Shown piece after piece: positions 1 through 64,000 of a stretch of 64,000 nucleotides of DNA (positions are counted from its first letter, which is position 1; each line of letters starts with the position of its first letter). Position numbers and translations under genes: made by a program. The DNA comes from a virus. Location: positions 5,731-69,730 of the IMG/VR virus record IMGVR_UViG_3300037245_003267; one strand, given 5' to 3'. Below the pieces are notes generated by a model, which had not been told where the DNA came from, searched no databases, and was given only the letters and a program-made list of their open reading frames with translations.

Positions 1-20
1 GCGTTTCCCCTGGCACCACC

Positions 21-57
21 ACCTTCGGCGGTCTGGCGTCAGAACTGAAGAGTATTC
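21..57 (-). promoter_or_regulatory. Early promoter copy (GAATA-NN-CTTCAG-N15-GCCGAAGGT), firing off the left window edge
   Basis: Matches the motif repeated nine times with exact 15-nt spacing. Confidence 0.75.
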
Positions 58-114
58 CAGGGTTTATCTCTGCGGGCCTCCGGCCGGCCCCGGGCGGGGG
101 CCGGCGGGGCCGGC

Positions 115-903
115 CTACTCCTGGGCCTTCTCGGCCTCGGCCATCTGGCAGTCGGGGCAGAGGCCCGTCTCGGTGTTCGCGGCCCCGGTCAGGGTCCGGT
201 CTTCGCAGGCGGGGCAGGCGTGGGTCTCGAAATCCTCGCCGGCGGCCTCGCGGAGGGCGGTCAGGAGGAGGGCGGCCGATGCGGCGCGGCGGCCGAAGGC
301 GGGGCGGTCGGTGGCGATGGGGTGCGAGACGGCCAGGTAGCTGAAGGCGGCCCGGGCCTGCCCGAGCGTGTTGATCAGGTCGTCGGCGAGGGCCTCGATC
401 GGGGGGGCGGGCGCGCGTTGATCAGAGCGGGCGGCGGCCTCGGCGTCCGCGGCCTTCTCGGCTTCGAGCCGGGCCTCGTAGGCGCCGCGGCGGGCGAGGC
501 GGGCGCAGACCGTGGCACCCTCGGCGGCCTGGCGGGCCGAGCCGGCGGCGTCGGGGTCGGCGTGGGCTATCGAGCCGGCGTCGTCCGCGGCCTCGTAGGC
601 GCGCTGCCAGGCGTCCCTCGCGCGGTCCGCGGCGCGGCGGCAGGCGGTCGCGGCGTAGCGGGCGGCGCTGACCGGGCCGTTGTAGGCGGCGTGGTTCGCG
701 GCCACCCCGTAGGTGCGTGCTTCGGAGAGGGCGGTCTGGGCGTCCTTCCACCCCTTGGTCGCGCGGTCGAGGGCGGCCCCGATGGCGATTTCGGCGTCGG
801 AATCGGGGTCGTGGTCGGCGGCGTAATCCATGAGGGCCTCGGCGGCCTCGGGGTCGTGTTCGGGGTCGGGCAGGCTGTCGTAGGTTTCGGGTTCGAAGGT
901 CAT
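115..903 (-). CDS. Ala-rich early hypothetical protein with C-terminal Zn ribbon
   Basis: ACGGAGA RBS, own promoter, CPAC...CPDC motif. Confidence 0.8.
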   Translation of the reverse strand: MTFEPETYDSLPDPEHDPEAAEALMDYAADHDPDSDAEIAIGAALDRATKGWKDAQTALSEARTYGVAANHAAYNGPVSAARYAATACRRAADRARDAWQRAYEAADDAGSIAHADPDAAGSARQAAEGATVCARLARRGAYEARLEAEKAADAEAAARSDQRAPAPPIEALADDLINTLGQARAAFSYLAVSHPIATDRPAFGRRAASAALLLTALREAAGEDFETHACPACEDRTLTGAANTETGLCPDCQMAEAEKAQE

Positions 904-944
904 CGCTGTTCTCCGTTTGGGGTTGTTGCTTCGGGCCTACCGTC

Positions 945-982
945 AGCTTCGGCAGGAAGGCCCCCGGGCTTGAGGGCCTTCC
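945..982 (-). promoter_or_regulatory. Early promoter CTCAAG-N15-GCCGAAGCT
   Basis: ttcggc 948-953, cttgag 969-974. Confidence 0.8.
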
Positions 983-989
983 GGAATTT

Positions 990-1301
990 CTACTCGCGGG
1001 CCGCGGCCTCGGCCTCCAGGCGGCTGGCCAAACCGCGGAGGCGGTAGGCGCTGTCGAGCCGGTTCCGAACCGCGTCAATCCGGTCGGCGGCGGCGTGGGC
1101 GTCTTTCTGGGCGAGGGCGAGGTCGGACCAGAGGCCGGCTCGGCGCTGCGCGTCTTCGGGGTCGGCGATGGCCTTCTCGATGGCGTCGGCCAGCATCGGC
1201 CATTTCGTTCCTGGGTGTCCCTGGGATACCAGGGCGAGGGCGGCCTCGAAGTCGGCGGAGGCGGCGGCCTGAAAGGTCAGGGAGTCGGTCTGGTCGGTCA
1301 T
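990..1301 (-). CDS. Early hypothetical protein (helical)
   Basis: ACGGAGAAAAGCC-ATG at 1301. Confidence 0.8.
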   Translation of the reverse strand: MTDQTDSLTFQAAASADFEAALALVSQGHPGTKWPMLADAIEKAIADPEDAQRRAGLWSDLALAQKDAHAAADRIDAVRNRLDSAYRLRGLASRLEAEAAARE

Positions 1302-1347
1302 GGCTTTTCTCCGTTTCGGGGTTTCGGGTGCTTTCCTTGGCACCCCT

Positions 1348-1377
1348 ACCTTCGGCACGATAGCTCTGCGGCTTGAG
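1348..1377 (-). promoter_or_regulatory. Early promoter CTCAAG-N15-GCCGAAGGT
   Basis: ttcggc 1351-1356, cttgag 1372-1377. Confidence 0.8.
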
Positions 1378-1405
1378 GGAAAGCCAGAGAATTTCCCTCT
1401 TCGCT

Positions 1406-1681
1406 TCAGGCGGCCCGCGTCACCTTCGGGCGGGGGCCGGCCGGCGGGGCCTGGCGCAGGCGTATCTCCTCGTGGAGGGCGTCGACGGCCCGCTCGATGG
1501 CCGGCTCGGCCTCGCCCAGGCGGTGGGCGGCGGCCCAGGCGCGGAGGTCTTCGAGGGCCTCCACGACGGCCTCGGCCTGGCAGGCGGCGTCGTTGCCCGG
1601 GCGGGCCTGGGTGGCGAGCAGGTAGCTGGCGGCGGAATCGAGGCGGAGGCGGGCGCGGTCGTAGTAGGGCAGGCGTGGCAT
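1406..1681 (-). CDS. Early hypothetical protein
   Basis: AAGGAG RBS, GC3-rich codons. Confidence 0.75.
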   Translation of the reverse strand: MPRLPYYDRARLRLDSAASYLLATQARPGNDAACQAEAVVEALEDLRAWAAAHRLGEAEPAIERAVDALHEEIRLRQAPPAGPRPKVTRAA

Positions 1682-1702
1682 CGGTCGGTCTCCTTGGTGG
1701 GT

Positions 1703-1740
1703 GCGCGTTGATCAGAGCGGGCGCGCGTTGATCAGAGCCG
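1703..1740. repeat. Tandem 20-bp repeat GCGCGTTGATCAGAGCGGGC (third copy at 413-432)
   Basis: Direct reading of the sequence. Confidence 0.9.
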
Positions 1741-2268
1741 GCGGCCCTTGCGGCCCCGGACCGTGACGGTCAGGGAGTCGTCGTGGCAGTTCGGCGGGGC
1801 CTTATCGTAGTGGCGGGCTTCGGTCCGCACCCGGTCGGCCTCGGCCTGGGCTTCGTCGGCCTCCTCCTTCGCGTCGTCGGCGTCCTGCTGGGCGTCGCCC
1901 CAGGCCTGGCAGCGTTTGATGTACGGGCCAAGGGAATCCCCCCGCTTCGCCTTCTCGGCGAACAGGTAGGCGGCCTCGGCCTTCTCCTGGAGGTCGTCGG
2001 CCTCCATCTCCATGTCCGTCGCGTGCTCTTCGGCCTCCGCGGCCCGGACTTCCAGAAGCTCCCAATCGAGGAGGTCTTTGCATTCGGAGCAGAGGCGGCC
2101 CCGGGCGCGGGCGATGGCTCGGCTCCGCTTGTTGTAGACGGTCACCGTGGCGTTGAAGCCGGTCGGCGTGCCGTTCTCGAGTTCGGTCCCGTGCAGGCGG
2201 CAGAGAGGGCAGGCGATTTTCGGCTTGCGTCTCTTCGGGCGTTCGATGCTGGGCGTCTCGCTGGTCAT
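1732..2268 (-). CDS. Early protein with Zn finger and coiled coil
   Basis: CPLC...CSEC; ACGGAGAAAGCC-ATG. Confidence 0.8.
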   Translation of the reverse strand: MTSETPSIERPKRRKPKIACPLCRLHGTELENGTPTGFNATVTVYNKRSRAIARARGRLCSECKDLLDWELLEVRAAEAEEHATDMEMEADDLQEKAEAAYLFAEKAKRGDSLGPYIKRCQAWGDAQQDADDAKEEADEAQAEADRVRTEARHYDKAPPNCHDDSLTVTVRGRKGRRL

Positions 2269-2305
2269 GGCTTTCTCCGTGGGTGGTCCGTTCCGGTCTA
2301 CAGGT

Positions 2306-2342
2306 AGTTTCGGCAGGGGGTCGGGGGGCCTTGAGTTTATTC
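2306..2342 (-). promoter_or_regulatory. Early promoter GAATAAA-CTCAAG-N15-GCCGAAACT
   Basis: ttcggc 2309-2314, cttgag 2330-2335. Confidence 0.8.
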
Positions 2343-2492
2343 GGGCAATTTCCTCCTGGGCTTCTGGGCGCGGACCCGGGCCATCGCTTTCCGGTAGCAG
2401 TCCACCGCATCCTGGAGGGCGCGGTAGGCGTCGAGGGCCTCGGCGTCGGCGGCCCGTCTCAAGGGGTGCGGTGGGGCGGTGGTGGTGGGCAT
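2337..2492 (-). CDS. 51-aa early protein MPTTTAPPHPLRRAADAEALDAY...KLPE (not in ORF track)
   Basis: Conserved RBS block and promoter directly upstream. Confidence 0.75.
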   Translation of the reverse strand: MPTTTAPPHPLRRAADAEALDAYRALQDAVDCYRKAMARVRAQKPRRKLPE

Positions 2493-2528
2493 GGCTTTCT
2501 CCGTGTCGGGGTCGTCCGGTCTACCTTC

Positions 2529-2565
2529 ACCTTCGGCCGGCGCGGGGCCGGCCTTGAGGCTATTC
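2529..2565 (-). promoter_or_regulatory. Early promoter GAATAGC-CTCAAG-N15-GCCGAAGGT
   Basis: cttcggc 2531-2537, cttgag 2553-2558. Confidence 0.8.
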
Positions 2566-2988
2566 CGGGAGTTCTTTCTGCACCCGTTGTGCGAAGAGGC
2601 GGGCGGCGTCGTGGGCGACCTGCTCGGCCAGGTAGGCCTCGCGCGTGGCCTCGTCGCGGTGGGTTACCGCCTTCTCCGCGAGGGCGATGGCGTCCCGGTT
2701 CTCGTTGGTGATGGGCGGCCTGCCGTCCGAGTTTCCGCAGGCCGGTCCGATGCCCGCGAGGGCCTTGGCCTGGTCGGCCGTTCGGTGGGCCAGAATCCGG
2801 TAGGCCTCGGCCTCGGCGGCGTAGCGCACGACCATCCTGGTGTGCGAGGCGAGCGTGGCGAGGGTACCGTCGCGGCGGCATTTCTCGTAGCCTTCCTCCG
2901 CTATCGTGCGGACGTTGAGGGCGTCTTCGGCCGCGGCCTGGGCGAGGGTGGCGAGGTGGTTGAGGAGGGCTTCGGTGCTGGGCTTCAT
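2560..2988 (-). CDS. Ala-rich early hypothetical protein
   Basis: Conserved RBS block, own promoter. Confidence 0.8.
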   Translation of the reverse strand: MKPSTEALLNHLATLAQAAAEDALNVRTIAEEGYEKCRRDGTLATLASHTRMVVRYAAEAEAYRILAHRTADQAKALAGIGPACGNSDGRPPITNENRDAIALAEKAVTHRDEATREAYLAEQVAHDAARLFAQRVQKELPE

Positions 2989-3021
2989 GGCTTTCTCCGT
3001 TGGGGTTTCCTTGGCACCCCT

Positions 3022-3058
3022 ACCTTCGGCAGGGGCGCCCGGGGCCTTGAGTCTATTC
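3022..3058 (-). promoter_or_regulatory. Early promoter GAATAGA-CTCAAG-N15-GCCGAAGGT
   Basis: ccttcggc 3023-3030, cttgag 3046-3051. Confidence 0.8.
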
Positions 3059-3679
3059 CGTCAATTCCTGCACCCGCCGGTAGCAGGCCATCTCCCAGGA
3101 GTAGGCGAGGTCGGTTTTCTGCCTCGCTCCCAGGAAGGCGGCGTGGGCCTCGGCCTTGGTCGTGAAGTCGGCGGCGTCGCAGGTCGCGGCCGCGGCCTCC
3201 GCTACGGTCGGCGCCGCGGCGTCGCAGGCGTTCGCGGCCCCAAGGACGGCGTCGAGGGCGGCCTGGTCGGCGGGCGGTAGCGCGGGCGGGGGGTCGTCGT
3301 AGCCTGCGCGGTCGAGGTCGTCGTGGGCGGCCTCCTCGGCCTGCTGCAACTCGCCCACCAGGTCGGAGATTACCGCGCGGAAGGCGGAGGGCGAGAAGTC
3401 TCCGGAGAGGGCGCGGACACCGAAGTCCCAGGCCCGGGCGGCGATGGGAAAGAGCCCGGGAATCGGGTGCTTGCCGACCCGGTAGGAGGGGGTCGCCCGC
3501 ATCTGGTCGACCAGGCAGGCGCGGGCGGCGTCCAGCAGCCGGAAGAGGCCTCGGTTCACCGTGAGGTCCCCATCCTGCGGCTCTCCGTCGTGGACGTTCG
3601 CGGCCTCGGAGAGCCCTTCGAGCATCTTCGTGCAGTCGGCGAGGGCGTCTCTTGCGTAGGTTTTCGTGTCGTCATCCAT
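3053..3679 (-). CDS. Early hypothetical protein (MDDDTKTY...)
   Basis: ACGGAGACGAGCC-ATG at 3679. Confidence 0.8.
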   Translation of the reverse strand: MDDDTKTYARDALADCTKMLEGLSEAANVHDGEPQDGDLTVNRGLFRLLDAARACLVDQMRATPSYRVGKHPIPGLFPIAARAWDFGVRALSGDFSPSAFRAVISDLVGELQQAEEAAHDDLDRAGYDDPPPALPPADQAALDAVLGAANACDAAAPTVAEAAAATCDAADFTTKAEAHAAFLGARQKTDLAYSWEMACYRRVQELTE

Positions 3680-3736
3680 GGCTCGTCTCCGTTCGGGGTT
3701 TTCGGCGTCGCCCGGGTCGCCCCCGGGCCTACTACC

Positions 3737-3860
3737 ACCTTCGGCTCGCTCCGTCATAACATGAAGTCAATTCAGAGATTGCAGCGAAAGTAGTCGTCGC
3801 TCTTCGGGACTTGGAATTCGGAGAATTGTCTTCAGGTCGTGGGCCGGTCGTCCGAAAGTA
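3737..3860. promoter_or_regulatory. Divergent pair of early promoters (minus: CTTCAT-N15-GCCGAAGGT, 3737-3773; plus: CTTCAG-N15-TCCGAAAGT, 3823-3859)
   Basis: Same motif on both strands in an AT-richer gap between divergent genes. Confidence 0.75.
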
Positions 3861-3917
3861 GGGGTGCGAACGAGAGCCGGCTCGGGGCCGGCGAGACCCC
3901 TGCTACGGAGAACAGCG

Positions 3918-4109
3918 ATGACCGACGAGAAGAAGCACGCCAGGAGCCTGGCCGACTTCGACCCCGCCGACTACGACGAGGGCGAGGCGCCTACCGACGA
4001 CGACCTGGCTTGGTATTGCCCGAGCTGCAAAAGCCAGGGTGTCCTACCGGACCCGGGCAACTGCGGAGTCTGCGGAAAACCGCTGGCCTGCTACGACATC
4101 CGCGAGTGA
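3918..4109 (+). CDS. Small acidic Zn-ribbon protein
   Basis: CPSC...CGVC; ACGGAGAACAGCG-ATG. Confidence 0.75.
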   Translation: MTDEKKHARSLADFDPADYDEGEAPTDDDLAWYCPSCKSQGVLPDPGNCGVCGKPLACYDIRE

Positions 4110-4154
4110 CAAGACCGGCGCCCCCCGGGGCGCCTGACCCCAACGGAGAAAGCC

Positions 4155-4517
4155 ATGACCACCAGGACGATCCTGGATTCCGCCACGGAATCCGCCACCA
4201 CCCTCGCCAGCCTCCTCGGCCGGCGCGACCAGGTCGAGCACACCAGAGCGATCGCGCTCGAGAAGCTCGCCACCCTCGAATCTCACTGCGAGACGCTCAC
4301 GCTTGATCAGGCGGGCGACGACAGCGACCTGATCTGGCAGGCGGCCTGGCAACTCGGGCGGTCCGCGAAGCACGCGCAGGCGGTCTTCAGCCGGGCCGGC
4401 GCCATCGGCCTCTACGGGCCGGGGCAGGAGCGAGAGGTGCAGAGGGCGCTGCGCGACCTGCGGGCGCGGGGCGAGAGCCTGCTGCGGATCCAACGGCACC
4501 TGATGGCGGCGCTGTAG
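4155..4517 (+). CDS. Hypothetical protein
   Basis: ACGGAGAAAGCC-ATG. Confidence 0.8.
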   Translation: MTTRTILDSATESATTLASLLGRRDQVEHTRAIALEKLATLESHCETLTLDQAGDDSDLIWQAAWQLGRSAKHAQAVFSRAGAIGLYGPGQEREVQRALRDLRARGESLLRIQRHLMAAL

Positions 4518-4571
4518 CGCCCCCTTGATCGGATTGAACTGAACCAGTTTCTTTTTTCGCAAGGAGTTCCG

Positions 4572-5021
4572 ATGAATCTTCAATCTCTTTTCCTCCTGCT
4601 GTTCGTCGCTGCGGCGATGCCATCGTGTGCAACGATCGTGAGCGGCTCAAGCGACCAGGTTGGGTTCCATTCGCCAGCCGACACGGAGGTCTACGCCGAT
4701 GCTCAACTCATCGGCACCGGGGTTTGCTCCGGCCTCGTAGGACGGTCCTGGGGCGCCGGCGATATCTATTTTCGATCCGACACCTGGCTGTGTAAGCACC
4801 AAGTGCCCCGCGTCTTCAACGGCTGGTATGTGGGGAACCTGGTCTTCGGCGGCTTGATCGGACTGGTGCTTGTCGACCTGCCCACCGGGAATCTCCGCAA
4901 GACCCCGGACGGCACGATAGTCGCCTGCACGATGAATGAGAGTTGCACCGGAGAGTTTGGCGGGACGATTCTCGAAGGACCCGTCACGATGAGCCCGAAG
5001 ACGACGGACCCGTCACAATGA
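4572..5021 (+). CDS. Lipoprotein with C-terminal GNLxFGGLIGLxxD motif
   Basis: Signal peptide ending MPSC-ATI, AAGGAG RBS, lower GC. Confidence 0.75.
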   Translation: MNLQSLFLLLFVAAAMPSCATIVSGSSDQVGFHSPADTEVYADAQLIGTGVCSGLVGRSWGAGDIYFRSDTWLCKHQVPRVFNGWYVGNLVFGGLIGLVLVDLPTGNLRKTPDGTIVACTMNESCTGEFGGTILEGPVTMSPKTTDPSQ

Positions 5022-5034
5022 GCCCGAAGACGCC
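4977..5034. repeat. Tandem 29-bp duplication at a gene junction
   Basis: GGACCCGTCAC(G/A)ATGAGCCCGAAGACG(A/C)C twice. Confidence 0.9.
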
Positions 5035-5338
5035 GGCCGAAGACGGGCCGCGCTGCCCGACCTGCGGAGACTGGATCTCCGAGACGACGGCGGGGGATCC
5101 GGTTGACCAGGACTACCGCGGGATCCACTGGATGGCCGCGGCCGAGCCCGGGACGATCGCCACCTGGACGACGAGCGTTCTCGGGATCGGGGTCGCGGTG
5201 ACGCAGCGGGCCTGCTGCCAGTACGAAGTGTGGGTCGCCGGCGAGTTCGTCACGGTCGTCGATGACTGGGAGCACGCCTTCGACGAGGCGATCCTGACCG
5301 CCGGCGAGAGGGCCGGCTGGAACGAGGGCAAGCGATGA
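5018..5338 (+). CDS. Hypothetical protein with CPTC motif
   Basis: ATGA overlap with the upstream gene. Confidence 0.65.
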   Translation: MSPKTPAEDGPRCPTCGDWISETTAGDPVDQDYRGIHWMAAAEPGTIATWTTSVLGIGVAVTQRACCQYEVWVAGEFVTVVDDWEHAFDEAILTAGERAGWNEGKR

Positions 5339-5928
5339 CGGACCCGAAGACGAAACCCATCCCTGATCAGACGGGGGGGGAAGAGGTGGTCGCGGAGGTC
5401 GCGATCACGGACGGAGACGAGCAGCCGGTAGCGACCGACTGCCCTGTGGGAGAACCGAAAGGAGGCCCCAAGGTGGCCACGAAGAAGAAGGCAGCGACGA
5501 AGAAGGTGGCGAAGAAGACCCCGGTGAAGAAGAAGCCGGCCGGCAAGGTGCGCTCCCTGACGGGGGCGGCCGCGAAGAAGGCCTCGCCGGACCCCGAGCG
5601 CTCGGCAGCCGCGAAGAAGGCAGCGGCCACGCGGGCGGAGAAGAAGGCTGGCAACCCGGCCGAGGCGAAGGCGGTCAAGGCCCGCGCGACCCGGGAGCGG
5701 CGCGAGCTACCGAAGGTCGGCACCAAGCTCTACGCACGCTACAAGGGCAAGGATTACGAGGCCGTGATCGGACAGGGAGACGATGGGAAGGCGGTCGCGC
5801 ACGCCGGCAAGACCTACCCGACCCTGAGCGCCGCCGGCAAGGCGGTCACCGGCAAGCCGACCTGCAACGGGTGGGTCTTCTGGAGCACGACGAAGCCGGG
5901 CGCGCGGAAGCCGCGGGGGAAGAAGTGA
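5335..5928 (+). CDS. Histone-H1-like Lys/Ala-rich protein with C-terminal RAMA/DUF2924-like domain (alternative start GTG 5473)
   Basis: KKAATKK repeats; GTxLxAxYKG...YxTLSAAGKAVTG..CNGWxFW. Confidence 0.75.
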   Translation: MTDPKTKPIPDQTGGEEVVAEVAITDGDEQPVATDCPVGEPKGGPKVATKKKAATKKVAKKTPVKKKPAGKVRSLTGAAAKKASPDPERSAAAKKAAATRAEKKAGNPAEAKAVKARATRERRELPKVGTKLYARYKGKDYEAVIGQGDDGKAVAHAGKTYPTLSAAGKAVTGKPTCNGWVFWSTTKPGARKPRGKK

Positions 5929-6089
5929 GCCGCCACCGAAGATTGAAGCAGCGGGAGCCCGGAAGCCCGAGCCTCTTCGCCGAGGGATACGCTTTCGGCA
6001 TCGGGTTCTGGATCGCCTCCTTGGTGGTGAACGTCGTCGCCGGCGCGGTCGGCGTCGGGATCGCCCTCGCCCTCGGGGTGAAGCTATGA
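5925..6089 (+). CDS. Small membrane protein
   Basis: Hydrophobic C-terminus, GTGA/ATGA coupling. Confidence 0.55.
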   Translation: MSRHRRLKQREPGSPSLFAEGYAFGIGFWIASLVVNVVAGAVGVGIALALGVKL

Positions 6090-6394
6090 GCCGGCCGATC
6101 CCCTTCACGCAATACCTCCGCCCTTCGGGGCGGGCGGCCCACTACTCGATCACGCGAGCGCACGAGATCGGAACGAAGGCCCACGCGCTCCTTGATCAGG
6201 GCGTCGTATTCGAGTCCGAGCTTTTGCAGACGGGCGAGGTCAGTTTGACCGCCGAGATCGATGAAAACGTTCTCGCAATCGTGGTGGTCCCGAACGGCCC
6301 GGAAGTGGGCAAGGCCGTTGATCAGCTGATCGAAGAAGCACACAAATGGATGGCCCGGCACACCGGCCGGGCGTCCCCAGATGGAGAGACCTGA
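6086..6394 (+). CDS. Hypothetical protein
   Basis: Coupled ORF, phage-like codon use. Confidence 0.75.
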   Translation: MSRPIPFTQYLRPSGRAAHYSITRAHEIGTKAHALLDQGVVFESELLQTGEVSLTAEIDENVLAIVVVPNGPEVGKAVDQLIEEAHKWMARHTGRASPDGET

Positions 6395-7032
6395 TGCGAC
6401 GAGCAGTTCACCGACCGGGCTTCCTGCTTTTCCTCGACGTCGAGACGAGCGGGCTGGACCCGGAACGCCACGAGATCATCCAGGTTGCTGCGGTGGTCGT
6501 TGATCGGGCCTTCAAGGAGCACGCGTGGCTCGAATACAAGCTCCCGTTTGACGAGGTGGCCGCCGAGCAGGAGGCGCTCGACATGAACCACTACGACCCC
6601 GAGGTCTGGGCGAAGAAGGCCGTCGACCCACTGAAGTTCATGGGCCACCTGGAAGGGATCTGCCGGACGTTTGCCTCGGTCCGGATGGTTGCGAAGCGAA
6701 CCGGGAAGCCGTTCTTCGTGGCGCAGATGGCTGGACACAACGCGGAGCGCTTCGACTTCGAGTTCCTGAAGGCGATGTACAAACGCCTTGATCGGTTCCT
6801 TCCGATCGCCTTCCGGGTGCTCGACACGGCGCAGCTGGCCACGCTCTACCTGCACGAGACGGGGGCGGTGGAGGACACGAAGCTCCAAACGCTCGCCAAG
6901 CACTTCGGGATCAACCCGGGGGACGAGCACGACGCGCTCTCGGACCTTTGCACCAACGTCGAGGTCTACCGCCGGCTGCGGGAAGAACTCAGGAAGCCGG
7001 CTGTGACGGCCTCGCCGGAGGACATTTTCTGA
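6394..7032 (+). CDS. DEDDh 3'-5' exonuclease (DnaQ-like)
   Basis: DVETSG, GHNAERFD, HDALSD motifs. Confidence 0.92.
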   Translation: MRRAVHRPGFLLFLDVETSGLDPERHEIIQVAAVVVDRAFKEHAWLEYKLPFDEVAAEQEALDMNHYDPEVWAKKAVDPLKFMGHLEGICRTFASVRMVAKRTGKPFFVAQMAGHNAERFDFEFLKAMYKRLDRFLPIAFRVLDTAQLATLYLHETGAVEDTKLQTLAKHFGINPGDEHDALSDLCTNVEVYRRLREELRKPAVTASPEDIF

Positions 7033-7406
7033 TGGAGCCACAAGAGCGCTATCTGCTTGATCTGATGGTAGGGATCGGGTCCTTCCGCACCGACGTGGAC
7101 AGGGAGCGAAACCGGGTCTCGGTCTCGGTCGATGGCGGGCCCGACGTCCACCAGGCCCTTGACCAGTTCGCCACGGATGCCCACGCGCTGAAGATGGCGC
7201 TCAGGATGGCGGCGAGGCTGTCCGCCGCGCTCCTCCTGGCGGTCGCCTTGATCGCACCGGGCTGCAGCGTGTTCAAGGGCCGGCCCACCACCCCCGAGGC
7301 CTCCCGGGCCCGGACCGCGAAGTGGGTGAACGTGGGCCGCTACGGATCCTCTGGACCACGCTTTGGGGGCCCCCGCTACCCTGCTGGAAAGCCGAGGGGG
7401 CGCTGA
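7032..7406 (+). CDS. Hypothetical protein with hydrophobic segment
   Basis: TGATG coupling; LLLAVALIAPGC. Confidence 0.55.
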   Translation: MEPQERYLLDLMVGIGSFRTDVDRERNRVSVSVDGGPDVHQALDQFATDAHALKMALRMAARLSAALLLAVALIAPGCSVFKGRPTTPEASRARTAKWVNVGRYGSSGPRFGGPRYPAGKPRGR

Positions 7407-7497
7407 TCGCGGGGGTCGGGGAGCGCCTTGGGGGTGCCGGGCGGCGGAAGCAGGGCCTGGCGGCGCGCTCCGGCCCGCGGTGGACGCGGGGGGCCTG

Positions 7498-7935
7498 TTA
7501 CTTCGAGGACGGCTTTAAGGGCCGTTTCCGGGCGACTGTGGGGGTGTCGCCCTCCGGCTCCTTCCGGTCGGCGTATTCCACGATCGACCAGCCCCCGCCG
7601 TCCTTCTTGCGCTTGGGCATGGCCAGGAACCACCGCATCCAAGGGATCCCGCTCGCCATCCCCTTGATCTTGACGATCTGACGCTCGTTGCCCTGCATCG
7701 TCCGGTAGTCGATCGCCTTCACGTCGTAGGCGCTGATCGTGTTGTCCCGGTTGATCACGATGAAGTCCGGGGTATACCAGTTCTGCATGCCGGAGACGCG
7801 GAACTTCGCGGGCTCGAACCGCCACCACTTGATGTCGCCGACGATCATCAGGCCGTCCAGCTTCTTGGCGAAGGCCTGCTCCTGCCTGTTCATGTGGTTC
7901 GCGTTCTCGATCGGGCCGGCCTTGGCGAGTTCCAT
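7498..7935 (-). CDS. PD-(D/E)XK endonuclease (DUF1064-like, possible resolvase)
   Basis: YTPDFIV...YDVKA. Confidence 0.75.
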   Translation of the reverse strand: MELAKAGPIENANHMNRQEQAFAKKLDGLMIVGDIKWWRFEPAKFRVSGMQNWYTPDFIVINRDNTISAYDVKAIDYRTMQGNERQIVKIKGMASGIPWMRWFLAMPKRKKDGGGWSIVEYADRKEPEGDTPTVARKRPLKPSSK

Positions 7936-7994
7936 GGCTCTCTCCGGTTGCAGGCGGGGCCCGGCCGCCATGACCGGGCCCCTTGATCAGATTG

Positions 7995-9482
7995 CTACGT
8001 GGGGTCCATCCAGGACCCATCGTTGTCGCCGTCCATCGTCTCGCCCATGAGCCGGTCAAGCTCCTGGATCTGCGCGTCGCTCAGGGTGGCCAGGTCGTCG
8101 CTGTCGTAGCGGCGCTTGATCACGTCCTTGGCAACTCCGGGGGTCAGCCCGAGTGATTCGAACCCCTCGGCAATCTGCGTCTCGAGTCCTTCCCTGGCCG
8201 CCTTGGCCATGGTCGGCGCCGGCGTGGCCGGCTTCCCGTCCGGCGGCGCTGCTTCCTCGGGACTGTCGTCGGTCGCGCCTCCTTGATCGGTCGTGGCGTC
8301 GACCTCCTCGTCGGGCAACGTCATCGCGGCGGCGTTGTAGCCCGTCAGCCAATAGAACCTCATCTGCGATCCGGCGGGGTGCGGGCACTCCTTGATCGCG
8401 ACCTTCTCTTCGAGGCATGCGCTGGCGCCGGCCCGGGCCATGACGGTCGCGGAGTTGACGCCATCGATCGGCTTCAGGCGCTTCACGATCGCGTCCGAGG
8501 AGAGCTTGTCGGCCGCGGTCCATCCCTCCTTCCACCACTTCACGGCGCGCTCGCCGAGCTCTCGAGGGAAGTCCTCGAGCGACGTCCCGGTGACGAACGC
8601 TCGCCACCCCTCGATGCGACGGGCGTCGGCAATGCCGCGGTGCTTCCCGCCCTCCTCGAAGCTCTCCGGCGCCGGGCGCCAGTCCGAAAGATCCTCTGCG
8701 TCAGACCCTCCCGCTCCCGCCCTCTCGTCGGCGCCCGCCTCGGCGTCGACCTCGGGTTCCGTCGTCGTCTTCGTGCCGGGTCCTCGCACCCGGCTGTCAC
8801 CCGTGCTCTTGCGGCTCGAAGCCGTGACCTCGGGCGCCGCGATGCGCTGCGGGGTCTCCTCCGGCGGGGGGCCGCTCGGCGTCGCACCAGCCGGCAGATC
8901 CGACAGGCCGTCGCGGAAGGCCTCGAGCTCGTCGGCCAGCATGCATCCGTGGGTCACGTCCGGCGCGAAGAACCGCAGGCACCTGGTGGTGGCGCGGGCG
9001 CGAAGCATGTCCCTGCGGTAGCTCTTCCAATTGAACTTGTTGTGGAGGCCCGCGATGCGCGCCTCGGTGTAGGTGAACTGGTCGGTGTGAGTCTCGACCT
9101 GCCCGTCCTGGCCGACCCGGCTCGCCTCGACAATGCAGATCTCGTCGTCCTGCTTGACGATCCGGAGCTTGATCCCGGCGCGGCGCACGAGGCTCAGCTG
9201 AAGCTCGGCGCTGATGCCTGCCTTGCCCTCCACGATGTAGATGTGCTGCAGCGCGAGCATCGGTGGGATGCCCATCTCCTTGCCCTTGAGCCAGGCTCCG
9301 AGCACCTTCTGCGGCGTGTCGAGGGCCCGCGGCGTGATGCCGCTGTCGGCGAGGAAGCCGGCCACGCGGAGCCAGTGGTCGACCGTCGACTTCTGTGGAA
9401 GGTATGCCTCCTCGAAAGTTGTCGTCTGCTGGATCGGGACAGCCTCCAGGGCCTGCCCGGCCCCGTCTTGCGGGTCGTTCAT
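7995..9482 (-). CDS. RecT/Red-beta-like single-strand annealing protein with long C-terminal extension
   Basis: GKEMGIPPMLALQHIYIVEGK; WKSYRRDMLRARATTRCLRFFAPDV. Confidence 0.85.
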   Translation of the reverse strand: MNDPQDGAGQALEAVPIQQTTTFEEAYLPQKSTVDHWLRVAGFLADSGITPRALDTPQKVLGAWLKGKEMGIPPMLALQHIYIVEGKAGISAELQLSLVRRAGIKLRIVKQDDEICIVEASRVGQDGQVETHTDQFTYTEARIAGLHNKFNWKSYRRDMLRARATTRCLRFFAPDVTHGCMLADELEAFRDGLSDLPAGATPSGPPPEETPQRIAAPEVTASSRKSTGDSRVRGPGTKTTTEPEVDAEAGADERAGAGGSDAEDLSDWRPAPESFEEGGKHRGIADARRIEGWRAFVTGTSLEDFPRELGERAVKWWKEGWTAADKLSSDAIVKRLKPIDGVNSATVMARAGASACLEEKVAIKECPHPAGSQMRFYWLTGYNAAAMTLPDEEVDATTDQGGATDDSPEEAAPPDGKPATPAPTMAKAAREGLETQIAEGFESLGLTPGVAKDVIKRRYDSDDLATLSDAQIQELDRLMGETMDGDNDGSWMDPT

Positions 9483-9491
9483 CGCTTTCTC

Positions 9492-10268
9492 CTATTGAGG
9501 GATCGGCAGGCCCCAACGGGCCTGACACTCGCGCCAGTAACCGCACTGGCGTTGGGAACACATGAAACCGCCGAAGCCTGTCGGGAGAGAAAGCCCGGGG
9601 TCCTCGGGGTCGTTGATCACCTTCTGCATTTCGTGGGCCGCGAAGTGGGTGTAACTACGCGCGCCGGCCTTGGCCGACTCGTCTACCTCGAGGGTCACCA
9701 GGTGGACCTCGGGAAACGTCTTCCGCACTCCGATGTGGAATCGGAAGGTCGAGACGCCTGGCTCGTCCATCGTGTAGATCAGAGGGTCGAGCATCGTCTG
9801 GGCCTGCCGGGCCGACCACTTCTTGGCGGTCGACTTGAGGTCGATCGAGCCGATCTCGTCCACCACGTCGATGTAGCCTGTGACCTCCACGTCCTTGCCC
9901 AGGGTGATCTTAAGCTGGCGCTCGACGCCGCCCTTGATCGGGTTCGTCTCCCGGGCCAGGCCTCGAGCGTATTCGCGCTGGAGCTCCGACAGCTGGTCGA
10001 CGCAATCACCGAACTTCTCGTCGCCCCAGAGGGTTTCATCCTTGCGGGCCCGGAGAGACTCGACGGCATGCTCGACCGTGTCCTCTACGGGGAGGTGCTC
10101 CCCGGTCTCGGATTTGTGGTGGTAGTCGACCCCGGCGCCGTCGTGCCAGGCCGAGCCGAACGTCATCGGTGCAGTCGGTGGGCGGATCAGGTGCTTGCCA
10201 TACCGAAGAGCAAACTGCATCCGGCACCGAGCGAACATATTCAGGCGGGACTTGCTCGCTCGAATCAT
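9492..10268 (-). CDS. PD-(D/E)XK RecB/Cas4-like exonuclease
   Basis: SxSRLNxFxxC, FGSAWH, GYIDVV...IDLKS, C-terminal Cys cluster. Confidence 0.88.
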   Translation of the reverse strand: MIRASKSRLNMFARCRMQFALRYGKHLIRPPTAPMTFGSAWHDGAGVDYHHKSETGEHLPVEDTVEHAVESLRARKDETLWGDEKFGDCVDQLSELQREYARGLARETNPIKGGVERQLKITLGKDVEVTGYIDVVDEIGSIDLKSTAKKWSARQAQTMLDPLIYTMDEPGVSTFRFHIGVRKTFPEVHLVTLEVDESAKAGARSYTHFAAHEMQKVINDPEDPGLSLPTGFGGFMCSQRQCGYWRECQARWGLPIPQ

Positions 10269-10347
10269 CGCGCCTCCTGTGTCAATTCCCAACCGCGGGG
10301 GCATCACTGTAGGAAACCGCCCGCGGATTGGAAGCGAGATCCCTGGA

Positions 10348-11739
10348 CTATTCCGGCGGCTTTTTGTGCCGCCTTTTCTTGACCGAAGCGAAGGTCGCGC
10401 CCTTCGCATTGGAGAGCCTCGCCGGCGTCCCGGTGAACGCCTGGAAGCGCTCCACAATCACGTCGCAGTAGAGGGCGTCGAGCTCCATCACGTAGGCGTT
10501 CCGGCCCGTCTCCTCGGCCCCGATCAGTGTCGAGCCGGAGCCGCCGAACAGGTCCAGGACGTTGTCGCCGCCAAGCGTCGAATTGGTGATCGCGCGCCGC
10601 GCGAGCTCCACCGGCTTCTCGGTCAGGTGGACCCGGTCGGACGTGGAGACCTTCTTGATCGTCCACACGTCGTTCACGCTGTTGCCCCCATACCAGCGGT
10701 GCTTCGCGCCCTTCTTCCAACCGTAGAAGCACCACTCGTGGTCGCCCATGTAGTCCTTGCGCGTCATCACCGGGTGCTGTTTGTGCCAGATGATGCACTG
10801 AGCGAAGTGAAGGTCGACGATCTTCAGGGCCGGAGGGTAGACGGCGATGTTGGCATACCCACCCCAGATGTAGAACGGGCCGCCCTCCACCAGGTGGCGC
10901 ACGGCGTTCCGGAACCACTGCTCGAGGATCACCTGGAATTCGTCGTCCGGCAGGCAGTCGTTCTCGATCGCGCGGTCGCGCGGCCGCAGCTTGCGCTTGG
11001 TCCCCTTCTTCGCGTCGGCCGTCGTCGGGTAGCTCGAGGCCCCGGCCGCCATCGCCATGTTGGAGCGGGGGGAGACGGCCACGTTGTAGGGCGGATCCAT
11101 GTTGATGAGGTGCACCGGGGCGCCGTTCAGCAGCTTGCCCAGCGCCTCCTCGGAACCGCTGTCGCCGCAGAGCAGCCGGTGCCGGCCGAGCACCCACACG
11201 TCGCCCATGCGAGTGACCGCGTTGTCGGGCATCTCGGGGATGTCGTCCTCGCCGACCTCGCCGCTCGATCCGAACATCGTCTCGAGCTCTCGGTCGGTAA
11301 AGCCCACCGTCTCGAGATCCCAATCGTCACCCTCGAGCTCCTTCAAGATCTCCTGCAGCTGGACCTTGTCCCAATCTGAGAGCTCGGCCGTTCGGTTGTC
11401 CGCGATCGCGTAGGCTTCGGCGTTCCGGTCCGTCTCCTTCACGAACACGGCCGCGATCTCCTTCCACCCGAGTTGCGTGGCCGCGATGAGGCGGGCGTTA
11501 CCGGCCACCACCCGCTTCGAGCCGTCGTCGCGCTGCTGGACGACGATCGGGACGCGCTGCCCGAACTGCTGCAGGGACGTCTTGATCGACTCGATACTGC
11601 GCGTGGGGTGCGCGCGAGCGTTGCGGGGGTCGAGGTGGAGCGACCGTATGTCCACGGCAAGGGGCCGGAGCCCCTCTATGATTTGTTCGGCTTCTTGAGC
11701 ATGCGCGCCACCACCGTTCTCAGTGCGGTCTCCGCCCAT
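10348..11739 (-). CDS. ParB-like domain fused to beta-class N6A/N4C DNA methyltransferase (start uncertain)
   Basis: DPRNARAH...VAGNARL; DPPY; HLTEKP; DLFGGSGST. Confidence 0.92.
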   Translation of the reverse strand: MGGDRTENGGGAHAQEAEQIIEGLRPLAVDIRSLHLDPRNARAHPTRSIESIKTSLQQFGQRVPIVVQQRDDGSKRVVAGNARLIAATQLGWKEIAAVFVKETDRNAEAYAIADNRTAELSDWDKVQLQEILKELEGDDWDLETVGFTDRELETMFGSSGEVGEDDIPEMPDNAVTRMGDVWVLGRHRLLCGDSGSEEALGKLLNGAPVHLINMDPPYNVAVSPRSNMAMAAGASSYPTTADAKKGTKRKLRPRDRAIENDCLPDDEFQVILEQWFRNAVRHLVEGGPFYIWGGYANIAVYPPALKIVDLHFAQCIIWHKQHPVMTRKDYMGDHEWCFYGWKKGAKHRWYGGNSVNDVWTIKKVSTSDRVHLTEKPVELARRAITNSTLGGDNVLDLFGGSGSTLIGAEETGRNAYVMELDALYCDVIVERFQAFTGTPARLSNAKGATFASVKKRRHKKPPE

Positions 11740-12224
11740 TCTGTCAAGCTCCCATCCGGAAGGATCAGTTGAGCATCCCGCAGCTGCCGGAACCGCGAGA
11801 TGGTCGTGGCGAGGGGAAGCCCGGCCGACGTGGCCAGGGCGTCAATGTCGATGCGCGTGCCCTTCCAGGCCCAGAAGAGGGCCCGCTTCGGGCGGTCGTG
11901 CCAGTCCAGGTGCGGCTCGTTGTTGATGCCGTGGTCCGGCTTCGTCCAGTCGGTGAAGGCGTTACTCCAGGCGATTGCAACCTTCGCGCACTGCTCGTCC
12001 TTCAGCATGAAGTAGGTGTTCTTTGCGAACGCCTCTTTGAACTTCTTCTGGTGGTCGTTGACCAGCTCAACCACTTCCGCGAGCTCTGGGCGGGCCTTCT
12101 CCATTTTTCCGATCCTGGTTCGGGTCTTGAGTCGCGTGACGTTCCGGGCTACTCTGCTCCCGGCAAATGTCATCGCTGCCAACCGAAGGGCGGCCTGGGA
12201 ATCAACCCCTGGGCCGCCCTTCAC
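11676..12224 (-). CDS. Hypothetical protein, possible C-terminal winged HTH
   Basis: IDALATSAGLPLATTISRFRQL; start uncertain. Confidence 0.6.
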   Translation of the reverse strand: MKGGPGVDSQAALRLAAMTFAGSRVARNVTRLKTRTRIGKMEKARPELAEVVELVNDHQKKFKEAFAKNTYFMLKDEQCAKVAIAWSNAFTDWTKPDHGINNEPHLDWHDRPKRALFWAWKGTRIDIDALATSAGLPLATTISRFRQLRDAQLILPDGSLTEWAETALRTVVARMLKKPNKS

Positions 12225-12226
12225 CT

Positions 12227-12631
12227 TTACCCCCCACTGAGTCCGAAGACCTCGAACTGATTCAAGCCCGCCACGTGTTCGGCGTTCATCACGAGAAGAT
12301 GCTTCATCGCCTTCATGTCGTGCTCAAGCGTCTCGCGGTAGCGCTTGAAGTTGTGCGCGGCGTCCTGCTGCGCCTCCTCGATTGTCTCGCGGAGAGCCTC
12401 GATGGAGACTGGCAAGGTTGACCCCTTGCCCTCCGGGATCTGCTGCAGCCCCCTGGGGGTCTTGGTGACCTTCATGATGGCCGCATTCTTGGAGATCTTC
12501 CCGCCGTTCATGGTCATCAGCTGGATGCTCTGGACCTGACCGACGAGCACCGTGGCGAACTTGAATCCGGGATCGGCCTCGCTCGGGTAGAGCCCCGAGA
12601 AGAAGGCCTGCATGCCAGGTTTCCACTTCAC
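12227..12631 (-). CDS. Hypothetical protein
   Basis: GTG start after GAAGGAAG. Confidence 0.7.
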   Translation of the reverse strand: MKWKPGMQAFFSGLYPSEADPGFKFATVLVGQVQSIQLMTMNGGKISKNAAIMKVTKTPRGLQQIPEGKGSTLPVSIEALRETIEEAQQDAAHNFKRYRETLEHDMKAMKHLLVMNAEHVAGLNQFEVFGLSGG

Positions 12632-12647
12632 GTTTCGCTTCCTTCTC

Positions 12648-12797
12648 TCATTGGGCTCGGCGCACGGCCTTGTCGGTGTGGCCGTTGGCATATCCCGTCC
12701 GGTAGGCGAGAGCCCACCCGACGAGAGCGCCGACGACCCAAGCACCGACCATGCCTGAAAGCGCCCACCCGACCGAGATCTGCTGAATCAACGCCAT
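12648..12797 (-). CDS. 49-aa single-TM protein MALIQQISVGWALSGMVGAWVVGALVGWALAY... (not in ORF track)
   Basis: AAAGGAG RBS 6 nt before ATG; hydrophobic Gly-rich helix. Confidence 0.7.
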   Translation of the reverse strand: MALIQQISVGWALSGMVGAWVVGALVGWALAYRTGYANGHTDKAVRRAQ

Positions 12798-12930
12798 GGC
12801 CTGCTCCTTTCGAAGTGCGGCGTGACCGCAAAGGCGCGAAACTGAAACGTTCGATCAGTCGCAACCCACAGGCCCTGGGCGTCGTCACCGGACCGACCGG
12901 CCCACATCGATGGGTGGGCCGTGGGTCGGA

Positions 12931-14172
12931 CTACGCTTCCCCCTTCACCATCCCGTCTTCGATGATAACTGCGTTCTCCGCGTCCGGGTCTACCCGCTCG
13001 ATCCAGACCTCGCCATCGGCTTCCTCGGCCATCTTCTGGACCTCGGCGAGGCTGTCGTCGTCCAGCAGCGACCCGCCGCGGATGAGAACGATCGGGAGGT
13101 CCTTCGACATGGCCAACGCCATCCCCACGGCCACCCGCAGCTGCTCGGCGCTCGACGCCTGCTCCAGCGCGATGTCCTCGTAGGTGACGCACCCGTCGCC
13201 GAACCCCAGGCCAGGCACCGGGATATCGCACGCGGCCACCCGGTCGGTGCGTTCCTTGTCGACCTCTTCGATCGTCGCGGTGAGGGCGCTGACCTCCGCC
13301 TCGACCGCCTCGGTCTCCTTTTCGATCGCCAGCGCCAGGCGGCACTGCTCGAAGGCGGCGTTGATCTCGCCGACCTTGGAGATCTTCTCGCGGATCTCTT
13401 CCTCGTCCGCAGCCTCCTTGCCGCGCCAGGCTTCGGCGGCCTCCTTGGCGTCGGCCTTCATGTCCTCCTGACGTGCCTCCTCGTCCTCGAGCTCCTTCTT
13501 CAGCTTGTCGATGGTCGCCTTGTTCGAGACGATGGCTTCCCGGGTCTCCCTCTCGGTCGTCTTGTGATCCTCGAGGATGCGGTTGGCCTTCTGGCGACTC
13601 TCGAGCTCGGCGACCAGGTCGGCCACGTCAACGAGTTTGGTGGGAGCGTCGGGGTGGATCTCGATCGAGTCGAGGCGGCTCTGCAGGCCCTTGAGGTCGC
13701 GGTTCTTCAACCGCCTGGTGTCGTAGGCCTCCTGGCGCTTCTCTTCCAGGTCGGAGAAGTCCAGCCCGAGCAGCTTCCGAAGCTCCTCGACCTGCTTCGC
13801 CGGCGTGGCATCGATGAACGCGAGCGGGTCGAAGGAGATGCCGGTGCCGATCAGGGCCTCCAACAGCTTCTGCGGCGCCTTCTGGACCGCGCCGTCCTTC
13901 GAGGTGACCTCCAGGGTCGAGCCCTTCGAGGTGTAGCGCCGGCGCACCGTGATGTCGCCCAGGTCGATCTTGGTCTCGGCGTTCCTCGCGCCGCGGCGGA
14001 TCGGCTCAGGGGGGAGCGTCCGGCCGCCGGCCAGGGCATACATGATCGAGTCGAGCACCGAGCTCTTGCCCTCGCCGTTCTTGCCCGCCACTACCGTCGT
14101 GTGGCCTGTGGGAGTGATGTCCACCACCCGGATCCGCTTCACGTCCCGAGTGTAAAGCCGTCGAATTCTCAT
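12931..14172 (-). CDS. SMC/SbcC-like ABC ATPase with coiled coil
   Basis: GKNGEGKSS Walker A, coiled coil, ASSAEQ signature. Confidence 0.9.
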   Translation of the reverse strand: MRIRRLYTRDVKRIRVVDITPTGHTTVVAGKNGEGKSSVLDSIMYALAGGRTLPPEPIRRGARNAETKIDLGDITVRRRYTSKGSTLEVTSKDGAVQKAPQKLLEALIGTGISFDPLAFIDATPAKQVEELRKLLGLDFSDLEEKRQEAYDTRRLKNRDLKGLQSRLDSIEIHPDAPTKLVDVADLVAELESRQKANRILEDHKTTERETREAIVSNKATIDKLKKELEDEEARQEDMKADAKEAAEAWRGKEAADEEEIREKISKVGEINAAFEQCRLALAIEKETEAVEAEVSALTATIEEVDKERTDRVAACDIPVPGLGFGDGCVTYEDIALEQASSAEQLRVAVGMALAMSKDLPIVLIRGGSLLDDDSLAEVQKMAEEADGEVWIERVDPDAENAVIIEDGMVKGEA

Positions 14173-14199
14173 TGCGCCTTCTGCCTTTCATCGCTGCCA

Positions 14200-14349
14200 G
14201 AAAAAAGCCCCTGAGCGCGGCTGGCCCCAGGGTCGGAGAAAGCCACTTCATGACCCAACCGACCGGCCCAGGGGTGAAAGATGCCGGGAGCGCGGTTGCG
14301 CTTTCCAAATCAGAGCTTTGGCTTGCCCACAAAGGGCCCACGCCCCGGC
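14200..14349 (-). ncRNA. Structured leader: multi-branch element plus long terminator hairpin with U6
   Basis: GCCGGG-GCGTGG/CCGCGC-T-CCCGGC enclosing two hairpins; CCCCTGGGC/GCTCAGGGG then CTTTTTT. Confidence 0.55.
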
Positions 14350-14355
14350 CCGTTG

Positions 14356-14664
14356 TTATTCCGTCATCGGGAGTTCCGGCGTCGGATCCCCGTTCCAAAT
14401 CTTCTGGACCTTCTCGAGCTTCTTCTCGATCAGCTGCAGCAGGTGGATCCGCTTGTGGCGAGCCGCCGTCTGCCGCATCGTGATCCCCTTGGGGAGCGTC
14501 TCGTCCTCCCGCTCGGCAAGCTCCTGCTTCACCTTCACCAGGTAGAGTGAGCTCGCGTTGAAGAAGAAGTAATCCGGTGTGCCCTTCGCCGGGGCCGAAG
14601 CCTCATCCACGCTGTCTTGAAACCGCTTTTCCTCTGCGGCGTTTCCCCGAGGTGTCCGTGCCAT
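14356..14664 (-). CDS. Hypothetical protein
   Basis: AGGAGG RBS. Confidence 0.75.
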   Translation of the reverse strand: MARTPRGNAAEEKRFQDSVDEASAPAKGTPDYFFFNASSLYLVKVKQELAEREDETLPKGITMRQTAARHKRIHLLQLIEKKLEKVQKIWNGDPTPELPMTE

Positions 14665-14759
14665 CTGCGCCTCCTGTGGTTGGTGGGTGGGTGCCGCCCC
14701 GAGGCGGCCGCGCCATCATGGGTCCACGCCGGACCCGAAGCAAGCATCTCAATGCGGGA

Positions 14760-15146
14760 TCAGAACACAACATCATCCTTCGGTGCCTCGGCTTCCATCG
14801 GGCGGCCAAGGGAGAAGTCCCACGGGCGGGCCTCCTTCTTGGATCGTAAGAGGTCGCGCTGAAGACGGATGCGCTCGGCGCGCATCTCGTCGCAGAGGTG
14901 TTCGGGGTAGATCCCCGTCGCAAGCAGCTGCTCGAGTCGAACAATCCTCCGCGCCGACTTCGTTTGCCACAGGCTCTTTGCGACCGAAATCCCCTGCAGG
15001 CGCTGCCGGATCTCCTTGAGGTTCGCCAGGGCCCTCCGGATGCCCTCCTGGCTGTCCGCGCGCACCCCGTCCGAGAACACCGGGATCTCCTCCTCGGGCT
15101 TCTGAGGCGTCTTGATGGGGTCACCGAAAAGGTCCTCGTTCGTCAT
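14760..15146 (-). CDS. Hypothetical protein
   Basis: ATGA coupling to the loader gene. Confidence 0.7.
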   Translation of the reverse strand: MTNEDLFGDPIKTPQKPEEEIPVFSDGVRADSQEGIRRALANLKEIRQRLQGISVAKSLWQTKSARRIVRLEQLLATGIYPEHLCDEMRAERIRLQRDLLRSKKEARPWDFSLGRPMEAEAPKDDVVF

Positions 15147-15700
15147 CGTCGTCTCGACATGCCGCCCAGCAGGATGGGGCGGAGGTAGCGGAGCCGGTCT
15201 GCGACTCGTGGATTCATCTCGGAAAGCTGGATGGCGGTCATGTTCGTGCTGACGACCAGGCAGAGGCGGTTCGCCGTCCGGTGGTCGATCAGCTGGTAGA
15301 GCTGCTCCTCGGCGAAGTCGGTCGCCCGGTGCGCCCCGACGTCATCGATGACCACCATCGGCGCGTCCATGGCGCGCTCCATCACGGTCGGCGGCAGGGG
15401 CGGCGGGATGTAGACCGCCGGGTTGTAGCTTGGCTTGACCTCGGGGCGGCCGAAATGCCGCGGGACCCTCCCAGCCGCCTCCGACCGGAAGTCGTTGATC
15501 CACTCCACGGCCGTCGCCATCATCGTCCCGGGGCGGGTCTTCGCCACCGCGGCGCAGAGGTGCGTCTTGCCGGTGCCGACGTTGCCGACGAGGATCGCGC
15601 CGTGCACGTCCCTCCCCGGGTCGGTCGCCTCCTTGATCACCTGGCGAACCTTCTCGGGGAAGTCCTCGAGGGTCGCGTCCTTGTAGATCCTGGGAATCAT
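15143..15700 (-). CDS. DnaC/IstB-like AAA+ helicase loader
   Basis: GNVGTGKTHL, VIDDVG, STNM, RVADRL. Confidence 0.9.
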   Translation of the reverse strand: MIPRIYKDATLEDFPEKVRQVIKEATDPGRDVHGAILVGNVGTGKTHLCAAVAKTRPGTMMATAVEWINDFRSEAAGRVPRHFGRPEVKPSYNPAVYIPPPLPPTVMERAMDAPMVVIDDVGAHRATDFAEEQLYQLIDHRTANRLCLVVSTNMTAIQLSEMNPRVADRLRYLRPILLGGMSRRR

Positions 15701-16584
15701 CGCTGCTCGCCTTCTTCGCCTTTGTTGAGCCACCCGTCGTAGGCGGAATCGTCGTGGTCAAGCTGGTGCCGGCGGTGGGTCGGATTGCCCGCGGCATCCC
15801 GCTCGGCGTATTTGCCCTCGAGGACCTTCGCCCAGTTCTCGTCGTTCTTCACGAGCCAGTCGAAGCTGAAGGCCCGGAACCCGGTGACCCACTTCGTGGA
15901 TGACGCCAGCTGCCGGAGCACCCCATGCCAGTCCCATGCCTCCCCGTTCTTCTCCCTGGACCGGAGGTGCCCCTTCCGTGACGGGGTGAGCGCCTTGATG
16001 ACCGGGACCCGGATCTTCTTGGCGAGGGCGTTCCATTCCGAGACGTAGTCGTGGCGGGGCTTCCAGGGGGGTGCCTTGGGTGGTGATCCGTTCCCAACTT
16101 CCAGGCCGGGCAGCAGCGGCTCACCCCCCCCCGCTTTGGGGGGGTAGGGGGGGCTCTTATCTGACTTCTGACTTCTGACTTCTGACTTCTGTCCCGTTAC
16201 AGGTGCGTTACACGCCTTCTTGGCCCGATGAGCCCGCACCCGTAACCTTGTTTGCACGCGCCCTTTAAGCTCCCTCGCCCGCCTCCGCGATTTGAGCGTT
16301 ACAATTCCGTCCGAAAGCGTTACATGCGTTACATCTGGCGTTACATCACATGTGCCTGCCCGGGCCAATTCGACCACAACCGAGCGGGCCTCATCGGTGG
16401 TGCAGCCAAGCATCCTGGCGAGCTCGGTGGGGGTGCCCTGGACCCGGTCGGTGCCCTCGAGATACATCAGGTCGATGAGGTCGCACCAGGCCCCGCGGGC
16501 TGCGAGAGAGAGCCGCCGAACGGCCGGCTCGTTGAGCCAGTCACCGGGGAATCGCTTATACCAAGGCATGCCTGAGCGAGCCAT
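15697..16584 (-). CDS. Replication initiator (DUF1376/YdaU-like N-terminus)
   Basis: PWYKRFPGDWL...LSLAARGAW; C-terminal SFDWLVKNDENWAKVLEGKY; adjacent to loader. Confidence 0.85.
   Translation of the reverse strand: MARSGMPWYKRFPGDWLNEPAVRRLSLAARGAWCDLIDLMYLEGTDRVQGTPTELARMLGCTTDEARSVVVELARAGTCDVTPDVTHVTLSDGIVTLKSRRRARELKGRVQTRLRVRAHRAKKACNAPVTGQKSEVRSQKSDKSPPYPPKAGGGEPLLPGLEVGNGSPPKAPPWKPRHDYVSEWNALAKKIRVPVIKALTPSRKGHLRSREKNGEAWDWHGVLRQLASSTKWVTGFRAFSFDWLVKNDENWAKVLEGKYAERDAAGNPTHRRHQLDHDDSAYDGWLNKGEEGEQR
16124..16345. repeat. Probable replication origin inside the initiator gene: (CTGACTT)4 at 16161-16191 and six (G/C)CGTTACA iterons
   Basis: Iterons at 16194, 16205, 16296, 16317, 16326, 16338; lambda-O-like placement. 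Confidence 0.75.
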
Positions 16585-16602
16585 CAACCCTCCCGAGTGA
16601 TG

Positions 16603-16743
16603 CGGGCGCTGGCTCGGTGGTGTGGCGCCGGAGGGCGCCGCCCACAAAGCAGGGCCGGGCCGGCGGGATCTGTGGTCAGGCTTTCGCCTGTGCGCCCTTT
16701 GATCACCGCCGGCCCGAGCGCTGGTGATCAAGCCAGCTGCCCG
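16603..16743 (-). ncRNA. Closed multi-stem RNA directly 5' of the initiator RBS
   Basis: 12-bp outer stem enclosing four hairpins, one with a GAAA tetraloop. Confidence 0.6.
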
Positions 16744-17018
16744 TGGACCGGGCAACCTACAGACCCGGCGATCGGTTGTCCAGTCGGCGCCAGGGAATTT
16801 CCATGGTTGACCTTCCTGCGCCGTGTTGGTAGGACGGCTGGACGCGAAAAATTCAGGGGATTGACCATGCCTTACCGACGCAAAACACCAGGTCCGGAGT
16901 CTGCTCCGGGCCTGTCCATTCAGGCGCCGACCGCGCACCCAACCCCATCGACCCGTTTAACTTACCTCTATCCCCATGCGTGGTCGGCGTCGTTTTTCCG
17001 CATTCGAGAAGAGGACCC

Positions 17019-17459
17019 ATGGACATCAACGTGAGCTTCTCGGCCCGACTCGGCCGCCGCGAAGAGCTCAGGGCCTACAGAGCGCAGCTGGCAAGCCATG
17101 GCTACCAGGTGGTGAGCTCCTGGCTCGACAGCGAAGTGGACGACGCGGACGTGGACGAGGAGACGCTCGGGGACAGGCAGCAGCGCAACCTCGAGGACAT
17201 CGACACGTCGACGCTGCACGTCGCGTTCAGCGAGCCGCCAGGGCGCGAGGTGAAGGGGGCAACGCGAGGCGCCCGACACTTCGATGCGGGATACGCCTAC
17301 AGCATCGCCCGAGTCGCGGTGGTGGGTCCGCGCGAGAACGGGGCGCATTGCGAAGCCCTCTGCGACCGCTACGAGACATGGGAGGCCTTCTTCGAAGATC
17401 TCACCGGGCTTGATCCGAAGGTGGACGATGATCTTGGCCTTGATCGGAGCGAGCCATGA
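17019..17459 (+). CDS. Nucleoside 2-deoxyribosyltransferase-like fold protein
   Basis: GYQVVSSWLD...LEDI...GARHFDAG...VVGPREN. Confidence 0.65.
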   Translation: MDINVSFSARLGRREELRAYRAQLASHGYQVVSSWLDSEVDDADVDEETLGDRQQRNLEDIDTSTLHVAFSEPPGREVKGATRGARHFDAGYAYSIARVAVVGPRENGAHCEALCDRYETWEAFFEDLTGLDPKVDDDLGLDRSEP

Positions 17460-17707
17460 CGGCCTGGACGTTCGTCTATCGCTGCCGCCTGTGCGGCGAG
17501 AAGTTCAACGGCCTGACCGGCGGGATGCCTGTGTGCGAAGCGATCCTGATGCAGCTGACGTGCAACCCGCACAAACCCGCCACCGAGAAATTCGGTCCGC
17601 CGGTGTCCATCATCGAGGTGCACAACAACTGCGATGGCGGCATTGGCCTTGGGGACCTGCTGGGGGCGAGGGCGAAGCCACCTGTGCGACCTGACGGGGG
17701 GGGGTGA
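17456..17707 (+). CDS. Small Zn-binding protein
   Basis: YRCRLCG...HNNC. Confidence 0.65.
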   Translation: MTAWTFVYRCRLCGEKFNGLTGGMPVCEAILMQLTCNPHKPATEKFGPPVSIIEVHNNCDGGIGLGDLLGARAKPPVRPDGGG

Positions 17708-17928
17708 CGACGATGAAGAAGCGCCACCTGGTCTTTGCGCCGGCGGACCGCGACGTGCTCCGTAGCGCATGCGGCCGCCGAGTTCTCGAGCTCGGTGACA
17801 ACACCACCCGGGACCCCGCGGCGTGCGATTGCCTGCTCTGCAAGAAGGCATCGGCCCCGTTCGGGGAGAACCACGCCTGGGCCATCCCAGGCTACCACTA
17901 CCATGTTGAGGCCCGGGTCGAAGACTGA
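17704..17928 (+). CDS. Small Cys-rich protein
   Basis: ACG...CDCLLC; coupled. Confidence 0.6.
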   Translation: MTTMKKRHLVFAPADRDVLRSACGRRVLELGDNTTRDPAACDCLLCKKASAPFGENHAWAIPGYHYHVEARVED

Positions 17929-18020
17929 CATCCGGGTGTTTTCTGTAGCCACGAATAACCCAAAAACGAATCGGTGGGTGCGGCTCGGCAACGGGCCGCT
18001 CGCTGCCCCCTGGAGGAGCC

Positions 18021-18446
18021 ATGCAGATCATCTCTTTCGCCTACGTTGCGCCGGCGGTCACCGCAATCCGGAAGACCGTCACGAGACGTGGGTGGGACGA
18101 TGCCTATGCACAGCGCTTCCGGGAGGGCCAGCACGCCCAGGCGTGGGACAAGAGCCCGAGGTTCGGCGGTAAGAAGATCGCCATCATCAGGCTCACCGCG
18201 AACCCCACGTGGGAGCCGCTCTCTGACATGCCGGACGAGGACTACGAGGGGGAAGGCTTCGCCTACCTGCACGAGGCTGGCCATGTGCCGCCGAAGAGCA
18301 GTGGGCTTGGCGACTTCTCCTTCGAGTCGTTCGATCGCTGGCGTTCAGGAGGTGGTTTCATCTGGGTGATCCGGTTCGAGAACGTGGAGGTAATTGATGG
18401 CGCGGATTCGGATATGGGGTCACCACCCCATCGAACGCGTCGCTGA
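18021..18446 (+). CDS. ASCH/PUA-like domain protein
   Basis: ISF...KTVTRR, EGF, WVIRF; GGAGG RBS. Confidence 0.75.
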   Translation: MQIISFAYVAPAVTAIRKTVTRRGWDDAYAQRFREGQHAQAWDKSPRFGGKKIAIIRLTANPTWEPLSDMPDEDYEGEGFAYLHEAGHVPPKSSGLGDFSFESFDRWRSGGGFIWVIRFENVEVIDGADSDMGSPPHRTRR

Positions 18447-18447
18447 C

Positions 18448-18825
18448 ATGGATCTGGTCCGGCCGGGGAAGCGCAAGTCGTGCGACCCGGGCCGGGCCGA
18501 TCGCATCCAGCAGATCAAGGACCGGATCAGGTCGGACCCGCGTTGGAAGCGTGACCCGATCACCCAGGTCCCCACCAACGCACCGAAGCGCCGGCGGGAC
18601 CTCGGCCTCCCACCCATCAAGCGCATCCATCTCACAGAAGACGAGCGCGTCGAGATTGGCCGGTGGGCCGAGGCATACAAGCTGTGCCGCAAGAAGGACC
18701 GGCTTCAATTCGCTCAGTGTCTTGGAGCACTCTACCGCGGCGCGTCGACGGTTTCGGTTCGGAAGCTACTCCGCGTGGCGAACATGCGGAGCAACGGGAG
18801 CGATGACAATGGGCGAGAGCAGTAA
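18448..18825 (+). CDS. Basic hypothetical protein
   Basis: Fills the gap in the operon. Confidence 0.55.
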   Translation: MDLVRPGKRKSCDPGRADRIQQIKDRIRSDPRWKRDPITQVPTNAPKRRRDLGLPPIKRIHLTEDERVEIGRWAEAYKLCRKKDRLQFAQCLGALYRGASTVSVRKLLRVANMRSNGSDDNGREQ

Positions 18826-19567
18826 CATTGCCTGGTGCGATCACACTTTTAACCCATGGGTTGGATGCCGCGAGATCAGCGCCGGCTGCAAGCACTGCTA
18901 CGCAAGGGGCCTGGCGGCGCGCTACGGATGGGACGTTTGGGGATTACCCAAGCGCAGAAGGGTCACGGCCGACTCGACATGGAAGGGCCCCCGCAAGTGG
19001 GATCGCGCGGCGAAGCTGGCCAGGCATTCGCCACGGGTCTTCTGCGGGTCCCTCTGCGACGTCTTCGAAGACAACGCGGAGCTCGAGGGGCCGCGGGCCC
19101 GGCTGTGGAACCTGATCTGGGAGACGCCGCACCTGGACTGGCTCCTGCTCACCAAGCGGGCCGACCGGATCCAGGCGTGCCTACCTCCGGACTGGCTCGA
19201 GATGGGCTGCGAAGGCTACCCGAACGTGTGGCTCGGGGTGTCGATCGAGGATGCGTCGGTCGCGGACCGGGCCGTTCAGCTGGCGGCCGTGCCGGCGACG
19301 GTGCGGTTCGTCTCCTACGAGCCCGCCCTGGGCCCCCTGGCCGACGAGGTGAACCTGCTGGGCATCGATTGGGTGATCTACGGGGGCGAGAGCGGCCCGC
19401 ACCACAGGCCCAACGACCGCCAATGGGCGCGCGACATGCTGGACGTTTGCCGGCGTAGGCAGGTCGCCTTCTTCTACAAGCAATCGGGCGGTGTGCGGCC
19501 TGGTGAGGGCGTGGAGCTCGACGGCGAGTTGATCCAGGAATTCCCGCGGGTTTCTCTGCTGGATTAA
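18809..19567 (+). CDS. DUF5131 (Gp37/Gp68) family protein
   Basis: IAWCDHTFNPWVGC..ISAGCKHCYA; LLTKR; WVIYGGESG; FFYKQ. Confidence 0.92.
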   Translation: MGESSNIAWCDHTFNPWVGCREISAGCKHCYARGLAARYGWDVWGLPKRRRVTADSTWKGPRKWDRAAKLARHSPRVFCGSLCDVFEDNAELEGPRARLWNLIWETPHLDWLLLTKRADRIQACLPPDWLEMGCEGYPNVWLGVSIEDASVADRAVQLAAVPATVRFVSYEPALGPLADEVNLLGIDWVIYGGESGPHHRPNDRQWARDMLDVCRRRQVAFFYKQSGGVRPGEGVELDGELIQEFPRVSLLD

Positions 19568-19857
19568 TTCGCAGAGGACACTGGCTTCTTCTGCCCGGCT
19601 TTTGCATGGTTGGTCCGGCGATAGGGCCACACTCGGGAGCAGCGATGACAGCTACATCCCCACCTAACTGACGAAACGTTCCGACCGGGATCACCAATCC
19701 CAAAGCAATCACGAATGCCCCCATGGACATCTGTGGAGAGCGTTTGGTGAGCTCCTGCAAAGACCCGGTCGGTTAAACGGCGCCCCCGGTCTCGATTCAT
19801 TCGTGATGCATTGAGGTGCAGCCGGGGGCGCCACCCTTACTCGAGGAGACATCCGCA

Positions 19858-20127
19858 ATGCCGAATCCAACAACGATCTGGAAGTTCCTGCTGTCCGTCA
19901 CGGACGTGACGCGCGTCCAGATGCCGGTGGGAGCCCACGTGCTCACCGTTGGCGTTCAAGTCGGCGAGCTCATTGCCTGGGCAACCGTGGATCCAGAGGC
20001 CCCGAGGGAAGAGCGCGAGTTCTTGGTCCGAGGCACAGGGCACCCGCTAAGCGGCCGGGAGGGTCGCTACATCGGGACCGTGTTCCCGGGCTCGCTCGTC
20101 TTCCACGTCTTCGAAGCCAAGGCCTGA
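19858..20127 (+). CDS. Conserved phage hypothetical protein
   Basis: IWKF...GTGH...YIGTV...VFHVFE; GAGGAG RBS. Confidence 0.8.
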   Translation: MPNPTTIWKFLLSVTDVTRVQMPVGAHVLTVGVQVGELIAWATVDPEAPREEREFLVRGTGHPLSGREGRYIGTVFPGSLVFHVFEAKA

Positions 20128-20129
20128 CC

Positions 20130-20399
20130 GTGGCACGGAAACCCTACACGAGCCACGTGGAGACTCTGATCCTCCGAACCCTCGCCGACGCCTGGAACCG
20201 CTTCTGCCGGCTGGAGACGCAGCACCCGCAGGAGAAGGCCGAGTTCCTGTCGGCGATCAACGCGGCGCAGAACGTGCTCGCGGTGCGTGTCGCCCGCCGG
20301 GCGGACCCCGAGGTGTGGCTCGTCAACCCGGCTGACGCAGGCGCCATCGACACGAGCATGACCCGCCTCTCGCGCAAACCCCAGAAGGAGAAGCCATGA
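20130..20399 (+). CDS. Hypothetical protein
   Basis: Operon-coupled. Confidence 0.7.
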   Translation: MARKPYTSHVETLILRTLADAWNRFCRLETQHPQEKAEFLSAINAAQNVLAVRVARRADPEVWLVNPADAGAIDTSMTRLSRKPQKEKP

Positions 20400-20626
20400 C
20401 GACGGGCGGCGACGCGAATGAGCGGGGCGCGCACCAGATGCGGCAGGTGGCGATCGTGCTGGCGAACATCGCCGGCGCCAACGCTGAGGTCGAAGCGATG
20501 AAGGCGGCGAACCATGAGCGCCGCAGCCATGGCTACTCGGACGCCTACGGTGACGAGCAGTTCCGCGAGGTCATCAACACCTGGCAGATTCACTCGAACG
20601 CCGTCATCACCACGCTGAACCAGTAA
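20396..20626 (+). CDS. Hypothetical protein
   Basis: AAGGAG RBS, ATGA overlap. Confidence 0.75.
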   Translation: MTTGGDANERGAHQMRQVAIVLANIAGANAEVEAMKAANHERRSHGYSDAYGDEQFREVINTWQIHSNAVITTLNQ

Positions 20627-20637
20627 GGGGGCAGAGC

Positions 20638-21738
20638 ATGGAGCGGGAAGCAAAGACACGAAACAAGGGGTGCGCCAAGAAGGCCGTGGCCAGGGTGTTC
20701 GACGGCCAGGGGTTCGCGCCTAAAACGAGCGTGCTGAAGCAGGCCGTCCAGCACCTTGCGCTTGAAACAGACGCGAACCTCGCGGAGTTCCGCGCGGAGA
20801 TCAGGGCGCTGAACGAGGTGATGGTCGAGAAGGACGCAGGTCTCGCCGCGAAGATCGAGAAGGCTGGCCGTGGGATCGACTCCGACAGGGTGATCGGTGC
20901 GCTGCTCAAGGGGCAGGCCGCGGAGGATGCCGCCCTCCGAAACGAGATCAGGGAGACGACGGCCACGGCCGACGACCTCTACCATCGCCTGCTGCACGAG
21001 GGCGCTGCCAAGGAGGGCGCCATCGAGCAGGCCCGGTCCTGGAAGCAGGAGGCCAGGACGCAGCAGGGGATCGTCCGCGACATCTTCGACGCGCTCGGGC
21101 TCGCGGACGTCAACCCCGGGTTCGAGGTGTCGACCGTCCTGGGAAGGCTCAAGTGGAAGCAGCGGGACGCGGATGCTGATGCCGAGCTCGCCACGCTCCA
21201 CCCCGTTGATGCCGAGGTCTCCAGGCAGATCACCAGTGGCATCCGCGAGAGCCAAGAGGACCCGCCTGCCTACACGGCGCAGGTGCCGCCTCTCGGGTGG
21301 TTCAAGGGGATCGGCAAGCACATCCTCGATGAGACCGCGGCGGTCGAGATAAACCGGACCGCGCTGATCGCGCAAACGGTCGTGGAGGTTCGGGAGCGGC
21401 TTCTGAAGCTCAAGCCGGCCGACGCGTGCCAATTCGCGGTCGTGACGCAGGTGTCCGACGCGGCCGCCGGCGACGCGGGGAACCTGGCGGTCGGCGAGGC
21501 CTACCACGTCAACCCCCAGATGCCGATGAAGTGCACCCCGATCGCAGCGCACCTGGCGCTGGCCTTCCGGGTGCCGGTCTTCGTCAAGGGCGAGATCCTG
21601 GTGCTGGACGCCGCCGGCCGCGAGGTCGCCGGCGCGCTACGGATGCCGGGCAAGTGGGACGTGAGCGTGGCCCTGTTCGACACGGTCGCGGGTGCGATCG
21701 AACGGGCGGAGAAGGATAGGGAAGGGGCGGGGTCTTGA
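20638..21738 (+). CDS. Mosaic hypothetical protein
   Basis: Long GC3-rich ORF. Confidence 0.75.
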   Translation: MEREAKTRNKGCAKKAVARVFDGQGFAPKTSVLKQAVQHLALETDANLAEFRAEIRALNEVMVEKDAGLAAKIEKAGRGIDSDRVIGALLKGQAAEDAALRNEIRETTATADDLYHRLLHEGAAKEGAIEQARSWKQEARTQQGIVRDIFDALGLADVNPGFEVSTVLGRLKWKQRDADADAELATLHPVDAEVSRQITSGIRESQEDPPAYTAQVPPLGWFKGIGKHILDETAAVEINRTALIAQTVVEVRERLLKLKPADACQFAVVTQVSDAAAGDAGNLAVGEAYHVNPQMPMKCTPIAAHLALAFRVPVFVKGEILVLDAAGREVAGALRMPGKWDVSVALFDTVAGAIERAEKDREGAGS

Positions 21739-22118
21739 GCTACTACGACTCGCTGCTGAAGGCCCGCTCGCTCTGCGCGGACATGGGCCAGGACCCGAAG
21801 TCGATGTTCCTGCTGACCGCCAAGAACGCGCTGACGGAGGCGTTCGCGGCCGGCGCGGCGTCCAGGGACCACACGATCGCTGGCGCGGTCCTTCGCCGCG
21901 AGCTTGAGATGCTCGCGGCCATCGAGGAGGTCGCGCATGGAGGCTCGCTTGAGCTTGGCCTCATGGCGTTTGTGGGCGGAAAACGGGTGGCGATCTCTCC
22001 AGACCGGATCGAGCGCCTCATCCCGAACCTGCGCCTGAAGATGCACGAGCTCGCGCCGTTCGCTCTCGAGGTTCTGAACACCTACCAGCGGGTGAAGGAC
22101 AAGGAGGCCCTGGGATGA
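21735..22118 (+). CDS. Hypothetical protein
   Basis: TTGA overlap. Confidence 0.7.
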   Translation: MSYYDSLLKARSLCADMGQDPKSMFLLTAKNALTEAFAAGAASRDHTIAGAVLRRELEMLAAIEEVAHGGSLELGLMAFVGGKRVAISPDRIERLIPNLRLKMHELAPFALEVLNTYQRVKDKEALG

Positions 22119-22621
22119 TCGAGCCCCGGTTCTCTACCCTCTACCGAATCGTCCTCCGATACATGGAGAACTTCCGGAACTGCCGAAGCGTGCAGTACGC
22201 CGCGCGGAACGTCGAGATCGACCACTACATCTCGCTTCCCGATCCGCCGCGGAGCCCCACGGACCACTTCCAGCAGGCGCTCGACATCACGTCGTTCGAC
22301 ATGAAGGAGGCGGAGCGCGAGACGATTCGAGTCTTCAAGTTCGAGCACCATGGCCTGGTCTACTCGGCCCAGACCGAGGTGGTCGTTGTTGACATTGAGA
22401 GCTACCGCCCGACCTATCGGTGGGACCTGACGCCTTCGGACAGCCGGCGCTGCCAGGACTGCAAAGACCGAGAGTTCGTCCGTGGACCGCGTGAACCAAC
22501 GGGGCATCTGTGCTCCATGCTGGACCATCGGATACTCGACCCGAAGAAGTCCGTCTGCGGCGGGTGGGCAAGCGTGACTGGAGAGGAGGTAGAGGCATGC
22601 AACTCCGGCGCCTCCGGGTGA
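22115..22621 (+). CDS. Hypothetical protein with C-terminal Cys cluster
   Basis: AAGGAGG RBS; CQDC...C...C. Confidence 0.7.
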   Translation: MIEPRFSTLYRIVLRYMENFRNCRSVQYAARNVEIDHYISLPDPPRSPTDHFQQALDITSFDMKEAERETIRVFKFEHHGLVYSAQTEVVVVDIESYRPTYRWDLTPSDSRRCQDCKDREFVRGPREPTGHLCSMLDHRILDPKKSVCGGWASVTGEEVEACNSGASG

Positions 22622-22854
22622 TGCAGCAGAAGCTGCGGGCCGCGCTGCGCGAGCGAGACGAGTTGAAGCGACAGGTGGTCTCGCTGACCTCCTACCACGA
22701 ACAGCGCGACGATTGGGCGGACACCCGTTCGGCAGAGCACCAGGATGCGGTTCTGCGGTTGGAGTCTTCGCGGGCCGAGGCTGACCGATATCACGAGGAG
22801 GCATCGGAGATGCATGAACGCCTCCGCGACATTGAGGACAGAGCACGATGCTGA
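22597..22854 (+). CDS. Coiled-coil protein
   Basis: AGGAGG RBS. Confidence 0.65.
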   Translation: MQLRRLRVMQQKLRAALRERDELKRQVVSLTSYHEQRDDWADTRSAEHQDAVLRLESSRAEADRYHEEASEMHERLRDIEDRARC

Positions 22855-23342
22855 TCGACCCGATGCGCAAGCTGGCGGAACTCTGGTACAGGTTTACGCA
22901 GCAGGACCCACCTGGCGACCCACCGATCTCTCAGACGGTCGAGATCCTCGACGTGGCGATGCGGCCGGAGTCGCACGAGGTCTACAACCCCGCGCAGCTT
23001 GACGTGGAGGGCGCGCTCGAGCGGCTGTTCGAGATGCACGACGAGGTGGCGAAGTTCCTGGCAACGTACCAGGAGCGCGACCGAAACGGGTTCATGGCCG
23101 ACGAGGAGGAGACTCTCGAGAAGGCGCTGGAGCACTGCCCTTCGAAGCCGAACCGCAAGCGCGTGGTGTCGAACCTCCGGTCGATCCCGCAGGCCCCGCG
23201 GCGGATGGCGATGTTCTCGACGCTCACGTCGATCGCCACCGAATATCCGATCTGCCTGACCGACGTGATGGCGATCGCCAAGCGGCTCGGGGTGGAGGTC
23301 TGCCCCTGGATGCCGACGAGCAAAGACGAGGTGGTCGGATGA
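22848..23342 (+). CDS. Hypothetical protein
   Basis: Operon-coupled. Confidence 0.7.
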   Translation: MLIDPMRKLAELWYRFTQQDPPGDPPISQTVEILDVAMRPESHEVYNPAQLDVEGALERLFEMHDEVAKFLATYQERDRNGFMADEEETLEKALEHCPSKPNRKRVVSNLRSIPQAPRRMAMFSTLTSIATEYPICLTDVMAIAKRLGVEVCPWMPTSKDEVVG

Positions 23343-23545
23343 CACCAGACGAGAAAGCAGCGCTCCGCGAGTTGGTCGCCGAGGCGAGGACCTGGGCCGG
23401 CGAAATGGAGCGCAGCGCCTACGAGCTACGTGGCCTGGGCGACGAGTGCGAGGATGTCGCCGCCGGCAACAGGAAGGTGGCCAAGACGCTGAGAGGCCTG
23501 GCCGATGTGGTCGAGGCGCAGGTGATCGAGGACGGGGCCACATAA
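23339..23545 (+). CDS. Small helical protein, paralog of the C-terminal half of the next gene
   Basis: ARxxAxExxRSAxE...NRK...LAxxVEAxVI shared. Confidence 0.75.
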   Translation: MTPDEKAALRELVAEARTWAGEMERSAYELRGLGDECEDVAAGNRKVAKTLRGLADVVEAQVIEDGAT

Positions 23546-23561
23546 AGACGGAGGGTTGCCC

Positions 23562-24014
23562 ATGGGAGACGAACTCGAATTTGTGACGCTCGATACTTTG
23601 ATCGGGCACCTTGAGCTCTCCGAACGCGCCACACGCTCCCTTTACCACGAGGGCGTCAAGAGCGTGGGAGATCTGTTGCGTTTCCCCACGCTAAAGATCG
23701 GGGACATCCGCAACGTCGGCGAGAAGACGAAGAAAGAGATCTTCACGTTGGTTCGGAGGCTCGCGAGGCGGATCTCGGAACGGCACATGGAGATCTTCGA
23801 AGCAAGCCGCAGGCTTATCGCAGACGCCCGCGACATGGCGGACGAGTTGACACGCTCTGCGGATGAGATGAAGAACTTCGGGTCAGTTTCCGGTCCGGTT
23901 GTCGCGCAAAACAGAAAGACATCCATGATGCTCGTGCGCCTGGCCGCGTTGGTCGAGGCGCATGTGATAGATGGGCCGGCGTCGAGCGCCGCGGTCCGGC
24001 TCGAACCGAAGTAG
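23562..24014 (+). CDS. RNA polymerase alpha-CTD-like domain fusion protein
   Basis: LELSERATRSL...VGDLL...IRNVGEKTKKEI. Confidence 0.8.
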   Translation: MGDELEFVTLDTLIGHLELSERATRSLYHEGVKSVGDLLRFPTLKIGDIRNVGEKTKKEIFTLVRRLARRISERHMEIFEASRRLIADARDMADELTRSADEMKNFGSVSGPVVAQNRKTSMMLVRLAALVEAHVIDGPASSAAVRLEPK

Positions 24015-24033
24015 GCGCGAGGAGTAGTGATCG

Positions 24034-24411
24034 ATGAGACGAGCGAGTTTGGTTCTTCTGCTGGCCGTTCTGGTCGGCGGGATGGCGATGGCGTGCGAGG
24101 CCCAGACCCCCAAGACCACCGGCAAATACACCGGCAGTGGTGGGATCTCTGTGAGCTTCACCAAGGATGCTGACGGCAACATGACCATGGTGATGACGGC
24201 CATCGATCGCAAGACCGGGGACTCGATCTTTCTGGGTGCCACCTACTGCGACGCCGATGAATGGACCGGCGGGGTGGGCGGGACCTTCTACGAATACTGG
24301 CTCTATTTCTATTGGGCCCGCTACAAGATCGAATACGTCAGCCCGACACAGATCAAGCTGGTTGACCTGGATGGGACCTTCACACCCATGACCATGACCT
24401 GGCGCGGGTAG
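24034..24411 (+). CDS. Secreted or lipid-anchored beta-rich protein
   Basis: Signal peptide; followed by a cUUCGg hairpin at 24419-24440. Confidence 0.75.
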   Translation: MRRASLVLLLAVLVGGMAMACEAQTPKTTGKYTGSGGISVSFTKDADGNMTMVMTAIDRKTGDSIFLGATYCDADEWTGGVGGTFYEYWLYFYWARYKIEYVSPTQIKLVDLDGTFTPMTMTWRG

Positions 24412-24458
24412 AGATGGAGGCGCCCGCTTCGGCGGGCGCCGCTTCAAAGGAGATGGCG

Positions 24459-24809
24459 ATGGCGAACACGCTCGAAGACAGGGAACGGATGCTGGCGGCG
24501 ATCCCGCGCGGACGCGAGAACAGGATGATCGCTGACAAGATAGCGAAGGCCGCAGCGATCGTGGACCCGGACTGGAGGACGCAGTCCAGCACCAGAAGCA
24601 TCATCACGGAGCTAATCATGGAGGGGCACCCGATCTGCTCGTCCAGCCGCGGTTACTGGATCACCGACAAGCGGGAAGAAGTTGAGACCTACATCGAGGA
24701 AATGAAGTCTCGGCTGCTGGGCTTCCAGCTTCGGATCGATGCGCTCGAAGCGACGGCCGCGAAGATGGGCCCGGCGCCTCGGCTCTTCGACGAGAAGGAG
24801 AAGCCGTGA
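24459..24809 (+). CDS. Winged-HTH DNA-binding protein
   Basis: IPRGREN...IITELIMEGHPICSSSRGYW. Confidence 0.75.
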   Translation: MANTLEDRERMLAAIPRGRENRMIADKIAKAAAIVDPDWRTQSSTRSIITELIMEGHPICSSSRGYWITDKREEVETYIEEMKSRLLGFQLRIDALEATAAKMGPAPRLFDEKEKP

Positions 24810-25087
24810 TCCTCCTGGCTTGGAAACGGCGGGTCCACAAGCTGCGCCGCTGGTTCTGTGACCGCGAGGCGCTGCTGTTCGAGATCAAGAGTCTCGAGCG
24901 GCGGCTGATGTTCCGTGGGTATGGCGTGAAGATGTCGATGCGGTCGATCGCGTCGATGACGGACCGGCCTGTTGAGGCGGTGATCGATGACAGCTACCCG
25001 CTCGACAAGCGGGACCCGAGCATGTTCTGGGCGCAGGTCCGGGTCGAGCTCCACAAGTGCCTCGAGGAAAGGAGTCTCCTGCGATGA
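24806..25087 (+). CDS. Hypothetical protein
   Basis: AAGGAG RBS, GTGA overlap. Confidence 0.7.
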   Translation: MILLAWKRRVHKLRRWFCDREALLFEIKSLERRLMFRGYGVKMSMRSIASMTDRPVEAVIDDSYPLDKRDPSMFWAQVRVELHKCLEERSLLR

Positions 25088-25644
25088 CAGAACCTTCGGC
25101 ACCGACGTTCCATCAGGCGGAAGCGTTCTGCATCATGAATTACGGGGCGAGGACCGGGGGCGCGACCGAGTTGATCTGGAACAGCCGAGATGGCGTCACG
25201 CCGTTCGGCATCGGCTCCAAGGCGCCCGGCAAGTCGATGCTGGAACACGTCGCCTGGAAGGAAGACAAGTGCAACCCACTGCACGTCCCGGAGGTTGGAG
25301 AGCGAGTGTTCGTGGACCTGACGCTCGAACGAGCGATGGAGCTCCGCAATCTCTACGTCCAGGCGATGTGGGACCACCCGGATTACCCCATGCACGTGCG
25401 GTGGCGGTCGATGGAGGAGGCGGTCAGCGACCTTGCGTGGGGCGACTACATGAGCTTCTGGCCGCACTCGCCGGACGTGGTCGTGGTGGATCGGGACCTT
25501 CACTACTTCTTCAAGGAGCGCGCGAAGCACCTGAAGAAGATCCCGTGGATCATCGAAGCCGCTCTCGCCCGCGCTGGCGTTACGATCTCCGTCGCGGTCG
25601 AGAGCCGGCCGCGGTTCACGAGGAAGACGGAGGGGCCCCTATGA
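25084..25644 (+). CDS. Conserved phage hypothetical protein
   Basis: EAFCIMNY...IWNSRDGVTPF. Confidence 0.75.
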   Translation: MTEPSAPTFHQAEAFCIMNYGARTGGATELIWNSRDGVTPFGIGSKAPGKSMLEHVAWKEDKCNPLHVPEVGERVFVDLTLERAMELRNLYVQAMWDHPDYPMHVRWRSMEEAVSDLAWGDYMSFWPHSPDVVVVDRDLHYFFKERAKHLKKIPWIIEAALARAGVTISVAVESRPRFTRKTEGPL

Positions 25645-25952
25645 TGATCCAGACGGTCTGCATCGGTGGCCAATGCCACGGCCGCGCGATCATGGTGGAC
25701 TCGGACAGGGAGCACATCCCTGTCGAAGTGCGCAGCCTCGAGCCAGTCACGCCCATACCGATCGGGGCCGAGCTCCCCGGGCTTGTCTGCGAGATGTATC
25801 GGCGGTTCGAGTTCACCGTGGACGGCTATTGCAAATTCGTCTACGTGCACCCCGACTGGATCACCACGCGTCCGAAGCCGAGCCTATCGCCCATCTTCGA
25901 TGTGCTGCTCGACCTGGCGATGCACCCACAGATACCAGAGAGGATCTCATGA
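25641..25952 (+). CDS. Hypothetical protein
   Basis: IGGxxHG N-terminus; GGAGG RBS. Confidence 0.7.
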   Translation: MMIQTVCIGGQCHGRAIMVDSDREHIPVEVRSLEPVTPIPIGAELPGLVCEMYRRFEFTVDGYCKFVYVHPDWITTRPKPSLSPIFDVLLDLAMHPQIPERIS

Positions 25953-26173
25953 GCACGGAAATCACAATCGAGGGCGCGATCAACGGGTGGGTAGTGAAGG
26001 TCGCTGGAAAACTCCACGAGCCCGGAGCGGACCCGGTCAACAGGGGCACGCACGTCTTCCACGACGCGATCGATGTTCTGGGCTGCGTCGCCGACGCGAC
26101 GGGCGTCAGCAACTACCCAGAGCTCAAGGAGCTGATGGACGAGGTCCGGCGGCGCAGGATGGAGGCGCGGTGA
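25949..26173 (+). CDS. Hypothetical protein
   Basis: ITIEGAINGWVV; coupled. Confidence 0.7.
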   Translation: MSTEITIEGAINGWVVKVAGKLHEPGADPVNRGTHVFHDAIDVLGCVADATGVSNYPELKELMDEVRRRRMEAR

Positions 26174-26595
26174 TGGGAAGCGTGATCGACCAGATCAAGG
26201 GATTCCTCTCGGCGGCCGTTGACGGCCCGTTCTATCCCATCGTCACCAGGGAGCCAGACGACTGGGCGCTTTGCATCCGGCGCGAGGACAGTCATGGCGA
26301 CGACGACTATCACGACATGGTCTACGGGCAGAGGGAGGAAGCCGGGCCGGTGGTTCAGGTAGCAGCTGCAACGCTCACTGCTCTCCCCCAGACCCTCCGG
26401 GTGCTGGACATCGTCCACGAGTTCCTCGAGGCCAGGAGACGGCTGCGCCAGGCCTGCTGCGGATCGAGCCTGGCCAGCCGGATGATGCGGGAGATGGATG
26501 CGTGTGAGGTGCGCCTGCACGACGCCTACCAGGAGCTCCTCTACCCACAGACCCCCTACACCCCCTACGAGGAGGCCAAGGCCGATGGCAGCTGA
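26173..26595 (+). CDS. Hypothetical protein
   Basis: GGAGG RBS, TGATG overlap. Confidence 0.7.
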   Translation: MGSVIDQIKGFLSAAVDGPFYPIVTREPDDWALCIRREDSHGDDDYHDMVYGQREEAGPVVQVAAATLTALPQTLRVLDIVHEFLEARRRLRQACCGSSLASRMMREMDACEVRLHDAYQELLYPQTPYTPYEEAKADGS

Positions 26596-26869
26596 TCAGG
26601 AGATCCACGTGGACGGGCAGCTGAGCGAGGCGGAGCGGAAGCGCCTGAGCCTGCTGGACTGCACGGCCAGGCAGTTCGTCCGCCTGGTTCTCGACCTTCC
26701 AGACTCCTGGAAATTCGAGAAAGCGCTGGGCCCCAAGGGCGCGGCGGCTTTCCGGGCGATGGCCGAGCATGCGATCGACAGGCGGTTCCGGCGCGTCGGG
26801 AGCCTCGAATCGCTCCTGAACGAGTTGTTCGGGGCGGCAACCCCACAGAAGCCCATAGAGGCCCCTTAA
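26585..26869 (+). CDS. Hypothetical protein
   Basis: AGGAGG RBS. Confidence 0.7.
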   Translation: MAADQEIHVDGQLSEAERKRLSLLDCTARQFVRLVLDLPDSWKFEKALGPKGAAAFRAMAEHAIDRRFRRVGSLESLLNELFGAATPQKPIEAP

Positions 26870-26972
26870 GCGGCTTTGCCGGCTTTGCGTCCGGTGACGC
26901 GCTCGGAGGGCCCCGCGGCCAGCCAGCGCGGCCTGGGCGCCTGATCCGGCCAGAATCGAAAGGCGGTGACCC

Positions 26973-27377
26973 GTGGACTACCTTCGGAGGGCCTCCTACC
27001 GGCCGGGGAGGCTGCGGACGGCCCGGGAGCGCCTGGGGCGCCCGAGCATCGACTGGCCGGGCCGGAAGGTCGCCAGGGAGTGCCTGGAGCCCGGGATGAC
27101 GATGGCCGAGTATCTCCAGACCATGGAGGCGCTCCGGGTGCTGCTCGGCGGCTTCCAGAAGATCCTCCGTGGGCACAAGACCATTCTCGGCAAGCTCGGT
27201 CACCGGATGGCCGACGTGATCGACCACACCGCCGACCGGGTCGAGCGGGCGCCCTGGATGGCCTTCGACTACAAGCTGCCGCCGGAAGACGTCCCGACAG
27301 CGCGCGAGTGCGCGCAGCGGATCCGGCTGAACGCGGACAAGATGATGCTGCCGGACGGCGTTCCGGAGGAGGTATGA
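26973..27377 (+). CDS. Hypothetical protein
   Basis: GC3-rich frame. Confidence 0.7.
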   Translation: MDYLRRASYRPGRLRTARERLGRPSIDWPGRKVARECLEPGMTMAEYLQTMEALRVLLGGFQKILRGHKTILGKLGHRMADVIDHTADRVERAPWMAFDYKLPPEDVPTARECAQRIRLNADKMMLPDGVPEEV

Positions 27378-27381
27378 AGCG

Positions 27382-28131
27382 ATGACGGATCCGAAAGTGA
27401 TGCGCGTCCTCGTCAGGATGGCGAAGCTCTGCACCATGCTCGTGGCCCACGCCCATCACACGGCCAGCGGGGCCGAGGGGCATCTGCAGGGCGAACAGAT
27501 GGCCGAGGTCGCCGAGGCAATTGATGACCTGGCGCGACCTGACTTTCTTCCCCCGCACGGGATCGTGCCGGTGCCGCCGGCGAGCGAGGCCGAGAAGCAG
27601 GCCGACGCACATGTGAGCGAGACCGAGGCGCGCATCGCGGAGTCGCTGCGGATCCCGCCAGGCGTCTGCGAAACGTGCGGGGCGAGAAAGCCCTCGGCGG
27701 GCACCCTCGCCGACCTGGTGGCCCCGACAACGTTCATCGCAAATCAGGTCTTCCCGCCGAGACCAGTGGGCGCCACGCCGTGGGCGTATCTCCCCGGCGA
27801 CGTCCGCCTCTACACGATCGCCGCGGAGGCCATCCGGAAGGCGACCACGAACCACTTCGTGGAATGGGCGCTGCAGCCGCACCCGCGGAATCCGTCCACC
27901 CCGCCTGTGGACACGATCACGATCGACGGGAACAAGGCCGGCCGCCTCATCCGCGAAGCGCTCGAGAATCACAAGCCCAGCGACCAGACTGATTGGAAGA
28001 CCCTCTATCACGACGCCGACAAGGACAAGGACCGCTACCGCGAGACGCTCGCCAAGGCCGAGTCCGAAGGGTTGATCCCGCCGAACTATCATCAGGAATA
28101 CCATGGGTGGAAAAAGGGAGAACCGACGTGA
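27382..28131 (+). CDS. Mosaic protein with capsid-like and other virion-like short segments
   Basis: GGAGG RBS; FIANQVFPPRPV resembles MCP FVADAAFPNVPV. Confidence 0.75.
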   Translation: MTDPKVMRVLVRMAKLCTMLVAHAHHTASGAEGHLQGEQMAEVAEAIDDLARPDFLPPHGIVPVPPASEAEKQADAHVSETEARIAESLRIPPGVCETCGARKPSAGTLADLVAPTTFIANQVFPPRPVGATPWAYLPGDVRLYTIAAEAIRKATTNHFVEWALQPHPRNPSTPPVDTITIDGNKAGRLIREALENHKPSDQTDWKTLYHDADKDKDRYRETLAKAESEGLIPPNYHQEYHGWKKGEPT

Positions 28132-29207
28132 ACTATCAGGTCTTCTGCGGGGGGAACGTGGGGAAGAACAGCCTGTGCGACAGGTGCGGCGAGAAGATCC
28201 ACCCGGCCGATCAGCGGTGCAGCCGGATGATCGACATGGAGATCGCCGTGGACGCCGCGAACCCCGCCCCCGCGGGTCATCTCAACGAGGGATGGTGCCA
28301 GGCGTGGCTCAAGCGGTACGGATACCACACCCCGAACGAGGGCGGGAAGCGGCTCCACCGGGACCTCCTCGCCGCGCTGCCCGCCCGCAAGCAGCATTGC
28401 CCGAAGTGCAAAAGCGAAGAATGGTTTCCGGGGGCCGCGTGCTGGCACTGCGGATGGGAAGCCCCCACCCCGCCCTCGCCGACGAGCAGGGAGGCGGTGG
28501 TCGAGGCGCTGGATAGGAACGTCGGCACCCTGCTGCATGACATCGTGACGAGGATCCCACGCGCGGCGCTCGATCACAACTTCGTCGGGTGGCTCGAAGA
28601 GTCAAAGCGCGCCGTAGACCACGGGCTGCACTACGCGGCGAACGCCATCCTCGCCGCGCCGCCCGCCCGCGAGCCGGTGGTCGCGGCGCTGAGAGCAATG
28701 CGATTCGCCTACGGACAGCTGGAACCCGTCGAGGGCGATATGCACCGCCTGACTGACGGCATGGCTGTGATGATCGAACGCGACCTTGGGCCCGCCCTCT
28801 GGCCGGTGGGGCAGAGGGTGCCCGCAACAGAAGACGAGATGGCGCGCGTCGAGGCGTTCAATGCTGGGACGGGCCCTGCGCCCGAGACGAGGGGGGCGGC
28901 CGCAACACTCCTGGACGCCGCGATCGAAGTCTGCAAGATCTCAACCAGCGGCGACGAGAACGATCACTTCGCGGAGAGCTTCGAAGCGCCGTTCGAGCGG
29001 CTTCGGGCCGCTGCGGAGCAGGCGCGCAAGGAGACGGCCGCCGGCCAGACGCCGGCGTGGATCCCGTGCCCATGCTGCGAAGACTTCTGGTGCACCCTCC
29101 ACAACATGCACGCCTACGAGTGCAAGTGCCCGCCGGTGGAGGAATGGAAAGGCAGCCCTTACAAGAGCGGTGGCTCCGCAGATCGAAAAGAGGCGGCAGG
29201 CACATGA
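28128..29207 (+). CDS. Mosaic protein with several Zn-finger modules
   Basis: CDRC, CPKC...CWHC, CPCC...C..H..H...CKC. Confidence 0.75.
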   Translation: MNYQVFCGGNVGKNSLCDRCGEKIHPADQRCSRMIDMEIAVDAANPAPAGHLNEGWCQAWLKRYGYHTPNEGGKRLHRDLLAALPARKQHCPKCKSEEWFPGAACWHCGWEAPTPPSPTSREAVVEALDRNVGTLLHDIVTRIPRAALDHNFVGWLEESKRAVDHGLHYAANAILAAPPAREPVVAALRAMRFAYGQLEPVEGDMHRLTDGMAVMIERDLGPALWPVGQRVPATEDEMARVEAFNAGTGPAPETRGAAATLLDAAIEVCKISTSGDENDHFAESFEAPFERLRAAAEQARKETAAGQTPAWIPCPCCEDFWCTLHNMHAYECKCPPVEEWKGSPYKSGGSADRKEAAGT

Positions 29208-29638
29208 CCATCTTCGGCTTCGGGCCCGATTCGCCCTGGTTCTACATCTTGTGCGCGGTGGCAACCGGCGGCGCCGGCATCGCCGCATCAGTCGTGATCG
29301 GCGTGGCCCGGGTCCTGACCATGGACCACCGCAACGCGAAGAAGGCCCCGCCCCCATCCGGGCGCGGCGTGGGGCCGTGCCGGCACGAACTCAAGGAGCG
29401 CGACTGCCAGTATCGGATCACCTACCCATTCGGGACTGACGGCCCCGAGGCGATCGTGCCGAGCAGCCTCATGTTCGCGCAAGAGAACGACCTTGGCGAC
29501 CCGGATGTTGACGAGGACAAGTGCTCTGAGGGCGGCCCGGGATGGACGCCGATGGACATGAAGAAGTTCCGCGAGGCCGAGCTCAAGCTGCATCAGGAGC
29601 AGCTGCCAGATGCCTGGCCGCCGGAGGACGAAGCATGA
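29204..29638 (+). CDS. Membrane-anchored hypothetical protein
   Basis: N-terminal hydrophobic helix. Confidence 0.65.
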   Translation: MTIFGFGPDSPWFYILCAVATGGAGIAASVVIGVARVLTMDHRNAKKAPPPSGRGVGPCRHELKERDCQYRITYPFGTDGPEAIVPSSLMFAQENDLGDPDVDEDKCSEGGPGWTPMDMKKFREAELKLHQEQLPDAWPPEDEA

Positions 29639-29949
29639 GAGAGGGATCGCTTTTCCCCGACGACCCGAGTAACCCACTCGTTGCGGCGTTCGAGAAGTTC
29701 CACGCAGAGAACCCGAAGGTCTACGAGCTCTTCAGCAAGTTCGCCCTACAGGCGATCGCAGCCGGCCGCACACGATTCGGGGCGCGCATGATCTGGAATC
29801 GGATCCGCTGGTATACCGCCGTCGAAACGTCCGACCCTGACTTCAAACTGAACGACCACCACAGCCCCTACTACGCTCGGATGTTCATGCGCGACCACCC
29901 TCGATACGAGGGGTTCTTCGAGACGCGCCGCACACAGGATGAGTCATGA
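29635..29949 (+). CDS. Conserved phage hypothetical protein
   Basis: FHAENPKVY...IRW...FKLNDHHSPYYARMF. Confidence 0.8.
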   Translation: MREGSLFPDDPSNPLVAAFEKFHAENPKVYELFSKFALQAIAAGRTRFGARMIWNRIRWYTAVETSDPDFKLNDHHSPYYARMFMRDHPRYEGFFETRRTQDES

Positions 29950-30191
29950 GCTGGGACGACGAGACCCACGACGTGCTCGCGGACATCCGCGCGGCGCGCA
30001 AGCTGATAGAAAACGACCTGACCTGCACTGCGGGCGAGCCGCTCCACCTGTCGCGGCAAGCCGGCGCCCTGGTGTTGGGGCTTGAACAGCCCAAGGACGA
30101 GGACGAGGAGCGGCTCAAGAGGGACTACCGAGGGTTCATCGAGGCGTGGTTCGGCCCGCAGCGGTGGTTCGACGACGAGGTGACAGAATGA
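29946..30191 (+). CDS. Small protein with capsid-like N-terminal segment
   Basis: WDDxxxDVLADIxAA; ATGA overlap. Confidence 0.7.
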   Translation: MSWDDETHDVLADIRAARKLIENDLTCTAGEPLHLSRQAGALVLGLEQPKDEDEERLKRDYRGFIEAWFGPQRWFDDEVTE

Positions 30192-30382
30192 CGTGGCACA
30201 TCGTGGAATCAGCGGTCGGCTCAGCGATCGGCATCACCGTCGCAATGTGGGCATGGGAGAAGTTCTTCGCAAAGCCGCCGATCAGTCGCCTCGAGATCAC
30301 GCTCAAGCCGCCGGAAGTCGAAGGCGATGAATGGAAGCGCGGGCAGGCGCCCGACGAATGGAAGCCGGAGAAGGAAGCATGA
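30188..30382 (+). CDS. Small membrane protein
   Basis: GAGG RBS, hydrophobic N-terminus. Confidence 0.65.
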   Translation: MTWHIVESAVGSAIGITVAMWAWEKFFAKPPISRLEITLKPPEVEGDEWKRGQAPDEWKPEKEA

Positions 30383-30639
30383 TTGACCGAGTACGACGCC
30401 CGATCCCCTTCGAGCGCATCTTCCGAGACATGATCGAAGATCCGCACGGCCTGATTGCCGACCTTGGCCGCCACTACGCAGAGGCAAGGGACGCGATCGT
30501 GCGGGCGCGAGACGGCATCCTGCAGCGGCATCGGGACTGGGGCATCAGCCACCGCATCGTGTCTGTGACAAGTTGCCCAACGGTCGAGGATGGGCGGTGG
30601 GTCATCGGGTGGCAGGAGCCGGAGGCCGACTACAGGTAG
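30379..30639 (+). CDS. Hypothetical protein
   Basis: ATGA overlap. Confidence 0.65.
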   Translation: MIDRVRRPIPFERIFRDMIEDPHGLIADLGRHYAEARDAIVRARDGILQRHRDWGISHRIVSVTSCPTVEDGRWVIGWQEPEADYR

Positions 30640-30649
30640 GGAGCGAGGC

Positions 30650-30904
30650 ATGATTCAGAAGATCGAGACGCCGAGAGAGAGGGACGCCATGCTCAGGAAG
30701 GCTGCGATCGAGCGTGCCCTCCGTGCGATGCAAAAACAGCAGCACCGCTGCAGCTGGGTAATCGAGTGTCAGCTGGCTGCCATCAGCGACCGCAACATCC
30801 ACCAAAGCGTCGCGCACGTGTGGAAGGTGCGTCGAAGGATCCCGACCGCTCGCGACGGGAGGATCCTCCACGTCTGGGTGGAGCCGGCCTCGGCGTTCGC
30901 CTGA
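30650..30904 (+). CDS. Hypothetical protein
   Basis: GGGAG RBS; last gene of the rightward operon. Confidence 0.6.
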   Translation: MIQKIETPRERDAMLRKAAIERALRAMQKQQHRCSWVIECQLAAISDRNIHQSVAHVWKVRRRIPTARDGRILHVWVEPASAFA

Positions 30905-30913
30905 ATCAAAATC

Positions 30914-31207
30914 CTATTGCGGCACGGGGCGGGCCTGCTCGTCCACCGTCTCGGGCGTATCGACATCGACCTGGCCCACGATCACCTCCAGCCTCCGCTT
31001 CTCGCGGAACGTATTCCACGCCGCAGCCCATTCGACATCCTTGTCACCGTCGAGCGGGCACGCCTCCCTCTCTTCCTCGGTGGCACTGATGAACGGCGTG
31101 GCGTCGTCCAGAATGTGGTGAGCGAGCTGACGGATGGCCTCTTCCTGAGTCGGGTAACCTTCGACGCGAAACCACCCCGTGAACCGCAGAACGCGCATGC
31201 AAGGCAT
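30914..31207 (-). CDS. Hypothetical protein
   Basis: GGAGAG RBS. Confidence 0.65.
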   Translation of the reverse strand: MPCMRVLRFTGWFRVEGYPTQEEAIRQLAHHILDDATPFISATEEEREACPLDGDKDVEWAAAWNTFREKRRLEVIVGQVDVDTPETVDEQARPVPQ

Positions 31208-31223
31208 GGTGATCTCTCTCCAT

Positions 31224-31258
31224 AAAAAAGGGGCTCCCGGAAGGCATTCGGGAGCCCC
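31224..31258 (-). terminator. Intrinsic terminator
   Basis: GGGGCTCCCG/CGGGAGCCCC stem plus T6. Confidence 0.85.
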
Positions 31259-31318
31259 GAGGCGAGGGTCGGCTGGTTTACTGGCCGACCTTTTTCTGTG
31301 CGACTTGAAGGCCGAGGC

Positions 31319-31705
31319 TCAAGGCGACCCCCCTTCACCCGGCGGGATCGCCGACTCCGGGAAGATCTTCTCAACGAGCACGTCGGCCAGGAGCGGAAGG
31401 AAGTAGCTCGCGGCGTCCAGCAGAGCGGCGCCGATGACTTCCAGCACCACCTTGCCCCCGCCCTCGAGCTCGAGCTTCATCTCCTGGGCCTCGCTCGCGG
31501 CCTGGCTGACGATCGAGTCGACACCCAGCTTGTTCCCGTCCGCGGCGAAGACCGCCATCTTCTCGATGAGAACCGCCATGGTCTCCGCCCGCTCCGCGGA
31601 CGAGGCCCCGGCGGCGAACAGGATGTTCTGGAAGTGCGCCATCATCTGGCGCCCGTAGGCTTTCAGAGCGGTGACCGCTGCCTCTTCAAACGTCGGTGGG
31701 CTCAC
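31319..31705 (-). CDS. Helical hydrophobic protein in the lysis-position cluster
   Basis: GTGA overlap with the lipoprotein gene. Confidence 0.7.
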   Translation of the reverse strand: MSPPTFEEAAVTALKAYGRQMMAHFQNILFAAGASSAERAETMAVLIEKMAVFAADGNKLGVDSIVSQAASEAQEMKLELEGGGKVVLEVIGAALLDAASYFLPLLADVLVEKIFPESAIPPGEGGSP

Positions 31706-32052
31706 TTGTCACCGCCCTTGCGAATGGTCTCCATGCACCGCTTCGCCGCTGTCCTGAGCTCGTCCAGGGCGTAGGGCTTGCCGGGCTTCTTGGGAAGCGC
31801 GAACAGCGCCCTGACCTTGGCGATCGAAGCGTCGAACCCCACGCGGTCTTCGGGCAGGAGCGTGTTCGCGTGAAACACGGCCGCCATGATCGTCTCCTCG
31901 ACGCTCGGGACCGCGTTCGCGGCGTCGGTCGAGAAGTTGGCCAGCGGCTTGACCTGGAGCTCCATCAGGGTCGGGTCCAGCCCGGTCGCGCATCCCGGCA
32001 ACACGAGGGCCAGGAAGAGGGCCGCGACAAGGGCACAGGGGATTCGGTTCAT
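31702..32052 (-). CDS. Lipoprotein (possible spanin-like function)
   Basis: GGAGG RBS; lipobox LPGC. Confidence 0.75.
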   Translation of the reverse strand: MNRIPCALVAALFLALVLPGCATGLDPTLMELQVKPLANFSTDAANAVPSVEETIMAAVFHANTLLPEDRVGFDASIAKVRALFALPKKPGKPYALDELRTAAKRCMETIRKGGDK

Positions 32053-32142
32053 GGCGCACCTCCGTTCCAAATGGGTGATGGGAGTTCCGAGGGCCGTAGT
32101 CTGTAGCGGATCCGGAGACTGGTCAAGAAGCCTGGCGGGGAG

Positions 32143-32282
32143 AAAAATGGCCGGGTCCCGCGAAAGACCCGGCCCGAAACGGAAGGGAACTGACGGCACC
32201 ATTGAAAAAGCCGCGGGGCCTGCGCGCAAGGGGTCCCCACGAAAAAAGGACCAGCCAGGCCCTCGGGAAGCCCAGCTGGTCC
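32143..32282 (-). terminator. Three tandem intrinsic terminators
   Basis: Hairpin plus T-tract at 32242-32282, 32205-32241 and 32143-32174. Confidence 0.75.
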
Positions 32283-32322
32283 AGGAGGCGCACGCCGGAG
32301 GCCGGAGCCCCCGACGATACGA

Positions 32323-32559
32323 TCAGGTGCCGTCGTCCGCCGTTGTTTCGCGCGTGGCGACCGACCGGACGTTGTCGGTCACCGGGATCCACCAGGTGCT
32401 CATCGGGCCCAGCTTGCCGTCCGCGTCCCGCTTGCGCCCCTTGAAGGTGAGATGCGCGCCATCGTTATTGAACTCCGAGACCTCGCGGAACTCGTCAACG
32501 GTTCCGTGCTTGTATGTGACGTCGACCTCGGTCGCCGCCGTCGTGTTGATTTCAGACAA
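32323..32559 (-). CDS. Small beta-rich hypothetical protein (TTG start inferred)
   Basis: GC3-rich frame begins here. Confidence 0.6.
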   Translation of the reverse strand: MSEINTTAATEVDVTYKHGTVDEFREVSEFNNDGAHLTFKGRKRDADGKLGPMSTWWIPVTDNVRSVATRETTADDGT

Positions 32560-32668
32560 GAAATTCGAACCCCCCGTGCATTGACGCCATGAACGCCGAT
32601 GCGGAGACAACTCCGAAGAGTGCCGCCGAGATCAGGTCCCGTCGAATCCTTCGCCACAGAATCGTCAT
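32552..32668 (-). CDS. 38-aa TM peptide MTILWRRIRRDLISAALFGVVSASAFMASMHGGFEFLV
   Basis: ATGA overlap with the holin-like gene. Confidence 0.5.
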   Translation of the reverse strand: MTILWRRIRRDLISAALFGVVSASAFMASMHGGFEFLV

Positions 32669-33021
32669 GTCGATGTCCCTCCCTTGCGGACCGCGCTGAG
32701 CGTCTTGGCCGCAGTTTCTTCGATTCGTTTGGTTCGCTCAGCAATCGTTTCGACGTGAGCCTCGAGCCGATCGGCACGTTGGACAAATGCCTTCAACTCT
32801 CCTGCATCGGTCGCGATCGATGCCAGGCTCTTTTTGATCTCGGGAACGGCGTCGCTCACCATGTGGGACTGCGCCGTTGTAGCCTTGAACCAGGTGATCA
32901 CGTGAGGCACCAGCTTCCAGGCCACGAGCCCGAAGAAGACGAGAATCGAGACCGGAACGCCCACATTGTTCACTACCTGGATCCATGTCTTCGGTGAGGT
33001 CTGCGCCAGCTGGATCAGCAT
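32665..33021 (-). CDS. Holin-like or inner-spanin-like membrane protein
   Basis: One TM plus coiled coil, after the tail genes; AAGGAG RBS. Confidence 0.6.
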   Translation of the reverse strand: MLIQLAQTSPKTWIQVVNNVGVPVSILVFFGLVAWKLVPHVITWFKATTAQSHMVSDAVPEIKKSLASIATDAGELKAFVQRADRLEAHVETIAERTKRIEETAAKTLSAVRKGGTST

Positions 33022-33033
33022 CGTTTGCTCCTT

Positions 33034-35892
33034 TTACCCGTAGAGGACGGCGTAGCCATCCTGGCCGGCGCCCGGCGCGGTCATTGCGATGAACCGGCGG
33101 AACGATGAGGTCGGGTCGTCGTGGCGGATTTCGATCGTGTCGTTGATGCTAACTGAAGGGATCGTGCCGTTCGGATCGCCGGGGTTGATCACCGTCAGCC
33201 AAGACCCTCCGTTGATTCTGTACTCGACAAGAGCAGAACCTCCTGGAAGGGCGGTCACAAGGTCGAGGTCGTAGTCGCCAGCAGCCGTCGCCGTGTAGAC
33301 GTTCGAGATGGCGGCCGAGACCAGGGCCCCAAAGTTGAAGTCCCCGGTGAGCGCCGTCGTGACTGCAGGGTCGTATACAAGCTCCTGCAGGGCTTCCAAG
33401 CTGTCTCCCGCATCGTCATGGCGGGCAAGGGCTTTGAAGCGGAGCTCGCTCGGGATGACCCCGCTCTTGGCGATCAGGATGTCATTCCGAAGGACCGACC
33501 GGGTCGGCTGCACGTCGGTCTCGTCCTGCACCTGGTCGTCGGACCCGGCTGGATCTGCCCGAACCTCGACGTCGTAGGTCGTGTCGTTGACGGCGGGGAA
33601 GTCCGGGAAGAGCGTCGCGGCGTCCGTCGTGAGCGCTTCGATCTCCTGCTCGGTCCGGTAGTCGCGGCGCGTGAAGTCGATGAGGACCCCGTAATCGTCC
33701 GCGTCTCCGCCGATGCCCTCGAGCGAGACCGAGGCCGGGTAGGCCACCGTGTTGAGGATGAACCTGCTCGGCGGGTAGGGCCGCCGGAGCCGCTGCTGAA
33801 GCGTGAGCGCGATCTGCGTCGCGCCGAGCTCCGAGAGAGTGTCGGTGCGGGACTTCGGCAGCAGCTTCACGTGGACGTTGTTGCCATCGGGGAAGATCGC
33901 ATCGGTGAGGTTGCCGCCGACGAACACCAGGTAGACCGGCGTGGCTGCGGCGTGGTCGGCCTGCGCTGTGTCCATCACCCCCCGGTAGACGTCGTTCAGC
34001 TGCACGTTGGCGCCCACGTCCTCGGCGCTTGTGGCAAGCATGAACTCGTCTCCGACGAGGATCAGGTTGTTGAGGTCGAAGCCGAGATTCTCGGCCGTGT
34101 AGGCGATGGCGCCAGGGCTGAACGCCGCCACCAAGGCCGCCTGGGCGTCCGGGTCCGGATCCAGGATCAACGTCGACAACGGGATCGCTGAGCCGGCGTC
34201 GAGCGACGAGAGGAGCTCACCAATCAGCATGAAGCCCCAGGCCTCGCCGGCGGGGTAGAACACCCCGGACGGCGTCCCGGAGGAGTGCCGCTCCATGATG
34301 TCGAACCCGACCGCCCGGTCTTGCTGCCGGCCGCCGCACCAGACGCGCGCTGTGAGCCCGTCGCCGCTCACCGCCAGGACCTTGCGCGGGGCCTCGAACG
34401 CCAGCTGCTCGTCCGAGGGGAATGCGCCCAGCGAATCCGAGGGCGGCTCCCAGGCCGTGGGGTCAGGGACGCCTCCGGAGGCCACGACGAAGCGGAACAC
34501 ATCCTCGGCGCACTCGAGGGTGATCGCGCCCTCCGTCAGCGAGCCGTAGTCCACCCGCATGACCCGCATCGCCATCTTGGTGATGCTCTTCTGCTCGTCG
34601 GTCCAAGCGATCACGTCGCCGCGGTTCACGGCGTAGAACTCCCGGTTGACCTTCAGGCGCACCCGGGCGCGCGGGTAGCTCAGCGTTCGAAGGTCACGCC
34701 AGGCGATGTTGTTGCCGAGGGCCGCGTCCTTGATCCCGGGATACTCGATCCGGATCGGGACCACCCGGCCCTGGATCTGCATGTTGGCCGGGTCCTGGGC
34801 CAGCGCCGGCTTCGGCTTAAAGTCGTTCGCCCGGTCGGTGTAGATGATCCGGACCTCGTTCGACGTGTCTTCCCAGGTGGAGCGCGTGTAATCCTCGACC
34901 TCCAGCACGTCAGCATCGGTCACCTGCGGGATCAGGTCCACGTCGTAGTCGGCCCGGGCGAGCTTGATCTCCCACTTGCCCGTCTGGCGGTTCACGCGAA
35001 TGAACCCATCCATCTGGCGCTCGAGCTCTTCGAGGAGTGCCTCGCCATCGATCTCAGTCTCGATCTGCATCGAGAAGCCGTTGTTTTCGCTCGCCAGGAC
35101 GGCGCCCACCGAGACCATCCCGGCCATGTCGATCAGCGCATCCGGGTAACCGAAGCCCCACTCCGTGTTCGTCAGGACCTCATAGGCGACGTTTGCTATG
35201 TTCGCGTCCGCGCCGTTGATGACGTCGTTGCCGCTGCCCAGCCCGAGGCCGTTGGGGATCCGGCGGGCCTTGATCTTCCATGGGGCGATCGTCGTGGACG
35301 TGCCGAGGTAGATCTGCCGCGTCACAATGTGTGCCGTCCCGCCGGCCCGCGGGGCCGCCGGCGTGGTGGCGGCCGCGATCGTCTGGAAGTCCGCCAGGTA
35401 GGCCGAAGGGGCCTGCGTCGGGGTCCCGACGTGGACCTCGAGCGTGCCTTCGATGCCGCCGTGCCCCATGCTCGTCCCACCAAAGAACTTCGGCTCGTCG
35501 ATGAGGATCGTGCCGGCGCCCTGCGTGCCGGCCCAAAGCTCCTTCTCGCCGACCTGGATCTGCTCGATCTGGTCGATCTCTCCGCGGCACAGCATCAACT
35601 GCATGCCTGCGAAGTATTTGTAACCCGTGATGTAGCTCGTCTTCGAGAACATCCCCGTCTTGACCGTCTTCTTGATGGCCTTCTGCAAGAAGTCGCCCCA
35701 CCAGAGGACGTTCGGCCCGGCGAGCATCACCGTGCCCCAGATGATCGGGACCGGGCGGTCCTCGTCGGCCGTGGGGAAGTTGAAGTCCCCCTTCCCCTTC
35801 GGGCGCGCATCTTCGAACTTCGGCTTCGATCGAAGGAACTCTGAAGCCAGGAAGATCGCTGCGAGGATCGCGGCCGTCAGGATGAGGCTCAT
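33034..35892 (-). CDS. Tail tip/central fibre (gpJ-like host-specificity protein)
   Basis: FPTADEDRPVPIIWGTV, NEVRIIYTDR, GDVI; position. Confidence 0.88.
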   Translation of the reverse strand: MSLILTAAILAAIFLASEFLRSKPKFEDARPKGKGDFNFPTADEDRPVPIIWGTVMLAGPNVLWWGDFLQKAIKKTVKTGMFSKTSYITGYKYFAGMQLMLCRGEIDQIEQIQVGEKELWAGTQGAGTILIDEPKFFGGTSMGHGGIEGTLEVHVGTPTQAPSAYLADFQTIAAATTPAAPRAGGTAHIVTRQIYLGTSTTIAPWKIKARRIPNGLGLGSGNDVINGADANIANVAYEVLTNTEWGFGYPDALIDMAGMVSVGAVLASENNGFSMQIETEIDGEALLEELERQMDGFIRVNRQTGKWEIKLARADYDVDLIPQVTDADVLEVEDYTRSTWEDTSNEVRIIYTDRANDFKPKPALAQDPANMQIQGRVVPIRIEYPGIKDAALGNNIAWRDLRTLSYPRARVRLKVNREFYAVNRGDVIAWTDEQKSITKMAMRVMRVDYGSLTEGAITLECAEDVFRFVVASGGVPDPTAWEPPSDSLGAFPSDEQLAFEAPRKVLAVSGDGLTARVWCGGRQQDRAVGFDIMERHSSGTPSGVFYPAGEAWGFMLIGELLSSLDAGSAIPLSTLILDPDPDAQAALVAAFSPGAIAYTAENLGFDLNNLILVGDEFMLATSAEDVGANVQLNDVYRGVMDTAQADHAAATPVYLVFVGGNLTDAIFPDGNNVHVKLLPKSRTDTLSELGATQIALTLQQRLRRPYPPSRFILNTVAYPASVSLEGIGGDADDYGVLIDFTRRDYRTEQEIEALTTDAATLFPDFPAVNDTTYDVEVRADPAGSDDQVQDETDVQPTRSVLRNDILIAKSGVIPSELRFKALARHDDAGDSLEALQELVYDPAVTTALTGDFNFGALVSAAISNVYTATAAGDYDLDLVTALPGGSALVEYRINGGSWLTVINPGDPNGTIPSVSINDTIEIRHDDPTSSFRRFIAMTAPGAGQDGYAVLYG

Positions 35893-36728
35893 GGATCGAT
35901 TCCAGTCTCAAACGGGTTCTTCGGGGGCACCCATGGATACCCACCGAACTCGATCACGTTGTCAAACTTCGTCGCACAGTCGCCCGCGCCTGTCGCGCCG
36001 GATCGGTGGTCGCAGCCGGCCTGGACCTCCACGAGCACCCCGGTCACATCCTCGTGGAACGGCAGCAGGAGCGTCAGGTCGTTCCCGGCGTGGCTCAGGA
36101 TCAGCCGGTAGTCTCCCAGGGTTGGGATGGACACCATCCCGCCATTGAACCACCCGTTCGCATAGGTGCCGGACAGTCCAGGGACCGTGATGATGTTCGC
36201 GTTCACGGCCGAGACGGACCCGGTGAACTCGAAGTCCGCCACGTCGAGGTTGACCTTGCAGGTGTCCGAAGCCCCGAGGCGGTAATTGCATTGTGCTCCG
36301 CTGCGGAAGCGCGGGATCGGCCGGCCGGTCTTGGCCGTGTTCCAGTAACAGGCCAGGGCGCAATTCTGGAAGTCGTTGGTGAACTTCAGGGACTGAACGA
36401 TCCCCAGGAACTCCGTCTTGAGCTCCTCGTCCGTGTCCTCCCTTTGGTAGCGCTGGATCTCGATCGATGCGACCACGCCCGGGGGGACGCCGATATACAT
36501 CGCGGCAAACTCGTTGAGCGCCGGGACGGTCACCTCGACCGCGTCGCTGCGCTCGACCGAGACCATGATCGACGTCCGCTCGATCGAGATCGGCTCGTAG
36601 GTCTCGCCATCGATCGAGACCTCGTCCTCGGCGCTGGTGTAGCGCCACGTCTTCGAACCGATCCCGAGCGTGTAAAGCTCAACCGGCCGCGAGGCCTCTT
36701 CGCTGATTTCGTAGGGGTCGTAGGTCAT
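35889..36728 (-). CDS. Baseplate hub, BR0599/DUF2163 (gpL-like)
   Basis: PVELY...RYTS; AGCDH...CATKFDNVIEFGGYPWVP. Confidence 0.9.
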   Translation of the reverse strand: MTYDPYEISEEASRPVELYTLGIGSKTWRYTSAEDEVSIDGETYEPISIERTSIMVSVERSDAVEVTVPALNEFAAMYIGVPPGVVASIEIQRYQREDTDEELKTEFLGIVQSLKFTNDFQNCALACYWNTAKTGRPIPRFRSGAQCNYRLGASDTCKVNLDVADFEFTGSVSAVNANIITVPGLSGTYANGWFNGGMVSIPTLGDYRLILSHAGNDLTLLLPFHEDVTGVLVEVQAGCDHRSGATGAGDCATKFDNVIEFGGYPWVPPKNPFETGIDP

Positions 36729-38443
36729 GACTGGTCAATCAGTGAGACGACCGGAATCGCCGACCGCGCAGAGTCGGGCCGCTCGTGCGTGATCTGGATC
36801 TGATCCGAGTCCAGGCGAACGAGCTCCACGAATTCGACGCGCGAGATCTCGGAGGGGAGCTTCGTGCTCGGCCAGGCGCTATCCACCGTCAGGCGCTCCG
36901 TGTCCGCGTCCACAATCACCGAAGACAGGATCTCACGGAGCAGCACCGAGCCGTCCGTGAAGGTCAGACGGATATGCCGCATCGGGTTCTGCTCCTCCGC
37001 GTATCGAGAGAAACCGATGTTCTCGATGTCCATCAGGGCGGAGGTCGCCGTCAGCGTCCCCGTGACCAGCAGGTCGTCCGACCATGTCAGGGTGTAGAAA
37101 CTCACCTGGCGCCCGCGGAGCGCATAGAGCAGCTGTCGGATCTCCCAGACGGCTTGCCGGGTCCTCCCGACGAACGTCTGCACGTGGCCTCGGGTCATAT
37201 TGGGCCAGAGGGAGGTCCGGGTCCGGTTGCCGGTCTTGTTGTCCAGGATGTAGACCCGGGTATTGAACCGCTCCTTCACGGCCCGCATGACGGGGTTGCA
37301 GTTGTCGAGCAGCACCTTGCCGTCGTAGCTCGAGAAGGCCGAGACGTCGGCGAGGTCCACGTCCGTGTCCTGCACGTCCCAGACCACCGTGAAGTCCTCG
37401 AGGTTCACCGGGTGCTGGTCCCCCCCAACGATTCCTTCGATCTCGCCCTGGCGAACCGGCATCACCCGGGTTCCAACGGGGTAATCGTTCTGCATCGGCG
37501 TGGCGAAGGTGATGCTCGAGGCCGTCTTGGAGACTATCACCGGGACGTCGAACAGGTCTCGGCTGGTGAAGACCACAGCCTGGCCGCCCACCCGGAAGTC
37601 GCTGTGACTGTTCGTGCTCGTGTTGATCGTGAAGGCCCCGATAAGGGCCTCGGCCGAAAGCTGGACCTGCTCGTTATGAATCGGCAGGCCGAACAGCTTA
37701 TTCTGCCACCCCATCAGATACATGCGCGCTTGGCGCCGGTCCTGGCCGTCAAGACGATACTTACACCGGAACCTCTGCGTGGGCGCCTTCCGAAGCGAGG
37801 GGCGCTTCTCCGGGCCGCCACGGCCGCGCTGGACGTCCGTCACGAAGCCAAGCGTCTCGCCGATGGGGGCTTCAGGATCGAAATACCACAGGACCAGCCG
37901 CACGCCCTCGATGTAGAGGGGCACGTCCCCCACGTCGAACCCGAATATCAGATCCCCCGCGAAATTCGGATCCGACGTCAGCTTGGTCTCGGCCGTCAGC
38001 ACGATCCCGTTCTGGCCCCCGATGGTGTGCGGGAGCGACGGAAGGTCGATCACGTCTGTGCCGGCGTCCACCGTGTTGGTGAAGCTCGTCAGCGAGACGT
38101 TCTGATGCCGATAGGCGCAATACAACTCGAACGTCTTCTGGATCGTGGACAGGATGTTGCCGAAGTCGATCGCGCGGGGAACCACATGCATCTTCTCGAA
38201 CCAGTCGCGGCCCGCCGTGAATTCGATCCCCTCATGGCCTGGATACCCCGAGGGCGACACGGCGGGCCGGTGGGGCACGCTGACGGGGTCGTCCGCCAGG
38301 ACGGGGTCCTCGAGCGCGAGCGTGGCGAAAGACTCCTGACTGGCCACCGGAGCCCGCGTATAGGCGGCATCGGCCCGCCCGGGGATTCCGAAGTGGGTCC
38401 CGTAGAACGCGTCGTCGTCCAGGTAGCCTGGATAGGCTGTCAC
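36725..38443 (-). CDS. Tail/distal tail structural protein
   Basis: ETLGFVTDV...EKRPSLRKAP; VRLDSD. Confidence 0.75.
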   Translation of the reverse strand: MTAYPGYLDDDAFYGTHFGIPGRADAAYTRAPVASQESFATLALEDPVLADDPVSVPHRPAVSPSGYPGHEGIEFTAGRDWFEKMHVVPRAIDFGNILSTIQKTFELYCAYRHQNVSLTSFTNTVDAGTDVIDLPSLPHTIGGQNGIVLTAETKLTSDPNFAGDLIFGFDVGDVPLYIEGVRLVLWYFDPEAPIGETLGFVTDVQRGRGGPEKRPSLRKAPTQRFRCKYRLDGQDRRQARMYLMGWQNKLFGLPIHNEQVQLSAEALIGAFTINTSTNSHSDFRVGGQAVVFTSRDLFDVPVIVSKTASSITFATPMQNDYPVGTRVMPVRQGEIEGIVGGDQHPVNLEDFTVVWDVQDTDVDLADVSAFSSYDGKVLLDNCNPVMRAVKERFNTRVYILDNKTGNRTRTSLWPNMTRGHVQTFVGRTRQAVWEIRQLLYALRGRQVSFYTLTWSDDLLVTGTLTATSALMDIENIGFSRYAEEQNPMRHIRLTFTDGSVLLREILSSVIVDADTERLTVDSAWPSTKLPSEISRVEFVELVRLDSDQIQITHERPDSARSAIPVVSLIDQS

Positions 38444-39405
38444 GTGGTCACCTTCTTGTAGGCGATCCCCTGGTTCTTCGTGCCGCCCACGCTGTCCGCG
38501 TTGCTCTTGATGTGCGCCGGGAACATGACCCAGGTGTCGCCGCCGATCACGACCTCTTGCGCGTCAGCCAGGTATTTGACGTTCACCCCGCGAACGTCCG
38601 GCTGGGTCCCGAGGAAGAAGACTTCGGAACCGACGCGGTAGAAGCTGGTGATCTGATACATCGGGATCAGGCCCGACTCGGATCCGGCGCTGAAGTGACC
38701 CATGCTCTGTGCGACCGGGCCGCCCCGGAACCCGCCCTGCACGTAAATCCTGGGGTTTGATCCGCGGTCGTCTCCGGTCGTTGTGTTGTCGCCCCAGACG
38801 ATCCCCCACTTGGTGCTTCCCGGCTCGCTCGGGAGACCCTCACAGTGCATCGAGGCAACTTGGGGGCGATAGGTAAACGACTTCGTGAGGCCGTCCAGAA
38901 GAACGGACGTGGAGGTCTTCACGGCGCTGGCGTTGCCGGCGTCCAGATGGTTGTGCCCATAGCAATACTCGCCGCCCGTCCAGTTGTCGCCGACCTTCTC
39001 GATCACGCCGAACCCGAAGTGCTTGAACTTGCCGCTCGCCACCTCGACCACGATGTGAATGTAGGTGTCCGACTCGAAGAAGAAGTAGCTCGAGAATGCA
39101 CCCGTCCCGAGAGGCACGTGGCGCCCGTTGTCCAGGGTGCCGCTCACGTCCGAGATCATGCCCTGGCCGCTGTCGTCGGGGTGGTTGCCCGGGTCGGTAG
39201 ATACGGACCACCCGAGGGCATGGTAGAGCCCGACGACGGATGGCGTGGCCACGTTCCACCTGAAGGACACGTAGACGTTGCTGCGATGCATGGCCAGGCG
39301 TCCGGCGCTCGACTCGTCCGAGATCCACCCGTTGGCGACGGCGAACGTCTCCAGCTTGTTCAGGAGATCGACGACGCCGGTGGAGGTTCCTGTCTGGTAG
39401 CTCAC
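38440..39405 (-). CDS. Virion structural protein
   Basis: MSYQTGT...LLxKLxxFAxANGW; paralog-like to next gene. Confidence 0.8.
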   Translation of the reverse strand: MSYQTGTSTGVVDLLNKLETFAVANGWISDESSAGRLAMHRSNVYVSFRWNVATPSVVGLYHALGWSVSTDPGNHPDDSGQGMISDVSGTLDNGRHVPLGTGAFSSYFFFESDTYIHIVVEVASGKFKHFGFGVIEKVGDNWTGGEYCYGHNHLDAGNASAVKTSTSVLLDGLTKSFTYRPQVASMHCEGLPSEPGSTKWGIVWGDNTTTGDDRGSNPRIYVQGGFRGGPVAQSMGHFSAGSESGLIPMYQITSFYRVGSEVFFLGTQPDVRGVNVKYLADAQEVVIGGDTWVMFPAHIKSNADSVGGTKNQGIAYKKVTT

Positions 39406-39409
39406 TCGT

Positions 39410-40714
39410 CTACTCCATTTTCATCGCAAGGTAACTGCATGGCTGCGTCCGCTGGCCGCCGGCGAACACGGTGTATTCGTCGCCCCCCTGCGAGATCGTA
39501 TCCTCCGAGCTAAGCGTCGCGGCTTGCCCGACCGCGTAGAGGCCGGCAAGGTGCCCGACCACCTGGCGATTCACGGCATCAGCGCTCGTCCACACAAGGG
39601 TCGCGGGGATCAGGAGGAACAGGTCGCCGGCGGCTTCCGGGGTTCTCTCAAGCGTGAAACTCGGGGCGCCGGGGACGCCGACGTTCGGGAAGATGTCGGT
39701 GAAGTCGAGGTATGCCGCGGCGACGATTTGGTCGTCACCACTCACGGGCATTCGGTTTGTCCCCGCAGGGTAGATGGTGTAGTCCAGCGTCAGGGAGCGT
39801 TGCACGGTCCCGCTGTAGGCCGTCTTCGAGTTTGCCACGCCCTGCCACGCACCGCTCGCCAGGCGGGTGTAGCCCGGGCCGGACCGGCTCGAAATGCCGA
39901 TCTGCTCTGTGAGCCCACCGATGTCCGGGATGGTCGTATTCCAGAGCGCGTCACGCCGCGCCGAGCAGCCGGACACGTAGATGGGATAGGGATACTCTGT
40001 GCTGGTTTGGAACGCATCCAGGAGCCCGATGTAGAAGGTCTGATAGTGGGTCGTGGTGACGTCGTCGGTCTTCACAACCCCCATGATCCGCCGGCCGGTG
40101 ATGAAGAACCAGAAGTCCAGGCTGGCATTCATCAGCGGGACGTAGCAGCCGCCGCCGGTGGATGGCTCCGTGGCAGGTGAAATGCCAGGCTGCGACGCAT
40201 AGTCCAGGCCGGAGTTGAAGCCGGTCATGGCGTTTACGTGCCAGTTGTAGGCCCGCGTGATCCCCTGGATGATCGAGTAGCTCTTGATGCCAACGAAGAT
40301 CTCGTCCGCGGCCGCCAGGCCCTCGCCCTCGAGGATGACCTCCTTCTCGGTGATCGAATCGTAGATGTAGGTCGTGTCGCGCCGGGCCGTCCACCCGGTG
40401 GCCGCACTCGTGGAGATGGTGATCGTGCAGCCCGTGCCAGTGCCCCCGGTGGTGCTCGCCGGCGACGATGGGACGACCGAGTAGGCCCCCCCGTCTCGCA
40501 GCTTGATCCCGTCCACGATAGTGCCCGACACGCTGGTGACCTCGACAGTCGCCACGTGGGTGCCCGTGCCGCCCGCAATGGTGAGCACGTCGCCCAGGAG
40601 GTATCCAGTCCCTCCGGCCGCGACGGCCACGGTGGCGATGTGCTCCGCGGTGGCGATCTCAACAAGCTGCGCGAGCGCGTCCTGGTAGTCGGTGGCGGTG
40701 CCTCTCTGATACAT
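39410..40714 (-). CDS. Virion structural protein
   Basis: MYQRGTATDY; EYPYP. Confidence 0.8.
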   Translation of the reverse strand: MYQRGTATDYQDALAQLVEIATAEHIATVAVAAGGTGYLLGDVLTIAGGTGTHVATVEVTSVSGTIVDGIKLRDGGAYSVVPSSPASTTGGTGTGCTITISTSAATGWTARRDTTYIYDSITEKEVILEGEGLAAADEIFVGIKSYSIIQGITRAYNWHVNAMTGFNSGLDYASQPGISPATEPSTGGGCYVPLMNASLDFWFFITGRRIMGVVKTDDVTTTHYQTFYIGLLDAFQTSTEYPYPIYVSGCSARRDALWNTTIPDIGGLTEQIGISSRSGPGYTRLASGAWQGVANSKTAYSGTVQRSLTLDYTIYPAGTNRMPVSGDDQIVAAAYLDFTDIFPNVGVPGAPSFTLERTPEAAGDLFLLIPATLVWTSADAVNRQVVGHLAGLYAVGQAATLSSEDTISQGGDEYTVFAGGQRTQPCSYLAMKME

Positions 40715-43686
40715 CAGCCGATCGCCCTTCTGATGGTTTTCCGGTTCCGCTGGATGATGTTCAAGACGACGCGATCGCCGGCCGGGCTGTTCATGGCGTT
40801 GGGGATCTCGTTCGGGTCTTCCACGTTCACCACCGTCACGTTCCCGGTCTCGCCGTTGGCCGGCTCCACCCGACCCTCGGCGCCGAATCGCACCCGCTCC
40901 GGGCCGCGCTCGCCGACGATGTATTCCCGCCCTGGATGGACCGAGCCACCGCTCGCGCGCCCCGCGGCCGCGCTGCCCGCAGCCACGCCCGCGCCGGCCA
41001 GCGAGGCCGCCCCGCCGGTCGCCACGTTCAGCGCCTGAATGATAAGCAACCGGGCGAAGATGCGCGCCAGGTCGTCGAGGATCGCGTTCGCAAAGTCCTT
41101 GAAGGCCAGCTGGCCATTCCGGACGAACGACGCCAGAGCGTCCGCGCTGCGGTCCACGAAGACGTTGACCGAAGCCTCGGCGATCGACGCGAAGTCCTCC
41201 GCCTCCTGGGCCAGCCGGATGAAGGCCCGCGTGAATCCGTCTCCGATGGCCGTGGAGGCGTCCAGGCTCTTGAGGCGGAGTTGGATCATTGACTCGGTGA
41301 CGGCCTGGATGCGCTGGTCGTAGAGGTCCATGGCATCCAAGAGAAGCACCCACGCGGTCTCGCGCTGGGCCTCGAGCTCTTCCGACGATGCAATCGCCGC
41401 GCGATCTTCGAGTCGGGCCCACGCTTCGGTCTGCTCGTTGATCTGCTTCGTTTCGAAGTCGTAGATCTCCTGCAGGTTTTTGTGCTCCTGCGCCAGCTGC
41501 GCCACGAGGTCGATCTGCACCAGGAGGGCTTTCGCATCATCCGAGAGCGTCTTCGCGGCTTCGCCGACCGTTTTCCCCTGCGCCTTCCTGGCTTCCTTGG
41601 CGGCCGCCGCGTTGCGCTCCTTCTCCTTCTTCACGCGCTCCTTCTCGCGCGCCTCGCCGATATCTCGCGCACGCTTCAGAATCTCGCGGACCTTGTTTTC
41701 GAAGAAGGAGAACTCCAGGCCCTCGGTGTTCGCCTTGCGGAGGATGGCCGCGAGGTCATTGAGCGTCTCCGATGAGCCGGCGATGATCGCGGCCTTGGTC
41801 TCGATTATGTAGGCGTCGCGCGCCGTCTCGAGCGCCGCGATATCTTCCTCGGCCTTCTTGACCGCTGCACTCTTGCCGCCGGTGCCCTTGATCAGCAACT
41901 CGATGCCAGTGACAGCATCATCGATCGCAACTCGCGTTTTCTCCTTGATGAGGCCGAGCGACCGAAGAACCGCTGCGATGCCGGCAAACGCCCCAATGAG
42001 TCTCTTGAACTGCTGCGCGATGGTTTTGATCGGGTCTTGGAATAGGTTCTGCAGGAACAGGCCGAGCTTCTTGAACGTGATCTGGATCTGGAACGCGGTC
42101 GACTTGAAGATCAGCTGGAGGGAGAGCCCGATCTTCCTAAATGCATTCGTCTCGAACAGGCGTCCGATGCCGGTCACGAACCCGATCACCACCCCGATCA
42201 TCGTGTCGAAGGTCTTGGCGAAGTTGACCGCGAACTCGGTGAAGTCACCCCCGATATCCTTGCCGAACACCTTCTTCACGATCGCCCGAAGCCCGATGAA
42301 GAACGCGCTGGCGAAGATCCCCACCTCGCGGAATCCCTGCTTGATCACCTCAAACGCCGCCACGAACACGTCCTGCAGGCTGACGATGCCGTCGTTTGAG
42401 ATGAAGATCTGATCCGAGAATGCTACGAGCGCGATGGTGGCGGTCGCCAGGATCGTTGCGATCAGCGTTATCGGGTTGGTTAGGAGCGCGATCTTGAGCG
42501 CGAGAAGCGCTTTCAGAACCGCCCCGATCCCGGCCCGCGCGACCTTCACCACGAGAACGAGGGCCAGGAACTCCAGTGCGTTGGCGAATAGGATCACATC
42601 CCTCGAGAGCGCCCGCATCCCCGTGGCGAGGCCCCGGAGGAACCCCTCGAGGTTCGTGTCCGCTATATCGCCGATCGACAGGACGACCGCCTCGAATGCG
42701 GACTTCACCGCCAGGAGGGCGCCGTTCACGTTGTCATCCATGACCCGGGCCATCTCTTTCGCAAACCCGGTCGAATTTCTGAGCTCCTTCGTGAACTTCT
42801 CGATCTGCGGGATGAACCCCTGAAGGACCGTGAAGGCCGGGCCGCCGCGCTGTTTGAAGATCGCCAGCGCCGCCTCGCCGCCGATGCCTGACTCCCGGAG
42901 CGTCCGGAGGATATCGGTCAGCTTGTTGAAGCGCGGGTTGATGTCTTCGACGGTCTTCCCGGCCGCCGCCAGCGCGATTCGCAGTTGCTTCCCGGGGTTG
43001 ATGAGCTCGCCCAGGACTCGCCGCAGGCCGGTGCCAGCAAGGCTGCCCTGCAGGCCGGCGTTGCTCAGGACCATGATCGCCGAGGTAGTCGTCTCCAAGT
43101 CGATGCTGAGGCTCTTGGCAATCGGCGAGACGAACTTGGCCGCCTCCCCGATCCCGGCAACCGTGGTGTTGGCCGACGCCGCCGCCTTCGCCAGGACGTC
43201 CACGACGTGGCCGGTCTGGCTCACCTCCAGCTGGAAGCCCTTCAGGATGGTGGTCGTGATGCTCGCGGCCCGGGCCAGCGCGAGCTCGCCCGCCTGAGCG
43301 AGCCGCAGGGTGCCGTCCAGGGTAGCCAGGACCTGGTTCGCGTCGAACCCGGCCCGGGCCAGGAGCTCGGCGCCCTCCGCGGCCTGTGTGGCCGTAAAGC
43401 GCGTGCTGGCGCCGAGCCGCCTGGTTTCTTCAATGAGGAGCGTAAGCTCCCCCGCCGTTGCACGCGACACCGCGGCGACTGATGCGATGCGCTGCTCGAA
43501 CTTGGCATACGTCGCAATGGTCCGGGTGATGACGAGGCCGCCGCCCGCCAGGGCGAACAGGCGGCCGAGAGTCGTCCGGAGACGGTTCGCATGCGCCTCG
43601 GTCCTCCGCAGCCGCCGTTCGACTGCATTGGTGCCGGGGCGAATGCCAGAGGGGTCAGCTACGATGCGGATCCGATAGTCGGGCAT
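40714..43686 (-). CDS. Tape measure protein (TP901-type core)
   Basis: LGASTRFTATQAAEG...LARAG; GLQGSLAGTGLR; C-terminal ASGG...YIVGERGPE. Confidence 0.93.
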   Translation of the reverse strand: MPDYRIRIVADPSGIRPGTNAVERRLRRTEAHANRLRTTLGRLFALAGGGLVITRTIATYAKFEQRIASVAAVSRATAGELTLLIEETRRLGASTRFTATQAAEGAELLARAGFDANQVLATLDGTLRLAQAGELALARAASITTTILKGFQLEVSQTGHVVDVLAKAAASANTTVAGIGEAAKFVSPIAKSLSIDLETTTSAIMVLSNAGLQGSLAGTGLRRVLGELINPGKQLRIALAAAGKTVEDINPRFNKLTDILRTLRESGIGGEAALAIFKQRGGPAFTVLQGFIPQIEKFTKELRNSTGFAKEMARVMDDNVNGALLAVKSAFEAVVLSIGDIADTNLEGFLRGLATGMRALSRDVILFANALEFLALVLVVKVARAGIGAVLKALLALKIALLTNPITLIATILATATIALVAFSDQIFISNDGIVSLQDVFVAAFEVIKQGFREVGIFASAFFIGLRAIVKKVFGKDIGGDFTEFAVNFAKTFDTMIGVVIGFVTGIGRLFETNAFRKIGLSLQLIFKSTAFQIQITFKKLGLFLQNLFQDPIKTIAQQFKRLIGAFAGIAAVLRSLGLIKEKTRVAIDDAVTGIELLIKGTGGKSAAVKKAEEDIAALETARDAYIIETKAAIIAGSSETLNDLAAILRKANTEGLEFSFFENKVREILKRARDIGEAREKERVKKEKERNAAAAKEARKAQGKTVGEAAKTLSDDAKALLVQIDLVAQLAQEHKNLQEIYDFETKQINEQTEAWARLEDRAAIASSEELEAQRETAWVLLLDAMDLYDQRIQAVTESMIQLRLKSLDASTAIGDGFTRAFIRLAQEAEDFASIAEASVNVFVDRSADALASFVRNGQLAFKDFANAILDDLARIFARLLIIQALNVATGGAASLAGAGVAAGSAAAGRASGGSVHPGREYIVGERGPERVRFGAEGRVEPANGETGNVTVVNVEDPNEIPNAMNSPAGDRVVLNIIQRNRKTIRRAIG

Positions 43687-43689
43687 CCT

Positions 43690-44049
43690 TTACCGTCCCT
43701 TGTTGTCGCGCCCGGCTTCCCAGCGCGCCGTCTCGTCCTTCAGATACTCGCCATCCAGCATCCGGATCATATCAGCGAAGAGCGTGCGGATGTCCGGATC
43801 GAGCCCCTCCCGGTCGGCATATTCCTGGATGAAGTTCCATGGGAGGGGGCCCGGCCCCATCCCATACTGCCGGCAGCTGCTGAGCTCGAAGAACGCGCGC
43901 ATGATGAAGCGTTCGCCACGGCTCACCTCCGGCTCGTCCAGATACCACTGGGGAGGCTCTTTACCTGCCCGCTCGTACTGCCCGCTCGTGATCGCCCACC
44001 CGTCTCGAGAGAACCTTAGCTCCCACTCGAGACGGCTTCGGAGTTTTCC
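43690..44049 (-). CDS. Tail assembly chaperone gpT part, reached by -1 frameshift at G GAA AAC (44043-44049)
   Basis: -1 frame reads LRSRLEWEL...FFELSSCRQYGMGPGPLPW. Confidence 0.8.
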   Translation of the reverse strand, partial: GKLRSRLEWELRFSRDGWAITSGQYERAGKEPPQWYLDEPEVSRGERFIMRAFFELSSCRQYGMGPGPLPWNFIQEYADREGLDPDIRTLFADMIRMLDGEYLKDETARWEAGRDNKGR

Positions 44050-44513
44050 GCGAGCTCCTCGACCTCCGGCTCGTCACCGGGACCGATCGGCGTGTCCTCA
44101 ACCTCCGAACCCTTCATGTAGAACGACTCGGGATCGCCCGCGAACTCACGCAGCGGGTCGAAGATCTGCCAGGGGCAAACCCGGCAGAACTCCTCGGCGG
44201 CCTCGCGGGAGTACGGGATGAAGGTCCCGGGTTTCGCGTCGTCGGGGATGTTGCGGAACCCCACGATGACGTGCATCGGGAACAGCTTCCTGTCCTCCTC
44301 GCGAGCCTGCTTCAGATCGCCCGCGTCCGTCGTGCCGCGGTTGAGACGACGCGCCCGCTTCACGGTCGAGCGGACGGTCGAGTTGTGATACGGCTTGTTC
44401 ACCTCGTTCGCAGAGCGAACTTCGACCGCGGCGTCCGGGTGACCGGCCTCCGGGACGGGGAACCACGCGGTGGATTCCGAGGACACCGCGTGCTGCTTCA
44501 GGGCCTTGAACAT
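44016..44513 (-). CDS. Tail assembly chaperone gpG
   Basis: Between tube and TMP; AAGGAGG RBS. Confidence 0.85.
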   Translation of the reverse strand: MFKALKQHAVSSESTAWFPVPEAGHPDAAVEVRSANEVNKPYHNSTVRSTVKRARRLNRGTTDAGDLKQAREEDRKLFPMHVIVGFRNIPDDAKPGTFIPYSREAAEEFCRVCPWQIFDPLREFAGDPESFYMKGSEVEDTPIGPGDEPEVEELAENSEAVSSGS

Positions 44514-44539
44514 TGAATGCGCCTCCTTGCAAATGCTGA

Positions 44540-46129
44540 TCAGGAACGATCGGTCGGAACGCTCGGGAAAAAGGACATCCCGAGCGAGACGTTGGGAATC
44601 ACATCGACTGAGTCGTTGAAGGCCTCTCCCGTGAGGTTCACCTTCACGGCCGCGTCCTGCTCGAACTCCTTGTTCCCGTCCCCGAGGGTCAGGGCCGGGA
44701 TGTCGATGGCGCAGGCGCCGTCGTCGTTCTTCAGGACCGTGGCGAACGTCACCGTGGTGTTGTCTCGCACCGCGTTGATGATCGCCTTGTTCGTGAAGAG
44801 CATGACGCCCTCCATGTTGACCTCGAACAGGCCGGTATTCAGCGCCAGCGCGGCGAGGCCCCCGAGGCACTTCTCCGGGCTGATGTTGTTGCGGAGGGTG
44901 ATGTCGAGGTTCTTGAAGCAGACCTCGGAGACCGCGGAGACCACGTCCGTGGTGATCGACGCGATGTCGCTCGCCGTGCCCAGGCCCACCGTCCGCAGCG
45001 CAGCGACCGAGTCCGAGGGACCCGTCTTCCGCGCGCTCACGATCGGCTCGGTGTCCGTGCCGATCATGCCCCACGTGCCGGTGGCCTTCGCGGAGAGCGG
45101 CAGCGACAGCTTGAGCTCGTTCGCCTGGAGGCCGACAGAATACTCGTACTCGGGCGTGCCGACGCCGCCCAGGTCCGGGTAGGAGCCCTCGAAGGAGTAG
45201 GAGCGGCTCAGGTAGCGGTTGTCGTCATCGTCCGCGTCGGAGGCCACGTTCCGCAGGAACCGACCGAACATGATGTCGACCAGGGTCGCGTTGGAGGCGT
45301 CGGTGACGCTCAGCTTCGCGTCCAGCTTGTCCAGGTTCAGCGTGGGGCCGTCGATCGACGTGATCCGCGCGTAACCGTAGACGTCGCCGGCAGCGCCGTC
45401 ATCGAACACGTTCTGGCGGCCGCCGGAGCCGTCGTCCGATCCGACGTGGATGTATTGGCCCACGAAGAGACCGAGCACCGACCAGTCCGCGATGTGGGCC
45501 GCCGAGACGATCGTCCCGGTGGAGCCGGTCTTGGTAAAGGCCAGGTCCCCGATCGCGCATTGGATGCCGGCGACCTCGAGGCTGGCGTTCGTGCCCGGCG
45601 TCTCGTCCACCAGGGCGCTCTCCACCGGGATCGCCACATCCGTGGAACCCACGTCCGCGGAGAGCACGTGCAGGCCGTTGTTCGCGGCGTTGGTGTAGCC
45701 CTTGGCATACACCAAGGTGATGGCCTCGCCGGAGGCCCAGACCATCTTCGCTGCGAGCCCGAGCGAGACGGCGTCGACCGTGAAGTCGTCCGTGGCCGCA
45801 ATCGCCGGCGGCGGAATCAGGCCGGCGCCCGACTTCAGGTCGAACTCGACGTTGGCGAACTCCGCGAAGACGTAGCCCTCAGCGAAGTTGATGAGGGCCT
45901 CCATGGTGATGTCGGCCTCGTGGTCGACCGCGGAGTCCGAGTCCACCACCACGCCCTTGCGACGGCCGCGGATCGGAGAGATCGGGCGCCTGGGCTCGGT
46001 GGTGATCTGGTTTCCGAACCGGCCCACGTTGTTCGGCTCGAGATCGCGCCACCCGCTGGTGGGCGACACGCCGAGCGTCGCCTCGGGGGCGAACCGCAGA
46101 GCGAATCTGTTCGTGTCGACCTTTGCCAT
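44540..46129 (-). CDS. Major tail tube protein
   Basis: APEATLG, YSFE, ITLRNNI, LFTN; position. Confidence 0.88.
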   Translation of the reverse strand: MAKVDTNRFALRFAPEATLGVSPTSGWRDLEPNNVGRFGNQITTEPRRPISPIRGRRKGVVVDSDSAVDHEADITMEALINFAEGYVFAEFANVEFDLKSGAGLIPPPAIAATDDFTVDAVSLGLAAKMVWASGEAITLVYAKGYTNAANNGLHVLSADVGSTDVAIPVESALVDETPGTNASLEVAGIQCAIGDLAFTKTGSTGTIVSAAHIADWSVLGLFVGQYIHVGSDDGSGGRQNVFDDGAAGDVYGYARITSIDGPTLNLDKLDAKLSVTDASNATLVDIMFGRFLRNVASDADDDDNRYLSRSYSFEGSYPDLGGVGTPEYEYSVGLQANELKLSLPLSAKATGTWGMIGTDTEPIVSARKTGPSDSVAALRTVGLGTASDIASITTDVVSAVSEVCFKNLDITLRNNISPEKCLGGLAALALNTGLFEVNMEGVMLFTNKAIINAVRDNTTVTFATVLKNDDGACAIDIPALTLGDGNKEFEQDAAVKVNLTGEAFNDSVDVIPNVSLGMSFFPSVPTDRS

Positions 46130-46143
46130 GTCAGGCTCCTGTC

Positions 46144-46569
46144 TTACTTCGTCTCGTCACTGAGGAACCGGACCTCAGTGGTAACGAGATACCAAGCTCC
46201 GTCGACGCCGATATGACGAACGGTCGCCCCCTGGAGCCAAATTGAATTTCCGCTGATCGAGACGCCCTCGAGGACGGCCCTCGCTGCTTTCGCAAGCTGG
46301 TCTGCTGAACTCGAGCCCTTATCTGTGGGCACGGCGACCTGAAAGAAGACCGACCCGGTGCGCTCGAACTTCCTGCCGCCGCTATCGCCGAGCGTTTGTT
46401 GCTGACCGAGGAACTCCAGGATGCTCAACCGTCCCCACGCCAGGCCCGCATTCGGATCCGGCGGCGCGAACGTCTCGTTTGGCATCTCGATACGAGCGGC
46501 CGGGATCGCCGTGTAATTGGCCAGGAAATAGGCCGCGATCGCGTCCCTGTATTCGACAAGGTCGGTCAT
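46144..46569 (-). CDS. Tail terminator
   Basis: PNETF..P...WGRL...FERTG..FFQV. Confidence 0.8.
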   Translation of the reverse strand: MTDLVEYRDAIAAYFLANYTAIPAARIEMPNETFAPPDPNAGLAWGRLSILEFLGQQQTLGDSGGRKFERTGSVFFQVAVPTDKGSSSADQLAKAARAVLEGVSISGNSIWLQGATVRHIGVDGAWYLVTTEVRFLSDETK

Positions 46570-46991
46570 CTAAAGAGGCCCCTCTCGAGCGACACCAGGG
46601 CGCGTTCGATCGCCGACTGAACGAAGCCGGCCGGCGCCTGGGCGGAGCTCCCCTCGTTGAGGAGGACGATGTAGTGAACGTTATTCGTGATGTAAATCCG
46701 GCCCCTGATGAGCTTGTAGCTCAGCAGGCTCCCGAGGCCCTTCTTGTGCATCGATGTGTCCAGGGTTCCCGCCTCTGCCTCCTCGCGCGTGCCTGCCGTC
46801 CCTTCGTGCGACTTGCCGACCTCGGGGATCCAGTTGGCCCGCGCGAAGCCGGTGTCTACCGGCGTGCCGCCCTCGCTCGCCGCGCGGCGCAGGTTCGCCG
46901 TGATCTCGAGCATGAGACCCTTCATGCCTCGTTCGACATCCTTCTTGATGTCCTTCACGAGCAGCCGGATTTCCCTGAACTCGCGCGGCAT
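46566..46991 (-). CDS. HK97 gp10-like neck/tail completion protein
   Basis: TPVDTGFARANW; NNVHYI..LNEGSSAQAPAGFV. Confidence 0.88.
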   Translation of the reverse strand: MPREFREIRLLVKDIKKDVERGMKGLMLEITANLRRAASEGGTPVDTGFARANWIPEVGKSHEGTAGTREEAEAGTLDTSMHKKGLGSLLSYKLIRGRIYITNNVHYIVLLNEGSSAQAPAGFVQSAIERALVSLERGLFR

Positions 46992-47770
46992 CAGTCGGAT
47001 TCCTTCACCAGCACGATCTCGAACTCCGCAACGACCTGCGCCGAACTGGCCGACACGTATGTCACCCGTGCATCGATGTCCGTCTTCTCCGTGATCACGC
47101 CAGGGACCGCGGTGCTGACGAACTGCCCAGCTACCTGCTCGAGCCTCATGTTCCAGGCCGCATTGGCCACGGCATTGTCCCGGATGAAAAACGCCATCGC
47201 GGCGACGATGGTCACCGATGGGCTGTCCCGAACGACCGAGCTCCGGATCTGAGTGATGTATCCCGTGTGACCGGCCGGGATCGTATAGATCGCCATCGTG
47301 GTCTGGCCGAGGCCGGCATCGATCAGGGCAAGGTTCGTGCCGCCGCTGGCGACGCGGATCGTGATGATCCCGCTGTTCACGTGGACCGTTCCGGCCGTCA
47401 CGATCCGAGCTCGGAAGACGCGGATCCAGCTTCCGGGGATCGCCACGACCAGCTGGCCATCGAGCGTGACCGTGGCTCTCTGCATCTCCCAATTCGCGTC
47501 CAAGCCCTGAACCTCGATCGTCCACGCACCTTGGCCGGTCGCCGCATCGTCAGCCGTCGAAGCGCTGAGGACCTCGAGCGCGACGGCCGCCGCCGGCCAT
47601 GGATAGAGCCCACCGCCTGACCAGATCGATTCGGGCACGCTGCCAGTATCGACCGAGCGGTTGGCGCCGAACTTCCGGATGAAGGAGACATCCGCAACCA
47701 GACCGAGCGCGATCGCCAAGCCTGGCACGCTTCCGAATTCAGCCGTCTTTCTGTTCCAGCTGCCGGTCAT
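46991..47770 (-). CDS. Beta-rich virion-associated protein
   Basis: KFGAN...IWSGGGLYPWP...GLDANW. Confidence 0.75.
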   Translation of the reverse strand: MTGSWNRKTAEFGSVPGLAIALGLVADVSFIRKFGANRSVDTGSVPESIWSGGGLYPWPAAAVALEVLSASTADDAATGQGAWTIEVQGLDANWEMQRATVTLDGQLVVAIPGSWIRVFRARIVTAGTVHVNSGIITIRVASGGTNLALIDAGLGQTTMAIYTIPAGHTGYITQIRSSVVRDSPSVTIVAAMAFFIRDNAVANAAWNMRLEQVAGQFVSTAVPGVITEKTDIDARVTYVSASSAQVVAEFEIVLVKESD

Positions 47771-47780
47771 CGGACTCTCC

Positions 47781-49451
47781 TCACGATGACGGTGCGACGA
47801 TCGTCCGGTAGAACAACGCCAGGCGCACCGCGCCGGCCGTGAAGTCGCTGCCGTTGGCGATCAGGCGGATCTTGGCCGCGGCCGCGAGCGGGACCGACTT
47901 CACGACAGCGGACCCGACCGTGTCGGCAGCGACCGCGACCGCGGCGACCAGGGTCTCCTCGACCTCCTCGACCACCTCGAGTGCAAAGAAGCTGGTCTCA
48001 TCCGCGACAATGCTTTTGGAGGACGTTTCCCTGTTCCAGGTCTCCACCTCAAAGTAATCGCCCGGAACAACCTCCACTGGGGAGGATGAGAGGGCCCATC
48101 GGCCGTCACGAAGAGTGTCCCGAAGCTCCAAAGCCGGCGCGCCGGACACCACAGCGCCGTTCTTGTAGATATCGACACGCCCGGCTCCCATCCCAGACCC
48201 CGCCACGCCGACGATCAGCCGAACTTTGCTGATGTTGGATCCCGCCGGAATCGTGAGTCTGGAGTTGTTCGTGGCATTGTCATGAAACCCGTCCGTGTCC
48301 CAATCCTCTGCGGGATAGGGAATGATCTCATGTGCGTCCGCACCGACGACCAACGGGTCTGTCATGAGTGCGCGGCAACCTCGAAGCCTCGAAGGGGTCT
48401 TCGGCTCCTGCGAGAGGTAGTGAACATCGAAGGACGTGGCGCCCTCGATCAACGTGGTGACCCGCACGCCCACGCCGAGAAGCTCGCCACCGATCGGCAC
48501 TTCTATGATGCTGTCCTCGCTCGCGCCGGACAGGGCGGTCATCTCCTCCTCCAGGCCGATCGATCGGAGTTGGGCGCCGTTCGCCGTGCGCTCCGGGATG
48601 CTCTCGATCGCCAGGCTGTCCACGAGGTTGTCGAGGCTCGTGCGGATATCTTCGGCCGAGATTTCGCCGGTGACGTTGTCGGCGAACAGGCTCGCGATCT
48701 CTGCCTGAAGCTGCGCCTTGGTCTTGACGGTCATGTCAGCGATCTCCCAATCTTCCAGGTAGTGGTCGTAAATGCGGACGTCCTGGATGTCGCCCGTCAG
48801 GTTGCGATCGATCGCCTTCGTGGTCGTGTTGACGCGGCCGCCGATGGACCAGAGGTCTTCAACGCCGGATACCGCGAGTTCATCGATGCTGTGGGCCTCG
48901 CCATCCTTGAGAACTCCATCAACCCACAACTCGGCCCACCCATCGGTCACGCCGGCGGCGGAGCTCGGCCTGAACCGGACGATCACCGTGTGCCACTCGT
49001 CGTCTCGATAGCCCGGCTGCGGGTTGTCGTCGCGCCATTCGAGTTCGAAGCTGTCCGAGTCTGCAGCGCGGATGTAGCAGCGAAGCCAGACGATCCATGG
49101 ATTGACGTTCGCTTCCTCCCATCCGAAGAGGAGCCGTCCGCCGCCACGAGAGATGATCTCCTTCTGCGCGTCCGTGGTCGGTGCGCCTGGGAACGTCTGC
49201 GGGGTCTTGACCCGCGCGGCGAGTGAGATCTCCCCCGTGATCGTGGTGAAGACATCCTCGGGAAACTCGATCACGCTGCCGCCCTCGACGCCATCGAAGT
49301 CCAACCAGTTGCCTGCTGTCGGGCTATAGGCGCCGGAGCGCCACTGCGGCGGCGTCGTGCCACGGAGGGTCCCTACGTGTGCCGGCTTGGCAGCGTTCAC
49401 GGTTGTGGTGCCGCTGCCCTCCGGCATCGTCACGTGGAGCTTGAGAGCCAT
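47781..49451 (-). CDS. LamG/concanavalin-like domain fibre or adhesin
   Basis: LDFDG, WHTV, LWVDG, GDIQDVRIYD; C1q-like second half. Confidence 0.8.
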   Translation of the reverse strand: MALKLHVTMPEGSGTTTVNAAKPAHVGTLRGTTPPQWRSGAYSPTAGNWLDFDGVEGGSVIEFPEDVFTTITGEISLAARVKTPQTFPGAPTTDAQKEIISRGGGRLLFGWEEANVNPWIVWLRCYIRAADSDSFELEWRDDNPQPGYRDDEWHTVIVRFRPSSAAGVTDGWAELWVDGVLKDGEAHSIDELAVSGVEDLWSIGGRVNTTTKAIDRNLTGDIQDVRIYDHYLEDWEIADMTVKTKAQLQAEIASLFADNVTGEISAEDIRTSLDNLVDSLAIESIPERTANGAQLRSIGLEEEMTALSGASEDSIIEVPIGGELLGVGVRVTTLIEGATSFDVHYLSQEPKTPSRLRGCRALMTDPLVVGADAHEIIPYPAEDWDTDGFHDNATNNSRLTIPAGSNISKVRLIVGVAGSGMGAGRVDIYKNGAVVSGAPALELRDTLRDGRWALSSSPVEVVPGDYFEVETWNRETSSKSIVADETSFFALEVVEEVEETLVAAVAVAADTVGSAVVKSVPLAAAAKIRLIANGSDFTAGAVRLALFYRTIVAPSS

Positions 49452-49583
49452 GGGTCTACCCGCCTCCGTCGAACGCGCTCGAGAACGCACTTGAGAATGC
49501 ACCGGGGGCAGGACCTGTCCCGCCCCCTCGAGCAACCAGCAAGCTGTTGATCGCTGACGAGAAGAAGCTCAGAACGCGTGCCA

Positions 49584-49847
49584 TCAGATGACCGCCCAGA
49601 TGTTCAGCGCCGTCCCGCCAGACTGGATGGACTTGAACGAACCCGGGTTGATCCCCACGACGACAGGAAGGGCCGTCCGGGCCACGCCGTTCGTCATCGT
49701 GACGTTCAGCGTCCCGGCATTCTCAACGAGCAGGGCGCGGGTGTGGCCCGGCAGCGTTTTCTCGCTGTCCGGCGCCCCGGTGAACTGCTGGATGAAGTCG
49801 TTCGGAAGCGCCACAGAACGGGCATTGCTCAGAGGTCTCTTGGGCAT
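49584..49847 (-). CDS. Small head spike-base-like protein
   Basis: TRALLV..AGTLNV...GGTA..IWA. Confidence 0.65.
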   Translation of the reverse strand: MPKRPLSNARSVALPNDFIQQFTGAPDSEKTLPGHTRALLVENAGTLNVTMTNGVARTALPVVVGINPGSFKSIQSGGTALNIWAVI

Positions 49848-49850
49848 GGA

Positions 49851-50240
49851 TCACTCCTCGGGGGTCTCGCCGTCATCACCGGCGCCGGCGTCGGCTTCGG
49901 GCTGTGCCGCGGCCGCAGCCACAGTATCGGTTTCTTCCTCGGCCGGCTCCTCGGGATCCGTGGACTCCGGCTCCTCGGCGAGCGGCGGGGCCTGCCGACC
50001 GCGCGGGCCCTTCTTGGCGACCTTCTTCTTGACCACCTTCTTCTTGACCACCTTGGTCTTGGAGCCCTTGGGCCGGCCCGGGCCACGCTTCTCTTCTTCC
50101 TCGTCGTCCACGATGACCAGGAACCTGGCCTCGACCAGCTGCTGCAGCCGGCGAGGGTCCGCGCCGCCCGACGCGAACTTGGCCCCACGCGTCTGATCGA
50201 CACCGTAGAACTTGAAGGGACGGACGACCTGATATGACAT
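49851..50240 (-). CDS. AT-hook/Lys-rich protein with acidic tail
   Basis: KRGPGRPKGSK, KKKVV repeats. Confidence 0.8.
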   Translation of the reverse strand: MSYQVVRPFKFYGVDQTRGAKFASGGADPRRLQQLVEARFLVIVDDEEEEKRGPGRPKGSKTKVVKKKVVKKKVAKKGPRGRQAPPLAEEPESTDPEEPAEEETDTVAAAAAQPEADAGAGDDGETPEE

Positions 50241-50255
50241 AACGCCTCCTGAGAG

Positions 50256-50296
50256 AAAGAAAGAAGCCCCGCCCGGGCGCCAGGCCCAGGCGGGGC
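50256..50296 (-). terminator. Terminator after the major capsid gene
   Basis: GCCCCGCC/GGCGGGGC plus TTCTTTCTTT. Confidence 0.7.
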
Positions 50297-50328
50297 GGCA
50301 ACCCTGCTCTGATTCCCGAGAGCGAGGC

Positions 50329-51318
50329 CTACGACACGATGGTGTAGAACAGCACGCCGCAGTCGGCCGCGACGACCTTGTGATCGAAGGACATCTCGAT
50401 CTCGACGCGGTCCGCCTTCAGGTGGTCCATCCGGAACTTGGTGATCCGGCCACCCATGGCGCTCGAACCCATCAGGCCGGTCCACGAGAACGTGTAGCCA
50501 GCGCTGGGGATCATGATGCCCGGGGTCGGTGCCACGTAGCACAGGAGGGCGTTCTTCCCGCCGATGAAGGAGTTGGACTCGGTGAGGCCTTCCTTCGCGG
50601 CGTTGTAGATGCCCTTCATCACCAGGATCCGATCGATCTCCATCAAGGCCGCGATGGCCTGGAGGGTCACGATGGCGGGCGAACCCGGGGTCTGACCGTA
50701 TTTGATCCGGTCGAGGATGTCCGGGTGGTGCTTCAGCGCCGACCAGACGTGGTACTGGAGGATGAGCGTGTTGGGCTCGAAGCCGGTGTCCTCGAGCATC
50801 GCCCCCTTCTGCGCCTCCACGTTCTCGATCGGGTTGGATGCGGCGTCGTCCCACTGCAGCACCTGGCTGCCGGTCGGGCCCGAAGCCACGCCCTCGATGT
50901 TCGTGTCCCAGATGCCCGTGGTGAAGTACTTCGTGGCCCAATTCGCCTCGCGGCGAATCATGGCCTTCACGGAGCACAGCATGACCGCTTCGCGGTCCGG
51001 CTGCAGCGGCTCATCGGCGTTCGCACGCCTCTGATCCGGGACGTCGTGGTGGTGGTCCCACTGGTCGCAGTAGTAGCTCTCGGTCGACACCGTGTAACCG
51101 GAGCCGGAGCTCTCGGTCGCGGGCGCCCGCTTCTTCATGTCGTCCCGGTTCCACTCGGCGCGATCGTAGGTGTAATACAGATCGCTCTGCTTGGAGACCG
51201 GGACGTTCGGGAACGCGGCGTCGGCCACGAAACCCGCGGCCGCCTGCATGTAGGCGACCGACAGGGTGCTCAGCGGCCGATTGACATGAACGTCACTCGG
51301 GGTGGGCTGGGTGGGCAT
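50329..51318 (-). CDS. Major capsid protein
   Basis: HVNRPLSTLSVAY...FPNVPV; TGFEPN; PSAGYTF. Confidence 0.92.
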   Translation of the reverse strand: MPTQPTPSDVHVNRPLSTLSVAYMQAAAGFVADAAFPNVPVSKQSDLYYTYDRAEWNRDDMKKRAPATESSGSGYTVSTESYYCDQWDHHHDVPDQRRANADEPLQPDREAVMLCSVKAMIRREANWATKYFTTGIWDTNIEGVASGPTGSQVLQWDDAASNPIENVEAQKGAMLEDTGFEPNTLILQYHVWSALKHHPDILDRIKYGQTPGSPAIVTLQAIAALMEIDRILVMKGIYNAAKEGLTESNSFIGGKNALLCYVAPTPGIMIPSAGYTFSWTGLMGSSAMGGRITKFRMDHLKADRVEIEMSFDHKVVAADCGVLFYTIVS

Positions 51319-51378
51319 GATTCATTGTCCTCCGTGCTGGTTGTTGTCTCGTTGACCGAACTCGACAGATGTCGTCGC

Positions 51379-51747
51379 CTACGGGGCGACGTACTGCGAG
51401 ATCAGGACCAACTCGAAGATCTGCCCGTCCACGGCCGCCTCGTTGGCGGTGCCCCAGACTGCGTCCCCGGATCCAGCCGTCACCAGACGGCCGGTGGTGG
51501 CCTCCGGGGTGACCTTGGCGTCGACGGCGATGATGTCGCCCGCCAGCGCCTTGGTCGACCCGGCGATGACCACCCGGCCCGGGCGGCCGACCGCCGCGGG
51601 CTTGTCGGACAGAATGCCCACGCCAGACTCACCAGCACCCGCGAGGGCCAGCACGCCGCTCGACTTCTTGACGGCGCAGAACTGGTAGCTGCTGAGATCG
51701 GCACCGGCGGGCAGGCTGATCGCCTGTTCTCCCTGAACTGTTGCCAT
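51379..51747 (-). CDS. Capsid cement/decoration protein
   Basis: AGADLS...GIL.DKP...GTANEAA..G. Confidence 0.8.
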   Translation of the reverse strand: MATVQGEQAISLPAGADLSSYQFCAVKKSSGVLALAGAGESGVGILSDKPAAVGRPGRVVIAGSTKALAGDIIAVDAKVTPEATTGRLVTAGSGDAVWGTANEAAVDGQIFELVLISQYVAP

Positions 51748-51819
51748 GACTCTGCTCCTTGAAGTGTTTCTCTCGGTCAGGCTGTCATCGCCGCCGCCAC
51801 TGACGTCCCGCCGTCCGGT

Positions 51820-53235
51820 CTACCGCGTCGGGGCACCGACGTTGCGCGCCATGCGCTGCGTCTCGTGCTCCGCGTAGAGCTTCCTCCCGGCCTCGGTGTC
51901 GAGCACGTCGGAGAACGCCTTCTCGAAGCTGACGCCCTTCTTCTCGGCGAGCGCGGTCGCCATCTTGTTGAGCTCCTTCTCGGCGTCGCCCTCGGCCGCC
52001 ACGGTGGTGCCGATGCGCGTGAGCGCCGTGGCCATCTCGGTGTTCTGGGCCTTGAGGATCGCCAGCACCGCGTCGCGGTCCTCGGCCTTCTCGATGGTGC
52101 TGACCACGCGGAGGAGACGCACCTTGGCGGTGGTCTCGCCCGGGAGGGCGGCGAACTCGGTCTCGGCGCGCTTCTCGAACTCGAGCCCCTCGCGGGTCTC
52201 GCGCTCGGCCTTGGCGATCTCGCGGTCGTGATCGCGGTCCCTGGCCATCTTCACCAGGCGGGGATCGTCCGACTTGCGGAACTCGGTCCCGTCCTTGTCG
52301 GTGAAGACCACCGGGTCCTTGGCCTTGGCGAGCTCCTCGGCCTGGTCGAGGTCGCGCTTGCGCGAGTCCGCGTCGGCCTTCAGGAACGCCTCCTGGCCGG
52401 TTTCGTCGAGGCTGGCCAGGTGGGCCTTCTCGATGTCGGTCATGGCCGCCAGCGCGGTCGCAGCGACCAGGCGCTTCTCGAGATCGGCGATCTTGGTGTC
52501 CGCGTCGCTCGGGGTGGCGCCCTTCGGGGTCGGGTTGGGCATGGATCCCTCCTTGGGGTCGGGGTCTGCGTCTTGGGCGACTTCCGCCCCTGACTTGGAC
52601 AATGCGAGCTCCCCCTCGGCCGGAAGCATTGCTCCCAGCTCCAGGGCCACCGCCCGCGACGTGATGTGCTTGGCGACCTCGGCTCCCGCCTTGGTGTCAC
52701 CGTGTTCCCTGATCGCGTCCCGAAGGTCGGCCTTCGTGACGATTGCGTAGCTGCCGTCCTTGCGGGCCACGCCGGCTTCGGCCAGGCGCTTCCGCTCGTC
52801 GGGGTCGAAGGCGCGCTTCATGACGTCCTCGCGCATCAAGACCGTGAGGGTCTTCTCCTCGAGGATGCTGTGCGTGTGGCCCTCGTTCACGGCGATGGTG
52901 AGCGACCCGTCCGTGTTCCGGACCCAGGCGTGGGAGTGCCCGTATTCGCTGCCGGGGTCGCTCTCGTAGGACGTGTGGCCACCGTCCGACTGGTAGGCGT
53001 CGTCGTCGATGATGTGCTGGTGGCCACCCTCCACGCTGGTGAGCTTGACCCGCTTCGCCACGTGCGTCTCTTCGTCCTCGTCGTCGTCCTTGTCGGCCTC
53101 CGCCTCGGCGGCTTTCATGGCCTTCATGATCACCGCGGCCGCAGGCTCCTGCACCGGCACGTCGCAGATGGTCACTTCCTCGAGCACCCACTTGTCGAAG
53201 GCCACAGGCTTCTTGGCGACTGATACTCGACCCAT
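51820..53235 (-). CDS. Protease-associated/scaffold protein with internal start at 52542
   Basis: LEEVTICDVP, His repeats, coiled coil; internal AAGGAGG-ATG. Confidence 0.8.
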   Translation of the reverse strand: MGRVSVAKKPVAFDKWVLEEVTICDVPVQEPAAAVIMKAMKAAEAEADKDDDEDEETHVAKRVKLTSVEGGHQHIIDDDAYQSDGGHTSYESDPGSEYGHSHAWVRNTDGSLTIAVNEGHTHSILEEKTLTVLMREDVMKRAFDPDERKRLAEAGVARKDGSYAIVTKADLRDAIREHGDTKAGAEVAKHITSRAVALELGAMLPAEGELALSKSGAEVAQDADPDPKEGSMPNPTPKGATPSDADTKIADLEKRLVAATALAAMTDIEKAHLASLDETGQEAFLKADADSRKRDLDQAEELAKAKDPVVFTDKDGTEFRKSDDPRLVKMARDRDHDREIAKAERETREGLEFEKRAETEFAALPGETTAKVRLLRVVSTIEKAEDRDAVLAILKAQNTEMATALTRIGTTVAAEGDAEKELNKMATALAEKKGVSFEKAFSDVLDTEAGRKLYAEHETQRMARNVGAPTR

Positions 53236-53684
53236 TACGCAGCCTCCTTTGTCATCGGCTTGGTGCTGAAGAGCTTCCCGCCGATCGAGAAGGCGGCGTA
53301 TTCTCCGCTCTCGACCTTGCTCAGGATCTCCTCGCGGCAGTCCTCGTCCGGCTTCCACCCGACCATCAGCCCGGTGATCCGACTCTGCACGCCCATCGCC
53401 TTGGCGATCTCGGTGGTGAGCGGGAAGGCGAAGATCACCGTTCCGCGCTTCACCACCTCTTTCGTCTCCGGGTCCTTGCGATGCATCTCACCGCCAGTCC
53501 GCAAGGTCTCCATGAAGACCGCCGAGCCGCTGAGCATCTCATCCTCGGGGATGTGGTGCTTCTGCAGATCGATGTAGGGCTCGCCGTTCACGTTGCAGGC
53601 GATCGCCCAACCGAAGACGATCCCGAGGCCGCGATGGGCCTTGGCCACCGGGATCGACTTGGTGAAGGTCACTTCCTTGGGCAT
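53235..53684 (-). CDS. XkdF-like prohead serine protease
   Basis: VFGWA...DLQ...GEMH...FPLT...FSIGG. Confidence 0.85.
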   Translation of the reverse strand: MPKEVTFTKSIPVAKAHRGLGIVFGWAIACNVNGEPYIDLQKHHIPEDEMLSGSAVFMETLRTGGEMHRKDPETKEVVKRGTVIFAFPLTTEIAKAMGVQSRITGLMVGWKPDEDCREEILSKVESGEYAAFSIGGKLFSTKPMTKEAA

Positions 53685-53690
53685 GGTCGC

Positions 53691-54317
53691 TTAGGCGGCG
53701 ACGCCGCGCTCCACGTAGAGGATCTCGACGGTGCCGGTGACGGTCGCGACGGCGGTTCCGGTGGTGACCGGGGACGAGCCGTTCAGATAGACCTTGTTGT
53801 CCGCTGCGGCGGTCTTCGCCACGACGCCGATGGCCGCGGCCACCGCGCCCTTGACCGTGCCGGTCGCGCCCGCGCCGACGCCGTCGATCTTCTGGCAGAG
53901 GTCGTCCTCGCTCGCGTTGGAGAAGTCGGTCGACGCGGTCGGGACCGTGCCAATGGCGATGTCCAGCGATGTGAGCACGTCGGTGGCGAAGCCGGCCATG
54001 GTGACCGCCAGGTCCACGACCGCGCCCAGGATGAGGATGTTCGTGTTGGCGAAGGTGGCCAGGAGGAGATCGCCGTAGTTCTCGGTCGAGATCATTTCGA
54101 GCTCGGCGGCCGTCAGCGTGAGGATGGCACGCTTGATCGGCTGCGCCTGCTCGGTGAGCGCGACCAGCCCGGCCGTGTTCGGGGTGACGGCCGCCGCCTC
54201 CTCGACCACCGAACCGAGGATCTTCGAGCCTGACGCCAGGTCCGCGCCGGCCGCCAGCGTGCTGCCCGCTCCGATCTCGTGGTTCTCGAGCAGGGACTTC
54301 GTCTTGGACTTGTGCAT
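53691..54317 (-). CDS. Virion structural protein (beta-rich)
   Basis: GGAGGAG RBS; position in head module. Confidence 0.7.
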   Translation of the reverse strand: MHKSKTKSLLENHEIGAGSTLAAGADLASGSKILGSVVEEAAAVTPNTAGLVALTEQAQPIKRAILTLTAAELEMISTENYGDLLLATFANTNILILGAVVDLAVTMAGFATDVLTSLDIAIGTVPTASTDFSNASEDDLCQKIDGVGAGATGTVKGAVAAAIGVVAKTAAADNKVYLNGSSPVTTGTAVATVTGTVEILYVERGVAA

Positions 54318-54344
54318 CAGGCGCTCCTCCGTTGGGGGGGTGTG

Positions 54345-55322
54345 TTACGCAACGAGGTCGGCGACGGCAGCCGAAGTGCGAACGCGGGTCCCAACGGCGC
54401 AGCGGCATTCGATCACGTCTGCGGCGGGTGCGAGCTCGTCCCCTGGGTAACGCAGGTCGTTCCCCAGGCCGCTCGTAAATGGGACCCCCCATGGACGCTT
54501 CTGACCATGCATTGCCTTGTGACTCCCGCGGACTCTTTCGTCCTTCGCCGTGTTCCATTCTCGGATCAGCTGGTCGAGCGAGATGTCACCGCTGTCGATC
54601 GCCTGCTGGAAGGCCGCCTCGTTTCCTGCGTTCACCGCGTGGAGCGCTTCGGTCCTTGCGATGACCTCTGAGCGCTGCTTCAGGAGGCCTTCCCGATAGC
54701 GCGCTACCATCATCTCAATCTGATTCTCGGTCAAGGGCCTCTTCGTTACGATCGCCTGCCGAAGCGTGCGGTCGAAACGCTTATCCCGGAGCCCGCGCGT
54801 GAGCGCTTGCGCGGAGTTCGTTTCGAGCATCCTCCTAAAGTTCTCTGCTGCAAGGACTTGCTTCCGCGTCAGGCCGATGGCCCCGCGGAAGTCTCGCGCG
54901 ACCGCTCTCGGATTCCGCCCCTCGGAAATTCCCCGAATTAACGCCTCCCGCGAAGCCTGCCTCTGACGGTCGGTGAACTCCTGGATGAACCGGAGGCGGT
55001 TTTGGCGCATCCAAGCGACCGCCCGCGGGTTGCTCCCATCGAAATCAAAGGCAATTTCCACCAGGCCATCGATGAACTTCGAAACGTCCTTGGCCGACCC
55101 GATGTAGGCCGACGTGATCTCGTTGGCGAGGGTGGCCGCGGCGGCCTCCACGAGACGGATGGCCTCGTAGGGACGGCCCTCGGCGATCAGGCGCTCGATC
55201 AGCGCGATGGGGGCGGCTTCGGTGAGCTTGCGGACGATCGCGCGGAAGCGGTCGCGGACCTTTCCCTCGTAGCGATTGATGATCCGGTTGACGTCTTCTT
55301 CGCCGTATTCGACCCAGGGCAT
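54345..55322 (-). CDS. Minor head protein (SPP1 gp7/Mu F-like)
   Basis: IARTE, WNTAKDERVRGSH, YPGD, IECRC. Confidence 0.9.
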   Translation of the reverse strand: MPWVEYGEEDVNRIINRYEGKVRDRFRAIVRKLTEAAPIALIERLIAEGRPYEAIRLVEAAAATLANEITSAYIGSAKDVSKFIDGLVEIAFDFDGSNPRAVAWMRQNRLRFIQEFTDRQRQASREALIRGISEGRNPRAVARDFRGAIGLTRKQVLAAENFRRMLETNSAQALTRGLRDKRFDRTLRQAIVTKRPLTENQIEMMVARYREGLLKQRSEVIARTEALHAVNAGNEAAFQQAIDSGDISLDQLIREWNTAKDERVRGSHKAMHGQKRPWGVPFTSGLGNDLRYPGDELAPAADVIECRCAVGTRVRTSAAVADLVA

Positions 55323-55331
55323 GGAGGCCTC

Positions 55332-55703
55332 CTACGCGCGGATCTGGCAGGTGTAGGTGGCGATCGCGGGGTCGCGCTCGACCCGGACCACCCGGTAGGT
55401 CGTGCCCTCGGCCGTCAGGGAGTCGCCGGGCTTCGGGACCGTGTCGCCGAGCGGCTTGGCCAGGATCAGGGCCTTCTTGTCGCCGATCTCCGCCAGGCCG
55501 AACCCGACCTGGCGCTCGGTGTAGACGTCGATGATCCCCTCGCAGGGCACGTCCACGGTGGTTGGGTCCGTGCCAGCGAGGGGGTCGGACACGCTGCGGG
55601 TCCCCGGCGTGATGCTCTTGAGGGTCATGGAAACCAGCTGGCCAGCGAACGCGCTGCCGATCAGGTCCTGGAACTTGACGCCGAACAGGTCGTTGCTGGC
55701 CAT
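55332..55703 (-). CDS. Head closure protein
   Basis: GDKK...PKPGD...RDPA.ATY..Q.R. Confidence 0.8.
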   Translation of the reverse strand: MASNDLFGVKFQDLIGSAFAGQLVSMTLKSITPGTRSVSDPLAGTDPTTVDVPCEGIIDVYTERQVGFGLAEIGDKKALILAKPLGDTVPKPGDSLTAEGTTYRVVRVERDPAIATYTCQIRA

Positions 55704-55714
55704 GCTTGTTGTCC

Positions 55715-55873
55715 TCAGTCTTCCTCGGCGTCAAGGCTGGTGACGAGCACCCCCTTGTCATCAATCCGTGCCGGGCAGATTTCCTGGAACCACCTCTGGG
55801 CTTCAGAACGCTCCTTCTCGAGGCTTGGCCCAGGACAGAAGTGCGGGTCGTCGATGATGAATCTGTCTTCCAT
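55715..55873 (-). CDS. 52-aa mini-paralog of the TerL Walker-B region (not in ORF track)
   Basis: MEDRFIIDDPHFCPGPSLEKERSEAQRWFQEICPARIDDKGVLVTSLDAEED; TGATG coupling. Confidence 0.8.
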   Translation of the reverse strand: MEDRFIIDDPHFCPGPSLEKERSEAQRWFQEICPARIDDKGVLVTSLDAEED

Positions 55874-56097
55874 CACGCGCCCCCTTGTTCCGGCTGCTTC
55901 TCGCCCGCGGGCTCGATGGACAGGGAATGCACCTCCATCTCGATGCGAACCCTCGGAAATTCGTGGAGCCGCATCACGACTTCGGCCGAGTAGGCGACGA
56001 GCTCCACTTCGGAACCGTCCTCGAGAACAGCGAACACCGTCTGTTCTCCATGGATCGCCTTCCCGACAATCTTCGCCGTCGTGGCAAGTGGTGGCAT
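55873..56097 (-). CDS. Small beta-rich protein (paralog of neighbour)
   Basis: GGGGAG RBS; VLEDGSEVEL. Confidence 0.7.
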   Translation of the reverse strand: MPPLATTAKIVGKAIHGEQTVFAVLEDGSEVELVAYSAEVVMRLHEFPRVRIEMEVHSLSIEPAGEKQPEQGGA

Positions 56098-56105
56098 CGC
56101 TCCCC

Positions 56106-56312
56106 CTATCCCCCGGTGTCCTCGGAGGTCTTCAGGTCCACGAAATCCACCAGGAGCTCCAGGAGCACCGTGGTGCGCTTCTCCGGGCGGAAGCGGATGT
56201 CGAGGCCCTTCGCCATCACCTCCACGGTCTTCCCGTCTTCGAAGACGAGCTCCACCTTGGTCTCGTGGGGCATTACCCCGCCCGTCATTCTGATCTTCGG
56301 AATCTCCGGCAT
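56106..56312 (-). CDS. Small beta-rich protein (paralog of neighbour)
   Basis: AGGAGGT RBS; VFEDGKTVEV. Confidence 0.75.
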   Translation of the reverse strand: MPEIPKIRMTGGVMPHETKVELVFEDGKTVEVMAKGLDIRFRPEKRTTVLLELLVDFVDLKTSEDTGG

Positions 56313-56322
56313 TGAGCACCTC

Positions 56323-56889
56323 CTATGCAAAGCCATCGGTCAACTGGTAAGAGTCGGCGTCGTAGCTCATCACGCCATCCACGCCGCTCGCCAAGGGATA
56401 GGCGAGAGAACTCGGCGATCCGAGGAAGGGCTTGATGAGCTCGAGAACACGTTGTGGCCACCGCGAGGCGCTCCGGTCGGTCGGCCGGAACCGTTCGACC
56501 TCGACCGAGCCGGCCTTCAGGCGCTTCTCGTTGGTGCCGGTGGTGGGGTTGTCCTGGACCGAGTCGGGATCGCCGGCGAGCTCCTCGCAGAGTTCCGCGA
56601 AGGCCTCCAGGATGTCCGGGGCGATGTCCGTGCTCGGGACGGGGTCCCCTTCCAGGTCGGTGAGCCCGGTGCGCGGGTGCGCGATCGCCTGGGATTCGGC
56701 CGTCTTGTCGCCTGCCCAGACTGTGCGATCGAACATGCGCGTGGCCGAGACCATGGCCTGGCGCTGTCCGGTGGCCACCTCGAGGGCGGCCCAATCGGAT
56801 GCGCCGAGCGATGCGGCCAGGTAGGTGGCCACGTCCGTCTGCTCTTCGTAGACGTCGTAGTCGGTCCCACCAATGTCCACTACAGGCAT
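56323..56889 (-). CDS. Head-tail adaptor (DnaT-like family)
   Basis: ATRMFD..W.G......HPR; KAGSVEVE. Confidence 0.82.
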   Translation of the reverse strand: MPVVDIGGTDYDVYEEQTDVATYLAASLGASDWAALEVATGQRQAMVSATRMFDRTVWAGDKTAESQAIAHPRTGLTDLEGDPVPSTDIAPDILEAFAELCEELAGDPDSVQDNPTTGTNEKRLKAGSVEVERFRPTDRSASRWPQRVLELIKPFLGSPSSLAYPLASGVDGVMSYDADSYQLTDGFA

Positions 56890-56904
56890 CAGGCTTCTCC
56901 TGGC

Positions 56905-57561
56905 TTATGGTCCAAGTTCAAATCGCCCATTCGCCGCCGACCACCGAACCGTATCACCGTCGTTCGGGGTCCCATGGTTCACATCGCTCAGTCCGACAAG
57001 CCTCGGAGCGGACAGAACACGCACGAAGAAAATGCCAGAATCCACATTCTGGAACAGACAGTATCCGATGACTGTCGTGAAGGCCGGGGCATCGGGGGGT
57101 GTAGCCCGCAGGGTCCCCGGTGTCGTTTCGGACAGGAACCCGATGCCACCCGCCGCAATCGCCGACGTGTCCGTATCTCGCACGAGGCCGCCCACGTTGA
57201 CATATCCGCTTTGATTGTCGTCGATCGGCTCGGTCGTCATACCGAGCGGCACGCTCCCGGCCCCGGTGCTCGCGTTCGCAAGAGCGATCGTGGGGCGGCT
57301 TCCCTGCGCCCCATTCACAAACACCGCCATGCCATTGTCGATATCAACGCCGGTCTTGTTCGTGCAGCGAACGAGCTGCTCTTGCCCGACCTGAAGCACG
57401 ACGCGCCCGCCTGGCAGCCCGTATTCCAGCGTGCCGTCCTCCGCGTTCCACTGAAGGCGGCCCTCCAAGACCCCGTCCTCGAAATCTGTCCGAAGGTTGA
57501 TGCTGTCGACGTGAGCACGCGGAGCGAGAATCGGTCTCGTGAACTTCTGGAACCCCATCAC
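56905..57561 (-). CDS. Probable head fibre/decoration protein
   Basis: NKTGVDI.NG..V.VNGAQG...GLVR..DTS; LSDV repeat. Confidence 0.7.
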   Translation of the reverse strand: MMGFQKFTRPILAPRAHVDSINLRTDFEDGVLEGRLQWNAEDGTLEYGLPGGRVVLQVGQEQLVRCTNKTGVDIDNGMAVFVNGAQGSRPTIALANASTGAGSVPLGMTTEPIDDNQSGYVNVGGLVRDTDTSAIAAGGIGFLSETTPGTLRATPPDAPAFTTVIGYCLFQNVDSGIFFVRVLSAPRLVGLSDVNHGTPNDGDTVRWSAANGRFELGP

Positions 57562-59027
57562 TCAGACTCCTGTCCCCCACTTGCGACGGCGGTGGGCTTG
57601 GGGATGTCCTTGCGGTCCGGCGGTAGCGGGGCCACAGGGGCCCCGTCGCCGTCTTTCTTGCCGCCCCCGCCGCTGAGCAGGGACAAGTCCTCGGGCGGCA
57701 CGTAGGGCACGTGGGCCGGCAGGCCGAGAAGCTCGCGGATGGCGTCGAGCGCCGGGTCGTCCGGGGCGATCATCGCGCCGGCCTGGGCCATGTCCACCAG
57801 CGAGCCCGTGATCTGCTCGATGTCGCGGTATTGGATCTGCGCGACCTTCATGGTCGGCATCGTCTCCTTGGGCCAGCCGTTCAGCTGCCAGATCGGCTTC
57901 AGGATGTCGCGCTGGACCTGCTGGCGGATCTCCTTCACCGCGCTGTCCACGATCAGCCCGAACTGCTGGGACTTGTCCCGCGCGAGCGCGAGCGAGCCCT
58001 TGCCGTCCGTCCCGAGCAGCAGCCAGTCGACGCCGAGGATGCGCGCGATCTCGGCGGTGATCCGGGTGATGGCCACGCTCGCGTCCGGCATCACCACGCT
58101 GCCGCCCTTCATGACGTCCAAGCTCCACTGCGCCACGGCGGTGGGCGTGTTCGCCTCGTCCTGCGATGCGTAGGTCATCGAGTCCAGGAGCAGCCCGTAG
58201 TCGCTCGTCCGGACGTGGTTCTCTACGACGTCCCGAAGCGGCTTCAGGAGGTCCTCGACCTGCGCCTCGGTGAGCTTGCCGGCTTCCTGGGCCTGGCGGA
58301 TGGCGGCCAAGGGTGCGCGCCCGATCGGGATCCCTCGAAGGTCCGTCTCGAACCCGATCATCTCGAGCTCTTGGATCCGGCGAAGCCGCGCGCCCGGGTC
58401 GGCGCAGTGGCGGAACAGGCCGAGCCCCTCCGGGCCGTCCTCGATCGAGTCGTCCAGCATGTAGAGGATCTTGGAGCGCGGAAGGAAGATCTCCTGGCTG
58501 GTCTGCGGGTCCCGCTGGTAGGCGCCGAGCACCTCGCCGTGGTCGCCCATCTCCCACCGCTCGATCGTCTTCTGCCCGCGGGCCTCCACGTCCAGCAGAC
58601 CGATCTTGCCGTCGTCCCGGATCTTCGCGGTCCACTCCTGGATGCCGAAGCCGTAGAACTTATACATCGAGGCCCGCCGCACCACCCGGTGCCAGCTGGA
58701 GTCCATGTCGTCCAGCATCTCATCCACGAACTCCGCGGCCTCCACGCCGCCGGGCCCCTCTGCGGGTTCGGCCTTCCACTCGGGCTTCGCCACGAGGTTC
58801 AGGAAGTAGCGCACGCCGGCCGCCACGATCGAGATGTTGGCGACGAGCTCCGAGAAGGTCTTGTATCGAAGCTGCCCCTGCAGGTTCGGGTCCTTCTCCG
58901 GCCGGATGACGAAGCCACCGAACACGGCGACGCCGCTGGTGCCGAGCTTCTTGGTCTTGGACGCCGACTTGGGCGCCGGGGCGGCCTCGGTCCCGAGCGC
59001 CTTCTGGATCGTTACGTCGTCTGGCAC
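57558..59027 (-). CDS. Portal protein
   Basis: FYGFGIQEW, PEGLGLFR, DLRGIP, GSLALA; follows TerL. Confidence 0.9.
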   Translation of the reverse strand: MPDDVTIQKALGTEAAPAPKSASKTKKLGTSGVAVFGGFVIRPEKDPNLQGQLRYKTFSELVANISIVAAGVRYFLNLVAKPEWKAEPAEGPGGVEAAEFVDEMLDDMDSSWHRVVRRASMYKFYGFGIQEWTAKIRDDGKIGLLDVEARGQKTIERWEMGDHGEVLGAYQRDPQTSQEIFLPRSKILYMLDDSIEDGPEGLGLFRHCADPGARLRRIQELEMIGFETDLRGIPIGRAPLAAIRQAQEAGKLTEAQVEDLLKPLRDVVENHVRTSDYGLLLDSMTYASQDEANTPTAVAQWSLDVMKGGSVVMPDASVAITRITAEIARILGVDWLLLGTDGKGSLALARDKSQQFGLIVDSAVKEIRQQVQRDILKPIWQLNGWPKETMPTMKVAQIQYRDIEQITGSLVDMAQAGAMIAPDDPALDAIRELLGLPAHVPYVPPEDLSLLSGGGGKKDGDGAPVAPLPPDRKDIPKPTAVASGGQESE

Positions 59028-60574
59028 AGGATCACCTCCGGGGCTGCGAAGTGGTATTGCTTGGTCGCCGTCATCGCAAGGATCCTCGAGTAAGCGCGAC
59101 TCGTTCCGTCGACCTGGTCGTCGTTGGCTCCGCGAGGGAAGGAAGCGAACTCGTCGAGGTAATCTTCGTTCCAACTCGCGTCGACGAGAAAGAGATTACC
59201 AGCTTGAGCTTGTGCGGCCAGGGGCTCGGCACGTAATTCCTTGGAGCCGCTCTCCGACGAGAACCGCACCAGGTAACCATGTAAGAGACGCGCCAGTGCG
59301 GCTTTCTGTGTCTTGCCGGCCTGTCCCGGGTCCTGCGGGATGTCCTGGATGCATGAAAGTCCGTCCCGCTCCGCGGTCGTTTTCATCAGCATCTCGACCT
59401 CGTAGGCCGTCCCCTGGATGCGCCGAACGTCCAGGATCCAGAGGCGGCCTTCGGCGTCGATCCCCATCTTCACGCCCGCCGTGTAGGACGACCGAACCCC
59501 CGTCGAGGCCGCGAGGTCCCAGCCGCGGCAGACGAACGACATCTTCGGCGCAGCGAAGGTCGGCACCTGGAAGTCCGCCTTCTGGAACGAGCCGCCGCCG
59601 CGGGGCGCTGGCCTCTGCTGCAGCTGCCCGGCCTCGGCGTAGACGCCGCCCCACGCGCGCAGGTTCTTCTTCAGGTCCTGGACCTGGCGCCCCGGGAAGC
59701 GGGGCGGGCAGAGCAGCTCCCCGAGCTTCGTCCGCGGGTCCTTGAAGCCCAGGGCGGTCTTCGACTTGTAGGGGTGGTCGGGCTCATACTCCATCGGCAG
59801 GCAGAGATGGTCGAAGCCGAGCTCCTTGGCCAGGATCAGCCCCGACACGTCGCGCTCGTGCACGCGCTGCATGATCACCACCATGGCCGAGTTCTCGTCG
59901 TTGAAGCGCGTCGAGACCACCTCGGAGAACCACTGAAGGGCCCCGTCCCGCTTCAACTCCGACTCCGCCTCGCGCACGTTGTGGGGGTCATCGATGATGA
60001 ACCGATCGCCACGCTCGCCGGTGGCCACTCCCCCAACCGACGTGGCGAACCGCCACCCCATCTTCGTGTTGTCATAACGGATCTTCTGGTTCTGCTCGGC
60101 CAGCAGCTGGAAGCGATCGCCCCAGAACTGCTGGAACCACCCGGAGAGCATCAGTGTGCGGCAGTGTCTGTTATCTCTGATCGCCAGCGCCTCGGCGTAG
60201 CTTGCGGTGATGAACTGTGTCCACGGCCGGTTCAGCGGGCCCCACTCCCACGCCGGCCAATAGACATTGACGAACCGGCTCTTGGTGCAGCCGGGCGGAA
60301 TATTAATCAGAAGGCGCTTAATTTGCCCGTGGGTCACCGCCTCGAGATGCTCGGCCATCGCGCCCAGGTGCCACCCGTCCACGAACGGACGCGCCGGCTC
60401 GAGCACGTGCCAGCCCTTCCGAACGAAGTCGATGAAGTGCTCCTCGCAGTCCAGTCGATCGAGCTCAAGCTCGAAGGCGTCCGGATCCCGAACCGCGGAA
60501 GCGAGCATCTCATCGTAGCCCGGGTGCGACACCGGCTCCTTGCGGGCCATGGCATCGATCGGAGTGCCCTTCAT
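59012..60574 (-). CDS. terL: Terminase large subunit
   Basis: INIPPGCTKS, IIDDPH, WDLA, DDQVD. Confidence 0.95.
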   Translation of the reverse strand: MKGTPIDAMARKEPVSHPGYDEMLASAVRDPDAFELELDRLDCEEHFIDFVRKGWHVLEPARPFVDGWHLGAMAEHLEAVTHGQIKRLLINIPPGCTKSRFVNVYWPAWEWGPLNRPWTQFITASYAEALAIRDNRHCRTLMLSGWFQQFWGDRFQLLAEQNQKIRYDNTKMGWRFATSVGGVATGERGDRFIIDDPHNVREAESELKRDGALQWFSEVVSTRFNDENSAMVVIMQRVHERDVSGLILAKELGFDHLCLPMEYEPDHPYKSKTALGFKDPRTKLGELLCPPRFPGRQVQDLKKNLRAWGGVYAEAGQLQQRPAPRGGGSFQKADFQVPTFAAPKMSFVCRGWDLAASTGVRSSYTAGVKMGIDAEGRLWILDVRRIQGTAYEVEMLMKTTAERDGLSCIQDIPQDPGQAGKTQKAALARLLHGYLVRFSSESGSKELRAEPLAAQAQAGNLFLVDASWNEDYLDEFASFPRGANDDQVDGTSRAYSRILAMTATKQYHFAAPEVILCQTT

Positions 60575-61233
60575 CGCGCTCGCCCCTTGTTATTCTGGCC
60601 GGCGCCCCCCTTGCCGGCCTTCTTCGAGACCGGGAGCACCACGTCGTGCGCTTCGACCTTCCCGAGATCCTTGAGCGTCTCGCCTGGGAGCGCCCCCTGC
60701 TGGATCGGGAGGCGCCGCTCCTCGTCCGTCTCGGGCCCGTCGAGCGCGTGGTGATTCTGGCGGACCTCCTCGATGACGATGCGGAAGCTCTCGCGCGCCC
60801 GGCGCGTCAGGAACTTCAACTCCCGAGGCGGCGCCAGCTGCTCCTTGCTCTCCGCCTGGAGGATGGCCACCTGGTTCTCCACCTCCACCGAGATGGCGGT
60901 GCCCGGCTTCTGCGGCTCGATCAACGCCTTGCACAGCAGCATCGCCATCGTCCGGTCCTCGTAGGCGAGCTCGACGCAGTATTCGATCAGGCTCTGGCCA
61001 CGACGCCGGCCCTCCCGGTCCATCGCCTCCTTGAAGAGTGTCCTGAAGTGCTTCCCCTTGTGGACCCCCTTCGTGGCCGCCGCGATCGCCTGGCCCTCAT
61101 GGCCCGTCAGGTTGCCGGGAACGAAGCGCCCCGTCTTCGAGTCCCGGTCGCTCACCTCCGTGGCCAGCGACACATTGACGTCCGTCGTGGTCAGTGCTTG
61201 ACTCTCGTCAGGCCCTTTCTCTTCTTCGGCCAT
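60571..61233 (-). CDS. terS: Terminase small subunit (probable)
   Basis: RDSKTGRFVPGN motif, coupled to terL, GGAGG RBS. Confidence 0.75.
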   Translation of the reverse strand: MAEEEKGPDESQALTTTDVNVSLATEVSDRDSKTGRFVPGNLTGHEGQAIAAATKGVHKGKHFRTLFKEAMDREGRRRGQSLIEYCVELAYEDRTMAMLLCKALIEPQKPGTAISVEVENQVAILQAESKEQLAPPRELKFLTRRARESFRIVIEEVRQNHHALDGPETDEERRLPIQQGALPGETLKDLGKVEAHDVVLPVSKKAGKGGAGQNNKGRAR

Positions 61234-61295
61234 CCCGCGAACCCTCCAAAGGCCAAGTCTCCCGAGTCCTGCAACACCGAAAGGAGCGCCGCCTG

Positions 61296-62861
61296 GTGCT
61301 GATTCTGACACGAAAAGGGATCCGTGACTATCTGCGGACCTTCCGCAAGGCGTCTCTCGACAAGCTCGCAGAGATCGCAAACCCAGAGAGTTCTCTACGC
61401 CACTCTCTCTACGGGCGCAACACCGTCTCCAAGATCGGGACCGTGGGCGAGTGCGACCCCAACGGCGCCGAAACGTGGTCAATCAGCGCCTACGACGCCC
61501 TCTTGCCCATCTACAACGCCGTCAAGGAGCACGGCCACAAGGGCGGCCTCGAATGGCTCGGGCGCGTCATGAAGTTCGCCCTCGACATCGTTCCCTGGTG
61601 GATCAACGCCTTCCAGATCCCGCCCGGAGAAGATGCCCGCTTCGAGCCCTGCGAAAGCCGAGACGAGATGCTCGCGCAGGGGAAGAAGGGCGACACCGAC
61701 CCCAGACGCCACTTCGCCTGCTACGGGCTCGCCCTCCTCGTGGTGAAGCTCCTGCACCTCAACCTCTGGACGAAGGCCCAGGCCATCAACTTCCTCTGGA
61801 CCCTCCTCGCGGACCAACTCAACAGCCTCCCGCGCAGGGCACGCTTCCAGAGGGAATACCTCCGCTACGGGCACACCATCGCCGGCCTCGCCGGCATCTG
61901 TGAGGCCGCACACGAGCTCGGGGCGGACGGGGAGGCCATCAAGGCCGCAGCCCACCACGCCCTCACCAACGCCGTCGCCTTCGCATACCGAGGGGAATGG
62001 GCCACCAGGCACGATCGGGACGTCATGGACCTCCGCATCTGGACCTACGGTGGCTTCCGCTTCGACGACTACCTCAACCGCTACACCCCCGCCTTCCCGG
62101 ACGGCCACTTCCTCTACGGAGGCCAGACCTGGTATTACGCCATCTGCGGCCGGGCCCTGGCTCGCACCTGGCGAACCGCCAAGCTCATCGGCGACAAGGC
62201 CCTCGAGGGACTCGCCATCACCCGCTTCTTCCAACTCACCGACTGGATGGATCCCCTCCTTCGAACCCAGATGCCCACCAGGCCGCTCTGGAACGAGGAC
62301 GCCACCGCCGAGGGACCCATGTTCTTCAACTCCCTCCTGATGGGCGGAACCAGGGACGGAACCACCAGACCGCCATACCTCACCGTGGACGACGCCCGCG
62401 ACGGCAAGGTCCTGTCCATCAGCCAGTGGGAGGAACTCGCCCAGGACCAGACGTTCGTCCGATTCGCCGGATGCGAGTTCCACGAAGGCGACGAGGACGC
62501 GTATTGGGCCACCACCTACACCGACCCCGCCGGCGTCACCCACAAGCGCGGACACGGCAACGCCGGACGCCAGGCCCCGGGCCTCCCCGGATACGACGTC
62601 CAGAACTGCCACGCCATGTGGGGATGCCTGATCATGCGCGCACTCGCCTCCGGGAACCCCAACCTACGAAGGCTCGCAGAGATCGCCGGCGTCACAGCCG
62701 TCGCTCTCGGGAACTCAACGGATCTCCACCAGAGCTTGAGCAGAGCCATGGACCCCGAGAAGGGCATGCACACCGGACTCAACGCTGTCGGACAGTTCTC
62801 ACGAGCCTACTGCTGGAACTGGTCCGCCATGGACGAGCTCGCCCTATCCCTACAGGTCTGA
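61296..62861 (+). CDS. Large aromatic-rich helical protein, possible alpha/alpha-toroid glycan-active enzyme
   Basis: AAGGAG RBS before GTG 61296; very strong C3 codon bias. Confidence 0.7.
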   Translation: MLILTRKGIRDYLRTFRKASLDKLAEIANPESSLRHSLYGRNTVSKIGTVGECDPNGAETWSISAYDALLPIYNAVKEHGHKGGLEWLGRVMKFALDIVPWWINAFQIPPGEDARFEPCESRDEMLAQGKKGDTDPRRHFACYGLALLVVKLLHLNLWTKAQAINFLWTLLADQLNSLPRRARFQREYLRYGHTIAGLAGICEAAHELGADGEAIKAAAHHALTNAVAFAYRGEWATRHDRDVMDLRIWTYGGFRFDDYLNRYTPAFPDGHFLYGGQTWYYAICGRALARTWRTAKLIGDKALEGLAITRFFQLTDWMDPLLRTQMPTRPLWNEDATAEGPMFFNSLLMGGTRDGTTRPPYLTVDDARDGKVLSISQWEELAQDQTFVRFAGCEFHEGDEDAYWATTYTDPAGVTHKRGHGNAGRQAPGLPGYDVQNCHAMWGCLIMRALASGNPNLRRLAEIAGVTAVALGNSTDLHQSLSRAMDPEKGMHTGLNAVGQFSRAYCWNWSAMDELALSLQV

Positions 62862-63231
62862 TCCCAACCCAACCAGGCCCGGCGTAGGATCTCCGCGCCG
62901 GGCCCCCCACAGCCCCCCGATCGCGCCCCCTGCCCCCCGCCGTAGACCGCTGATCAGAACCGGATCCGATCCCCACGGACACCCCAAACCGCCCCCAAAC
63001 GCCTCACCGCGCCCTTTCCGACTCCTGTCCACCGGGACGCCCCGCCGTCAAACCAAAGACCCAGGGATCCAGAATGGGGAGAAAGGAGGACATGATCAAA
63101 AAATGAAACAAGTCGATCGAGGAGGGTAGGCGATCCGCCCCCCCAGAGGAGAGATCTGGCGGAATCTGGCGGGAAAATCCTTCCCACTCACCAGGACCTG
63201 GTGACCCCTGCCCCGATCAGGTGGGAAGATC
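62859..63231. repeat. GATC-dense non-coding segment (13 sites in about 370 bp)
   Basis: Manual count. Confidence 0.8.
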
Positions 63232-63282
63232 CTTCCCTCTATTCGCCATCGGGTGGGGGCGCCCGGGGGGCGCGGGGTCGGC

Positions 63283-63399
63283 CTACCGGGCCGCGGCGGC
63301 GCGGCGGTGGGCCTTGGCGAGGCGGTCGAGGTCGGCTTGCGCGAGGCGGAGGGCGCGGCGGGCGGCGGCGGCGCGGTCGTAGGGGGCGGGCTTCTTCAT
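63283..63399 (-). CDS. 38-aa early peptide MKKPAPYDRAAAARALRLAQADLDRLAKAHRRAAAR
   Basis: ACGGAGAAGCACG-ATG and own promoter. Confidence 0.7.
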   Translation of the reverse strand: MKKPAPYDRAAAARRALRLAQADLDRLAKAHRRAAAAR

Positions 63400-63464
63400 C
63401 GTGCTTCTCCGTTCGGGGTCGGCGGTTCTCCGGGCGGGCGTCCTTCGCCCCCCGGCCTACCTAC

Positions 63465-63501
63465 AGCTTCGGCAGACCCCGGCCTCGGCTGAAGGGTATT
63501 C
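63465..63501 (-). promoter_or_regulatory. Early promoter GAATACC-CTTCAG-N15-GCCGAAGCT
   Basis: ttcggc 63468-63473, ctgaag 63489-63494. Confidence 0.8.
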
Positions 63502-63514
63502 CGGAAATACCCGA

Positions 63515-63972
63515 CCCCCCTACTACGGGGCCTGCGGGCGCCGCTACGGGCCGCGGGCGTGGTTGGGCCTACGGGGCGCCCGGGTAGGGGGGGGGCCTGC
63601 GTGCGGCGCGGTGGGGCAGGGTAGGGGGGGGTCCGGTAGGCGTAGCGTGCGCCCCCCCCCCAACGGGGGCGTGGCGTAGGAGGCGGCGCCTACCCGGGGT
63701 CGGAAGGGGGGCGCCTACCCCGTGGCCTACCGGGGCGCGGCCTACCCGGGCCGCTACGGGGGCGCCCCTACCGGGCCTACCTACCGGGCCGGCCTGGACG
63801 GGGGGCCGCTACCCGGGCGCCTACCCTACCGGGACGGGCGGCCCCACCCCGGGCGCCTACGTGCGGCCGTGCGAGGCGGCGGCCCCCCCCGACCCCCGAC
63901 GCGGCGGCTTCCGGGCCTACTTCCGGTCCGGGCTCTGGCCCTCTTCGGTCCTAAGTCTTTGCTGTGTAGGGG
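63515..63972. repeat. Non-coding cluster of about 20 (C/G)CTAC / GTAG(G/C) motifs
   Basis: Manual count, both orientations. Confidence 0.75.
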
Positions 63973-64000
63973 GTTCAGCGAATACGAGGGCGGTGGCGAG

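Follow-up and report, generated by a model that had tools for sequence, protein, structure and literature searches.

Counter-selection of GATC through synonymous codon choice in one arm of an uncultured siphovirus genome

Introduction

Why does a phage genome with about 600 GATC sites keep one block of genes almost free of them? A GATC-free block in a GATC-full genome is the pattern expected if the block must outlast a host nuclease before the rest is protected, and an earlier note on this DNA had proposed that the first-entering DNA evades a GATC-directed nuclease in this way. We analysed a window of 64,000 nucleotides, positions 5731-69730 of one 69,730-bp viral contig from an uncultured marine-sediment phage.

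Results

The earlier note had counted five GATC in positions 1-4168 of the window, none at its right end and about 11 between 33.0 and 34.1 kb. Our recount agrees: the five lie at 373, 397, 420, 1710 and 1730, there are zero in 63229-64000, and 33.0-34.1 kb holds 11, out of 604 in the whole window. The first GATC after position 1730 starts at 4169 and the last of the window at 63228. The GATC-poor region exists, but its size had been underestimated, as the real tract is 10.67 kb long and continues beyond the window. This tract, the arm, spans the contig ends (contig positions 68959-69730 and 1-9898; 10,670 bp in total) and makes up 15% of the 69.7-kb siphovirus genome. In window terms it runs through 63229-64000, then the 5,730 bp upstream of the window, then 1-4168 (5 GATC in 4,168 bp). 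We found 11 GATC in the arm (1.0/kb) vs 598 in the remaining 59,060 bp, the body (10.1/kb); about 108 would be expected in the arm at body density. A high-GC block coincides with the tract (70-82% vs 65% in the body; 69-73% vs about 65% for 1-4168), and GC3 is about 0.90 in the arm vs 0.85 in the body.

Contigs of two samples span the boundary at 4168 and show no differences. In other samples contig joints fall between copies of the arm's upstream element, a weak observation with sides of 20-29 nt. The contig depth in one run was 12.8 for the arm and 12.1 for the body, and a search for a repeat between the contig ends found none beyond short elements. The equal depth indicates that a duplicated terminal repeat of the T5 kind is absent.

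The arm carries at least 18 small ORFan genes on one strand, transcribed towards the terminase-side end. Within the window, all on the minus strand, the first (promoter-proximal) gene encodes 234 aa (3053..3757), and a search of 5.8 billion proteins found a single partial homologue for it. It is followed by genes of 142 aa (2560..2988) and 51 aa (2337..2492), a 178-aa gene with N-terminal zinc-ribbon-like CxxC pairs (1732..2268), a 91-aa gene (1406..1681), a gene at 990..1358 whose true start is probably an internal ATG near 1300, and a 262-aa gene (115..903; 28% Ala, C-terminal CxxC...CxxC, GC3 0.94) that holds three of the four GATC in arm coding sequence. Beyond the contig junction, the other end of the arm (63229..64000, 0 GATC) consists of one small gene (63283..63399, minus strand; a 38-aa Ala-rich ORF that has the upstream element and the ribosome-binding context of the arm genes), one element copy, and then a GC-rich, repeat-rich non-coding stretch.

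Database searches with arm proteins gave no match; they covered 10 proteins for Pfam (3 of these being neighbours), 10 for PHROGs, 2 for NCBIfam and 1 for the Atlas. The 115..903 protein had no relatives in Pfam, PHROG, NCBIfam or the Atlas, and the profile matches of the 1732..2268 protein were limited to a sub-threshold alanine-zipper. None of the arm proteins searched matched a known anti-restriction family, and searches for relatives found none that carry the arm and would allow a test of conservation.

The inner boundary is sharp. A lower-GC region, apparently a divergent control region from its sequence (3758..3917), separates the arm from a small plus-strand gene for a 63-aa zinc-ribbon-like protein (3918..4109; 3864-4109 in the gene count), which is GATC-free and has a partial arm-element copy upstream. 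The next plus-strand gene (4155..4517) is the first GATC-rich one, at 13.8 per kb with its first GATC in codon 5. The distal end of the arm is adjoined by non-coding DNA (62860..63230) in which 12 GATC are packed into about 370 bp and one side of a 23-nt inverted repeat lies at 63184-63206.

An alignment of 13 upstream regions revealed a bipartite inter-gene element, GGAATAnCCTCAAG..GCCGAAGCTG..GGTAGGCC..AACGGAGAAAGCC-ATG, exemplified at 2989..3075 (minus strand). Other copies within the window lie, also on the minus strand, at 904-995, 2269-2356, 2493-2580 and 63400-63500 (element at 63472-63494). Since the pattern is restricted to the minus (coding) strand of the arm, the arm is one regulon. 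The ribosome-binding context AACGGAGAAAGCC-ATG is common to the arm genes and the first body gene.

Four of the five surviving GATC in the window share the sequence GTTGATCAG, as the earlier note had observed. Surviving sites lie within a motif, TCTGATCAACGC, found at 415..426 (minus strand), again at 1705-1716 and 1725-1736, and three times in the 5,730 bp upstream of the window; all six copies fall within the arm and read along its minus strand. One repeated motif accounts for 7 of the 11 surviving arm GATC, and the surviving sites are grouped in it in twos or threes upstream of genes. Two tandem copies, in place of the usual element, stand upstream of the 91-aa gene, and the TGA stop of the 178-aa gene lies inside a copy. 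This repeated motif of fixed orientation is presumably functional.

As the earlier note had suggested, a codon-aware profile was computed, keeping each gene's own protein and applying body codon usage. The depletion was confined to the arm: O/E was 0.11 and 0.16 in the two arm blocks (Poisson p 4.7e-5 and 3.1e-8), and across the 11 body blocks it ranged from 1.17 to 1.68. On the arm side 16 of 18 genes (17 minus-strand arm genes and the plus-strand gene ending at 4109) are GATC-free, compared with 2 of the 61 listed body genes, both short (225 and 246 nt). Synonymous opportunities for GATC were used in 4 of 113 cases in the arm vs 456 of 991 in the body.

Amino-acid composition, named in the earlier note as a possible refutation, explains part of this. 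The expectation for arm coding sequence falls from ~75 at body density to 27.5 for arm proteins with body codons and to 11.5 +/- 2.8 once arm codons are used as well, and amino-acid composition plus codon bias account for ~6.5-fold of the ~19-fold contrast between arm and body. Only 4 GATC are observed there (p about 0.003), and the rest of the contrast is specific, with a switch in isoleucine codons. Arm proteins contain 1.4% Ile (body 4.9%) and 27.7% Ala (body 11.5%); Asp is encoded by GAT in 13 of 191 cases (7%) vs 202 of 973 in the body (21%), and Arg by CGT in 1 of 257 vs 63 of 1071. A further part of the contrast arises because the body is unusually GATC-rich, at 3.1x the zero-order expectation. 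Its coding sequence has 458 GATC vs 340 +/- 12 in codon shuffles, making GATC the second most enriched of 136 words, but this enrichment vanishes under a second-order Markov model (O/E 1.04). Under simple Markov models the arm depletion is modest (O/E 0.45-0.63).

The five rare-codon examples given in the earlier note are all real and lie in minus-strand genes (TCG ATA at 570, ACG ATA at 2904, CGG ATT at 1079 and 2796, GTA ATC at 3370). After a G-ending codon, arm isoleucine is encoded by ATC 2, ATT 7 and ATA 4 times, and after other codons by ATC 19, ATT 0 and ATA 2 times (Fisher p=1.8e-5), a test on only 34 codons from GC3-based gene calls made in this analysis. The body shows the opposite trend, with ATC at 372 of 405 after G and 277 of 318 after non-G. 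Asp codons in the arm lean the same way, as GAT is used in 1 of 61 cases before C vs 12 of 133 otherwise (p=0.066), and in the body the direction is reversed (p=0.0012). The use of ATT and ATA in place of the preferred GC-rich ATC runs against the arm's own compositional trend. GATC is thus counter-selected in the arm via synonymous codon choice.

No G-context effect was seen, in arm or body, for AAC/AAT, TTC/TTT, CAC/CAT, TGC/TGT or AGC/AGT; one of the six control pairs, GAC/GAT after G in the arm, was not null (p=0.004). The same context test recovers the avoidance of GTAC in the body, where tyrosine after G is TAC 11 and TAT 25 times, compared to 236 and 28 after non-G (p=9e-14). GTAC is low genome-wide (arm 3 vs 18.9 expected, body 11 vs 109) and CTAG is absent from arm and body, while CTAC is enriched in both alike. 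Genome-wide avoidance therefore holds for GTAC and CTAG and fails for GATC, and the arm and the rest of the genome form a unity. The avoidance of GATC noted earlier is real but not strictly limited to GATC, as the arm also has few AGCT, ACGT, CATG, GCGC and CCGG for its own codon usage, and the arm/body ratios of ACGT and AGCT are similar to that of GATC. Taken together, palindromic words score below the other words in the arm (median z -2.14 vs -0.54, p=0.03) but not in the body, which indicates DNA rather than RNA targets.

A predicted fusion of ParB-N with a beta-class N6/N4 DNA methyltransferase is encoded outside the arm, in the GATC-rich body (10348..11739, minus strand; PF01555 3.8e-28, PF02195 3.2e-7). 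CcrM, M.MboIIA, DpnA and M.RsrI all stand at much the same distance from it, its nearest solved enzymes differ in specificity, and all its NCBIfam matches are far below the cut-off.

By the usual rule, as in lambda and SPP1, the DNA on the upstream side of the terminase genes enters the head last and is the first to leave; gene order places the arm on that side, a position compatible with leaving first. The head module contains a Terminase_6C large subunit (59012..60574, minus strand; phrog_38 2e-71), a Mu-type portal (57558..59174, minus strand; phrog_113, Portal_Mu) and MuF. Modules of this kind are usually headful, and the Mu-like genes hint at headful packaging, in which case the end that enters would not be sharply fixed. 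Early-region avoidance is stated in one account to be irrelevant for headful phages with random ends (PMC12455610).

Discussion

The arm is best read as a further case of a known phenomenon, the avoidance of restriction sites in a leading or early region. By analogy with T5 and Murciavirus it may well be such a region, an assignment that we make tentatively. Most likely, a GATC-recognising host nuclease would act on the arm before the remaining ~600 sites are protected, either by an inhibitor that the arm would encode or by the phage's own methyltransferase. The arm would be expressed early and exposed early, and the pressure on it would have swapped ATC after G for the rare ATT or ATA and nearly removed GAT before C. 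The higher GC and stronger codon bias of the arm are compatible with rapid expression. From the proposal in the earlier note, the counter-selection by synonymous codons has stood, and a phage methyltransferase is encoded, outside the arm; the entry of the arm before the rest keeps its tentative status. Against this reading speak the usually headful kind of head module, the equal depth of arm and body, the lack of an anti-restriction match among the arm proteins searched, and transcription towards the terminase-side end rather than inward as in T7. Moreover, a phage methyltransferase specific for GATC would have protected virion DNA beforehand, leaving no need to avoid the word if the threat is a classical type II system.

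Composition and codon adaptation could act alone: where the encoded proteins are rich in Ala, Arg and Asp and poor in Ile, and the GC3 bias is stronger, perhaps as an aid to rapid translation, all words with A or T, GATC among them, would become rare without any nuclease. The Ile, Ala, GAT and CGT shares do differ between arm and body, the stepwise fall in expectation and the similar ACGT and AGCT ratios fit, and plasmid leading regions are described as GC-rich and codon-adapted with inconsistent palindrome depletion (PMC13478746). Much of the raw contrast, in Ile, Ala and the GAT share of Asp, is indeed compositional, which also counts against a nuclease. However, 4 sites remain low against 11.5 under arm codons, ATC is replaced in 11 of 13 cases after G vs 2 of 21 otherwise, against the compositional trend, and five other codon pairs ending in C or T show no context effect. 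The Ile pattern largely refutes composition as sole cause, and we consider it quite unlikely. It is unlikely, too, that the phage's ParB-methyltransferase marks GATC and that methylated GATC is harmful in the arm, through a methyl-dependent (DpnI-like or type IV) nuclease or interference with transcription, the few clustered survivors being methylation-sensing switches. The methyltransferase gene and the excess of GATC over codon shuffles both lie in the body, and survivors clustered in one motif upstream of genes resemble the Dam-controlled mom and pap regulatory regions. Yet no one of the four compared enzymes stands out as nearest to the methyltransferase, its NCBIfam matches are far below the cut-off, the body excess is lost under the second-order model, and only staged entry would spare the body from a methyl-dependent nuclease, which makes this explanation collapse into the main one.

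A recent gain of the arm from a lineage avoiding GATC genome-wide, with drift incomplete, is suggested by its GC content, its ORFans and a cassette-like layout with repeated elements, between which the contig joints fall. We find it very unlikely, as the arm shares the avoidance of GTAC and CTAG, the CTAC enrichment and the AACGGAGAAAGCC-ATG context with the body, and its boundaries match a regulon rather than an integrase or repeat-flanked insertion. Cleavage of GAUC in arm transcripts by an endoribonuclease of host or phage would suit the coincidence of the depletion with a transcription unit, all arm DNA being probably transcribed, and a palindrome cannot tell the strands apart. It is highly improbable, since other palindromes are low individually and as a class, a hallmark of type II DNA enzymes, and we know of no GAUC-specific RNase.

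Early-region avoidance of restriction sites, the preferred reading, has precedents. In T5/BF23 restriction is described as effective only with sites in the first-injected region (PMC12455610, PMC10644984), and in Murciavirus as acting only on sites there (PMC12455610). The first-step-transfer (FST) region of T5/BF23 is, like the arm, a ~10-kb block of small, mostly unknown genes; it is terminal and pre-early, sites elsewhere are tolerated, and its border carries repeat-rich non-coding DNA (PMC10644984, PMC12455610). The T5 FST lies in a duplicated long terminal repeat with proven two-step injection, whereas here the depth is equal and the head module Mu-like; the word avoided here is a 4-mer otherwise occurring about 100 times, and no sequence similarity was found. 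The Murciavirus (Autographiviridae) leading region is reported as first-injected, highly variable and anti-defence-rich, with only the motifs there deciding sensitivity to the type I system Mme2I (PMC12455610). That phage is described as a podovirus with staged T7-like entry and one or two sites of a rare bipartite type I motif; here a siphovirus purges a short palindromic word statistically through codon choice.

Restriction-site avoidance can also be genome-wide, as in the GATC-poor T7. Rusinov et al. 2018 (PMC6286503) is an account of such avoidance, and phiX174 is reported as GATC-free (PMC5014478). Such phages purge short palindromes synonymously, as this one does for GTAC and CTAG everywhere, but its GATC purge covers 15% of the genome and the rest is enriched. 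Leading regions of conjugative plasmids are described as first-entering, GC-rich, codon-adapted and anti-defence-rich, with palindrome depletion that is inconsistent (PMC13478746); here it is strong and specific to codon context.

A further possibility, though a decidedly unlikely one, is that the arm serves as an anti-defence array that is cut-proof and pays off whatever the order of entry. If so, each gene would have its own promoter in DNA without host nuclease sites, and a genome cleaved at ~600 body sites would still express all inhibitors, disarming the cell for sibling phages. Cooperative immunosuppression is known for anti-CRISPRs; a benefit to co-infecting or later siblings would extend it to restriction enzymes and would account for regional avoidance despite headful, permuted ends.

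GATC is scarce in an arm that spans the contig ends

An earlier note on this DNA had claimed that GATC is avoided in an early region. Our recount bore out its figures: there are five GATC in 1-4168 (at 373, 397, 420, 1710 and 1730; coordinates are window positions unless labelled as contig), four of which are indeed GTTGATCAG, and 11 in 33.0-34.1 kb. The five examples of rare codons that it gave are genuine codons of minus-strand genes. We found that the tract exceeds the extent given in that note. It runs across the contig ends, through contig 68959-69730 and 1-9898 (10,670 bp); 63229-64000 is without GATC, the last site before the tract being at 63228 and the next one after it at 4169. This block, here called the arm, contains 11 GATC versus 598 in the other 59,060 bp (the body), and its G+C content is 70-82% per kb versus ~65% elsewhere.

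In the body GATC is the second most enriched of 136 tetramers, with 458 copies versus 340 +/- 12 in codon shuffles, and G precedes ATC in 57% of cases versus 48% for other A-starting codons. A second-order Markov model removes this enrichment (598 observed, 190 expected at zero order and 578 at second order), which indicates that the abundance of GATC in the body is due to its trinucleotides.

Codon choice indicates selection against GATC in the arm

Under Markov models the arm shows a modest shortfall, with 11 GATC observed versus 21.6, 24.2 and 17.4 expected. The coding sequence was then assayed with a set of 17 arm genes (2,398 codons). At body density ~75 GATC are expected in these genes; the arm proteins with body codon usage give 27.5 +/- 4.6, permutation of the arm's own codons gives 11.5 +/- 2.8, and 4 are observed. 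Thus amino-acid composition accounts for a ~2.5-fold reduction, codon bias for ~2.5-fold and codon context for a further ~3-fold.

After a G-ending codon, arm isoleucine is encoded by ATC 2, ATT 7 and ATA 4 times, versus 19, 0 and 2 times after other codons (Fisher p=1.8e-5). Since ATC is the preferred, G+C-rich codon, replacing it where GATC would arise opposes the arm's bias. Body isoleucine tends the opposite way, with ATC in 372 of 405 cases after G and 277 of 318 otherwise. At aspartate, GAT is used in 1 of 61 cases before C versus 12 of 133 before other bases in the arm (p=0.066), and in the body it is enriched before C (p=0.0012). For the control pairs AAC/AAT, TTC/TTT, CAC/CAT, TGC/TGT and AGC/AGT, codon choice did not vary with a G before the codon, in arm or body; the exception among the controls, which is unexplained, is GAC/GAT after G in the arm (p=0.004). 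When body tyrosine was subjected to the same G-context test (TAC 11 and TAT 25 after G, 236 and 28 otherwise; p=9e-14), it recovered the genome-wide avoidance of GTAC.

Synonymous opportunities for GATC are realised in 4 of 113 cases in the arm and 456 of 991 in the body. By this measure the arm/body ratios of ACGT and AGCT resemble that of GATC, since the arm uses fewer A/T-ending codons; therefore the claim of specificity for GATC rests on the isoleucine test and the own-codon permutation. A codon-aware block profile of the kind that the earlier note had called for gave observed/expected ratios of 0.11 and 0.16 in the two arm blocks and 1.17-1.68 in all eleven body blocks, in agreement with its statement that avoidance is confined to this region. 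Among body genes whose expectation was usable, the lowest in the block profile reaches 0.63 of the body mean.

Amino-acid composition, which that note had named as a possible refutation, explains part of the contrast, and codon bias a further part; composition as the sole explanation is opposed by the isoleucine test and by the 4 sites observed versus 11.5 expected. This codon-level evidence supports the part of the earlier interpretation that concerns counter-selection of GATC in the block, and we consider selection against GATC in the arm to be well supported.

The arm avoids further words and belongs to the same genome

Under the arm's own codon usage the observed/expected ratios are 0.16 for GTAC, 0.33 for AGCT, 0.35 for GATC, 0.50 for ACGT, 0.65 for CATG, 0.74 for GCGC and 0.81 for CCGG, and TCGA and GGCC are not low. 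As a class, arm palindromes fall below other tetramers (median z -2.14 vs -0.54, one-sided p=0.03). Body palindromes as a class are not lower (p=0.57), and GTAC, CTAG, TTAA and TATA alone are low there. CTAG does not occur anywhere in the 69,730 bp (~212 expected at zero order), and GTAC occurs 17 times versus >100 expected, having been lost via synonymous choice of TAT for TAC after G. Over the whole contig ACCGGT is also absent (17-24 expected) and TGCGCA has two copies versus 12-24 expected. Two words are therefore avoided by the whole genome and several more by the arm. Of the words avoided in the arm, GATC stands out most, owing to its abundance in the body.

Arm and body have in common the avoidance of GTAC (3 in the arm versus 18.9 expected), the ribosome-binding context and an enrichment of CTAC; the arm is also without CTAG. 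Independent contigs from two samples span position 4168 with no difference. Arm and body thus look like one genome, and a chimera or a recent import is unlikely. Comparison with four marine-sediment metagenome runs (X1-X4) showed arm fragments of diverged sequence in three other samples; stretches lacking cover, and runs X3 and X4 with their small share, did not count as evidence. Relatives of the terminase large subunit, too distant to bear on conservation of the arm (22 loci in IMG/VR, <=56% identity; 22 loci in a metagenome collection, <=59%) have no GATC-poor, high-GC block near the terminase at the loci with enough flank, and every one of the longer loci has CTAG.

Most surviving sites lie in one motif

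Seven of the 11 arm GATC fall in (G/C)GTTGATCA(G/A)A. The 12-mer T(C/T)TGATCAACGC has six copies, only in the arm and every time on the coding strand: three follow one gene at intervals of 36-38 nt, a tandem pair at a spacing of 20 nt occupies the gap between two genes and has a stop codon in its first copy, and one is within a gene. Non-coding GATC in the arm number 7 versus 6.3 expected at zero order, and motif copies make up 5 of the 7. The density of TGATCA is higher in the arm (0.66 per kb, versus 0.39 in the body), and CGATCG occurs 101 times in the body and twice in the arm. From the placement of the motif, the surviving sites look functionally constrained.

The virus is a siphovirus

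The 69,730-bp contig, of which the window covers bases 5731-69730, is treated as a virus record, and words of it are present in marine-sediment metagenome runs. The virus is a siphovirus, with genes on the minus strand for the terminase large subunit (59012-60574), portal (57558-59174), tape-measure protein (40714-43686) and tail proteins (33034-38443); no small terminase subunit was recognisable. The nearest phage terminase large subunit is that of Shewanella phage S0112 (48% identity), followed by Rhizobium, Erythrobacter and Roseobacter phages, and a tail protein is ~31% identical to counterparts in Xylella, Xanthomonas, Stenotrophomonas and Sphingomonas siphoviruses. A nucleotide search of 1-8000 (arm and adjacent body) and 33000-45000 against 50,697 phage records gave no match. 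When the portal was sought in bacterial genomes, none of 78 pattern matches was confirmed. Rfam found nothing over all 69,730 bases, nor did a tRNA search in the 5,730 bp of contig upstream of the window.

The body codes for a protein with ParB-N and N6/N4 DNA methyltransferase domains (10348-11739), a RecT-like protein, a PD-(D/E)XK nuclease and an SMC/Rad50-like ATPase. A DUF5131 (Gp37/Gp68) protein is encoded at 18551-19567 (+). It matches Pfam strongly (7.7e-66), weakly resembles 'radical SAM mobile pair protein A' and may contribute to some DNA-modification function located in the body. Just within the GATC-rich side of the boundary is a 197-aa protein (5335-5928, +) whose matches to DUF2924 and the RAMA (restriction enzyme adenine methylase associated) domain are borderline or below threshold. 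Between the terminase region and the arm sits a 555-aa ORF (61194-62861, +) that matched no family; it runs opposite to the structural genes and converges on the arm.

Possible basis of the avoidance

The earlier note also held that first-entering DNA evades a GATC-directed nuclease or binder. Selection against a short palindrome in one region would be expected if a DNA-level recognition system could act on the arm, with the remaining ~600 sites shielded or of no consequence; on this reading a host nuclease would meet the arm first, as leading or first-entering DNA. We tentatively regard this as the best available explanation, quite possible though short of probable.

Experiments have demonstrated site avoidance limited to one region in just a few phages in culture, the T5-like phages and Murciavirus. 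According to PMC10644984, T5 and BF23 are open to type I and II restriction only through sites located in the first-step-transfer region, and PMC12455610 describes for Murciavirus type I restriction solely via motifs in the first-injected region. The authors of the latter argue that restriction works at a sub-genomic scale and that anti-defence genes lie in leading regions, and they place headful phages explicitly outside this logic. The arm's G+C content and codon bias, both above those of the body, parallel those of plasmid leading regions as portrayed in PMC13478746.

The arm lies upstream of the terminase genes in their transcription direction. In lambda- and SPP1-like phages, the DNA upstream of the terminase genes is last packaged and first ejected. 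Several points count against the first-entering reading. The head module comprises Terminase_6C, Portal_Mu and Phage_Mu_F, a type that is mostly headful. Contig depth is 12.8 in the arm and 12.1 in the body, and on this ground we dismissed a duplicated long terminal repeat of the T5 type. The early promoters of T7 point inward; unlike these, arm transcription heads for the terminase side. The phage methyltransferase, if it were GATC-specific, would already shield virion DNA against a classical enzyme.

Other readings are less probable. A methylation-linked logic seems unlikely. Slightly more so is pure composition: amino-acid makeup and codon bias do lower the expected sites from ~75 to 11.5, but the isoleucine switch after G opposes the arm's GC3 bias. 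That the arm is a cut-proof cooperative array is more doubtful again, and a foreign origin is distinctly improbable, opposed by the GTAC and CTAG avoidance, ribosome-binding context and CTAC enrichment common to arm and body. Avoidance at the RNA level we hold to be the most improbable of these. Avoidance of AT-rich DNA of the H-NS type was rejected, as more AT-rich isoleucine codons are used exactly where GATC would form.

Leading-region site avoidance is a known phenomenon; what is new is the case in an uncultured siphovirus lineage and its unusually clean codon-level signature. Here the signature is legible from sequence alone in a marine-sediment phage, and the codon-level evidence splits selection from composition. 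If the first-entering explanation is true, 'deserts' of the GATC type could serve to find the leading or early regions of metagenomic phages and to predict the specificities of host nucleases, the ~18 arm ORFans would be candidate new anti-restriction or host-takeover proteins, and whole-genome motif counts would underestimate avoidance when a genome is only partly exposed.

Thirteen arm genes share an upstream element

GC3-based gene calls gave 79 ORFs covering 75% of the genome, with approximate starts. The arm has 17 genes on the minus strand (contig 297-9487) plus a 38-aa gene at 63283-63399. Its proteins contain 27.7% Ala, 10.7% Arg and 1.4% Ile, versus 11.5%, 7.3% and 4.9% in the body. 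Those tested had no Pfam, PHROG, NCBIfam or Atlas relative. For a 262-aa protein, tblastn gave no match and the Atlas look-alikes gave no feature match (best TM 0.38); among 5.8 billion proteins, a 234-aa protein found itself and one 140-aa partial homologue. An all-against-all blastp of the 18 arm proteins with composition correction gave no pair at E<=1e-3, and thus no detectable paralogy among them.

Alignment of 13 regions upstream of arm genes gave the consensus GAAnnCCCTCAAGGCC..(about 12 nt)..CTGCCGAAGCTG..GGTAGGCC..AACCCCnAACGGAGAAAGCC, then ATG. The two-block pattern has 27 minus-strand matches (overlapping ones counted), all but 3 within the arm, and none on the plus strand. One copy lies at 63472-63494, which indicates that the arm is unbroken across the contig junction. 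In IMG/VR the pattern gave five single-copy, unclustered matches, which we took as chance. A sigma-70 promoter scan of 1-5000 found no sites, and terminator-like sites there number 5 versus 4.4 expected. CTAC/GTAG is the most enriched arm tetramer (91 versus 32-59 expected).

At its inner edge the arm ends sharply: after a divergent region of lower GC (3758-3917) comes a 63-aa gene that lacks GATC and has a partial element (3918-4109, +), and then the first GATC-rich gene (4155-4517, +), which has five GATC, the first in its fifth codon. Adjoining the distal end, non-coding DNA with an A-rich patch holds 12 GATC in ~370 bp (62860-63230) and could be an origin, pac site or control region; similar local densities are found elsewhere too. 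A 23-nt inverted repeat (91%) at 63184-63206 and at 3075-3097 of the upstream 5,730 bp, with GGAAAATCCTTC close by at both, brackets the most GC-rich distal arm (~3.9 kb, 78-82% GC, five genes with 37-45% Ala). The contig junction (63400-64000 plus the first 300 bp of the contig) is ~900 bp of very GC-rich non-coding DNA with many GCCTACC/GGTAGGC repeats and runs of G or C. The ~44 nt of poly-G at the contig start is probably a sequencing or assembly artefact.

Contigs of other samples join element copies and skip 1.6-2.1 kb of arm genes (927-3016 in X1 and X2, 941-2531 in X2 and X3). With flanking matches of only 20-29 nt, these joins hint no more than weakly that cassettes were lost or gained through recombination between copies of the element.
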